A DNA stretch of 64,000 nucleotides, taken from contig BFEA01000030.1 of assembly GCA_003427395.1 (NCBI GenBank), forward strand, positions 369,090 through 433,089, written 5' to 3'. Source of the DNA: Chara braunii. Lineage: Eukaryota > Plantae > Charophyceae. A program made the translations under genes and the position numbers. Positions 1 to 64,000 of this stretch are shown here, one piece after another (the first letter of the stretch is position 1; the number at the start of each line of letters is the position of its first letter). The notes beneath the pieces are model-generated. The model ran no database searches. It was not told the origin of the DNA and saw only the letters and a list, made by a program, of their open reading frames with translations.

Positions 1-165
1 GGGCTGCATGGGCAACCAAAGTGACCAGGACCGCCTGGTTGGTAACGCAGTTGAAAATGGGATTTGATGAAATGAAATGGAAATGGAAATGAAATGAGAA
101 CGAAATGCAAATGAAATGGATCAAAAAGTCGTCAAACTTACAAAAAAGAGGTTTGTCGACTGCAG

Positions 166-289
166 GCCTTGGTGGAAGCCGCCGTTGCTTACTGCGTGGT
201 TGGGGTCTGCTATGGCATACTTTCGACACATGACAAGAAACAACACCCTGACAATGGCGAGGCAGAATATCGTTGCACATTACGACTTG
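166..289 (+). CDS. cfa: CFA synthase-like exon a: [41 protein letters not shown]
   Basis: tgcAG acceptor at 164-165; GTgag donor at 290; NI..HYDL motif. Confidence 0.92.
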
Positions 290-3200
290 GTGAGATTCCA
301 TCGACGATAGGAACCTCTTTACGGGGCTGTGTTCTTTTCTGCTGCACCGCTCATCATAGTCTTTCACTCTCTGCATTCAGTGCTCTTAGGACTTACACAA
401 TCTACCCATCAGCTTTCTGGTCTGAACTTGCTCCCTCTCCTTCATTACCAGGTTTGTCTGAACGATCCTTACAATCCTTATTGAGTTTGTAAACATGCAG
501 TCTTCATTGGTCTGTATTGCTATTATATGTAAACTAGGATGCTGTTGATACGAGCTCTGGCTATGGTGTCCAAGTGTGTTCTTTTGACTCGCTGATCTTG
601 AATGCTCTCTGTGCTCACTATTTTAGTATTTTCAGTGTGTCCCACTCTCAGTGTGTTCACTGTATGAGCTTGCAACTATACACACATGCAGTGTACTTTG
701 CTAATTTTTGAAATGCGGTAGACGTTCCATAGTGCAATCAGACTCGACCTAGACTTGCTCACAACATGCATACACACGGACTGATGGCAAAACCAAACTC
801 TTAACTCAGAATCAACAATGAACTTGCACGTAAACTCTGTTCATTACAACTGTACAACTTGCGACTATGGCCGCTGAACACTGTCTCCACCACCAGCCTC
901 ACTCTCCCTCATGCACGCATGTACGAGGATCACCCTGAATGTCCACGCTACACAGACACACACACTCTGTACACTCTGTCTGCACCAACAGCTGAGCGGC
1001 TATGGCCGCCGTTGTCTTCCTCCTCCTAGCTATGGCCGCCGGTGTCCTCCTCACTGGCCAGCTATGGCCGCTGTCTTCCTCACTTCCCACTTCCTCTCCG
1101 GGCACCTGCAGACTTCCAAGCACAAGATACCAAGGCAGCTCTTCCGCATGGCTCACAGGCGAATGAATGAATGGCTGGACGCTGCCTCTTTATTTATACT
1201 TCACCGGAGGTGGATGGGCCCTGCCTCAAAACGCGTGGGCCTGGGCCTCTCCAAAACGTGTGAGCCCGGGCCTGGAAGTTTCCAAACCACGTGGGCCTCC
1301 TGGGCCAGAAAGCGCGGAACTCTCCGCGTGCTCCAGAACCTTCCCCACGTGCAGCCCGTACCCAGGTACCTGCTGACTGGACTGCTTACAGGGACCTACG
1401 ACCTTCTAGAGCCTACAGGTTTACAGACAGACTCTAGGCCCCCGTAGACCTAGGTAGAGCCTACTGGTAACAGACTCAACTCCTAACCTACAGACCTAGG
1501 GATCGACTCTCACACTGATCGCTGGGCCTATGTAGAGGGTACAGGGTAGGTCTAGGGATCGAATCTCACTCAGCACACAGGGCCAGTGTACAGGGTACAG
1601 GGTAGGTCTAGGGATCGAATCTCACTCAGCACACAGGGTCAATGTACAGGGTTTGGGCACCGGTCTAGGGATCAAATCTCTGTGTCTGCAAATGTCGGGT
1701 CAACTGGGTGAAACCGTTTCAGTAGGGACCCAAAATGGAGATAGGTTCAAATAGCACCTTTCTGTGACTTAATTCTTGCTTACTAGTGTTTTAAATCCAC
1801 CTTTGGTTGGTTTTCTCCAAGGAGAAATGGACCTCCAGCCTCCTTTTGTACGTCCTTCTCCTCCTCCCCCAAGTGGGAGACTGGAGCTTGAGTGGGAAAC
1901 CCAAACAAAAATGCAAAACGGATGAAAGAAACATGCACAGACCCAAAGTAGTCGTTTTTTTCTGGTGCGCTGTGTAAGGCATATTTCGTCGATATCGGAT
2001 GCCGACCGAAGTCAGGCACAAAGTGCAGCAAGACATATAGAAAATCCATGTTTTAGGTGTTTCAAAATACAGGACTTTCACAAAACGTATGTTTTGCAAG
2101 TATAAAGTTATCAGCTCAAGTCCGATCGTCTCCAATTTCCCTGTACATCACTCTCCGCCCAAAATGTACGCAGCAAAATTCAAACTTGGAACTAGAGCGC
2201 AAGTATTCAAGATCACGGGAACATGAGGTCTTCATTGGTCCTTGTTGGTTCCATGCATTGCGAAGTTCTTAATGGGGAAAAGCAAAAGGGAAACCGAAAA
2301 CAGAACAAAAAGAAAAAATGGAAGGATGTCAAAAGAAGCCGCAGTGGTCGCAGCAGCACAACAACGACAACAACGACAAAGGAGGACGAGGAGGAGGGGG
2401 AGGAGGAGGTGGCTTAGGATGGAATCTCTTGTGAATGCGAGGAGTGCCCTGCTTTGTTGACCAATCCTTTTACCAAATCAATTGCTAACGGGCGCCGCGG
2501 TCGACAGATTCGGTCGAGGAGTGTCCTGCTTTGTCGACAAAGTGTTTTTTTGGAATTTTCTCCAAATCAATTGCAAATGCGCACCGCGGTTGGCAGATTG
2601 GCTCTGACTAGTCAGGGTCCTGGTAATGGTCTGAGTACCGCTAGCAAGTTATATTTGTTGAGCTTACTCGTTGCATTTCGTTCGAGGACCTTCCTTTCTT
2701 TCCTCTTTTCACTTTTTTTTTTAAAGGGAGACAGCCTAGAGATACAATCGTTGAACTGACCGGTCCCAGGTAAGTTCAGAGTTATTACGCATCTGATTCC
2801 ATTGATCTCATTGGAATTTGAACTCATGTCTGTGTTTCAAAATTGCATACCAATTGAGCTAGTCCACCACTTGGTCCCTTTCCATTTGGCCTTCTGAGTG
2901 TTTTCCTTTGTCTTGACTCTTCTTACATCTTCTCTTTTCGAAGCCAAAAACAACGTCCTTTTTCTGAACCCTCACCACCCTTTAAACTGCGACAAGCACC
3001 TTCAGGTCAGTTTTGGGGGTAACGCAGGTTGAAAACAAAACATGGAAAAAAAGAAAAGGATTTCCGAAACAAACAAACAAACAAAAAAAAAAAAAAAACA
3101 AAAAAAAAAAAAAACACCTTAAGGTCAAAAGAAAAGGATTTAAAAAACATATTAAATTGTTGGGTACCCATTCTTGTTGACAATGACAGAGCAATGATAT

Positions 3201-5651
3201 GTTCAAGCTGTTTCTTGATGAGACAATGACCTACTCTTGTGCCATCTTCAAGGTATGATCAATCACTGCTGCTTCCTGTTGCTTCTCTTCCATGGCATAC
3301 CCTTGGCTTCCCTGTTTCCATTTTGTTTTCCTGTGCAAACAGCAGACAATCTTTGTCCTGTTTCAGAAATGTCAAAAAGTAGAGAGTTATAATTTTTCGC
3401 AATGATTGAACCAGAAGATATGCTATGGAGTACTGGGCTAGGGCATTGGACCTCTGCGATTCTCTCTTCCCGACTCGCCTTCCTGAACACCCCATCCGAC
3501 TCCTTCTATGGACTAACGTCCCCGCTCACTTCCACAAGACCGAGAGGATCTGGTTTGGAATGACCAGAAAGGTAACACTCTGGTCTATATGGTAGTAAAG
3601 GTGCAGCAGAACCATTGAAGGTCTCTCAACTCCAAGGGAGAAGCTATGGGCGGAAACAACGACATTGAATCAGGCAGAGATTGTATGCAAGTGGCAGAAA
3701 ACAAGACACTCCATGCTGGACGATGTGGACCAGCAGCAGAGAATCATGGTACGGGGGTTTGATCCCTCGGCATAACCGCATAAGGCCCTCCATCAGGCAC
3801 GTGCCCGCCCTAAGTGAAGGCGGGCCCCTCAACTCGTCAATTTTTGCAAATCTTGGTCGGCGCCAGAAAGTTGCCACGCACCAGTTGGTTACATCCGCCT
3901 TGCTCGTGAGAATCCGAAATATTCGTGAGCCTTCTAGGCTCTTCCGGCACGTGGTGTAAGCAGGGAGCACCACACGTTTGTGCCTGGGTGGTTGGGCATG
4001 CCTAACCAATTCGGTCCCAGGCCACTGTCTGAACGGGCCTGGGCGCAAACACTTTGGCCGAGACTGAAGCTATTGGAAACTCGATCTCATGTGGGAAGCG
4101 AGACAAAGCGCCTGCCACTTTCCATATAGGAAAGGGCAGGGCACCGGGGAAGGGATCGGGCACTTGTGAGCAGATGCAGCAGCGCTGCTGGAGCTAGCGC
4201 TTGCAGGCTGCTGCGCTAGTGCATAGGCAAGTGTGCGCGTGCGTGCGGTCATGCGAGAAGGCAGGGCGCTGCTGAGGGCAGCGCCATAGCCAGCCCCCAT
4301 TGTCAGGCTTGGCTTGGATTTAGCCAGTGGAGGTGGTGGTGGTCATTGTGTATGAGGGAGAAGACGTGGGTGAGAGAAGATGAGAGGGAGAGTGAGAGAT
4401 ATGAGGATGATGATGTGAGGGCACGTACCTTGTCTTGGCGATGGTCTACAAGGTAGACATCTTCATGCACTTCAGTTGTTGCTGTTGCCGTCAACGGTCA
4501 ACGGGATGCATTGTCAATTCGTAGGCTGTTAGTAGCTGTGTAGTAGTAGTCTGGGCGCTGAGCGCCAAGTAGGAGGAAGGGCTCTGGGTACATATGCTGG
4601 TGGTGGCGAGAGTATGCTCTCATTGACATTCGGATTCAGTACTTTGGTTCTCCATTGGTGGAATATCAGTGCATTTCTGCTTTCTGGACAGCGTTGGACT
4701 TTCTGGCCTTCAATGTGAATTTGCATTCTGAATTTCTGTCATTTCACCATCGCTCATTATCCTTGCAATGGATAAATTCACAAAGGAGTGGCTGGCAGGT
4801 GCCAAGGTAGCAGACATAAAGGACTCCCACATACGGTGGAAAGACTGGCACGATTCCGAAGCAGGTTTCAATGGCAGAGATGTCAGCCAGCAGATGGATA
4901 AGATCCATCACAGGCTACGTAAACTCCGTGGCAAAAGGTGTTGAATTTGCAAGTTCTGAGAATGTGGTTTCCTCATCTTCTACCCCTTTGCTTTCACGAT
5001 AGATATGACTGGCTCAGGAAATTGGACCTGAGAGGAAAGGTAGACGTAAGGCAAGCTGACAGTCAATGCTCCCCATAATGGATATGGAGCCAGGGCTATA
5101 AGGAATTGTTTGTTTTTTTTTTGTTTTTTTTAATGGAAAAAAATGAAAGCTGCCTTCTCCTCAAATGGGGGCCATTTTTTACTACTTATATTCTTTTCTG
5201 AGTTTTCTCTCAATATTCATTTTATCTCATACTACCTACCCCAAGCTATGTACTTGGGTTTAGGGTCTTCCTGCATTGGACAGAGGAACAGCCTTAAATA
5301 TACTAAGTTACTAACCAAGACTAAGCTATCATAAGGTTACGGGTCTATGCCTACCTAACTCTGCTCTGGGCTGGGAGCAGCACCCAAGCTCCTAACACCT
5401 CACCTGGCTCGGGCTGGAAAGACAGACTCAACTTCCACAACCAGCCAGCAGGGACGGGCTGACTTTCTCAGTCGGCGAACCCGAAGTATGCCACACAGGG
5501 GGTTGTGGTGGGGAATCGAACCCACAACTTCCTGTGTACCACTTACGTTTTTTTTTTTTTTTTTTTNNNNNNNNNNNNNNNNNNNNNNNNNNNNNNNNNN
5601 NNNNNNNNNNNNNNNNNNNNNNNNNNNNNNNNNNNNNNNNNNNNNNNNNNN

Positions 5652-5687
<36 letters not shown>

Positions 5688-8600
5688 CCCGTCTATGACA
5701 GATAGGGGGGATGGTAAGAGCATACCCTCCTATCTATCCTTCCGGGGGCTCCATTCTATTGGTGGGGTGCTGCACCTGCTGGAAAACGGGTCCAGCGTCC
5801 CTTACATCTGTCATTGATCAATCAATATTGCTTCCTCAACTTTTCCACCAAAGGATGCCTCTTCAGTCAAAATTTTGACCGCCAAATAAAAGTGATCTAT
5901 CTAGCATCCTTTGACTAAATTCTCCACTATTTATTCTCTCTCGTTAACCTTCTTCCCTTCCCCCAAACCAGTCCATATCTACCAAAGCAAGCTCAGACTG
6001 AGGAAAAGGGTCTGGAAAATAAGCTGGTGATCTCAAAGAAGCTCCCGGTTGGATGTCAAACCAGTTAAAAAAGTTTATCCGATAGTCCCTCCTGAACAAT
6101 ACCTGGTCCTCATCCTTCCCTGGCCAAATTACCTCTCCCAATTTCTCCCTTGACACATCCTCTAGCCATTCCAATTCGAATTCAAAAATACTTTGCTTAA
6201 TGTCTTGTTTTTGTTTTAATTGTAAAAGTTTGTTTTTCCACCTTTCCCATTGATCTCTGATTTCTGTCTAAATAAATTGTTGGATTACCTCTGTCGTTTC
6301 TTTTCCTTCCATCCTTACTTTTTCAATTGTTAATACACATCTTTTATGCCATAAAGCCCATAAAACTGCTTTTCTGCCTAATTGAAATAAATTTTGCTGA
6401 AATAGTGATAATTCAATTAATACTGGATTCCAGTATTGCTCTCCAATCCCATGGCCATTCTAGACCCGTAATCCTATTCCACACATAGTCCCACCGTCGC
6501 CATGTCAGAACAGAGCTCAGACATTGCAAGAAGATATGTTATATTGTTTCTCTTAATTTCCTACTAGGAAAAGCCTGGACACAGGAGATACACCAAGGTA
6601 ATGCTACACCTTTTTGTTCCAGTGAAGAATGATCTATTAACCAATCATTTGTTGGTAAACACCTATGTATTATCTGCCATTGTAAGGATGCAAACTTGGC
6701 AGGCCTTTCCTTTAAACTTTGAAACCATCTTATTTGCTTAATCAAATCCACATCTATGTTAAGATGCCTACACCACCGTTCTCTTATAATATCAAGCACT
6801 TCTATTTTAGGACGCAGTAATCGATAAGATGCTTTAACTGACAAGGACTGTAATCTTAGGGGTTCACTCCTCTTGTTCATCCGCCAGACCCACTCGTCCG
6901 GATCTAGTGGTAGATCCAGAATAGGAATATGTGGGAGAAACATTGTCCATTCTTTCGTTGAGGTACAGTATAAGGTTCTTATTCTGTACATTTCATAAAA
7001 AAGGGAAAATGATACTTTATCCTGATCCTTATTCGGGATCGTATTATCCTTGCGGATCTTAAATACATTCACCAATGCTCCCTCTTTGTGAACCTCCAAG
7101 ATTTGACCCACTGTCTTTATCCCATCCTGCATATTCATACACACCCAATCTGTCGTCCTAAAAACCAGTCATTTTTTTAATGCCATTCTCCATGCCAGAG
7201 GAACAGCAGATACTAAATTCTCCATATTTTCCTGTAATTTGTGTGCATATTTAATCTCATTTCTGAGTTTATCCACTGTCTTCCAGTTTTGGGTCTCCTG
7301 GTCCCATAAATCTTTGATTCTTAAAATACCATGTTTTACCCACGTAGCCCATGGAGATTCTGAACTGATAAAGACTCTACTCTGTTGATCAGTGAGCCAT
7401 CTATTCCCAAACAGTGGTTGCCTCAATACTTCCTCATATCTTGATGAAGAAGTTTTATTTGGCAATAGTAGTTCCCGCCAAGTTTTCAATAAGCTTGCCC
7501 AGAAGCTGTCCAATACTAAATCCTTTCTGACCGCTCCTCTTGCTCCATCTCCTTTGTGGTTTAAATGGGGTCGAGGAATAGTCCAAAATCTATCTTCAAC
7601 CCATTCCAGTGGGTGTACTTCCTTGATTGTTCTAGGTGCCAATCTACGTATTTGTTCTAAAGCCAGGTCCCTCCATGGAATATCCATAGTCAGAATTAAC
7701 CTTTTCATTACCTGAAGGGACAATGCTTGACCTTGAATTTTAGGGTCGATAATACCCAATCCTCCTTTATTTTTTGGTTGAATTAATGTTGTCCAAACCA
7801 CTCTTGGAATCACATGTGGTGTTTCATGATCTCCCCGCCATAGGAAGGCTATTAGCTGCCTTTGTAGTTCTTTGACTGGTTTCTTGTTTAATGTCCAAAG
7901 AAAGGATTTGTACCAGATCGAGGCTAAAACCACATTGTTTATTATTATTGCTCTGCCAAAAATTGATGTATGTTTATTTTTCCATAGTCTCATTTTTTCT
8001 ATCGCAGGGGAAGAAATCCATATATCATTTGTGACCGTTTTTCCTTGTGCTGTGAGAATTACTCCTAGAACCCTGATAGGGACCTCCTCGGGGACCAACT
8101 TGATTCTAGGATTCTCTGGTGGCCTCACCCCCTGAGAGTGAATCCACCATCCCGGCGTTTTGTTGCCCCAATTTACTAGCATATCTGACAAAGCAGAAAA
8201 CTTATCCATTAATGCTTTGATTTCCTCAAGATTTGACGAAGTCGCCTCCATCATTATGGTTAAGTCGTCTGCAAACATCGAATAGATTGGAATTGCTTCA
8301 TCAGGTATGTTGGCAATCTTTATGCGTTGTATATTATGATTTTTCCTAAGATTTGCCCCTAGAGCTTCCATTATGATTACGAATAAGAACGGGGCTAGGG
8401 GATCTCCTTGTCTTACAGATCTTTGGGGCGGGATTTCAGGGACGAGCAACCCATTCACTTGGATCCTTGTGGTGGCATTAGCATGGAGGATTTGCACCCA
8501 CTTTCTGAGTGTGGGTCCAAACCCTATCTTAATTAGACATGCTTCTAGGAAACGCCAATCTACGTGATCATATGCTTTTTCAAAATCTATGAATATAAAT

Positions 8601-11600
8601 GCTGCTCTTTGTTGATTTTGTCGAGACAACTTGATCATTTCATTAACCAATAACACATTATCCTGTATATTTCTCCTATGTATAAACCCTGTTTGAGACG
8701 GATGGATTATATCTGTCATTATCGGAATCAAACGGTTCGCTATTGCTTTTGCTAGCATTTTATAGACCACTGTCAATAATGTAATTGGCCTATAATCCCT
8801 TATGTTGGTTTTCTCTCCTTTTTTATATAACAAAGTTAGAATTCCTTGACCCACAATTTCCCCTATACTACCTGAGTCTTGAACTTGATTATAGTATTGC
8901 ATAAGGTCTTCTGCAAAAGTTGACCACATTGCTTCCCAGAATTCTTTCGGAAGACCATCTATTCCTGGGGTTTTATCCTCCATTTGTAAAAGTGTCGTCC
9001 AAATTTCATCCTTGCTTATTGGTGCTTCCAACCTTTCCTTCTGTTCTTGAGATAGGTGTTGTGTTAATGGTTCTAGGTACTCCTGGGTTTCCTGTTGCGC
9101 CCTTTCCTGATCCAGCGTAGATGTATAAAGATTCTTAAAGAAATCATATGCGACTTTCAAACTACCACCTGATGAGACTGACTCTAAATGAGGAGATTGA
9201 TTCGGGTCTATCAAGGCTTCTATATTTGTCCTTCTTACCCTTGCCTTAGCGAGAGCAAAAAAGGAGGAATTCATTTGTCCTTCCGACTGATGTCTAGATA
9301 ACTTACTTCTTACAAGAAAGCCTTGCCACCTATTTTGGGCAAAGGAAAGGAGTTGATTTCTCAATTCCTGAATTTCTCTCGATTGAGTGATTTCTTCCGA
9401 TGATTCCTGTTTTTCATATTGAAGAATTTTTTCCTGAACTTCCATTTCCTGTGCATATTTTTGTTTAGCGATTAATTTAGAAAATTCATTACATTTTTTT
9501 GACAAATACACTAATCCATTATTGAACCATTCTATATAAGACTCATGTCTATTTTCCGTGGTATGCCAAAATTTCCATACCTCCTTAATGTATGTTCTAA
9601 AATCCTCCCTTTTCAAAAGGGATATGTTGAGTTTGTAAAAACTTTTGCCTTGATCTGTTTTTTTTTGAAAGGTCAACAAAATTGCACACATTTTATGATC
9701 TGCTCCCGGCCATGGACTTTGAGGAAAAATATTAGCCCCTACCAATGTGTGATCTAGGTCTTTTGACATAAGTATCAAGTCTAGTCTAGATCTGGATAGA
9801 TGAGGGGTGCCAATATTCCTAATACATGTGAAAAGTCGTTCTTGTGGAAAGATCCTACATAGGGCATGGCGACGGGATCTTCCACCTATCCATCCACCTG
9901 TCTGGTGCTGCATTGAAATCTCCTGCTATTATGACTGGTAAACCGTTTGGGATATAATTTCGAATATCCTAAAAAAATTGTTTTCGCTTTTGCACCTCAT
10001 TAGGTCCGTATATGTTGAGTACACATACTACTTCTATTTCCAGCATAACCAGCGCTGCAACCCATCTTCCATTTTCCTGGTCAGCTTCCCAATGAATAAT
10101 GTCTGCCCTGGAATCCGGGGGAATCCATATTGCCACTCCTGCTGAACTATTCCTCGTCGCATAAGCTTGATATTTATGATAGGGCCAAATCAGGTTATGT
10201 GCTCGATTATGAGTTGGGGAGTCTATAAGATGGGTTTCTTGAATACATATCAGGTTTGGCCATGATCTTCTTCCCACCCCCTTAAATTGTTCTATACTTG
10301 CTCTGCTTTTCAGTGCATCTGCTGTGGCCAGACCATTAACATTGAGAGACCTTAAATCTAGATCCGTTGTTCGTGTAGCTCTTTGCCAGGATGGGTTCTT
10401 ACCATACCATGCTTGTATTGCATCCATCCTGCCATAATATATTAATTAATGTAATTGAACTATAATCTGACCCATCCTTCCCCTTCCAACACTGATAGCG
10501 AGGAGAGAAGTTCATTGCGAAGAATGGCACAAAAAAAAGTTGTCACCTCTGCTACTGACCACACCACATTGGCCTTTATCTTAAGTTGCTGCATTTCTAG
10601 CAAGGCCGCATGGGAGTACCATTTAAGCCCAGATTCCTTATTGTCCTCAAAACGTACAAAGGTATCCCGTTTCGCCATTTTGGCCCGATCTCCCATTAGT
10701 GTGAGAGTCGCTTGTGGTCCTGGATCATAATGCTTGGACAGGAAGTCATGCAGATCTCTTTTGAAGGTCCTATCTCCCGGACTTTGATATCCTACATGCG
10801 TACTCCAACCTCTCAGAGTCACCCCACCATATTGGTCCTGTCCTATTGGAGAGAGACCAATTTCCCATTTCCCTCCTTTCTTCCTGACTGGAATTACTAA
10901 ATTGCCTCTTGGAGGGGATAAACCTTCAACGTGTCCTTTTTCTAGTGCATGACGCATCTTTTTTCTTTTGCCTAGATCCACTCCCTCTTTTATCATATGA
11001 TTTGATGCCCGTATACTATCTTCTTTTGCATCATTCTTTTGCTCGAGGGATGCTGGATTTGGGTTCTCACTCCTTTTTTCTTTAACTTCTTTAACTTTTC
11101 CCCCTTCTTTTCTTACCTTATCGTTATCTTGCTCTATATGGAAGGCGTCATATTGTTCTTTCTCTCTAATTTCCTCCACTATTACCTCTCCTCCTTCCCC
11201 CTTTATTTTACCTGAATCATTGTTATTGTTGTTCTCCAAGGACTCATTAAATTGCGAATCTCCTTGTGTCTCCTCCTCCTCCGTACTCAAGATACTATTC
11301 CCTTCTCTTGATACTTTTTCCTTAGGAACTGGGGGCTGAAACATTTTTGCTACAATACCCAAAATTCTTTGGCTTACTATTGACCAACAAGCCCCTTCGG
11401 GTAAACCTTTTTCTACCACTTACGTGCTCAACCAACTGTGCTAGGTCGCTTGGCCTCATAAGGACCTGTTTTATTAACAAAAATAAATAAATTCCAATGC
11501 TGCAGCAGGAAACTTCAGAAAGACGAAGTCCTTAGGCAACCTCTCTTCGGCAACCCACTGATTAGGAACGATAAAAGGGAAAGCCTCACACTCTCAAAAT

Positions 11601-14600
11601 CAGAACCCAAATGGGGACATTGGCTTGAAAAGGGAATATGGCAAATCAAGCACATTTGGGACGAATCAAGCAAAACCTGGAAAACAGAAAGAGACCTACG
11701 AGAACAACTTAAAGGAGTACACCACTTACAAACTAACTTAACTGACATCATAGACTGCATCCCCCTACACTGGCGGGGCGTACTAAAATCAAAACAAGAA
11801 TGGCAATTTGGAGACTGGGCCACCACCATCGACTCCCCATTAATCTAGGAAGTCCTCGAATTCAAGAACTACGAACCCCACAACAAGAAATGGATATGCT
11901 GTGACATACACACCCTAGAAGAACCAGGAAACACGGTAAGCTATATCAATACAAAGAGCAGAGTAGAAGGAGCATTCAAAAGCAACAACCTACGAAGAAT
12001 CAAAATCTTAGAAGGAGAAAGAAAAAGAGTTTAGAAACAACATATTAACGTCAGCGACCTAGAGATTGATCCCACAGAATGGACATGGATCTCCACTTCC
12101 GGTTCCACCCTCATCCCCAACTCTTGCAAACTAACTGACTACACACCCAAACTAAGCTATCGTCTTTTCACCAAACCCATTTCGATATCCAACACAAAAC
12201 GCAACAGGTGGACAAAGGAGGAGCCACAATTAGCTAACACTCACTTCAAACTTCCCTGGGCAACAGTACTATCCACAAGACCGTTTAAGCTAGCTAGCCT
12301 GAGATGGCTAATAGCCTTTAGAGCAGTCCCAGTAAATAAATGGTTGGCCATCAGACACAACCAAGGAAACAGATCTGAACAGGATTACTGGTGTAAGGTA
12401 TGCAACCTCGACATCCCAGAAACCCTAAACCACTGTTTCATGGACTGCCCAAAGGCAAGATCCCTCTGGGAACCCCAAGAATCATCACGGCTTAAAATCT
12501 CAGACTCTCCCATACTAATTAACCCCGCCACACTATTCCTCGACCTCAACCAATTACCCCCGCTCAAAGGATTCGAAGCCTTCCTCGCCTCCCAAATCAA
12601 GAAAAGCACCCTATGGGCCATATGGAAAAACAGATGTGACAACACCTTCGACGACCGACTCACCACCCCCGAAAACCCACTCATCATTATCCAACAACTA
12701 ATAGACACCGAAATCCCCGCCCTATGGAAAAAGCAACTCAAGAATCTCCCAACTGACCCAGACAAAAAAAATCGAATAATCCAAAAATTCGCCATCTCCA
12801 AACTAGGCAATGGGCTGCTTGGCATAATTAACAACGGCAGACTAATTCTCAAGAACTGGCCAACCATAACGCAGATATAATGCTTCCACACAACCTCCCC
12901 ACCCCACACACAATCATCCACAATCCACCCTAACATCACTTGCCCACCACCGAACCATCCAAAACCCCTCGCCCCCCATCAGCCCCATTCCTTCCCCCCA
13001 CCTCGCCCTCCACACCCGCAAGCGTCTGTTCCCACACCAACACAATCCCCGACATTCCTCCCGCTCCACCCACTCCCTCCTTACAATACCTGTGTACCAT
13101 GATAAATTCACAATCCCCAAACCGGCCACCCGCCAGAACTCAACAACACCCCCTGCCAAGTTCAACCCCACCCTAAGCCAAACCGTCCCCTTCAAGAGAC
13201 ATCTAGATCTCAGATTATACCCCCCAATCTCTTCAAGCTATGATACAAATACGATCCCCGAAGATAAGTTACAGTCAACAATGTGCTGAGACGGGCGTGG
13301 TCCTATATAAACCTACTAGTTTATCGAGAACATTATCGAATGATGATTCGTGGCGGAGAGCCGAAGTACCAAGTCAGGGTTAGGGTTCTAGCACCAATCA
13401 TGAGACAAATCCAGGTTCCCAGTAAAACAGGCTAACTTAGGCAGGGGTGAAGGGTGGTACATTTTTCCCTCGGGAAGTAATCAATGGCGTCCTTCGGGCC
13501 TCCACACCACAAGGGGGAGGAGCGTGAGTGTGTATATCTTGTAATCTTTTCCGACTTGCCGGTGGAATAGGAACCGGACTGACGCTCCCCAGAATGGATA
13601 AGGAGCCGGAACCTTAAGGTTCCGTTTACCGGAAAAAAAATAAGGCCTCGTATATTTCCTGCACAGTCTCTCTGGCTGCACTGTTTTTTTAGCTTCCTAT
13701 TTCTGCCTGTTTCAGTACTTGATTGAATTTGATTCCACTAAATTTCAGTAAAATAAGGCCTTTATCCTCCAGCATGGATAGGTTGGTTTCATTCTTAGTT
13801 CTTGATCCAGATCCATCTGTCTGTCTGTCTGCCTCTGTTTCTGTTTCTGTTTCTGTTTCTGTTTCTGTTTCTGTTTCTGTCTCTGTCTCTGTCTCTGTCT
13901 CCGTCTGTCCGTCCATCCGTCCGTCCGTCTGTCTCTGTCTCTGCCTCTGTCACTGGCTCTGTCTGTGTCTGTCTGTTCTTCCATCCCTCTGTCCGTCGGT
14001 GGAAGGAAACATTTTCACTGCCCAAGGAACGGAGAAACGGGAGGAATGCTAAGAGCTTGTGGCTTGTTGCTCTTTTGTCACACAGGATCCCAGTGAGAGC
14101 TTGAAAACTGCACAGCTGAGGAAACTTCATGCTCTCATTGATAAGGTGGGTTTCTTCTCTTTCAAGTTTCCAACTTTCCACTGAGTTCAAAAGATGTTTG
14201 ACCCTATGGACTCGTCCTCACCCCTATAGAAATTGCAAATACGATCTGGGTCACATCCTGCCCAATGACTCAATCATCTATGACACCCTTGACTCATCTC
14301 CACAGCAATAGAAATTGCTAATCATCATAATGCAGCAATCTGGGCAGTGGGATGGCCAACAGCTCCGATGTGCGGCCAATCGCAAAATCTAAGATGGGCT
14401 ATGCATATGGGATGTTTGGGCTCCGGACAGCCCAGATCCACGGGCAGTCCTTTGGTTATCATCCACAGATCTGGGCCGTCGGCCAGTGCACATTGGTGAT
14501 CGCTGGCCCAGCTTGCGAAGCCGGTCGTGCATCTCAGAAGTCCAGGCTCACAAACAGCCCAGATGTGCCGCTGCTCTTAGTTTCTGGAGAATGAGCTGCC

Positions 14601-14831
14601 AATAGGCATAGGCAAAAGTTGGGAAACACTCTCCACAGAACATTTGTCAAAGCAACACAAATTTGGTCTTGCTGAATGGACACCCTCTCTCTCCTGTTTC
14701 TAGACGCTCACTGGTGTGTTGTCTACCACTCTGTCACCTACCCTTCCCAGTGGCTACTGCCTCACTCCCTCACCTCTCTCTCTCTCCCTCTCTCTCNNNN
14801 NNNNNNNNNNNNNNNNNNNNNNNNNNNNNNN

Positions 14832-14915
<84 letters not shown>

Positions 14916-17900
14916 AGAGGATATGGTCACCCTCAAACCTCATACTCCCACGCTAAGCTATGGTGCATACACACCTTCTATCCTAGCTATGGCTACTCTC
15001 ACCCTCTATCTGCCGCCTTGCAGCGCTGGCTCACAAGCAGCGCCACCCCAGCCATAAAATTGCGCAAGGCAGAATTAATCACAACGTGGGGAGGCCAAGT
15101 ATTTGGAGCTTCCGGATACTCGGTGTTCGGGTTGCGTGTGTTTGGCTTCTGTACCCGGGTTGGGCGTGACTGTTGAATTTCCTAGCGCCCGCATCAACAT
15201 CTAGAGCTCCTGGGCACCTCGACTTGAATGCTGAGCCCAGCCCTACTGGCCGAAGGACTTCCTAAAGCCTCTTTCAAGGATGTAGGACAAGGATTGAACC
15301 CTAGAACCTCGAGTTGGCAAAAGCTGCGACCCTAGGACTAGTTCTGTGCGGATTTGACCTTGGTTCCTTGCACATGGTCCTGTCATTTCTTATCGCGTTC
15401 AAAATTTTCTATTTTTATTTCTTCTTTTCCTCGTTTCTGTGGCATGATTAAAACAGGCAAGGATCAAGCCTCATCACAGGGTCCTGGAGATAGGTTTTGG
15501 GTGGGGGAGTCTGTCGATGGAGATCGTACGGCGAGCAGGCTGCCATGTCACCGGTATCACACTGTCACGGCGGCAATTGGAGTTGGCAGAGAAGCGTGTT
15601 CGCGCCGCAGGACTACAGGTATGTCGGCACGAGGCAGAATGTGAAATATCATAAAAATCCACGATCAAGCTTTGGTTCATATGTAAGCTGAAAAGGGTGT
15701 ATAATGACCGTTGCCGACCTCCGCCTGCAGAAATCAGTCTGAGTGTTCTGCTCGTCTTGGTGTTTGGCTGCGTTTTACAGTCGTTTGAACACTTTCTGAG
15801 TTTCCCGTGCGTGTGCAGAAAAGAAGTTGCCGTCTTTGTCAAATTTTTTGTGTAGTCTTTGAAGTGTTACTCTGAGATCTCTTCTTTAGAGTTCTTCTGT
15901 GCTTTTGCAAGGAAGATGAGCAATAATTAACTTCAGAAATCAAACAGCATCATACACATGAGACCAGATAGTCGTGACCTCGAACCAATAGCAGAATTGC
16001 ATCACGAGTTTCACCAAAAAAGAGCACCCCAAAAGCTCATAATTGACAATGCTGGAATAGTCTCATCATCATCAACGAAGAACCAATGTTGATATCCTAT
16101 CTGGCGCTCGGCGCCCAGACTACAGATGGCAGATCCTATCTAGCCTACTCTACGATGCCGCTGATGACGTCAACAGCTCCCCGAAGTACGAGCAGATCTC
16201 GGACAATGTCGTATGCTTCAAGCACCAGGTATGTCTCTCGTATCACTCACGACCTCGTTCCCCAACTCACAGATGCCACATGCACCCAAGGACCACCATG
16301 CGCCCCATCCAGCATACAGCAGCGTAGCTCGGCTATGGCTGCCTGCTCCTTCCAGCTCGCCCGTGAGCACGTGAGCCTGGCCAGCGTTAGCGCAGCAGCG
16401 CTTGCGCAGCATGCAGCCAGTGCCTGAATCTCCAATGCGTGGGCAGGCCCTTTCCTAAATGGAAACGGCCTGCCTGCCTTGCGTGCAGCCTGGCTGCGCT
16501 GAGCCCCTGCCCAGAAGCTTCTGGTAGGCCCAGAGAGGCTGAGCCCCAGACCAAATGGATCAGGCCCAAGGCCGGTGACAGTTACCCGCGCCCAACTGCC
16601 CGCAGCCTGAGTTGGGTCCATGCTGCGTATCTCGCCCAGGGCCTGACTCAGCTGCGTTTGATAAAGGAGGCCAGGGCCTGGGCGCTTTCAACTAACTGGC
16701 GCTGCGCAACTGCCTGAATTTTCCCCAGTTGCGAAGTAGTCCAAAGTAGGCCTCTCGGGGTCTGTCGAGCCTGCCTTCACGTAGGGCGGCCGACACTGTT
16801 GCAAATAGGGGCCCAGTAGGGCTTATCGAGGCGGTGCGCCTCGCACTTTTCTCTATCTTTTCTCTCCTGCACTTTTTCAAATGTATTTGGCTGCAGTTAT
16901 GGCCAGCCGTGTGTGTATCTGACTGCAATTACGTCCGGACCTGACTAGAAAATGTCCAGTGCGAGTATGCTCTGAGTTTTGAGAAGCAGGGGAACTTCAT
17001 GAATGGGTATGTTGATTGTTCATAGCATGACTGAACAATCAAGAATCCCAGTATGCATCTGTTTAAATGTCCAAGAAAAAGAACAAAAAGCAACGAGTTC
17101 AATGCCCTCCGGGGACATCCATTAAAATTGGAACGATACAGAGAAGATTCGCATGGCCCAAAGCAAAGAAAGGAAGAAGGGAAAAAAAGCAAACAAGCAT
17201 TCAAGAACAAGCGGATTCTTTGAAACGGGCCTAGCTCAGTCGGTACATCCACAAACTGGTGAAATGCAGAGCGAAGTTCAAATCCTGATACCATCGGATG
17301 ACCAGAATAAAACCATTCTGAATTACCTGGGGGCGGTCAGTTCAATGATGATATCTCAAGGCCAATGACAGATTTTTATGAAGAAATTCAAGAAAGGAAG
17401 AAAAGGAAAAAAAACAAGCGTCCAAGAACAAACGGATTCGTTAAAATAAAAAGCGGAATGGCAGAAATTTCTGAAGCGTTACTTGGCTCTTCCCCCAAAC
17501 AGAACGCACACTGATCATGAAGGCGTTCAAGTTTTTTTTGTTTTGTTTTAAGTTTTAACCCTTGTGCAGGGCCATGCTAATCTTCTCTGTATGGTTTCAA
17601 TTTTAACGGATGTCGGGAAGGACCAAAGGAAATGAAGTTATGTTTCCGTCCAATGCAGTCATGATGAGCGTGCATTGTATTCTAGGCGAAGAAAGAGAAT
17701 CAAAGTTGGAAAATGAACATCAGTCAAAACCTCTGCCTGTCCACTTTCAAAAGGGGAAAGTGATTGGCAAAGTAATTTTTTCAAAAATTTTGACTTTTTT
17801 TCTTGTTTTTTGTTTCTCTGTTTCTAAGCCCTGCATGATTATACTGTGGGCGGCAGTAGGCGTAAATCGTGTTTTTTTGTTCTGGGCCAATGGTCATACA

Positions 17901-20900
17901 TTTCCCAGAGGGGCTGAAGGGGTTAGCTCTCGACCCCCCAAAAGAGGCAAAAGAAATGCCACTCACACATTCTTCCACCACGTAATGCTCTGCCCACCTG
18001 CCAGCCCTCATGGAGGCTTTTCTTTGGTGTGTGAGGTTGGCATGTTATCATCCGGATATTTACTTAGTACTAGTTAGTAGTGACTGAGTATCATGCTGAA
18101 AACAACACCCAATAATTTGTATTCCTTGCTGGCGGATTCATGCAGGATAAAATTGACTTCAAGCTTGTTGACTATAGGAATTTACCTGGAATTGGCTGCT
18201 TTGACCGCATCCTATCATGGTAACTTCTTCTTTCTCCCTTTTCTTCGATCTCTGTTCTTCGTTCTTAGTTCTTCGTTCTTCGTTCTTCGTTTTTCGTTCT
18301 TCGTTTCGTTTTTCGTTCTTCGTTCTTTGTTTTCGTTCATCGTTTTTTGTCCTTCGTCCTTCGTTCTTTCAACTTGTCCGTTCTCCGTTCTTCGTTCTTC
18401 GTTCTCTGTTCTTCGTTCTTTGCTCTTCGTTCTTCGTTCTTCATTCTTCGTTCTTCGTTCTTCGTTCTTCGTTCTTCGTTCTTCGTTCTTTGTTCTTCGT
18501 TCTTCATTCTTTGTTCGTTGTTCGTCGTTCTTCGTTATTTGTTCGTCATTCTCCGTTCTTTGTTCTCCGTTCTTTGTTCTCCGTTCTTTGTTCTTTGTTC
18601 TTTGTTCTTCGTTCTTCGTTCTTCGTTCTTCATTCTTCGTTCTTCGTTCTTCGTTTTTCGTTCCTCGTTCCTCGTTCCTCGTTCCTCGTTCTTCGTTCTT
18701 CGTTCTTCGTTCTTCGTTCTTTGTTCTTCTCCTCCCCCTCCTCATCCTTTTAATCCTCGTCTTCATCTCCTCCTTGTGCTCTTTGTCCTTCTTTCCTTCT
18801 CCTTTTTTTCTTTTTGGTTTTCCTTTTCTTCCTTGGGTTTTCTCTCTTTTTCATGGGTCCTTTTCTTATTTCTCTCTCCTCCTCCCTCTCCTCCTCCTGG
18901 CCTTTCTTCTTCCTATCTCCTGACCATCCTGGCGCGCTTGCTTTGCCTGTCCTCTGCATCCTCCTCCTTGTTTTCTCCTTGTCCTCACTTCCTCCCGCTT
19001 ACCCTTCTTGCACTGTATTCTGGTGGCTGTTTTTGTCTATCTGCTGGTGGTGAAGCTCTGCACTTCTTTTCTGCTTGCTCGTTTGGGTCTTCAGCTTCAG
19101 ATTCGCTGCTTGCTGTGGCAATGGTTTTTGACTGAGCAATGGAATCCAGGGGCAATGAGGAAAAAGGATGGAAGTTTTGTGATGCCTCTTTGTTATTCAG
19201 TTTGGATGTTACAAAACTGGAGAAAAGAAAACGAGGAAAACGTTTCCGTATTCACGTGAGGACCTTTTCAACTTCTCTGTGGATCTAATTGCGGCCAGGT
19301 GCATCCAGGCCTGCTTGGAAAAGCAGTCATAGTACTGCCATACACATTCAAGGAAGTTCTAGTTTGAGTATGCCCTGAGGGTGGGTGACTCGTCCAATCA
19401 AATCCCCTGCCCGACAGGATTTTATCACGAAAAGCTGGCACTTCTTTGCAGGTAAATTCTCGTAATTCGTTTGCAACCAGCAGGGTCACTCGTCTCGGCG
19501 TGTATTGAGGTAATCTCCTTTTTGAACAAAAGGGCACAAGAGTTTTGGCATCATGTGTTCGACAGGTAGGGCAACTTTGTTCGTTTCTTGAGATCTTGGT
19601 TTTTTCTTGACTATTCTGTGAGGGTGTGTTCCTCCTCCTTCTGTCCTCCCCTCGTCTGTGTCTTCAGGAAGCACAAAGCCACTGGCGTGACGATGCCTCC
19701 CATGCTTTGTGTCATGCATCTCCACGAAAATGCAGCGCAAGGAGGGAAGTGCTATGCATGCCGAAATCCAGCAGCACAAGGAGGGAGGGCTCATGCATGC
19801 ATGCCAAAATTCAGTCAATTTTCATCGTCAATTGGCGTTCAACCTTGCACGCATGTTGGATGACAAAGATGCAGTGAGTTTGTTTTGTTCGCCCCTCTGT
19901 GTAGACCGAAGGCCACGGCTCTTGCCCGGGTTCACTATAATAGTACGACACTACATACAAACAAAGGTATCTATCGTACGTACACTCATAAGTCATTGGT
20001 ATTTTTTTATATTATTAATTAGTAGTAGCTCCACGTAAAGTCTCTGAGGATTCTACACAGACATATAAATTCAGTCAATGTTCATCGTCAATTGGCGTTC
20101 AACCTTGCACGCATGTTGGATGACAAAGATGCAGCCAGAAGTTGGCCATAGGAGGAGGGCGGCGATGGCCAACATTCCCGAGGAAACCAGAGCAAAAAAA
20201 AGCACAACAAAGCAGAATAACTTCCAAGTATTGTATGGCACTGCAGTATGTGGTGTTCGCCTTTCATAAAAAAAATTAGCAATGCGAGGACTCATGTGTA
20301 AAGATCATGACACTATAGTCCTTATTTGCAGAAAGGAAAATCTTCAATGAAAGTGCAGGGAAAGGACGAGGAGGAGGAGGAAGAGAGAGATCGGGAGGGG
20401 GAAGAGAGGAGGAGGAGGAGAAGGAGGAAGATCAGGAGGAAAGATGGAAGAGGAACAATAATCTACAATAATAGTAATAAGAACAAGAATAATATAATAA
20501 TAACAACAAAACAGTAAGAAGAAGAAGAAGGAAGGAGAGGTATGGTTGACCGTGCTGTTGTGTGTTTGGTATTGACTGGCACAGTGAAATGCTGGAGGCA
20601 GTTGGACACGAGTACTATGGAACCTTCTTTCAGAACTGCGATCGACTGCTTGCACCGAATGGTCTCCTCGTTGTACAGGTCAGAAACCTCAACCCTATTC
20701 ATGTTTGCAGTAATGATATTGGCGTGCTTGGCGCGTTGAACATGTGAGTGCACAGAGACACACACACACACTCCCCCCTTTACTCTGCCTCCTTTCATAG
20801 CATGCAAGCAGGCCATTAAGGCATACGGGGATGTGGACAGCTGGCGCTCAACGACAATCAACGTCGCCAGCCTTAGAGAGGCGTAGTAAAAGGGGAGCTG

Positions 20901-21170
20901 CAAGAAGAAATAAAAGGGGTACCCAAAAGGAAGACAAAAGTAAAGATAGTCAAGAAAGAGATATAACGGATCTATTGTGATCCATGTTTTACTTGCTATA
21001 GAGGTAAAACTGTTTCATTGTTGGTTTGGCTCATCTCACAAGTTTGCTTCATTGCCTGCAAAAAGGCTACAATAGAGGTAAAGCTGCTTTGATTTTGGAT
21101 CTACTCGTCTGGTTGGAACAGGGCTGGTGTGGTAAAAATGTAAAACACACACACACATACACACGCACAT

Positions 21171-21222
<52 letters not shown>

Positions 21223-21249
21223 ANACACACACACACACAGACACACACA

Positions 21250-21337
<88 letters not shown>

Positions 21338-24300
21338 AGTAGAGGTTTCAATTTTCAATCAGACGGGGAAGAAAATCCGAAGGAAACGGAGGAGGAGATA
21401 ACAGCTAGCTACCCTCACCCAGTTCCACCTGTTTGAACTTCGAAGATAGCAGACCTCATCAGCCAGGCGAACATGAAATCTTCATCCCAAATGTCACCAG
21501 CCTTTACACCATCCCAATGACCCATGTTGGCAAGTGGGTGTAACATGATTGAGACAACTCAAGACCTTGGATCACTTGTATGGACAGAAAGAAGGTACTT
21601 TTGAGATATTCCTTGCAGGCTTCCACCACAACTTTGCAAGGCACCCACCCAGTAGAGGTCAGTTCACAACCAACACAAACCCTCTTGACTACCGTCTTCA
21701 CTCGAACAGAGCGCCTCATCATTATATCTGTATTTGGGCAACTTTCAGTCTGAATACAGCAATAATGACCGGGGGTTCTATTCACGTGAAGTGGTGTCAT
21801 GCATGTGTTGACCGGACTGAAATCAGACTCGACCAGGCTATGATTCCATGGACACGGGAAGTGACAATGTTGAAGTCTCTTGTCGATAAATGCCCTCTTC
21901 TCGCCTCCAAAGAATCAACACACACGTTGCACACAAAAAAAGATATTCAATACAATAATGATAGTAACAGGTTTTGACTCTCGCTGGTCTCTCTACCGGC
22001 TGTGTTTGACTGCCTATTTTTCTCCTAGCCTATCCTACGCTACCCCATCTGCCATGCCGCAGAGTCCTGTTCCACTCCTGCTGATGACCGCCTGAAGAGT
22101 CTGTCATGCTTGCGCTCTCCCTTGCTGTGCACTAGGTCACTATCTGCCAACCTCTGTCCCACAACCTTCCTTCCTTCCTTCATCCTCAGAGTGCTTCTCA
22201 CAGCTATGGCGTCGACCTCCTTCCTCCGCTCCGGATAGCAATAGCGCTAGATGACGACACAGGGCTGATGCTCTCTTGGCAACCTGCATCCAAATGATGC
22301 TTTGACTTGCCCAACCTAGACGTATACACTGAGGCTGGGTCTTTCTTTGGCCGGTACATACTGCGTTCCAGACCCCTCTGGAGTCAGCCGTACCCTACCA
22401 GGCTCAGGCAGAAGTATCGGTTCCCTGTCTGGGCCTACCGCCCTGCCCGTCCTGCCGTGAGACCTGGGGACCTCACATCTTTGTGCATTCACTAAAATGG
22501 TTTCACAGGGAATCAGATGGGCGTCATCCTCCCGGTCATCATCATGTTTCACATCACCATTGTCCTGCTTACTGTCATCAATCTCATTCCCATCATCGTT
22601 GTGGTCGGTGTCACCACCACCACCACTACCACCATCGTCATCATCATCATCATATACATCATCATCATCATCATCATATACATCATCATCATCATCATAT
22701 ACATCATCATCATCATTGTCATTGTCAGCAGAAGGGCCATCATTATGGTCATCCTTAACCATCATATACCGTATCATCTTGGTGGTTTTTTCTCTCGTTA
22801 TTGTTATTTTTTTCTACCCTCGTTCCCTTGGTGGACTGAGCCTTCTTTATTTATATTTTTTTTCTACCCTCTTTCCCTTGGTGGACTGCGCCTGCTGACT
22901 GACATGGCTTCTGCTAATGTGTCTAACCTAGGTTATCTCAACTCCCGAAGAGAGGTATGAGGAGTATCGAAAGAGCTCAGATTTCATAAAGGAGTATATC
23001 TTTCCAGGATCAACTTGCCCCAGTTTGACTGCCCTTGTGTCTGCCATGGAAGCCTCGTCATCATTCAGGTACTCTCTTCTTCTTTTCCCTGAAAACTGAA
23101 AACCCAGCCACATTTATTTTGTTCTCTCTCTAATTGCCATCATTTATCTTATTTTTTGCGTCTTTTAACTTTTGAGGTTTTAAGTTTACAGAACGGCTTT
23201 GATAAAGAATGCTGGACAGCAGCTGGAGTGTGTTGACTGAAATCCCTCTTCTGAGGGTGGGGATGGAAGGGAAAGGGGAAGGGGGAGTGGAAGGGAAGAC
23301 GGGGGGAAGGGCGGGGGGAGGAGGGGGAGGAAGGGAAGGAGAGGGGGAGGAAGGGGGGAGGAAGGGGGGAGGAGGGGATGCGCTGAGGGGGCTGGTAGGA
23401 AGAACCTTTTAAAGGGAGCATGGTATAGTAAAACTTAGAAAACAAAAAAAAGACAAACAAATAATGGCACAAAAAGTCAATCCAATTTCAGTCAGATTCA
23501 ATGTGAATCGTAGTCCAGATGCTTGTTGGTTTAGTGAGGGCAACAGTGCAAGTCACCGAATGAATTGCCCACTTTGGCATAGTCAAGTGGGACGTTGCAG
23601 ATGTCCGCAACGAGACAGGCACGACTTATGTCATGCGTGGAGATGCATGAAAGACATCTGGAACGAGGAACTCATTCCAGGGACCATAGCCTGTTGTGAA
23701 AGGAGATCACTGGATTTATCCAGTCCTTGGAAGATCTCCGACCGTGTAAAGCTCGAGTACGTTGCGTACGTCGTTTTGATTCTCTACCATGACGAATTAA
23801 TTTATTCATTGTAGTCATATGTGTGGTTTTGTTTTTTGTTAATTAAATTAATGCAACTGACAGGCTTCGGTATTGTGACCCGCCTGACCTGACCCTTTGA
23901 TATGATAGGTATAATATCATATATATCCCTCACGGGATTTGAACCCGTGTCTTCGCCATGAGAAAGTGTTGTCCTATACCCCTAGACGAAAGGGACGAAT
24001 GAATGTGCTTGTAGCTCAATTGGATAGACCTCACGGAGTATATCTTGTGTTGCATACCGTATAGGTGCAGACCAGAACAAGAACCGACCTTTCAATACAA
24101 GGTATAAGATAGCACAGCGGAAGGCTTAGATACCAGTGATCCGAACAATCAATGTTGTAATGCAGCCCTGAACATACATCATCATCATCGTTTCATAGTG
24201 TGAATGGGTCTGGCGCTCCACACAGGAAGACAGCGCCAGCCCAGATCATGCACAGACGAGGAGGAAGGGGATAGACGAAGAGGAGGGGGAAGATGGGAAT

Positions 24301-27300
24301 GTCGTCAACACCAAGTCTTCGGCACAAGCCCAAATAGTCCCTCGTCGAACTGTCTGAATCCCAAATGTCAAGTCTGGANCCAATGTCGTCAAGTCTCAAG
24401 TCACAACTCTATCTCTCTCTGTCGTAGTCTGAGAAGTCAGGTGGCGAGAGGGTGAGAAGAGAAAGGTGGACTTAGAGGAGGAAGAAGAAGAGCTCTCTCT
24501 CTCTCTGTGTCCAGTACTAACCTGTGAAGTTGGCGCCTTGATGCAGGTACCACGGAGATGGAGATGGAGCGATGGCGCCACAGGTAAGTAATACTGGCCT
24601 CCGCCAGTCTCTCTCCACTCTACGATCTACTACCTACCAGCGCCCAGCGCTGAAGACTAAGCTACAGCTATGGCGCCCAGCGCCGAAGACTACAGCTAGC
24701 GCTACCACTACTGCCTAGCGCTGAAGACTACTGCAGCGCTCCTCCTGAGTGCTGCGGCCGAATCCTGAAGACTACCTCTACCTACTGACACTACCTACCC
24801 GTGAAGTGCATGGGAACCTCCTATGTACTACGGGTGTGCCTCTTGAGCCTGCCGAAGGAAGGCAGGGGCTGCAGCTGCAGCTCCTGCTCGAGCACGTGAG
24901 GAACAGGCTATTTTGGGCCTGTTCCGCATCCCTGTTTCCGTGCCTGAGTCTTAGGGGCAGGTCGAAACAATGAGGGCCTGAAAATGGCCCTCCGTTTCNN
25001 NNNNNNNNNNNNNNNNNNNNNNNNNNNNNNNNNNNNNNNNNNNNNNNNNNNNNNNNNNNNNNNNNNNNNNNNNNNNNNNNNNNNNNNNNNNNNNNNNNNN
25101 NNNNNNNNNNNNNNNNNNNNNNNNNNNNNNNNNNNNNNNNNNNNNNNNNNNNNNNNNNNNNNNNNNNNNNNNNNNNNNNNNNNNNNNNNNNNNNNNNNNN
25201 NNNNNNNNNNNNNNNNNNNNNNNNNNNNNNNNNNNNNNNNNNNNNNNNNNNNNNNNNNNNNNNNNNNNNNNNNNNNNNNNNNNNNNNNNNNNNNNNNNNN
25301 NNNNNNNNNNNNNNNNNNNNNNNNNNNNNNNNNNNNNNNNNNNNNNNNNNNNNNNNNNNNNNNNNNNNNNNNNNNNNNNNNNNNNNNNNNNNNNNNNNNN
25401 NNNNNNNNNNNNNNNNNNNNNNNNNNNNNNNNNNNNNNNNNNNNNNNNNNNNNNNNNNNNNNNNNNNNNNNNNNNNNNNNNNNNNNNNNNNNNNNNNNNN
25501 NNNNNNNNNNNNNNNNNNNNNNNNNNNNNNNNNNNNNNNNNNNNNNNNNNNNNNNNNNNNNNNNNNNNNNNNNNNNNNNNNNNNNNNNNNNNNNNNNNNN
25601 NNNNNNNNNNNNNNNNNNNNNNNNNNNNNNNNNNNNNNNNNNNNNNNNNNNNNNNNNNNNNNNNNNNNNNNNNNNNNNNNNNNNNNNNNNNNNNNNNNNN
25701 NNNNNNNNNNNNNNNNNNNNNNNTTTTTTTTTTTTTTAATTTATTTATTTATTTTTTCAAACGGGAAGAACTTTTAAAGGGAGCATGGTATCAACATTTG
25801 TGAGGTTAATGAGCAGAGCCATTCTGTGCTGCTGGGCAATTCGGGGGGAAGAGAGGGGGGGGAAAGGGGAGTGGAAGAGGGGGTGGAAGGGAGGGGGGAA
25901 CGAAGGAGGAGGGGGTGGGCTGGTAGGAAGAACCTTTTAAAGGGAACATGGTATCCTCATTTGTGAGGTTAATGAGTGGAGCCATTCTGTGGTTCGGGGT
26001 GGAAGGTGTATGTGATGGGGCAATATTGCAAACAGCGCGAGTACACAGAGGGTACCAACCTGAGGAGGGGAAAGGCCCTTGCAGGCTTGTACTCGCACTG
26101 TTTGCAATATTGCCCCATCACCTAGTATCCTCTTCTTTGAATCGTATGTTCAGCATACACCAGGTACGTTCTCTCTCCTCCCCTCATCACACCTTGACTC
26201 CCCTCTGCATGCGCCTCCTACCCGAAGACCACCATCGCCATTACCTGCTACCCGCACGCGCAGCCCGGCGATGGCCGCCGTTCGCCCACTGCGACCGCAG
26301 CGCCCTCTCACCTCTTAGCGCCCGCGTGCGCCCCGGCCTGGCTGCTCAGCGCAGCGTCGCAAGGCAGAGCAGCAGCGTGGCCGCATTGCCTGCTCAGGCC
26401 CGAATCCTTCCCCAGGGGAGCTCACTCTCCTTTATGGTAAACTCCCCTGCTGCTGGCCAGTCTGCCCAGGTGTGTAGGGGCCCAGTAGCTTCAGGCTGGC
26501 CCCAAGTGTCTGCGCCCAGGCCCAGTTTCAGATACTGGCCTGGGCCTCGTGCGGTTAGGCCCGTCCAGGCAGCCTCCCAGGCTCCAAGGGTTTGCCGCTC
26601 TCCCATTGGCTCACGGTAGAAGTGTGATGACAATGCTGCGTTCTCATTGGTCCGCGGCCTTTCCATGATGTGTCGGCCTCTCAGTGTGTGTGCCAGGGCG
26701 CAACCACCTGAGCCCTGGGCTCAACTGTACAGCGCAGCCACAGCTTCCGGAATGAGCCACGAAAGGCTCACGTTGCTTTGTAACCAACTGGCGTGCTGCA
26801 ACTGTCTGATACCCGATTTACGGAAAATGTCCAAAATTGGCCTCCAGCAGATATTCAGGCGCCTTCACTTAGGGCGGGCTCGAGGCCTGCTGGGGGCCAC
26901 AGCCCAGAACACTTGCTTGTCTGATAAGGGCCCTGCGATGACTGAATCCTCGCATTCCATCCCCCTTAGCTTCGAAAGTCCGCCGAGATGCTCTTACGCA
27001 GGTGTTTTCCTCTTTAACTTCCGTTCATACTCGGCCACGATTTGAGGCGATGTTTTGACAAGCTCTCTTTTGTGAACCAACAATCTTCCTTCGGATCCGT
27101 ATGGTGCCTGAATCAGACCCGGTACTCCTTCATAGGCTTGGGCGGTTTTCCCCTGCCAACAGGCTTGGGGACAGGCAAGTCTCTGTGTTCCAAAATGCCG
27201 TCCACGTCCACATGACCATCCATGGTTGGGGGCAGCATTGATCTCCTTGATGGGAACTGATCAGTCTCAACGAAAGGTGCAAGCTTGGAAGCGTGAAATA

Positions 27301-30300
27301 CAGGGTAAGTGCACAGATGTCCAGGGATTCGTATGATGTAAGAGGGCCATCCAAATCAGTACCAACAATATCCAAGACTTCCCAAGGACCAAAATACTGA
27401 GGTATTAGTTTCCGATAGATTCTGAATGCCTGTCCTAATTCACTAGCCTTTACCCAGACACGTTCCCCTACCTGAAATGTGGACTGTCGTCTATGTTTGT
27501 TCTCAGAGGCAATCATTGCCTCCTTAGATTTCTGATATGCTCGACAGCCTGCTGCAGCAACCTTTCATACTGGACACCAAACTCTATGGTTCCAGGCATT
27601 GTAACTTGTCGGTTTTCTGGAAGGAGGAAGTCTAGTGCAGATTTAGGCCTCCACCCGAGATGCAGCTCGTTCGGGCTGACGCCGGTGGTGCTGTGTACAG
27701 CGTTGTTATAGAGACTGGCGATGAGAGGCAATTTCTCATCCAGTCATCTTGGCTGGGCTTGATGTAGTGCCTCAGCAAATGCTGCACCACGTGGTTCATC
27801 TGTTCCGCTTGGCCGTTGGCTTCGGGATGATTCCTCGAAGTCATTTGAAGTTGGCTGCCCATTTGTTCTGCGGCCTTCTTCCACATCTCACTGGTGAAAC
27901 AGACATCCCTATCACTAACAATGCTCTTGGGCAGTCCAAAGTCACGCACCCAGTTATCCATAAATAACTTGATGATGTGGTCGGTCTTGGCTGTCTTGGC
28001 TGTTTCTGGTATGGGAAGTAGTCTAGCATGAGTACTTAGTAAACCTGTCCACTATGACGAAGATGTGCATCTTGCCACTCTTGCTGGTCACGAGGGTATC
28101 CATGAAATCCATGGAGGCACTCTGTCCTGGACCCGCAGGAATGGGCAAGGGCTTGCGTAACCCAAACGGAGCTTGAGTTTGCGGCTTATCCCGCTGACTG
28201 AACGCACTTCTTCGTATTATCAAGCATACCAGGCCACCAGAAACGCTGCACCTAGTTACCACTAGTCTTCTTGTAGCCGAAGTGACCAGTTGCATCATGA
28301 CTTTCACCTAAAAATAAAATACGCAAAATCTCACTAGACGGCATACACAGTTTTTTAAACCCTGCCTTCTCAAAAAAGAGGAAACCATCCACCATCACAA
28401 ACTCGTCATATGTAGCCTTGTCGTTAATCTCTAGTTTGTGTATGATGTCCATCATGATGGGATCTTCCTTGTAGGCTCCCACCAACAATCGAGTTACATC
28501 ATCAGATAGGCCAAATTCAGTAATTGGCGCACCTAGGTAGTCTGTCCTACGCGGCAGCGCATCAACAACCTTATTGTATTCTCCCTTCACATAGTCTAGC
28601 TTAGAGTGATACGGATTTATGACTTCAATCCATCGTTTGAGGGCATCAGAGAGAACAGGTTGCGTCTTAGTCCACTTGAGTGGCTGATGGTTAGCTCTCA
28701 AGTAGAAGAACCTTCCCAACAGGTAGTGCCTCCAGTGGACAAGAGCCTTATAAAGGGCATAGAGTTCCTTGTCGTTGGAGGACTTCGCCAACTTTTTAGA
28801 TGGCATCTTCTTACTGATGTACTCGATCGACCTTAACTCCTTCCCTTCCTGCTGGGCCAGCATTGCGCCAATGCCATATTGGCTTGCATCAGTGGTTATG
28901 ATGAATGACTTCTCCGAATTAGGAAGCATGAGAATCTCATGATGCATGAGAGCATACTTCAAACGTTTGAAGGCTCCCTCACGTTCGTTTGTCCATTCCC
29001 ATGATGTGTCAAGGCGTGTTAGATCAGTCAAAGGGGCGACCACCGTACTATAATTCTTGACAAAATTGCGGTAGTAGCCAGTTATCCCTAAGAATAATAT
29101 GACCTCCGTCGCAAACTGAGGTTGTGGTCAGTCACGAATGCTAGCCACCTTCGCATCTTCGGGACTAACCCCATCCGCGGATACTTTATGGCCCAAGTAT
29201 AAGATCTTTGTGTGCCCAAACTCGCATTTTTCTTGCTTGATCTTGTATTTGTGCTATCTAAGGAGGGCTAGCACAAGATCTAAGTGTTGCACATGGTCCT
29301 TGACGGTCTTACTAAGGATGAGAATATCGTCGAGGTGCACGACGATAAACTTATCCAAGTAATCATGAAACACCCTATTCATGGCATGTTGGAACATACC
29401 CCGTGCATTGCGAAGGTTAAAGGGCATCACCACAAACTCGTACAGACCGTACCTAGTCTGAAATGCGGTTTTGTGCTGATCCTTCGGTCTAATGGCAATT
29501 TGATGGTAGTCGGACTTAAGATCTATCTTTGTAAAGTACTTACATCCCTGCACCCTATCCAATAGGTTGTCGATGCGGGCCAGAGGCTCTGCATTTTTGG
29601 TGATGACATTGAGGCCTCTATAATCAATGCACATCCTTAGTGATCCCCCCTTCTTCAGAACGAATAGAACTGGTGAGCCGAAGGGGCAAATACTAGGACA
29701 TATCCAACACTTCTCTGTGAGCTCTTTCAGTTGCTGACGAAGCTCGTCCAACTCGGTCGGAACCATTTTATAGATCCTGCTCTTTGGTGTTTTGCTACTT
29801 GGGATGATTTCTATGGCATGGACAACCTCCCTGTCTACGGCTCTTGAAGGCTCCTCAAACAGATCGAGGTACTTAGCAATGAGAGATTTTATCTCTGGGG
29901 TGATTTAATGGCCTCCCCTTTCCCAGAAATGAATACTAAGTGCATACCCTCCTCTTGGTTCTTTTTATAATAGTTCTGGAACACAGATGCACACATGCAC
30001 CCGTGGGAGTCAGCTAACCTACTAGCTCTATACTTAGCTAGTCTAATGGTCCTCCCATCAGGCAAAACATGCTTGAGCACTTTTCATCCCTGTCAAACTG
30101 GGGTTTGGCAACCTTGGGGTAGTCCATACCTAACAACATTTCAAATGGCAAGTCATCGCTAGTTAGAACGAAATCTAATGATTAAGTTCCCCACCTCCAT
30201 AGGAGAAGGTGCAGACCACGTCCTTGACATAGTCTTTGACCAACAAGGGCTCTTTGTTGCCTAGAGTAGATGCTACAAGTCTACTCAAGCGTTGCACCCG

Positions 30301-33300
30301 GTCCCCTAGGCGCAATCTCTCAATGTAGTCGCCACTTATGAAGTTCCGCATGGAGCCAATGCCTACAAAGGCACCACACTTGCAGTTACCTACACCGACT
30401 TCCACTACGAAATGCTCCCCTCTAGGACGTCTAGATAGTGCCACCCAAAACTCACGAGGGTGTGACGCGCCAACTTCCGGACCTGCGCTACCTTCCCGCC
30501 CCCCCCTGTTTCTCTGTCTTTTTGTCAAATTTTGGATGACCATCCGACGAGGCCTTTTTTTTTTGTATTTTCATGAATGTAATATGCAAGGCCCTCGGAC
30601 CTATTTTTGGAAATTTGTCTTTTTTTGCAGATTGGGAATTACCTGGAAATTACGCGCGCCTTAGCGAGCGCGCTAGGAATTTGGGGTCGACGGTTAGGAA
30701 TTTCGAGATAAGCGGAATCCGACGTGTCCTTTCTTGTGCATGAATATTCGCAACTTCATCTTGGTAAGCTCTGGGAATTTTCGCAGAAATCTGAATAGGC
30801 GTAGGACTTTTCCACGCGCCCGTTTTTCCGCGCGGATATGGTATTTTTCAATTTGAATTAGTCGTAACTGTTTCGGTGTCTTTTTGCCTTCGCGACAGCG
30901 CCGTGCATGTGAGCCTCCCCTCCCCACTTCCCCCGTTGTCCTCGACAATCCCTTCCTCGCGCTCATACTCCTCTCTTTGTAACCGTTTCCCATCTCCCCA
31001 TCACCTTGCACACCTTTTCTCTCCTTCTTGATTGTTTGAATCTTGGTTCCGTTTTGCGCTATTCTTCGCACTCTTCTTCTTCCCACTCTGATCCCCCGCG
31101 CTGAAACAACACGATCCCCTCCCTCTAACCAAAAAGACACGTCGTGTAAGAGGATAATTCTTGATACACGACGATTTTGATTGCCTACAGCTGGGATCCA
31201 AAGGATCGACATGGCTTTCGACGGGCAATCCCTGAGTCTTCTCCTACTTCTCCCTGTTTCAGTCCTAACCCGTCCTAGCATTTATCCTTTTTTCCGCAAC
31301 TATAAATTCCGCAAGCGCTCCCGAAAATCTCTCTCTTGACTCATCATCTCGCTTCCGGGAAGTCGTGGCTAGACGGTATAAAGGAAGGTGCGAGTCGAAA
31401 AGTCTCGACGAGCAGGTTGTAGTCGTGGCGCTCGGCATGTTGGGTCGCACGACGGACTGTGGGATCCGAGCAGGGCCGCGCAGAGGCTAAGTCGGCGGGG
31501 TGATGATCGCTATGGTGGATTGGCACATGAAGGTCGGGATCGTCAGTGCAAGTGAAACGTTCGAGTCGGAAGTGAGTGAGTGCATGGTTCGGGGCCATGG
31601 TGCAATTTTATGACGGTAGTGGTTTCTCTCCTTTCTATTCCAAAGTTGTCTCTTCGAATGTGAGTTTTTGATCGCTCGGTTTTTGAGCCAAGACATCTCT
31701 GGGCAAGATCGCCTGACACTCTGTGATTGCTTTCTACTCATTTTTCCCTCCTAGTCTGTGTCCCTACTCTCCCTTCTTCGGTTGCGACATGTCATAATGG
31801 ATGAATTATGGTGACCTTGTTTCTCTTGCTTCGGTATGTGCATGTAGTGAGCCGTGATTGAAGGTTTTGTTGTAGCATGATTGAACGGATGATTGGTTGA
31901 GCGACTGAATGATCGGGTTGCCTAGATTGACAGACGGATGATGTATGATTAGGATCTGTGCTTACCTTTGTTGCCATGTGGACTGACAGCCCCAACTCGA
32001 CCGGGCGCCAACTTCCCGTGCCCCCGCCGCGCCCCTTCCCGTACAACGAGGAAAGGACACGGGTATGCGAGTGGGACGTACGAGAAGCCGTCGACAAGAT
32101 CGGAGGGCGTTATTACTTTCCTTTCGAAACTTAGTGCTCTGGATTCGTTGATGCGGGTTTTGTTATCATCGATACACACTTTCCGCCATATTCGTTGGTA
32201 TTGCCTTTTTACGAGATGATCGTCGTCCCATGGGCGGCAGTGGAGCCTCATTGGCCTAATACTCTGTGCAGCGATTGTCGCCGCATCGAGCGTTATCAGA
32301 CCAAGGGGTTTCACTATCGCACACACGCCGAGGACGAACATAAGGAAAATGCCACCCGGTTGAGTCCCTCCACGTCGAACTCGGAGTTGTGTAGCGAGCA
32401 CCGACGCGACCTCATCTGAAAACAAGATACCAAGTGTGTACCCGCCCCCTGTCACGCAAAACGAAGGGCGACGGATCGTTGGGAAGTCCAGCGATACTGT
32501 TTGGATTGAATTTCCCATAGCTGCGAGTCCCGCGCACGCTTTTTTTTCCTTAAGACCCGCGCGGCGACGGATCTTTTTCTTACTACAGTCGGACCAACAC
32601 GGGGGATTTCAGTTCCGTCTGTGTCCCCGCACTCAATTTTTCAAAAATCCTTGACACACCCCATCATCGTTGCCTTTCCCGGGCCCCTTCCGCGAACCGC
32701 AACGCTCCGACCGGAAGGTAGCGCAGGGCGTGAGGTTGGTATCGGAGCCAACACGTGTCGGTTCTGACGATTAGTAAGATGAGCTGGCGAAGGGAAGAAC
32801 CACCAACCGACCTAATCGGTTGAGTCCTCCGATTATCCGACAAAGGTCTGCCGAAACTCAACCAGAGTTGCCCATGGCTGATGCTAATGGAGCACCTCCT
32901 CGGGTGATGGTGAGCATCCCCGCCACCTTCCCATTTTACCCCAACCATACCCATTCTGAGGCATCGCTTGAGGCGTACAAGCTCAGGGATATGGCGCAGA
33001 GGACCTCCCTCGCGTCATCACCCTGCTTCTCCGAAACACCGCTCATGATTGGTTTAGAAGACATAGGTGGGTAGATTGGGAAACCTTCAAAAGAGCATTC
33101 CTAGCACGATTTGACGAAGTCAGTGAGGATGCTGCATGGTTCGTATTGAAAACTCGACCGCAAGAACCCGGAGAGTTACTACCCGATTTTGTGGACCGAT
33201 TTTAAACCGCGCTGGACAAATCAGGGTGAGAAGAAAACGCCGCAGGAGATTTGTTCATTGATCATCTCCGTAACCCCGTGCTAAAAGCAAAACTACAAAA

Positions 33301-36300
33301 GAAGGTACCCCCTAAAACAAACCAATTACCAGTCATCATCACTAAAGCACTTGAACTCGACTTGATGGATACGCGCAAATACATAGGTCAGGGGGACGAA
33401 GACATCTCGGATACAATACAGGATGTCACTGCTAAGCGACGATTGTGGCTTAGAGCAGTGGGGCGATTCTACCCTCGCCCCGATCACGACTATCAGGACG
33501 GACCTTCGTTGGATCCCTCTCCCCTCCCTCCTAAGATGGTGCATGTGAACACCGTCATGCCCCAGGCTGCGCCAGTACCCATCGCTAACCTGCATCTAGC
33601 CCAGATGATTCATACCGCCACAACTAAACAATCTGAGTGGATGAACAATCTGATACAGATGCAGACTTCTCAGATGGATCGACTGGAATAGATCATAACG
33701 AAACTGATAAAAGCTAATTCGATTTCTCCGGGTCCCGCTCCTCCTTCGTATCCCATGTTGGCTGCCCCTCCTGCCTCTGCCCAATCACTTACAACTTAGA
33801 ATCAGGGTGTTAATCCAGCAGGAAGAGTCTGCCCAAGCACTTACAACTTAGAATCAAGGGGTCAATCCAGCAGGAAGAGTCGAATGTTACAACTATAAGC
33901 AACCCGGACACTTTGCACGCGACTGCCCCCTGCAAAGACGTAACCAGCCCCCGCCGGCAGCGGCGCCTATCGCCTTGAATCAGGGACGGGTAGCCGCACT
34001 ATTAGAAGCAGCAAGGGAAAGGGGATTTTACCCTCCCCCTGCAGAGCCATCGGCTGAACCCGTCGCGTCCAGATCGGGATCATCTTCAAAAGTGGCCGAT
34101 GTTGTTAATCCTAAAGAGTCCCTCCAACTAGCAGGATTGATCGGAGCAATCCGACCTGGCAAGGATGAATTCAAATGGGTGGAGCGAGGATTAGAGCCCG
34201 GTCCTCAGTTTCGAACAGGGGAGATCGTTGTGCTTCAGATGCTCAAACACTTGGATATATGAGTCCCTGTCCCCGTGGGACATCTACTGACCATATTGGA
34301 AGCTGCGAACGACAGAATTCTGCAGCAATGCCAGAAAAATCAGAAACGCTTTACGTATCAACGCGTTCAAAAAATGTTGAAGAAAAAGATGGACGATGAG
34401 GCAGAAGTAGACCCTCCTTTATCGAAACCAATATCCACCATGCCCGACGCACTCGAGACTGCTCGGGTTGCCACCATTTCATACGCAAAAAAAAAAACAC
34501 TTCGTTCGAGTTCGATCTGTTATGTGGAAAAGTGCGGAGTGCGATTGTGAGGTATGGGGGAAACCGTTCAATGCCCTGGTTAATACAGGATCGTCTGCGG
34601 TAGCGATATCTTTGGACACCGTCCGAAAAACTGGACGATTGAATTCAATCCTTCCCTTACCCAGACGAGACAGCTACGTCTCTGCCGACGAAGAAAGGAT
34701 GAACATAGTAGGGATTATTGAAAACGTAGCCGTTAAGGTAGGACGAGCACATGTCCTGGTCAATGCATTAGTAATCGATGTACAGTCATACTCGGTTCTG
34801 TTGGGGTTGCCTTGGGCTATGGTTGTGGGCGCACGAATACATTTAGACTCCAAGCAGCTCGTCCTTACGCATACTGGAGGAAAGCCTCAAACAATTCCGC
34901 TATGAGTCTCCACTCAATCACCAAGAAAGACCCCCGACCTCCCCCGAATAGGAATGATACAAGTCCCAAGCCCAGAAGAATCGTTCGAAAGCAGTGTCGA
35001 GGACCGACACCTGTCCCTGGATGACGAGTATGATGAGCGAGACTATGACGGACTGCTAGGTAGCATGCCTACTGAAAAGGAATGGAATCAGTTAGTCGAG
35101 CTGTTCGGTCACGAGACCAAAGAAGAGTTCCGGATAAATCCGACTACTACTAGGACATTTGATCTAGAACAGAAGATAGCCAGACAGGCCCTGCATCGCC
35201 TTTATCCCTGCGTGCACTAACAGCAACCCAGATTTCAGTAACATCTTTTCTAGGAGAACCTATCTTGCAAGTTTCGGATATGGTTGACTTCTTGGAACCC
35301 GCTCGGACCCTGTACGAGGGCGTGCTTTCCTTACGAGAAAGATATCAATAAATGGATCAGTACTTGGATTTTTCCGTTTCCCCGCCCAGGCCTCTGCTCA
35401 CGCAAAACGCTGTCTTGCAAGTTTCAGATATGGCTGACTTCTTGGAACCCCCTCTAACCCTGTACGAGGGCGTGCTTTCCTTACGAGAAAGATATCAACA
35501 AATGGATCAGTACTTGGATTTTTCAGTTTCCCTGCCCAGGCCTCTGCTCACGCAAAACGCTGTGATCGCACTAATTAGGTAGGAGGCCGAAGCTCTGATC
35601 AATGATGTTCCCAATCTAATGCAGGAAATGACTGAGCTGACTGGGCTGGGAATAGCCGCCAGCACTGCGGATGTCGAGACCGATGCCAAAACCAAGGAAA
35701 CCGAAATGATAAGCCCGACTGAATCACAAATGCTTGCTACTGTTTTTTCGGTCCGTACTAGCAGCTCCATGTTCTCCAGCGTAGAAGGGAGGCCACCGAG
35801 AGGACTAGGGCAAACCAACGTACGGCTGGATCTTTTCGAACGATAAAAGATCACATTACCTGGTCATGTTCCTCGTGAAATTCGCCAGTCTTTGATCGAT
35901 GTATTGCATGGATATGCAAAGGTGTTGAGTGTGCATGATTGTCATATTGGGTTGTTCATTGTGATCGAACATGTGATCCTCACAGGGGATCATCCGATAA
36001 TTAGTTGCGCTCCCTATCAGTACTCTCCGACACAACGACGAGATGCGTTCGAGAAGGTGAAGGAGTTTGAAGCTAATGGGTGGATCGAACCTGCCATAGG
36101 ACCATGGTCCTTCCCGGTGGTGATTGTACCGAAAAAGGCAGGAGGAATTCGTATATGCATTGATTATCGGAAGTTGAATGATATTACGATTAAGGACGTA
36201 TACCCCCTCCCCCGGATTGATGAATTATTCGATGCTATTGGTGGTGCTCGATTTTTAAGTAAGTTTGATGTTCGTCATGGGTTCCACCATCTCCCAGTTC

Positions 36301-39300
36301 GAAAGGAAGATCGCCCGAAGATGGCCTTCGTTCTTTTCGAAGGGACTTGGCAATGGGTTCGATGCTCGATGGGATCTGCAACGCCCCAGCCACGTTTCAG
36401 CGCGAGATGAACATGACCTTTCAGAACTTCGTGCGAAAAACGAGGCTGGCGTAGAGTATTATAAATTATTGTGTGATTGTATACATGGATGATATCCTTG
36501 TGTATTCGAGTTCCTACGAAGGGCACGTACAACACATTGAATGGATGCTGCACGCATTGAAGGATGGTGGATTTAAGGTGGCCCTCGAGAAATGCCAGTT
36601 TTTCCTCACAAGGATTTCCTTTTTCGGCCACGTGGTTACGGACAAGGGGTTGCAACCGGAACCGCAGAAGTTAGCTGCAGTAAAAGACGCGCCGGTGCCG
36701 ACGTCAGTTACACAAGTACGCGCTTTTTTGGGACTAGCCTCGTACTATCGGAGGTTTATCAAGGGATTTGCAGTAATCGAGGGACCACTCACGAACCTGC
36801 TGAAAAAAAAGCAGCCGTTGATTTGGACCCCGCAGTGCGATCAGGCCGTTCAAGAACCTAAGGCGACTTTGATTTCGGCTCCGGTCCTTATAAGATCGGA
36901 CCCGGAGAAGCCTTTTGTCCTCGTCACCGATTGGCAGCCCGAGGCGATCTCAACAATCTTGGCCCAGGTGGGACCTGATGGCTTGGAACACGTGTAGAAT
37001 ATGCGTCTAAATCAGTACCTTCCTGCAAGAGGAATTACTCCGCTCCAACGGGAGAATGCTACGCGGCCTTGTGGGGAATCAGTCACTTTCGGGCTTACTT
37101 ATATGGCCGGAAGTTCAGATTAGTGATTGATCATGAACCACTGTTGGCCCTGAAGAAGTCAAAGGACTACTCGAGTATGATCGGACGATGGGCTACCACG
37201 TTGCAGAGCATGGAATTTGACATTGGTCATCGGAAGCACGAAAGACACGACAACGCGGACGGGCTGACACAGTTGCATCGACCCGGCAAGGTACCCAAGA
37301 ATGAGGAAGTGATGTTGTGGCACGATCCAGAGCCAAAACACGAGCCCCAGTACGGTGAGGTGGAAATCCTTCTGAAGGATGAAGTGGACACGAGATCTCT
37401 CTCTCTCTCTCTCTTCTTTCCCCAAACCATGACGACCCCTTCTTCTTCTGCTCCCACCCCATCGATTCTTTCTCCTTCTCCGCATTTGAAAATTTTCGCC
37501 GATCTTCCGGATAAATTTTGTTATTTTTGCACGTGTATCTCACGGGTGTATGGGGTAGACATCGACCGATTCCTCAATACCCATCTAGATACAAAAGAGA
37601 TCCTAACTGACAACGGGTCCGAATTCAAGGCCGAGGTAGAGGAATTACTGATGCGTCGTGGCGTTGCTCTCCGACACACTGCTCCCCATGTCTCACAGTC
37701 TAATGGGTTGGCCGAGAACGCTAACCGCATGATTAAGACCGCTCTTCGCCGGAACCTAGTGGCCAACAACACGCGTCCTTGGCCCGAGATAGTGTACCAA
37801 ATCATCAAGAACCATCGAGCGACCCCTCATGAATCTACTGGATTCACCCCTTTTCAGCTACGAACGAATAGTATCCCATGTGTTGACAATCGGGGTGCCA
37901 CGGGAAACATCGAGAACGGGGGAAGGGACACACGGTCGGCCCTTAAGGCTAGGGCCAAACGCTATGCGGAGTTAATGGAAAAGGCTATCCTTAGATTAGC
38001 CCAAAAAAGGCAGAGAATGACCGAATTGGCCCACGGTAGGCAGGTCCGTAGTTACGAGGCCCAGAATGGGAATGCAAGCCCACAACACCAGTATAAATTA
38101 GGGGACCTAGTGCAGGTACGCAAATGTGCACATGATCGGAAACTCTCTCCCAAGTTCTCTGGCTGCTTCCGCGTAGTGGAACTCGGCCCTAACGGAGCCA
38201 ATACTGTACGCATCGCGCCTGAGACCAGCGCCAGCCATAGCTCTCTTCCCATTGTCCGCCATGCCTCCTACCTTCGCCCTCTCCCGCCCTCTGAAGATCA
38301 TGCCTCCCCTTCGTCTTCTTCCTTTACCCCAGACGAGGATCTTGCTTCCTCTCCTTTTTCTGGCAATACTTCTCCTCGGTCTTCGCCATGAGCTTCGCCA
38401 TCGAACCGGCTCTTCCTCCATAGCTTCTTCAGCCTCGACCTTCATTACAGTTTCGCCAAGTCATGCATCCTCGTCTCAGTCCTGATCTTTTCCGATTCGC
38501 ACAGTTGTTCAGTCATCGGGCCTGGTACGCGGCCGTGGAGGTAACGATTTCAACGGAGTTGGGATCGACTGTCATCTTGGTGGAAGCCTCGGCGTTCGAG
38601 CGTTTTTCTCGGCCTACTCAGAGCGGCGTAACGGTGATCGTTGCTTTCAGTGGCGATCTATGCACTATTGGCATCCAGCGGCGTGACGCGGTGGTCACAA
38701 GCCTCTACGAGTGGGGGAAGGCGTTGGTAGCAGATTGGCAGCAGCGGCTGGCTCGACCAGGCCGACAGGTGGTGGGAACCGACTGTACTGACACCTTTTC
38801 TCTTCAAACTCGTAGCACTGATCCCCCTGCTCGACCGCTACCTCCTCTTCGCCCTTACCCTTTGCGGAGATGAATCGTTTCTCTACCTTTCTCTCTCCCT
38901 TCCGATCTTCCAACTCGCTGGCCATCTTGGGCCGATCCCCTTCTAACTTTGGAGATGCGCCCCGCTCCGATCCCTCCCTTCCATCCTTCTTATATTTGCA
39001 AGTGGACTGAGTTCGCGATAGTCAGCGTGTGCATGCTAACGGTGAAGCGGACACCGAAGACAACTTAGTTGGTATCCTCTGTGGGGAGATCGCCGAAGGA
39101 GGACGAGCGACTGTCGCCTACGAGATCCTCACGTTCCTATCTCAGCTTGTGGACGATTTACCAACAAGCATCATCTCCTTCAATCCGAGCGATCCTAGCC
39201 AAGTCGGGCCTGTCACTGTGAAGAGAACGTTGACACCAACGGTAACTTGGGCAAATTGTACAGAGGATTTCGGTCAGTACTTGAGCGATCACGATCCCAC

Positions 39301-42300
39301 GACTTGGTGTTATCTAGACCTGAACGAGCTCGCATCGGATAATTCCAATCTGAACGAGTTCGGGAACGCTCATCTGGCACACGGAGAGGTGTCGTCGGAC
39401 GACGACCCAGGTCGCACAGCCATTGTGGGGCTGTCAGCGGAAGAAGAGTCGGAGGCCCGATCAACGACGAAGCAAGAAGAGGAGGCATCAGCACCCGAGC
39501 CCCAGGAAGCTCCTCCGGCCCAAGCACCAGTCGCACGAGGAGGATATGCCCTGAACCCCGAAGTCCCCTCCGACGCCGCCAGGCGTCACGATGGCGCGGA
39601 ATCCTCCCGCCGGCGCCGCCGCTCTCGCTCCCCATCTCCTTCCTCCCCCTCCCCCTCCGCGCTTCGTCCCCGTCCTTCTCCCCGCACGGGCGCTCCGTCC
39701 TCGTCCCATCTACCGCCGCCCTCTTGATTATCTTTCCTTTTCTCCTCTCCCCCATATCGAATTCCCCCTAACCTATCGCATATTCGCCAACTAGCTCTTT
39801 TGCCACCACTTCGTTGTGCGACTCCTGTGCACAGTCTTTCCACACCGCCCCCCCTCCTTCCCGCTCAACATCCTCCTTTTCAGTGTCGCATGGAGGCAAT
39901 ACAACCATATGCAATTGTATTGCATCATCTCCGGGACTTTCCCCGCAGTAGAGGACTATGAGTCTCTACGCGATAATATCCTCCGGGCCATCCCAACCCT
40001 ATACCCCGACTATCTCCTCTCCCTCTCTCAACCCAACCATCGATTCCCTCGAGCGCACCGAATCGTCCACTTCGTCGTTCTTGGTGACGAAGCATCCGAT
40101 TTCTTTCCTCCTCTCCCAAATGAATGGCCCATGCCACTCCATCACCCTCTCCTCGTCGACTATCGCCGGTCGGATTTCCAATGATGAAGCAGAACTAGGC
40201 GAGATTTGGTGGACCATGATGGCGTCACCTGGACGACCTCCGCCAATCGAAGGAGCAAGGAGTTGCACATGACAGGGCTGGATAGTAGAGAATCTGCAAG
40301 CCAACACGAATCGTAACGATCCTGCAATTAAAGTTGGCGTCAACAAGGGATTCTGGCCCGATCTGTTGCTGATACGAAATCTTGTCTGTTCTGATACGCT
40401 CGGTTCCTCGTTCATCCCTTCGACCCCTTTTCCCTCCTCCGACATTTAAATTGGCTTTCGTGCATGCAATCAGGAGATCGCATAATTTTGGAAGCCCCTG
40501 AGCGTCACATATGTGACGCGCCAACTTCCGGACATGCGCTACCTTCCCCCTCCCCCTTGTTTCTCTGTCTTTTTGTCAAATTTTGGATGACCATCCGACG
40601 AGGCCTCTTTTTTGTATTTTCATGAATGTAATATGCAAGGCCCTCGGACCAATTTTTGGAAATTTGTCTTTTTTTGCAGATTGGGAATTACCTGGAAATT
40701 ACACGCGCCTTAGCGAGCGCGCTAGGAATTTGGGTCGACGGTTAGGAATTTCGGAATAAGCGGGATCCTACGTGTCCTTTCTTGTGCATGAATATTCACA
40801 ACTTCGTCTTGGGAAGCTTTGGGAATTTTCGCAGAAATCTGAATAGGCGTAGGACTTTTCCACGCGCCCGTTTTTCCGCGCGGATATGGTATTTTTCAAT
40901 TTGAATTAGTCGTANGGGAATTTTCGCAGAAATCTGAATAGGCGTAGGACTTTTCCACGCGCCCGTTTTTCCGCGCGGATATGGTATTTTTCAATTTGAA
41001 TTAGTCGTAATTGTTTCGGTGCCTTTTTGCCTTCGCGACAGCGCCATGCATGCGAGCCTCCCCTCCCCGCTTCCCCCGCTGTCCTCGACACTCCCTTCCT
41101 CGCGCTCATAGTCCTCCTCTCTCTGTAACCGTTTCCCATCTCCCCATCGCCTTGCACGCCTTTTCTCTCCTTCTTGATCGTTTGAATCTTGGTTCCGTTT
41201 CGCGCTATTCTTCGCGCTCTTCTTCCCGCTCTGATCCGCTGCGCTGAAACACCAGGTCGATCCCCTCCCTCTAGCGAAAGAGACACGCCGTGTAAGAGGA
41301 GAATTCCTGATACACGACGATTCTGATTGGCTACAGCTGGGATCCAAAGGATCGACATGGCTTTCGACGGTGAATCGCTGAGTCTTCTCCTACTTCTCCC
41401 TGTTTCAGTCCTAACCCTTCCCAACATCTATCATTCTTTCCACAACTCTAAATTCCGCAAGTGCTCCCGGAAATCTCTCTCTCGACTCATCAGCCCGCTT
41501 CCGGGAAGTCGTGGGTAGATGGTATGAAGGAAGGTGCGAGTTGAAAAGTCCCGACGAGCGGGCTATAGCCTTGGCGCTCGGCATGTTGGGTCGCCCGATG
41601 GACTGTGGGATCCGAGCAGGGCCGCGTAGAGGCTAAGTCGACGGGGTGACGATCGCTATGGTGGATTGGCACGTGACGACCGGGATCGTCAGTGCAAGTG
41701 AGACGTTCGAGTCGGAAGTGGGTGAGTGCATGGTCCGGGGCCATGGTGGAATTTTATGACGGTAGTGGTTTCTCTCCTTTCTATTCCAAAGTTGTATCTT
41801 CGAATGTGAGTTTTTGATTGCTCGGTTTTTTAGCCAAGACATCTCTGGGCAAGATCGCCTGATACTCTGTGATTGCTTTCTACTCGTTTCTCCCTCCTAG
41901 TCTGTGTCCCTACTCTCCCTTCTCCGGTCGCTACATGTCATAATGGATGAATTATGGTGACCTTGTTTCTCTCGCTTCGATACGTGCATGTAGTGAGCCG
42001 TGATTGGAGGTTTTGTTGTAGCATGATTGAACGGATGATTGGTTGAGCGACTGAATGATCGGGTTGCCTGGATTGACAGACGGATGATGTATGATTAGGA
42101 TATGTGCTTACCTTTGTTGCCATGTGGACTGACGGCCCCAACTCGACCGGGCGCCAACTTCCCGTGCCCCCGCCGTGCCCCTTCCTGTACAACGAGGAAA
42201 GGACACAGGTATGCGAGTGGGACGTACGAGAAGCCGTCGCCAAGATCGGAGGGCGTTATTACTTTCCTCTCGAAACTCAGTGCTCTGGATTCGTTGATGT

Positions 42301-45300
42301 GGGTTTTGTTATCATCGATACACACTTTCCGCCATATTCGTTGTTATTGCCTTTTAACGAGCTGATCGTCGTCCCATGGGCGGCAGTGGAGCCTCATTGG
42401 CCTAATACTCTGTGCAGCGATTGTCGCCTCATCGAGCGTTATCAGACCAAGAGGTTTCACTATCGCACACACGGCGAGGACGAACATAAGGAAAAGGCCA
42501 CTCGATTGAGGCCCTCCACGTCGGACTCGGAGTTGTGTAGCGAGCGCCGACGCGACCTCATCCGAAAACGAGATACCACGTGTGTACCCGCCCCCTTTCA
42601 CGCAAAACGAAGGGCGACAGCTCGTTGGGAAGTCCAGCGATACTTTTTGGACTGAATTTCCCATAGCTGCGAGTCCCGCACTTCAGCATGAGTAGAAGCA
42701 GCTACAACTTCTACTGGCTAGATGTGTTTTCGTGGGTCGTGCTCGTAGAAGCACCTCACTGGGCGAAAGATCGCTCAAAACCACCTTTGGGAGGATTCTT
42801 CTGAGAAACTTTCGTGTTCTTGCATCTAAACTGTTGATGGCCATATTAGCCGCAGTTGATGCAAGCTCCTCGCCAGTAGCGGTCTCTCCACACATCCTGA
42901 TCCAGGCCAGCCCTTACCCAAGTCGGAGTCTTGTTTGAGTTTTGAGCCTGACCCTGGCTCTTTTGCTGGCCGCCCTTGCCACAACCAACAGCCTTTCCTT
43001 TTGTCACTGCAGCGAGGTTCCCACCCTCTCCAATCTCCTCACTGCCTAACTCTTTTTCTTCCACAACACCAGAGAGGTCATCGATCTCGGTTTGATTCCC
43101 ATCGGAATCAACCATCATCAAACGACCACCCTTCCCCTTCCACTCTTGCGAAACCTTCATCTTCCTACCATCCGTTACAGGTTGATGAGCTCCTCTTATC
43201 TTAGCCTCTAAATCTAAGGCCTTCTTGCTAAACGAGTCAAGAGTGTGCAATTCGATGCTGCTCTCACTGACCATTAAGTTCTTGATGTCTGTGGGAAGAC
43301 ATCTTAGGAACATGGTCAAGAGGACCTGTGGATCATAGCAGACACCCGGGACGCAAATGAGTTTTTCAACGGCTGTGGTGAACTCTCGTGCCGACTTGTA
43401 CTTTTTAGTATCAAGCCGGGCCAACGCGTCAGTGGCCTGCTGGGCCTGTTGAGGGTTGTGCCAGCGCGTCTCAACCAACTCCATGAAACTCTCTAAGGTA
43501 TGGGTATGTGCCCAATCATTCATTCGCCTGCCGAAACCCTTTGACATTATATTACATCTAGCCATCTCGTTGCCGAACCCTCAAGATATGAGGCGACAGT
43601 GATCACCTCTTCCTCACGCAACATCCTCTTTGCCCTAACCCATACTGCAACCGTTCTCAACCAGGTGTCAAGTGCCTCATCCTTCTTATCACCAGAGAAG
43701 GTCTAAGGGGGTTTCAGTGGAGTCTTGGGGTACCAAGGCTACTGTGGTCCCATCTGTGGGACCGGCTGCTGCCCCGTAGTTGCAGCTGATGGACTTGAGG
43801 ATGAAGAAGCAATAGTCTGTGCTGCTGTTGCTGACGTACCACCTGGTATGATATCAAACTGTGGAACAAAAGGGCCTGTCATCGTCGGTAATGGAACTGC
43901 CAATGGAAAAACTGCCGCTAGGTGTGGAGGGAAGTGGTCCTCCCCTCCCCTCCACGGCCTTCAGTATTTGGTCAAGGGTTGACTGGATGTCATCCAGTCT
44001 ACTGTCAAGGTACTCATTTAGTACCAGCAGATTCGCCCGAACGATCTTTCCTGCATCATCCAGGCTGGAATCATTCAACCCTTCTAATGCAGCTTTGTCT
44101 GGTGCTCTGCTCTCTGATCTAGCTTTTCGATTTCTAATCTTATCTTCTCTGTCGGTAGCATCCCTAATTTGCTTCTCTAACTGTAAGCAGAGTAGCTCTA
44201 CTCGCTGGAGTGCTAACTCCTCCCTAGTGGGCGGAGGTGGCTGGCTGTACTGCGAGCCTGCCATGATGCCATCTGACTGGAGGATGGTTCTACACCCCAC
44301 TAGATGAGACAAAGGACATAGCGAAGGATCCTGAGGTCGCTGCAGAAGTTGCCATAGCTTCAGCACTAGACGTTGCTGCCGCTAACACACGTTCCGCAGC
44401 TGCTGCTGCCTCCTTAGCTGTCCGCAAACGCTGGGCCCTTGCTTCGGCCCGGAACCTCCTCTCCTCCCCAGGTAGCAGAACCTGAAACACTACCAGAATC
44501 CTGTGCGTATCCCGACGTGTCTGCCTCCTATCATCAGCTGTACCTTCCCCACTATCTATACCCCTCATCAGCTAAGCAGATCACTATCTGCACTAGTGCC
44601 CTCACTGGAGCCTACGACAACATGTCTCACCGATTTGTAAAATAAAGAAAAATAAACATTCGGCAAGTGGTGTCGACAATGTATAGACTGACTAGGCAAA
44701 TGATCTACTCCTACTTTAATTAGCTCTGTCACAACAACTATATATAGAACAGGCAATGGTAGACTACTACTGTTTTACTCTGTAGCTGTCTATTAGGTGT
44801 ACGGGAGTCACAAAAATGAGCTATAAATGCACTATGGGCCAAGGTACGTTTCAAAGTGCAGTTCGGGCGATGTATACAACCCAGCTTTCTGGCCAGGTAA
44901 GGTGCCCGAAGTGCAATTGCAAACTGTATCTTGCCCCATAGTGCAATTGTAACTCGTTTTTCAACGGTTTTTGTGACTCTACTGAAGTTAGCCCAAAAAT
45001 AAATCAATTGTGCAGATGTATGCAGAAATCGAAATAATATGGAATGTGTTCGAACACCAATTGGAACCTTCCCTCCCCTGTATCCAACGATCTTGATTGC
45101 ATCATCAAGCAGCGGTGTCTATGGTGTGCGCAACAGCCCACCCCTGTGCCCAGGAATCCGCTTATGACCAGTTCTGCCCCTTTATTTATCCTCACGTGCA
45201 ACGAGCCTTATGAGGGGATTTGACCCCTCGGCAGCGCTGGGAAAGGCCTTGCCCACGCTAAGTGAAGTTGGGCCTGCCAATATGTGCCAAGGCCTGGGTG

Positions 45301-48300
45301 GAGGCCAGTGTGATCACCCTAAAGGGGTCGTATATGTGCGAGGAATCGGGCCCTTAACAGACATGCACATGTTCTGGGCAGAGGCCTTCAGCAAGCCTTG
45401 TGCCCGCCCTAAGTGAAGGCGGGCCTGAATATTCACAAGAGGCCAAGATTTGACATTTTTCCATATGTGGGTATCAGACAGTTGCAGCATGCCAGTTGGT
45501 TACAGAGCAACGTGAGCCTCTCCAGGCTCTTTCCGGAAGTTGCAGCCGCAACGGGCAGTTGAGCCCAGGGGCCCGTACAGTTAAGGGTGTGTGCTTTCAG
45601 AGGCCGACACATCATACAACAGCCACAGACCAATGAGATTGCAGCATTGTCGGCACACAGTGGCTGTGAGCCAATGAGATCACAGCGAACATTTGGAGGC
45701 CCGTGGGCTGCCTGGACGTGCCCAACTGTAAAGGGCCCAGGCCCGTAACTGCAACTGGGCCTGGACGCAGGCATTGTGGCCCGACTGGAAGCTACTGGAT
45801 GCTCGCCCAGCCAGGCCCAGAAGCAGCAGAGGCTGAGCTCACTTTCCATATAGGAAAGTCAGCATCGCTGGGCGGGGCATTCTGGCCTAGGCAGGCAATG
45901 CAGCCATGTTGCTGCGTTGCAACTTCGTGTTTTGCACGAAGCTGCCGGCTGGGTCGCGCGCACGGGCGCTGGGGTGTGAGGTGCACTGCTGGGCAGTGGA
46001 GGCACGGCAGCCATAGCCGGGCTGCTGGGCGCAGGTCTGGATGGCGATGGTGGTCTTTGGGTGTTGAGAATGCACACTGTGGGAAGTCAGGGGTGATGAG
46101 GAGAGACGAGATACATACCTGGTGCATGAGGGAGGTCAGCTATGGTGTTGACGTCATGTACATCGGTCTTCAAGGTCGAAGTGAGCCTGTTGCGTAAACG
46201 CTGGTGTAGTAGGATAGGCGAGTAGTCTAGGCTGGGCGCTGGGCGCCAGACAGAGTAGGAGCAACATTGGATACGGTGTTGGTGTTGCCTGAGGGTTTGG
46301 ACATTGGCTCGTGAGTTCATTGTATTGCTCTTATCTGGATGGAATCTCGGTGCATTTGCGCTCTCTGCTTGTACATGATTACTTGGACATCCGTGTGATT
46401 TCGCAACTTGGTTTTCTGTATATCGCTCTTGCTCATATTCCTTGCACTTACTTCCAATGACCTAGCTGATCAAGAGGCAATTTAAGGACAGCCCCCCAAG
46501 TCCTCAGGAATTATTCAACGTCGCAGACAGGGCAACAATCACAGCCAGGTATCACATTCCCGCCAGAGGTTCTTTATAGACGGTCTGGTACATGTCTCGC
46601 ATAGGACTGGCCAGTGCACGTTCCGTCTACAGCGCAGCAAGAGCTCAAAGGCACTGCCCTCTCCTGCCAGATGCGCCATTAGGAAGAATGTCGACTCTCA
46701 AGGTAGAGTGCTCTGTTATGATCCTGGCCAATTTCGAAGTACACATTCATGAGAAAGTACAATGCCGTCAAATTGCAAAACGAATGAATGAACTTGAGAG
46801 GAGAGAGAGGGAAAGAAGAAGAAGAAGAAGAAAGAAAGAAGGAGAAGATGATGTACACCAACAGAGACCAATGATGATGCTCTTCTTCGCCAACCACTCT
46901 CCTCCTCCTTATCTCCTCCTTTCTTATTTACACAAGAAATAATAATAATAATGTTGAATGGCTGAACCAGAATCAATGTCCGAATCCCTCCTCTACTGCA
47001 GGTATCACATGGAGTCCACCATAGCCATGGCCGCCCTTCTTCCTCTTCCTCCAAGGCCGAGGCTATGGCGGACTACCAGGGCATCGCCCTGCTGTGCAAA
47101 GGACAACACAAACAAGCTATGGCTGTTCTAGCTCAGGCCGCCATGCCTGACTCTGCCTCGAAGCTTCTTGGTGCAGCTCTACCCCAACTGGGGCCTTCCT
47201 GCTGCAGTGCCCACCAAGGTGATGAAGATGGCAACCACCATAGCCAGGTAAGACCTCTGGCTCTCCCCCTTCCTAGTCCTGGTCTTCTTCCTCCTCCTGT
47301 CCTTGCTCCTTCCCCAGCAGTGCAGCTCTGCGCTAGCGCTGCTCCAGCCAGCGCTCCAATCAGTGTGTCGCCAAACTTGCACACCGACAATGAGGAGCAT
47401 TTTGCTCCTCCTGGAGATATTTCGGCCTGCTTGCGTCTTGGCGAGTGACTTCCTAGGCTGCACGGCCTCCAGGCAACCGCTACCTCCTCCCTTTCGGAGG
47501 GAAATATCACTGCAGACTCTGATATTGCCCGTACAGGCCCTAAACTCAGACTGGTTGGACTGGTACCCGCCTAGACCTAGCCTACAACTACTGGGCCTCT
47601 AAAAATGCAAACTTTTGTCTTCTTCTGCTCGGTCTCGAGTATCCAACACATCTACCTCTACTTGGTGTGGACCGGCCTACCTCCAACTTGAGTGTTTTCC
47701 GCTGCTCTAAGTGTCACGGGCCTCTTTCCCCGCCACTTGAGTGTTTTCCCCGCTGCAACCCTCAATGTCATGGCCACAGGTAAGTACTGCCCCTTCGGGC
47801 CTTCTGAACGAACAAGTGCCCTTGTGGGTCACACACACACTCAAGCCGACAAGCACTCAGACAGGCATGCAGACCAGCAAGCATGCACCCACACAGACTT
47901 CGAAAACTCAGCAACAAGCGGGAAACTCAGCAAGGCATACATTCCATGAGCAAAACTCAGAAATCAGCTGTGTGTCTCACTCCGTGTTTGGCAGGTCATT
48001 ACAGCTCACGACTCCTGAACCAGAAGTCGACACTCAAGTTGAGCTCACTTCCTCACGGTAAGAAGAGATTGAGATGGGAAGATAAGGATGGGAACAACGT
48101 ACCTGAAGATAACTGCCCCCAACCACAGATTTCTCACCAATTGAGCCGAAGTGCATTTTTATGACCGGTCATAGCCTCGGTACCACACACAATGCAATGG
48201 AGTGCCACCTCAGCCAAAATGCAATGTCAGCATTTTCTCATCATTCCGCATACACCCGCTGTCGCCACAGCTCTCACGCTGTCGCCACAGCCTAGCCGGC

Positions 48301-51300
48301 ACCACTGACAGTTGAACTGAGGCTTCCACGTGGCATGAGTCGTGGACCAGGGAAGCACTGTTAAGTCCATATAAGGCAAGATCAGCGACGGAGAAGCGGA
48401 GCGATCAATCAAAACGAACCTCATTCCCCCTATATGACATGCCTTCGACGGGTTATAAAAGTGAACCTGATCGGTCCGCAATAGCACCCTTCGCACACCT
48501 GCATCATAGTAGGGACCGTCCTCGTATGTGATCGAACACAAGTTTCCTAGCCGGCACCACTGACAGTTAAACTGAGGCTTCCACGTGGCATGAGCCGTGG
48601 ACCAGGGAAGCACCGTTAAGTCCGTATAAGGCAAGATCAGCGACGGAGAAGCGGAGCGATCAATCAAAACGAACCTCATTCCCCCTATATGACACACCTT
48701 TGATGGGTTATAAAAGTGAACCCGATCGGTCTGTGATTGCGGCCTTCACACATTCACATCACAGTAGGGGTCGTCCTCGTCTGTGATTGGAAACGGAGGA
48801 AGGTTGCTATGGCAGATCAATGAAAGGCTCGAGCACGGGCAGTTACACGTGCTCACGTTCAGAGTGGCGAACCTCGACTCCATTCAAGTCTCAACTTGTC
48901 CCGGACCACCCAATCCCACTGTCAAAATGCAAGCGAATAGTCGTGACGACTCCAACCAAAATTGTCACCTTGTCAAAACGGCAATGGCCGGCAGGCAGGG
49001 AGATGGAGTGGAGCGACTGAGTCCCCACACACCATGTCCCTGGGCGCTCGCCAGACGCCCGGGTGGACTGAGAAATCGACACGTGGCGCTTGTGCGCGGG
49101 GAGGAAAATAAAGTCGACGACGATCTCGCACGTGCGCTAAGCACGGGGGCCGGCAGTTAGTCGGGGAACAGAGGGCATCAGCACACATGCACGCAGGCAG
49201 ACGTCCAAGACCCAATTACCCCAGGGCCGCACTCATGTGCGCAAATGCAACAAAGACAATTACCCAGTCTTTCCACATTCATACATCCACAGACCTTCTG
49301 ACGGCAAAGTATTCAGCATCCATAGACACTCACAACCAAAGCATGCACGCGCTTGAGTATCCACGCTTAGTCTTTAGCGCACACAACCAATGGACAAAGC
49401 AGCGATGGAGAAGAAGCGAGTCCCTCGCTATTCAAAAATCACAACAATGCTGGCACTCCGTGTGCACAGCCACCAAACCCGACCGAACGCAAGCCAGCCA
49501 TAGTCATAAGGCCCTGCCGCTGGCGGCATTCCCGTCTCCAACACCGCTCAGTCCCTCCGACTGCCTTACCCCGAGTCTACTGCTAATTCCACCCCACCCG
49601 TCCTTGGGCACATCTAGCCTGTTCGGCGCCGCAGTCTTCGTGTGCAGCTCGTGCAGCATTGCAGCCGAGATCAAAGAGTTGGAGAGGAAAGGGCGGCGCA
49701 AATTTATAGTGTGCCGCAGCGAACCAGCGTGCAATGCGGGTAGCGAGGGGTGTAGATGAGGAGGAGAGAAGAGGAAGGTTCCAGAAGACTGAAGAAGGCG
49801 GGATGATCAAAATTTTCGTTCACTTGGGGTGGTCGTTTAAGCCGCGCACGTAAGTCCGCCCTTGCGGCTTGATCCGACCAACCCAACTGACCACCAGTCA
49901 ACGGCGACGAAGAATCAAGGAGGGGATCAGACTAAGGGTCTGGCGGAAGACGAACAGGTGCGCGGAAACGAGGACAGCAAGAAAGGGAGTTGGCGTGCAT
50001 GCACAAAGCGGGAAGCGAGCTTGCGTGGCAAGCAAGAATTCAAAAATGGTCCCGTGTGTGCCTGCTGATGCAAAGAAAAATTAAAAATGCAGTCAACCAA
50101 AATTCATAACCGTTTCTTGAAATTACCGCGCGGTCGTTAGTCGGCTGCGCAAGGACAAGGGCAAATCCAAAAGATGCATGCAGATGCCCCTCCGAAATTC
50201 AAAACGGACCCCATTTCTGTGGCCATCCAAGATTCGTACTTCGGGGCTTACTCCGGGGTTTAATATGAAGGGTACGTAGAGCTCCTAGGTACGGACCTTG
50301 GCTTATCACAAGCAGTGATGGGAGCTGATTGTCAAGCACGCCCTCCCCACCAGCTTTCGACATAGGCCGAGAGGAATACCTGACTATGGGCCCTGGTGTA
50401 GTCACGGGCCGAAAGGAATAAGTGAGTACGGGCCTGAAGAGAGAGAGAGATGAAAGATGTGACTATGGGCTCAGAGGAATACAAGCTTGGAGAAATACAT
50501 GCCAATCACGGGCCGGATGACGATGTCTTCACCCTGGGAAACGGGGGAGCGAAGGAACGTTGATCCTAACCCCTGAATTCAGTGGGGGTCAGATCGACGT
50601 CCTGAATGCAGCAAGGGCTCTTGACCTTTGCATCCCTGTTCCCTTTCCCACCTCTTGTTAATCTTCAAGCTGGCCCATGATCGCATGATTGAAAGGTGAC
50701 CAAAGAATCAACGACATTCTGCCTTTTTGGCTGAGAACAAAACTGAAATGCCTGGGAGAAGTCTAGATGCCTCGTACTTTTTTCAAGGCGATTCCGACAG
50801 AAGAAGTCCGCACCTCCACCAAGCTAGAAGCAACGACGAGGATTGGAGTGATTGCAGCCATATGTGAACCCTTGGGGCAGCGGGACATCTTCTGTGTACT
50901 AACAATGTCAATTGGAAACTGCGAGGAAGTCTTGCGGCAGTTTTGAGGATCCAAAATCCAGAAGAACTCTCATGGGCACTTGCCAAAACGGCTGGGAGGG
51001 AAGCCCAAACGGAGGCCCTCCTTCCACACGGGATGTATGTGACGGTGACTAAGGACGACATACAGTACAAGGGTCAAATTGCGAATGCGCCCATACGGGA
51101 TGGCGGAGTTCACTACCCTTGGGATGCCATGATCTGAGACGTCCGAGCCTATATTGTTCTGCTGGGAATTCTGTGGCAGGTGGCAATCAGAGCACGTTGC
51201 ATTTCAACAGTGGACAAATGGTTCTGACCGTTACCCACCCCTCCCCTCAAACAATCCCAATGCGGATTGCAATCCGGATGAGGATGCGCATCAATCTCCT

Positions 51301-54300
51301 GACCTGTTTGAACGAAGAATCGAGATGTTCAGCTTGAAGGAACATCCTAAGGACAAAGCAGCGCTGAATCGGGACGGATTGCCAAACGAGTTTGAACGGG
51401 AATGACCTGTGAGGCATCCACATATATGCCGGCAAGATCATGACGACCTGATGGCACCTTAGGGGCCTGCATGGTTGGCCAGATTCGAATGAGGATGGCG
51501 CCGAATGAACTAGCCAATCATGTCATGAAGGTGTGATGGGAGCCCGCATGGCTGGCCAGATTTGAATCGTTCATTGCCGTAGAACCAATGGTTCATGTTT
51601 CAGGAATGGTCGCGATGTCCTTGTATGGGCTCACTGTGCCACTCGGCGAATAGTTCTTTGTTTTACAATGGTTATGTGATGTGGCACACTCCCCTCTTTG
51701 ACCTTTGTTAGTTATCGAAAAGGCATCTGGTTGGTCCAGGCTGGAATTGCATTTCCACCCTAGGACACTGACAAGGGAATGCGAGCCCATGGAGCTCCTA
51801 GTGGGACTCTCGGCCTAATCTATACTGTCTGATCAAGAGATCGTTGCCTTGGGAGGGATCAGTCCCAATGATAGTGACAGCGTTCTTGTGAAGGTCTGAC
51901 AAATTCTTCTTTGAAGTGCTTCCCAAGAAGCTCGATGTCCCATTAATCCCACTGATGGTCCACTTTCTGCAAGGAAATGCGGGGGTCCGAGTGCCTGCTT
52001 ACCTACCGACAAAATCTCATGAACTTCTTGTCGGCGTTTTACACGCCTACCCAGAAGCCATCAGTCTTCGCTTCCACGAAAGGGATCAGTACGTCGGATA
52101 GTCAGATGATAACGACAACAGTCTCCTGGAGGTCTGACAATTCCTTATCTGAAAGGTCCCCCAGATGAGCCGGATGTCTGACTAATCCTACTGATTATCC
52201 ACTTTTAGGAAAGTGGAGGTCTGGATGCCCGCTTACATACCGACAGCAGCTTTCAAACTTATTGTTGGCATTTTACAAGCATATCCAGAATCCATCAATA
52301 TTCATGATCATGCCATTGGCCTGACATCCCTTCTGGAGCACACAATCGAGATGGGTACCGTTGCTGCCTAAAGGACTGACAGATGGCACTCAAACGAGTT
52401 TGTGAGGTCGAGCAGCTAGAATGGACTGAACCATCGTAGGGTCTGTGGTCTTTCTAGTGGTCTTGCTTCCAAAGAAAAATGGTGAAATTCTAATTTATAT
52501 CAACTACTGGAAATTGAATGCCATCACAGCCCCAGTCGCAGTCGCAGTCCACCTTGTCTAGTCAGCAAAGTATAGTCCAGTCCCAGTCGCAGTCCCAGTC
52601 CCAGTCCCAGTCCACCTTGTCTAGTCAGCAAGTACCAGGTGGGGCTGCACACTCCTTGGGCCCGGGACAGGGGGCAGGCCAAGACCACCGACGAAACTGT
52701 ATAAATAAAGAGGCAGCGCCAAGCCATTCATGCATTCGCCTGCGAGCCATGCGGACGCGCTGCTTGTCCGACTTGTGCATCGGAGGTCTGCAGGTGCCCG
52801 GCCATAGCCGCTAGAGGAGAGAGGAAGACGACGGCAGCCATAGCTGCTAGCTTTGTTGACGACAACAGTAGTGTGCATGTGTGTGCGTAGACGTTCAGGG
52901 TAGATCCTAGTGTGTGTGTGCATGCGTGTGAGTGAGCGTGAGTGTGCCTGATGGTAGATACAGCGTTCGGGTGGAAATTCAGATTGGCGCTCAGACGCCA
53001 TAGCTGCAAGATGTGACAAGTTGACTTAAGCTGAGTTACGGCTGAAGGGCATATTTCTGAGTTTTCTGTGTGGGCGCTCTGCGCCATCTCACTCTTGATG
53101 CTGATTCTACAGCGTGAAAGTTATTTTGCCATCGACACCTGTATGCATGCATGTTATAAGTAAAGTTGAAGACGAGTCTGATTGCAAGTCAAGATTTTTT
53201 TTTTAAAGAAATAGCATGCTTTATTTAAGTTTATTATATATGGAGCAAAAGAGGGCTGGGAATCCCTCCACATCTCAACCCGGAAGACTGGGGCCATTAC
53301 CCAGGTTTGGCTTTTGCTGGAACCCGGGTCCAGTTACCTTCTCTCCTACGATGCTTCATGCTATTCTGAAACAAAGAGTAAAACCATACTTGCGGCGCAC
53401 AGCACCGGTGCGCGCTGCCCTGCGCTATGTGCCGGGCGAAGCGCACATGCGCACGCGCGTGCAGGCATGCACACCCGCATGCGGGTTGGGCTGGGGCAGG
53501 TGCGCTGGATGCGCTTTTCTTTTTTTTTTTTTTTGGGGAAAAAGTTGGAAAAAAAAAAGCTGGTGATGGCGCAATGCAACTTACGAACAGCGATCGAATG
53601 ATGTGCAGAGGGACTGATCTTCCTCTCCCCANNNNNNNNNNNNNNNNNNNNNNNNNNNNNNNNNNNNNNNNNNNNNNNNNNNNNNNNNNNNNNNNNNNNN
53701 NNNNNNNNNNNNNNNNNNNNNNNNNNNNNNNNNNNNNNNNNNNNNNNNNNNNNNNNNNNNNNNNNNNNNNNNNNNNNNNNNNNNNNNNNNNNNNNNNNNN
53801 NNNNNNNNNNNNNNNNNNNNNNNNNNNNNNNNNNNNNNNNNNNNNNNNNNNNNNNNNNNNNNNNNNNNNNNNNNNNNNNNNNNNNNNNNNNNNNNNNNNN
53901 NNNNNNNNNNNNNNNNNNNNNNNNNNNNNNNNNNNNNNNNNNNNNNNNNNNNNNNNNNNNNNNNNNNNNNNNNNNNNNNNNNNNNNNNNNNNNNNNNNNN
54001 NNNNNNNNNNNNNNNNNNNNNNNNNNNNNNNNNNNNNNNNNNNNNNNNNNNNNNNNNNNNNNNNNNNNNNNNNNNNNNNNNNNNNNNNNNNNNNNNNNNN
54101 NNNNNNNNNNNNNNNNNNNNNNNNNNNNNNNNNNNNNNNNNNNNNNNNNNNNNNNNNNNNNNNNNNNNNNNNNNNNNNNNNNNNNNNNNNNNNNNNNNNN
54201 NNNNNNNNNNNNNNNNNNNNNNNNNNNNNNNNNNNNNNNNNNNNNNNNNNNNNNNNNNNNNNNNNNNNNNNNNNNNNNNNNNNNNNNNNNNNNNNNNNNN

Positions 54301-54316
54301 NNNNNNNNNNNNNNNN

Positions 54317-54368
<52 letters not shown>

Positions 54369-57139
54369 CCATCAACAGGATGACCAATGCATCGGCGAAC
54401 TGGCAAGCCTCCAACCCCGCGGCTGGCCTCGCGCTGCTGTCTGACTATGGAGGATGGCCGACGGAGGACTTCGGTGAAGACGGCCGAGGCGTGAAGATGG
54501 CCGAGGGTCTTCGACTCTTCGATGAGGACGGCAGCGGGAGGACGAGGTGGAGGACACGAGTGAAGTGTCTGGCGGCCTGGGCGGGAGATCACCTCACCCA
54601 GCGTTTGAATTCGAACGTTGGGACCAAAAAAAATTCCGGGCCTTGGCGCCGCCCGGAAAAAAATTGCGCGGGCCCGGTTTCATTTTTACGACAACCCCCC
54701 CTCTCACTTGCACCCCGCCCCCTGAATTTTTTTTTTTTTTGTGTACCCTTAATTTAGGTCATGCGGCGCACGTCATGCGCGCTCTGCGCGATGCGGCGCA
54801 CGTGCGCAAGTGCCACGCACGACATGCGCCGCAAGTATGAGTAAAACTGGATTAACAAAAGATAAAATAGCGAAGGTGAAAGAACCTGTGTACTAACTTT
54901 CCATCCGTCCCCATCTTGGGCCCTAAAACAGACCGCTGTGACTCATCTTTCCCTTCACCCCCGACGCCTCCTCCTCTCTGTCCACTCCACTTAAACCCGA
55001 AACCCTACGGAGCGGACAATTTGCTCTATCCTAAAACCTAGCCTAACCTAACTATCTGTTCCAGAGGTTGAAACACTATGACTAGCCTTCCACTATTGCT
55101 GTCTTACCTGTACCTTTTAAATAACTCTTCAATAAGCCAAACCCTCGTTGCCTCTTGTTTGAACCGTCTATCTTTCAAAGCAGTAGCAAGATTTTCTTTA
55201 TTTTTTTATTTTTGTACTCTCCTGAACATTTGCCTCAGGCCAATGGCCTGGTTGAGAATGCCCGTCATCTCACAGAAGTCAGGAAATGGTCCAGCTCTTT
55301 GTTTTGTTTTGTTTTTTTGTTTGTTTTGTAAGGGGAAAAAAGCACTTCAAACCAGTGATAAGGAGCCAGAGCCATAAGGTTCTGTTTTTTTTTTTGTTTA
55401 AAAAAAAAAAAAAAAAAAAAAAAGGGCCAAACGGTCCAACGTTTTCTCTTGTTAAGGAAATGGTCCAACTTTTAACATTAAGAGAGAAAAGAAAAAGCAC
55501 ATAAGTTACTAGTTATGTATAAACTCTGTTGTTCCTGCTGTTGATGCGTCCATGCAGTTTGGAGCATGTTGAGAACATCGGCACACATTATGCGACCACA
55601 CTTCTGAGATGGAGGGAGAATTTTATGTCACACAAGCGGTGAGTGTTAGGTTTGTCTGTCCAAAGGTTCCACTATGAGGGTTAGGGATAGCCCAGTCTTG
55701 GGGAAAAAGAAGGGGAGAGGGGGGGGAAGGGATATGTCACAGCGGTTTCTTTTCTTCTTGCTGGTTTTTCACATTGTTTCTCTTCGAATCCAAGTATCTC
55801 TACCCAGCCCCTTTAAAAAAAAAAAACAAGAGTATATGCAACCTGCCGTTTTTGTCAGCTGCCAGATCTTTGTCGTTTCCAATCTGTTTTAGGGCACCAA
55901 AACAAAACACGATGATGCTGGTGCATGATGTTAATGAATCGGGCGACAATTGGTAGGCTAGATAGGTCGACAATGGGCCGTTTTGTGATTACGCAGACGG
56001 TTAATCTCGTCGTAAAGAGGGCAATCAATGCTGTTCTGCTTTGTATAATTTGCTCCGGTCTTGGCAAAGGGACACGGGAGCTGGTTTCCAGCAGGTGCAG
56101 CTCCCCACCAATAGATTGGAGCCATCTGCAACGTGGCACTAACTACCGTGTTCCCCCGAACACAACGCACCCTCATTATGAATGTATAGAGGCTATGTTT
56201 CCGGTCCGATGCGCTCAAAATGAGGGTGCGTTGTGTTGGGGGGAAGACGGTAGTGGCGAATGCTCTTACCACCTCGACTAGTTGGTTGCGTGCAGCGGTT
56301 TCGGTAAAAAAAAAAAAAAAGAGCAAAAAAAAAGAAACAAGTTCTGCTCCATTCAATTATCGAAAACGAATGAAGGGGCACCGCAGATGCAGATGCATTT
56401 TTTGATGGGGCTTGGGGCTGCAATAAACACATGATGTTTATTCACCTGGAGACCCGATGGGGCTTGTCCACAGCCATTCCTTTGGGGAAGGGGGCTGTAC
56501 ATAAACGTGCATCAAGGAGATGTTTAGCCGTCTCCCTCGTGACTCTACCCACAGGGCAGTTACTCTTTTTTCACTTCTTTCCCTTTTTTTTTTTTCAATT
56601 GCCCGCCAGGGCTGATATCGTGAGTGATATGAGCCTCCCACAATAGTAGCCCTGCTGGGGATGACTCCGTTCTATTGGTGGGGAGCTTCAACTGCTGGAA
56701 ACCGGATGCAGGCTGTTACACTGGCTTTTACATTTCTTCTAAGGTAACGGAAATTATGAAGTCCAAGTAGAAGGGAGCGGTGAAGGGGCATCGTGGGCAA
56801 ATAAGACCAACAGCGAGGAATGGGATTGTGTTCCATTCAAAATTATCTCAGAGATGGTTGAGTTAACTTTGAAACATGTCCATTATGGCTGGAGGGAGGG
56901 TCCCCACTAATAGACTGGATTGGTGCCATCCAACCCAAGGCTGCCATTGGGCGACACTCTTATCGCCCGCAATAGTAGCCCCGATGGACTTCCCCCCCCC
57001 TCCAAAAAAAAAAAAGGTTTCAACTTTCAAGACAGAAGGGAGGGATCCTTATGAGAAAAAGTAGTAGTCCTTTTTATCTCTGTATTTTTGAAATTTGGAC
57101 CATTTCTCGATTTATGCGTGTCATCCTTGCGCAGGGGCC

Positions 57140-57171
<32 letters not shown>

Positions 57172-60100
57172 ATGGATGTCCCGAAGGACAGTCCTTTTTA
57201 TCTCTGTAATAACCTGTATCCTTTTCTTTTTTTTTTTCAATCATGTGTTGGTAATAAAAGGGCCTTTACCCGATATAGGCCTCAGGCCTTGTAAAAATAA
57301 AGCAGCACGGGCCTTGAAAAAGTAAAGCATTGTGAAAAGGTATCTCGCCAGAGCTCAGAAACGTGAAAGCAGGTCAAAGGTCAAGTTCTCTATCAACAGG
57401 CATATCTAAAGCTAAGGCAAAGGGCATTGTCAAAAGACTTACCTGTTCACCAGGAGATGTGTATGTCATGTCTGTTCGGGTAAGGGTGTGTCTGTACGTG
57501 CAGGCAGTGTACCTGTTGGTGCAAAGTAAAGTGTCTATTCAAGCAGTAAATGTCTGTTCGTTGAGAGTTGTGCCGAAAGTAAAGTCAATAGGCACAGTCC
57601 CAGTTCTGGTCTAAGTCCAGGGGTCAGTCCAGATCCAGACTTTCAAGTCCAAATTCAGGCCGGGAGGCCTCAGCAGTAAGATCAGACACGGCTAGCATTC
57701 CAGGGGAGTGTTCCAAACTATTGGTGCAGAGCTGCACCTGTTTTTATTTTCTAACCCTTTGTCCTTCTGTGACCTTCTGCCAGGGAGATAAAGGATCTAG
57801 GATTCTCTGATGCATTCATCCGGACTTGGGACTACTATTTCACATACTGCGCAGCAGGTTTCCAGACGCGAACCCTCGGAGATCTTCAGGTAATGTGTCT
57901 GCTTCCAGCCTTTTCGAAGCCCGTTCCAACCATAAATCCTTTCACCGAATCTTCATCTTCCTCTCCACCCTTCCCTCCCTGCCTCCTCCTTTCTTCCTCT
58001 TCAATTATCAATGTACATGATTCCAAGGGAGTTCACAGGATTGCTGCAGAAGTCACACGTGGTTGAACGGGGTTGTTTTTTGTGCCGAATTTTGCACTGA
58101 AACTGTTGGATTGCCCTGAGTTCTTGCTTTTTTTCTTGTTTTTCGTTTTGCGTGATATGTAGGTGCTTTAGGGTATGTCATGTGTCCAGTTTTGACATGT
58201 TTGGACCAATAATGAAAAAGTTGGCGTTTTGTTGATATGTTGAACGCTTCTTTTTTTATTCTTATTCTTATTATTATTTTTTAATACGGAACCTCTTGGT
58301 TCTGGCTCCTGCCATTCTGGGAAGCAACAGTCCGGTTCCTATTCCCCCGGCAAGTCAAAGCTGAATACAATGAAAACACGCGCACACTCCTCTCCATTAT
58401 GGTTGAGAGGCCCGAGTGGACGGCATTGATTACTTCCCTAGGGAAGGATGTACCCCCCCTCACCCCTGCCTAAGTTAGCCTATATTCACTACCTTCTGAA
58501 CCTCTGGGTCGCCTAGCTTCTAGCTCCTCTCAGCTGGGTGCTGTCGGATAAGCCTGTACGCGAGAGCAGATGTCTGGGGCTGGCATCAAAGGGTTTGCTT
58601 AGAAATGGTTTCTGCACAGCTCCACTCGATCATAACAAGGGACCCGCCTGAACTTGCTGACTTCTTGAGCTCTGTGGAGTTTTATCTTCTAACCTCTCTC
58701 TCTCACAGCTTTTGGGCTGTGCGGTATTCTGATTCCTGTCTTCACTATTGTTTCTGTCTTTTGCCTTCTCTTGCACCCTGAACCCTGGGCTACTCAGGTC
58801 GTCTGTTTTGTGCAGCTTGTGTTTTTTTTTTGTTTTTTTTTCTTTTTTTTTTTCTTAAGCTACGTCTGTAAGGTTCCTAGAGGGTTTTGCCCTTTCATAG
58901 CTGAATTTTATGGGAATACTAGAAAGGTGAGGTTTATTTCTGGTCGACTCAGCTATTGGGATGGAAGTGCTGTGCTGTGATTCCCTTGATTGAAGTGGAT
59001 TCGACCGTGCTCCTCCCATTATGCTCGCTTGTCTTACCCCTGCCTAAGTTAGCCTATATTCACTACCTTCTGATCCTCTGGGTCGCCTAGCTTCTAGCTC
59101 CTCTCACCTGGGTGCTGTCGGATAAGCCTGTGCGCGAGAGCAGATGTCGGGGGCTGGCGTCTAAGGGATTGCTTTAAAATGGTTTCTACACAGCTCTACC
59201 CGATCATAACAAGGGACCCGTATGAACTTGCTAACTTCTTGAGCTCTGTGGGGTTTTATCTTCTAACCTCTCTCTCAGCTTGCGGTATTCTGACTCCTGT
59301 CTGCACTATTGTTTCTGTCTTTTGCCTTCTCTTAAACCCTGAACCCTAGGCTACTCGGGTCGTCTGTTTTGTGCAGATTGTGTTTTTTTTTAATTAATTA
59401 ATTAATTAATTAATTAATTAATTAATTTATTTATTTATTTATAAAAGCTACGTCCGTAAGGTTCCTAGAGGGTTTTGCCCTTTCATAGCCGATTTTTATG
59501 GAAATACTAGAAAGGTGAGGTTTATTTCTGGTTAACTCGGCGATTGGGGTGGAAGTGCTGTGCTGTGTTTCCCTTGGTTGAAGTGGCTTCGCTCGTGCTT
59601 CCCCCATTATGTTCTCTCGTGTTTTCTTAGTTGGTTCTTATGGACATACCAGTAAGGTGGGATCTACTTCTGGGCAGTTCGGAGATTTGTGCTGGAGGTA
59701 ACGTGTTGTGTCTCCATTGGGTGAAGTGGATTCGGCCGCTAGATATTGAAGCTATTTTCCCTTCTCCCAGGACTTGTTTCGTAAAGGCCTCTGTAATTTT
59801 ATCCTTGTTTTCTATATTTTCTGATTTTTTCCTGCTAGTCCTCCTCCAACGTCCTCTGTAGTCCACTTCTATTATCTGTAGCATCCCTTCCCACCCTTCC
59901 TGTGGCATCATTGGTGATTGATCTATTGTTTCTTGGCATATGCGCTTCCATATCATCCAAAGCGACGCTCTTCTGAGTATGTGGTAGAATGTTATCTCAT
60001 AGCCCTGCCAATTGGGGGGAGTGTGTAGCCCCAGCAGAAGTACGACTGGGTCCGAGGGAAGAGGCTTGCCTGATATCCTTTGCCATAAAGCGGTTGCTTT

Positions 60101-62464
60101 GGCCCAGAGCTGTTTGGCTTTCTGACAACTCAGGCGGCAGTGCTCCACGTCTTCTACCCTGCCCTCCTGACAGATTGCACAGAGTTCCTTTAGCGGTGAG
60201 CGTGAAAGTAAGTTGCGTCTATTGTTTAGTCATTTATTTACCGGCAATGCTAGGTGTACCACTAGCCATTGGAAGCTTCTTATTTTGGTGGATGTGCTGG
60301 CATTAATATCGTTCCATGAAACAACTCTTGTGCGTTCTGCTGGCTGGTTGAATTGCGTTTCCCATCTTTGGCTAATTATTTGAGTTAAGGGGGAGGATCT
60401 CATTCTTAGTGTGTAGCCTAACTTCGTGGTGTATTCTAGTATGTTAACTCTTTTCTCGATATTAAGTCTCCATGTTCTTAGCTTCCATACCCACTCTGCT
60501 GGATCTAGTGCTAGGTCTGCTATATTGGTTTGGGGGCTGTAGATCCGGCGCTCTCCGGTCTCCACTACTCTTACTTTCCGTAGAGTGCTTTCTAGTAGGG
60601 TTACTCCTCCTGTAGGATTATTGAGCAAGAGACTTGTCGTTGCTCCTGGATTCTCCACGGTGTAAATGTCGCAGGTTAGCCAGTTATGTCTAGGGCCTTC
60701 TCTAGTGCAGAAGAGGTAGGCCTCGGAGGGGGGGTTATCTGTCTTTCTTGTTGCCCATTCCCCTGGGTTCCAGCCGACTGAACCTTTTAGCAACTCTGAC
60801 CATCTTTCCGGAATTGAGTTTCTGATCCTATTCAGGTTTTCTTGCAAATTTTGACAGCCTTTTATGGAGTTCCTTGATTCCTCGACTGTTTTCCACCTTC
60901 TTTCCTCGTTCTGCCAGAGGTGCTTGATCTGCCATACTCCTTTTTCGAGCCAGGAGCCCCATTTAGCATATTTTGCTGTTAGTGTCCAGGGTTTGCCTTG
61001 TGGGTCTGGCAACCATTGGTTGCAGAAAAGCGGTTGCCTTAGGACCTCTTCTTTGATTGTCGGTTCCCTTACTTTGGCCGGTAAGATTTCTCTCCATGTT
61101 TTCATAAGTTGGTGCCAGAAGTCCTCCTTTTGGTCGTTCTCCTGACCTTCTCGCTGTGTCTCTCTGGGAGTGCCCTTCATTGCCCAAGATTTGGCCATGA
61201 TCCATAATAACCCTCTCATATTGTTAGGGGTTTTGAGTTTGACTAGGTTGTTTATTCTCTATAGGCCCAGCTCGTTCCATGGAAGGTTGTGGTCAGTTAT
61301 TAGTTTGAGGATCCATTTGGATTGTAGCGCTTTGATCTGTGTCTCAGGGTCGAGGATCCTCAACCCGCCTTGTGATTTCTTCATAATGATGTATTTCCAT
61401 GCTACCTTGGAGATGAAGTGGGCTTTGGAGGGATCTCCAGACAAGAGGTAGGCTGCAGTGTGACGAACCATTTTTCTGTAATTGCGCGACTTTCTGCGCG
61501 AAGCTGCCTGGGGAAATGAGACGGGTTGGATGGGTGAGTTGCGGAAAGATGGGTCAGGCGGGCAAATTGCATGGACGTCCTCGTTTCTTTTCGCTGTCTG
61601 CTGGGAGTTGTCGGATCGGTGTCAGAAGAATCCCGTACCAATGGTTGGGTAGCCGCGCCTTGTCGAGCGCGAGAAATAACTGTACCATAGCTTCTTTCTT
61701 GTTCTGCTGTGAGCACTGGGAATTTTGGTGCGATCATCGCGCAGGAATATCGTTTTTGAATTTTCAACTGATGACGAGCCCTCACGGGCTCGCGGAATTG
61801 TTTTTCTTTTCTACTTTTTCGGAATTTTCTTTTGCAATTAGGACTTAAGCTAGGAATTTAGGTACTTTGAATTTTGTTGTGCCGCGCTTGTGCGCATTTT
61901 GCTGCGCTGGGAACTAGGCTCTGACTGGATCGCGCCCTTAATCATGTGTAGTTGTCGTTTTTGGTGGGCGCGATTGTAACTGTATCTTTCTTCTTTCTTG
62001 GTTTCCTCATGTTTACCCGCCTTCTCCTTCTTCCTCGCTGCGCATACGCTGTTCTGATTGGTCGAAGCGCCTGCATGACCGGATCGATGCCTGGAGCGTG
62101 GCTACGACCCCCACGCCGCGGCTTGGCCATGCAGACGTAGGCACTTCCTCTCTTCTCCTCTTGTCCACCTGGGCTTAATCCCGTACCTTTCGCGCAGGCA
62201 TGCATGCTATAAATTTCGCAAGCGCGATTAGTTTGCTCTCTAAGAATTTCGAGGTTAGCGCGATCAGTGAGGGTCGGCTAACGAGCAAGTCTGGAAGGTG
62301 AGTGAGTGCGAGAGTTGGGCGATCCGACGAGCTGATGCTGAGTATGGGGGGTTGACGTGCGGGCCGCGATGGACTGGCGCACGGGCGAACCTGGCTTGCA
62401 TATTCGAACTAAGCGGGGTGACAACTCTGTGTGGATGCAAGGCGACGGACTGCCAACATCAGGG

Positions 62465-62537
<73 letters not shown>

Positions 62538-64000: not shown

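Follow-up and report, generated by a model that had tools for sequence, protein, structure and literature searches.

An LTR-internal reading frame under apparent selection in a decayed Ty3/gypsy retrotransposon of Chara braunii

The element and its LTR-borne reading frame

The window, a stretch of 64,000 nucleotides from a Chara braunii contig, contains a decayed Ty3/gypsy retrotransposon (Table 1). Two long direct repeats begin with TG, and the 5' repeat is followed by a primer site, which we take to be of the initiator-tRNA(Met) type. Between the repeats, Pfam identifies gag (zf-CCHC), protease, RT, RNase H and an integrase-like frame on the forward strand, where the integrase matches are weak (rve, E 0.01; MLVIN_C, E 0.08). 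The three extra sense frames downstream of pol gave no Pfam match. Neither CA at both LTR ends nor a polypurine tract abutting the 3' LTR was found, and no target-site duplication was seen in the window, where the 3' LTR is truncated; the right ends of other copies (the related copy L001, genomic contigs) do finish in CA. The element likely belongs to a many-copy Ty3/gypsy clade of Chara. Its aligned repeat stretches, 30461-32533 and 40512-42679, are about 94% identical, and the duplication in the 3' LTR is probably an assembly artefact. The 5' LTR continues past its aligned stretch to 32736.

Table 1. Features of the element and of the related copy in the window
Feature	Position	Strand	Remarks
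5' LTR	30461..32736	+	2276 bp; ends at primer site without terminal CA attachment sequence
TATA-like motif (putative function)	31300..31308	+	3' LTR counterpart 41445-41454 mutated
LTR-borne ORF, 5' LTR copy	31976..32509	+	stops at 32132 and 32417; no indel
Primer-binding site	32737..32749	+	covered by many genomic contigs
gag-protease-RT-RNase H-integrase region, decayed	32779..38391	+	Ty3/gypsy domain order
Three extra sense frames, pol to 3' LTR	38390..40184	+	38424-38873, 39011-39727, 39795-40184
Right-end attachment 11-mer (40499-40509) + TA + LTR start	40499..40519	.	11-mer upstream of 3' LTR
3' LTR	40512..42679	+	cut short at 42679; 95-nt duplication at N at 40915
LTR-borne ORF, intact copy	42122..42655	+	177 codons, ATG to TGA, open throughout
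45-nt block, codons 23-37	42188..42232	+	nucleotide conservation beyond coding need; 5' copy 32042-32086
Distant core homolog, tandem 255-bp units	48290..48814	-	about 0.9 kb downstream of TATA-like motif

Both repeats carry the same reading frame, upstream of the primer site and outside the internal region. As proposed in the initial annotation, the 3' copy is intact and the 5' copy is broken by two stops only, at codons 53 and 148. The product consists of a core rich in cysteine and aromatic residues (about residues 19-103) and an Arg/Lys-rich tail (residues 104-177), in which 19 of the 74 residues are K or R. The ATG lies 675 nt downstream of the TATA-like motif at 31300, close to the earlier estimate of about 680 nt. 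This motif carries a substitution in the 3' LTR, and it is also present at 62207 (+) and 49701-49709 (-). Between motif and ORF there are 20-21 upstream ATGs in the window copies and 26 in L001, a relative of 67% identity.

L001 and the genomic contigs locate the ORF inside the LTR. The order in L001 is TATA-like motif, ORF, conserved LTR tail, terminal inverted repeat and then unrelated DNA, with neither primer site nor gag after the LTR end. This supports the presence of the ORF in a 3' or solo LTR, in line with the earlier suggestion that it would persist in solo LTRs.

The LTR ends themselves are permuted, in that the right-hand attachment sequence sits upstream of the 3' LTR and is absent from the end of the 5' LTR. 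Positions 40502-40519 form a perfect 18-bp palindrome where the polypurine tract would be expected. In run X1, 41 contigs depart from the reference at 32738, continuing with the attachment letters and then with varied flanks. If the TATA assignment is correct, the element would also require about 1.4 kb of strong-stop DNA. The palindrome has the form of a circle junction, comparable to the palindromic LTR-LTR junction cleaved by foamy-virus integrase, and the foamy-virus and HIV integrases are described as cleaving palindromes in the part of the source available (PMC2884000). In the Chara element, however, the junction-like palindrome is fixed within an integrated copy and the 5' LTR lacks the right attachment end. 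We found no description of permuted LTR ends in the literature covered; the available part of a preprint on S. osmophilus was not relevant.

Conservation, relatives and transcription

The two LTR copies of the window show a dN/dS of 1.75 (4 synonymous and 24 non-synonymous differences). Since this comparison covers only decay after insertion, it was dropped as a test of function, and the neutral divergence implies that the intactness of the 3' copy is partly luck. After 14 random substitutions the frame was still open in 53% of 20000 simulations, so that the intact state is no evidence by itself.

Across subfamilies the result differs from this neutral picture. Comparison of L001 with the 3' copy yielded a pN/pS of 0.28 (bootstrap 0.21-0.36) and a dN/dS of about 0.11, with dS close to saturation. 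The differences by codon position are 42/35/97, and the third-position bias runs over the whole frame, including the tail. Four of the five other frames gave a pN/pS of 1.2-1.6, while the fifth, an antisense frame sharing third positions, gave 0.43 and is full of stops. Moreover, frameshifting indels are not as common as in the flanking LTR: the 534 columns of the ORF have 0, whereas the flanks, at equal identity, have 9 in 612 columns. The estimate is based on a single pair of subfamilies, and the recovery of L001 by protein search introduces a bias toward an open frame; the L001 frame itself has a late stop, and gaps occur within the ORF in some genomic contigs, e.g. X1 record 8. The pattern of substitutions indicates that purifying selection acts on the frame between subfamilies, and we regard it as highly probable that the gene is real and selected.

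The core of the ORF is common to three distant subfamilies, among them the copy at 48 kb, and its conservation reaches down to about 30% identity. The start MWT is common to P0001, P0002 and P0007, and P0008 agrees in length and C-terminal end. The earlier alignment of the core with the 48-kb DNA proved significant by three measures: tblastn within the window (E 3e-5), shuffling (for every one of six pairings the score was reached by 0 of 5000 shuffles, z 8-16) and a profile built without the 48-kb sequence, which gave E values of 3.6e-9 and 4.4e-7 for the two units there. The proposed spacing C-x22-C-x42/43-CxxC is kept in P0001 and in the first 48-kb unit, which contains a stop; unit 2 has lost the first Cys. 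The description as a four-cysteine domain is too strong: the first Cys and the CxxC pair occur in three subfamilies, the second Cys in two. It is absent from the P0004 subfamily, where a His lies next to its position, and from the reverse copy in L001. The 48-kb copy has no counterpart of the basic tail, and its leader gave no blastn match to the main LTR. Every DNA-level copy seen but one has a stop or a lost Cys.

Searches of Pfam, NCBIfam (0 matches), PHROGs, PDB sequences (0 matches at E 10) and the ESM Atlas gave no useful match to the product, and no known TE or host domain was matched among these libraries. Pfam HEWD (E 0.14) and two PHROGs (E 0.1-0.16), each matched by one of ten members, were rejected as noise. 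The ESM Atlas yielded no features for the core or P0008, and its structure matches did not exceed a TM of 0.35, on a model of pLDDT 0.35. The AlphaFold models of the full protein and the core, computed from 10-row alignments, were unusable (pLDDT 40.5 and 40.7). Relatives were found in none of 17 candidate stretches from viral contigs and none of 68 from prokaryote genomes; a metagenome scan (32 of 64 parts) had one of 603 confirmed among the matches listed. A search for a host homolog found none. In the literature covered, including few subscription papers, no ORF inside a gypsy LTR is described, nor any Chara element of such kind, although the Chara genome paper, the REXdb supplements or Repbase may already describe the family. 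Selection, location in the LTR and the null searches together support the initial view of an LTR-borne accessory protein gene, namely a selected LTR-internal gene of no recognised family in a gypsy element.

Transcription of related copies is weak, and RNA reads number only 16, 353 and 46 among 9-17 million records; the 353 reads belong to X9, where the ORF is among the best-covered bins and about one third of the depth lies on the opposite strand. Only 6 of 415 reads are at least 95% alike, and of the 13 listed ORF variants 7 are synonymous. The RNA reads showed no transcript start or end and no splice joint spanning the leader, and the signal may be read-through from host genes.

Within the frame, a block of 45 nt stands out as a candidate cis-element overlapping the ORF. 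Its codons are identical at 13 of 15 positions, compared with 34 of 97 outside the block (p 0.01 by permutation, corrected for the scan). In all four genomic runs the bin at the block site has the greatest depth, which is not read as copy number.

Proposed role of the product

We tentatively propose, giving it slightly less than an even chance, that the product of about 175 residues is a nuclear, metal-binding accessory regulator which acts in trans on its own LTR, raising or protecting transcription. The LTR promoter would transcribe the ORF as first cistron, whether the LTR is 5', 3' or solo, and a splice or an internal start would be needed to get past the roughly 20 upstream ATGs. Zinc would be coordinated by the first Cys, the CxxC pair and a fourth Cys or His, while the Arg/Lys tail would direct the protein to the nucleus and lend it affinity for nucleic acids. 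The AlphaFold, profile, PDB and Atlas searches returned no structural or family support for zinc or DNA binding. A broader picture, which we consider doubtful, is that of a streptophyte-algal gypsy clade of retrovirus-like complexity. It would carry a new family of metal-binding regulators in the transcribed half of the LTR, with solo LTRs as self-contained trans-acting regulator genes, permuted ends, and integration by cutting of a palindromic circle junction.

It is possible, if unlikely, that the product acts on the RNA or cDNA of the element instead of its promoter, as a Rev/Rem-like export or packaging factor or as a helper of the element's unusual end-joining replication, its target likely being the 45-nt block or the conserved LTR tail. 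The synonymous-site conservation at codons 23-37, the depth at the block site, the Arg-rich tail, the permuted ends and the strong-stop DNA that the element would need are all consistent with such a role. On the other hand, the block is predicted to fold differently in the window and in L001, and Rfam gave 0 matches over 30400-33000. The L001 block also contains a presumably G-box-like palindrome, so that a host factor may instead recognise the block as a DNA site.

It appears improbable that the product suppresses host RNA silencing in general, or is some other effector directed at the host, without specificity for its own LTR. Geminivirus AC2/TrAP and the cysteine-rich proteins of plant viruses, which serve as transactivators or silencing suppressors, are small and combine a Cys-rich core with a basic stretch, features that the ORF product resembles. 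The likeness is one of composition only: none of the 10 aligned members matched a Pfam family of these viral proteins at E values up to 10, and no relative was found in the viral contigs. A tendency of TE accessory proteins to interact with host proteins is reported in the part of the source available (PMC13547354), which would fit an effector of this kind.

We think it very unlikely that the frame is a relic, once selected in ancestors or captured from a host gene and now untranslated, with its conservation reflecting cis-elements. The stops and lost Cys in nearly all DNA-level copies, the neutral divergence of the two window copies and the many upstream ATGs agree with this explanation. Yet any retrotransposon gene is expected to decay neutrally once inserted, and gag-pol has decayed to the same degree; the third-position bias over the whole frame and the null search for a host homolog also speak against a relic. 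Finally, the 2.2-kb repeat could be the 5' leader of two tandem elements and the ORF an upstream extra ORF of the usual sort, comparable to Ogre ORF1, as the lack of a polypurine tract ahead of 40512, the 8-bp inverted repeat bounding 30461-40509 and the truncated right copy without target-site duplication might suggest, but this is extremely improbable given that the repeat ends in the attachment sequence and then foreign flank (L001, the 41 X1 contigs) and that the ORF precedes the primer site.

Known systems and significance

Accessory genes located in LTRs are familiar from retroviruses, nef of HIV being one example. The initial annotation had compared the ORF with nef and with sag of MMTV, a comparison that stands for the location in an LTR but not for the position within it, since the ORF lies downstream of the TATA-like motif, in the would-be R/U5 and not in U3. 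According to the available part of the source, sag overlaps U3 and is an accessory protein gene duplicated along with its LTR (PMC9147501), in which it resembles the Chara ORF. Sag belongs to a retrovirus, whereas the Chara ORF resides in a gypsy retrotransposon, and we found no sequence relation to sag and no Pfam match for the product.

Family-wide conserved extra ORFs are also present in Ty3/gypsy elements of plants, such as Grande gene23, RIRE2, Retand, the env-like frames and the 5' extra ORF of Ogre. A nuclear regulatory role has been proposed for plant LTR-element extra ORFs such as Grande gene23 (PMC7264820), which provides a precedent for reading the product as a nuclear regulator. 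These ORFs are described from the internal region, in most cases from the stretch that separates pol and the 3' LTR, the location that defines aORF-3S/3R, whereas the Chara ORF is inside the repeat. The anti-silencing proteins of the VANC21 type, from MuDR transposons, are likewise TE-encoded accessory factors, proposed in the available part of the source to protect their own family (PMC13547354), but they are DNA-transposon proteins related to MAIN, and the ORF product is without Pfam similarity.

Retrotransposon LTRs are treated as non-coding, and surveys of extra ORFs target the internal region or use length cut-offs. The REXdb survey, as far as the source was available, counted extra ORFs of at least 250 codons only (PMC6317226), so that an ORF of 177 codons would go uncounted. 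The finding accounts for TE-derived segments in host gene models, e.g. a C. braunii model joining the ORF domain to DCP1. It also offers a new small protein family for the study of transactivation and silencing suppression, in an algal relative close to land plants. Each insertion brings two copies of a selected gene that sits in the LTR, and such a gene persists when a solo LTR forms; hence, in a genome rich in this family, it would constitute a large dispersed reservoir of one TE regulator.

Placement of the frame within the LTR

Two direct repeats of ~94% identity enclose a decayed gag-protease-RT-RNase H-integrase region, and each holds a copy of the same 177-codon frame. As the initial annotation had stated, the frame is open in the 3' copy and broken by stops in the 5' copy. 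Given where the primer site begins, the 5' LTR measures 2276 bp and the 3' LTR is short of its final ~200 bp; within the window, no target-site duplication is left at this element, whose 3' LTR lost its end. The element is nested in a minus-strand gypsy-like element, and sequence has been lost at the junction at 42680.

Features of the window and of L001, the contig encoding the relative P0002
Feature	Coordinates	Strand	Remarks
ORF, 3' copy	42122-42655	+	177 codons, open
ORF, 5' copy	31976-32509	+	stops at codons 53 and 148; no indels
Direct repeats	30461-32533; 40512-42679
Primer site	begins 32737		presumably Met type
Frames between integrase and 3' LTR	38390-40184	sense	three, protein-like; no Pfam match
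Surrounding gypsy-like element	28252-30460; 42680-44400	-	protease-like and RNase H left, gag-like right
Distant copy of the core	48290-48814	-	tandem pair of 85-codon units, both damaged
LTR-like sequence	61459-63050
RT frame (918 aa) and upstream frame	7169-11419	-	probably a LINE
tRNA-Glu(CTC) gene	23924-23996	-
AT-rich insertion in LTR tail	L001 1980-2510		~530 bp

The family is abundant, with 8593 contigs of one run aligning to 2.6 kb. That the repeats are instead leaders of tandem elements, and the ORF a leader ORF, would suit the absence of a polypurine tract and the inverted repeat bounding 30461-40509. However, L001 carries the TATA-like motif, the ORF, a conserved LTR tail and, in inverted form, a 10-bp copy of the LTR start; beyond this lies foreign DNA that lacks a primer site. 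Moreover, at least 41 contigs of the genomic run X1 diverge from the reference at 32738, carry the same attachment letters there and then disagree (agreement 0.53; from the 24 displayed of 2713 loose-end rows). We consider the leader reading highly improbable and retain the claim that the ORF lies inside the LTR.

The TATA-like motif, which recurs at 62207 and 49701, was placed about 680 nt before the ORF and measured at 675 nt; because of this distance downstream, the ORF would be in R/U5. For plant LTR elements, extra ORFs have been reported from the internal region (PMC7264820; PMC6431247), whereas this one is inside the LTR; MMTV sag overlaps U3 (PMC9147501), unlike an ORF downstream of a TATA-like motif. 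The REXdb survey has a 250-codon floor (PMC6317226). Judged from search listings and abstracts, in literature that did not include Repbase, supplements or the genome paper of Chara, no publication describes a gypsy LTR with an ORF inside it, or this Chara family. The LTR-like sequence further right has the same seven starting letters and a 19-nt TATA block in common with the main LTR, and is interrupted near 63.05 kb ahead of any domain match.

The LTR ends are permuted. The 5' LTR joins the primer site directly without a CA end (32727-32749), and at least one contig (record 31 of genomic run X4) spans this junction without extra attachment letters. Right ends of other copies carry extra attachment sequence (L001 2535-2556), which the 5' LTR lacks. 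Its match in the window, at 40499-40509, stands just before the 3' LTR, and together with the start of that LTR it makes up an 18-bp palindrome (within 40499-40519). The arrangement is compatible with cDNA ends having been joined, and the palindrome cut, ahead of integration; cleavage of palindromes by foamy-virus and HIV integrase is described in PMC2884000. A second palindrome after the primer site (32746-32761), which a common variant at 32750 turns into a perfect 14-mer, could serve as an RNA dimerisation signal; the L001 ORF has the same 8-nt core in its conserved block.

The protein and its relatives

The core (residues 19-103) has invariant aromatic and proline residues; the tail (104-177) contains 19 Lys/Arg and is absent from the 48-kb copy. 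The initial annotation described a four-cysteine domain of no recognised family. Three subfamilies have the first Cys and the CxxC pair in common, and two of them the second Cys; P0004 carries a His next to the place of the second Cys. Pfam, NCBIfam, PHROGs, PDB sequences and the ESM Atlas gave no match, as claimed, and two predictions yielded no usable AlphaFold model, so zinc binding is suggested at motif level.

The proposed alignment of the core with the 48-kb DNA proved significant (tblastn E 3e-5; E 3.6e-9 with a profile built without that sequence; 0 of 5000 shuffles reaching the score in 6 of 6 pairings). A TATA-like motif 0.9 kb upstream is the sole LTR feature shown for this copy.

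Searching 1.84 billion representatives with phmmer gave 3 matches, and word-seeded searches confirmed 1 of 27, 2 of 7270 and 3 of 967 candidates, together five distinct proteins; of the candidate stretches from viruses (17) and prokaryotes (68), none was a relative. Two of the five proteins are Chara braunii gene models of ~70% identity, which makes this species the most likely source of the window. These, P0003 and P0007 (CBR_g19774, CBR_g17916), join the ORF to other exons, DCP1 in one, and are probably annotation artefacts from intronic LTRs. The start MWT is common to the window protein P0001, P0002 and P0007, and P0008 (53%) has the same length and C-terminal end as the ORF protein. L001 also bears a copy of the domain from a second subfamily, similar to P0004, in opposite orientation (2602-2940, minus strand), directly downstream of which its first LTR is inserted; the leader of this copy resembles window 62296-62422.

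Selection and expression

Between the window copies, 4 synonymous and 24 non-synonymous changes give a dN/dS of 1.75. These changes reflect the decay of an insertion already dead: of the ORF differences displayed, most belong to a single copy, reads and contigs matching the other; in simulation, an open 3' copy is expected by chance about half the time. The proposed comparison among LTR copies thus shows neutral decay within the window, but constraint against L001 (67% identity; at least one confirmed among 603 stretches in half the collection): pN/pS is 0.28 (0.21-0.36) and dN/dS ~0.11 with dS near saturation, for one pair whose second member was found through its protein. Differences by codon position are 42/35/97, core and tail alike. 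A single 6-nt indel, and thus no frameshift, occurs in 534 ORF columns, against 9 frameshifting indels in 612 columns of alignable flanks of equal identity. The L001 ORF has a stop five codons ahead of its end. The 12 best-supported indel rows of the read tables (of 32; of 31), a non-random sample, hold no ORF indel; individual genomic contigs do show gaps within it. A relic frame is very unlikely.

Codons 23-37 combine silent-site conservation (13/15 vs 34/97; permutation p 0.01) with the greatest bin depth in each of the four genomic runs, which points to a candidate cis-element overlapping the gene.

In three oligo-dT runs, each covered to 6-13%, 16, 353 and 46 reads fell on the 3' LTR, 6 of the 415 at ≥95% identity. 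ORF bins were best covered in RNA run X9, where roughly two in three first mates map to the minus strand; seven of 13 displayed ORF variants (40 of 493 rows) were synonymous. The reads are low-level RNA from related copies; neither translation nor a promoter follows. Since 20-21 ATGs lie between the TATA-like motif and the ORF, its translation would require splicing or an internal start. An intron could lie at 41756-42115, which is T-rich and poorly covered; no splice joint over it was seen in these reads.

Possible functions

The gene, its location and the selection on it are established. For its function, which is inferred throughout, we tentatively favour an accessory nuclear regulator, which would act on its own element's LTR. 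A cofactor of RNA or cDNA seems less likely, and a general silencing suppressor is rather improbable; accessory proteins of transposable elements and VANC are treated in PMC13547354. Of the frames between integrase and 3' LTR, the second is acidic and rich in Arg, Ser and Pro at its end. Four accessory genes may thus be present in the element. The ORF encodes a genuinely new protein family, and its location is unusual.
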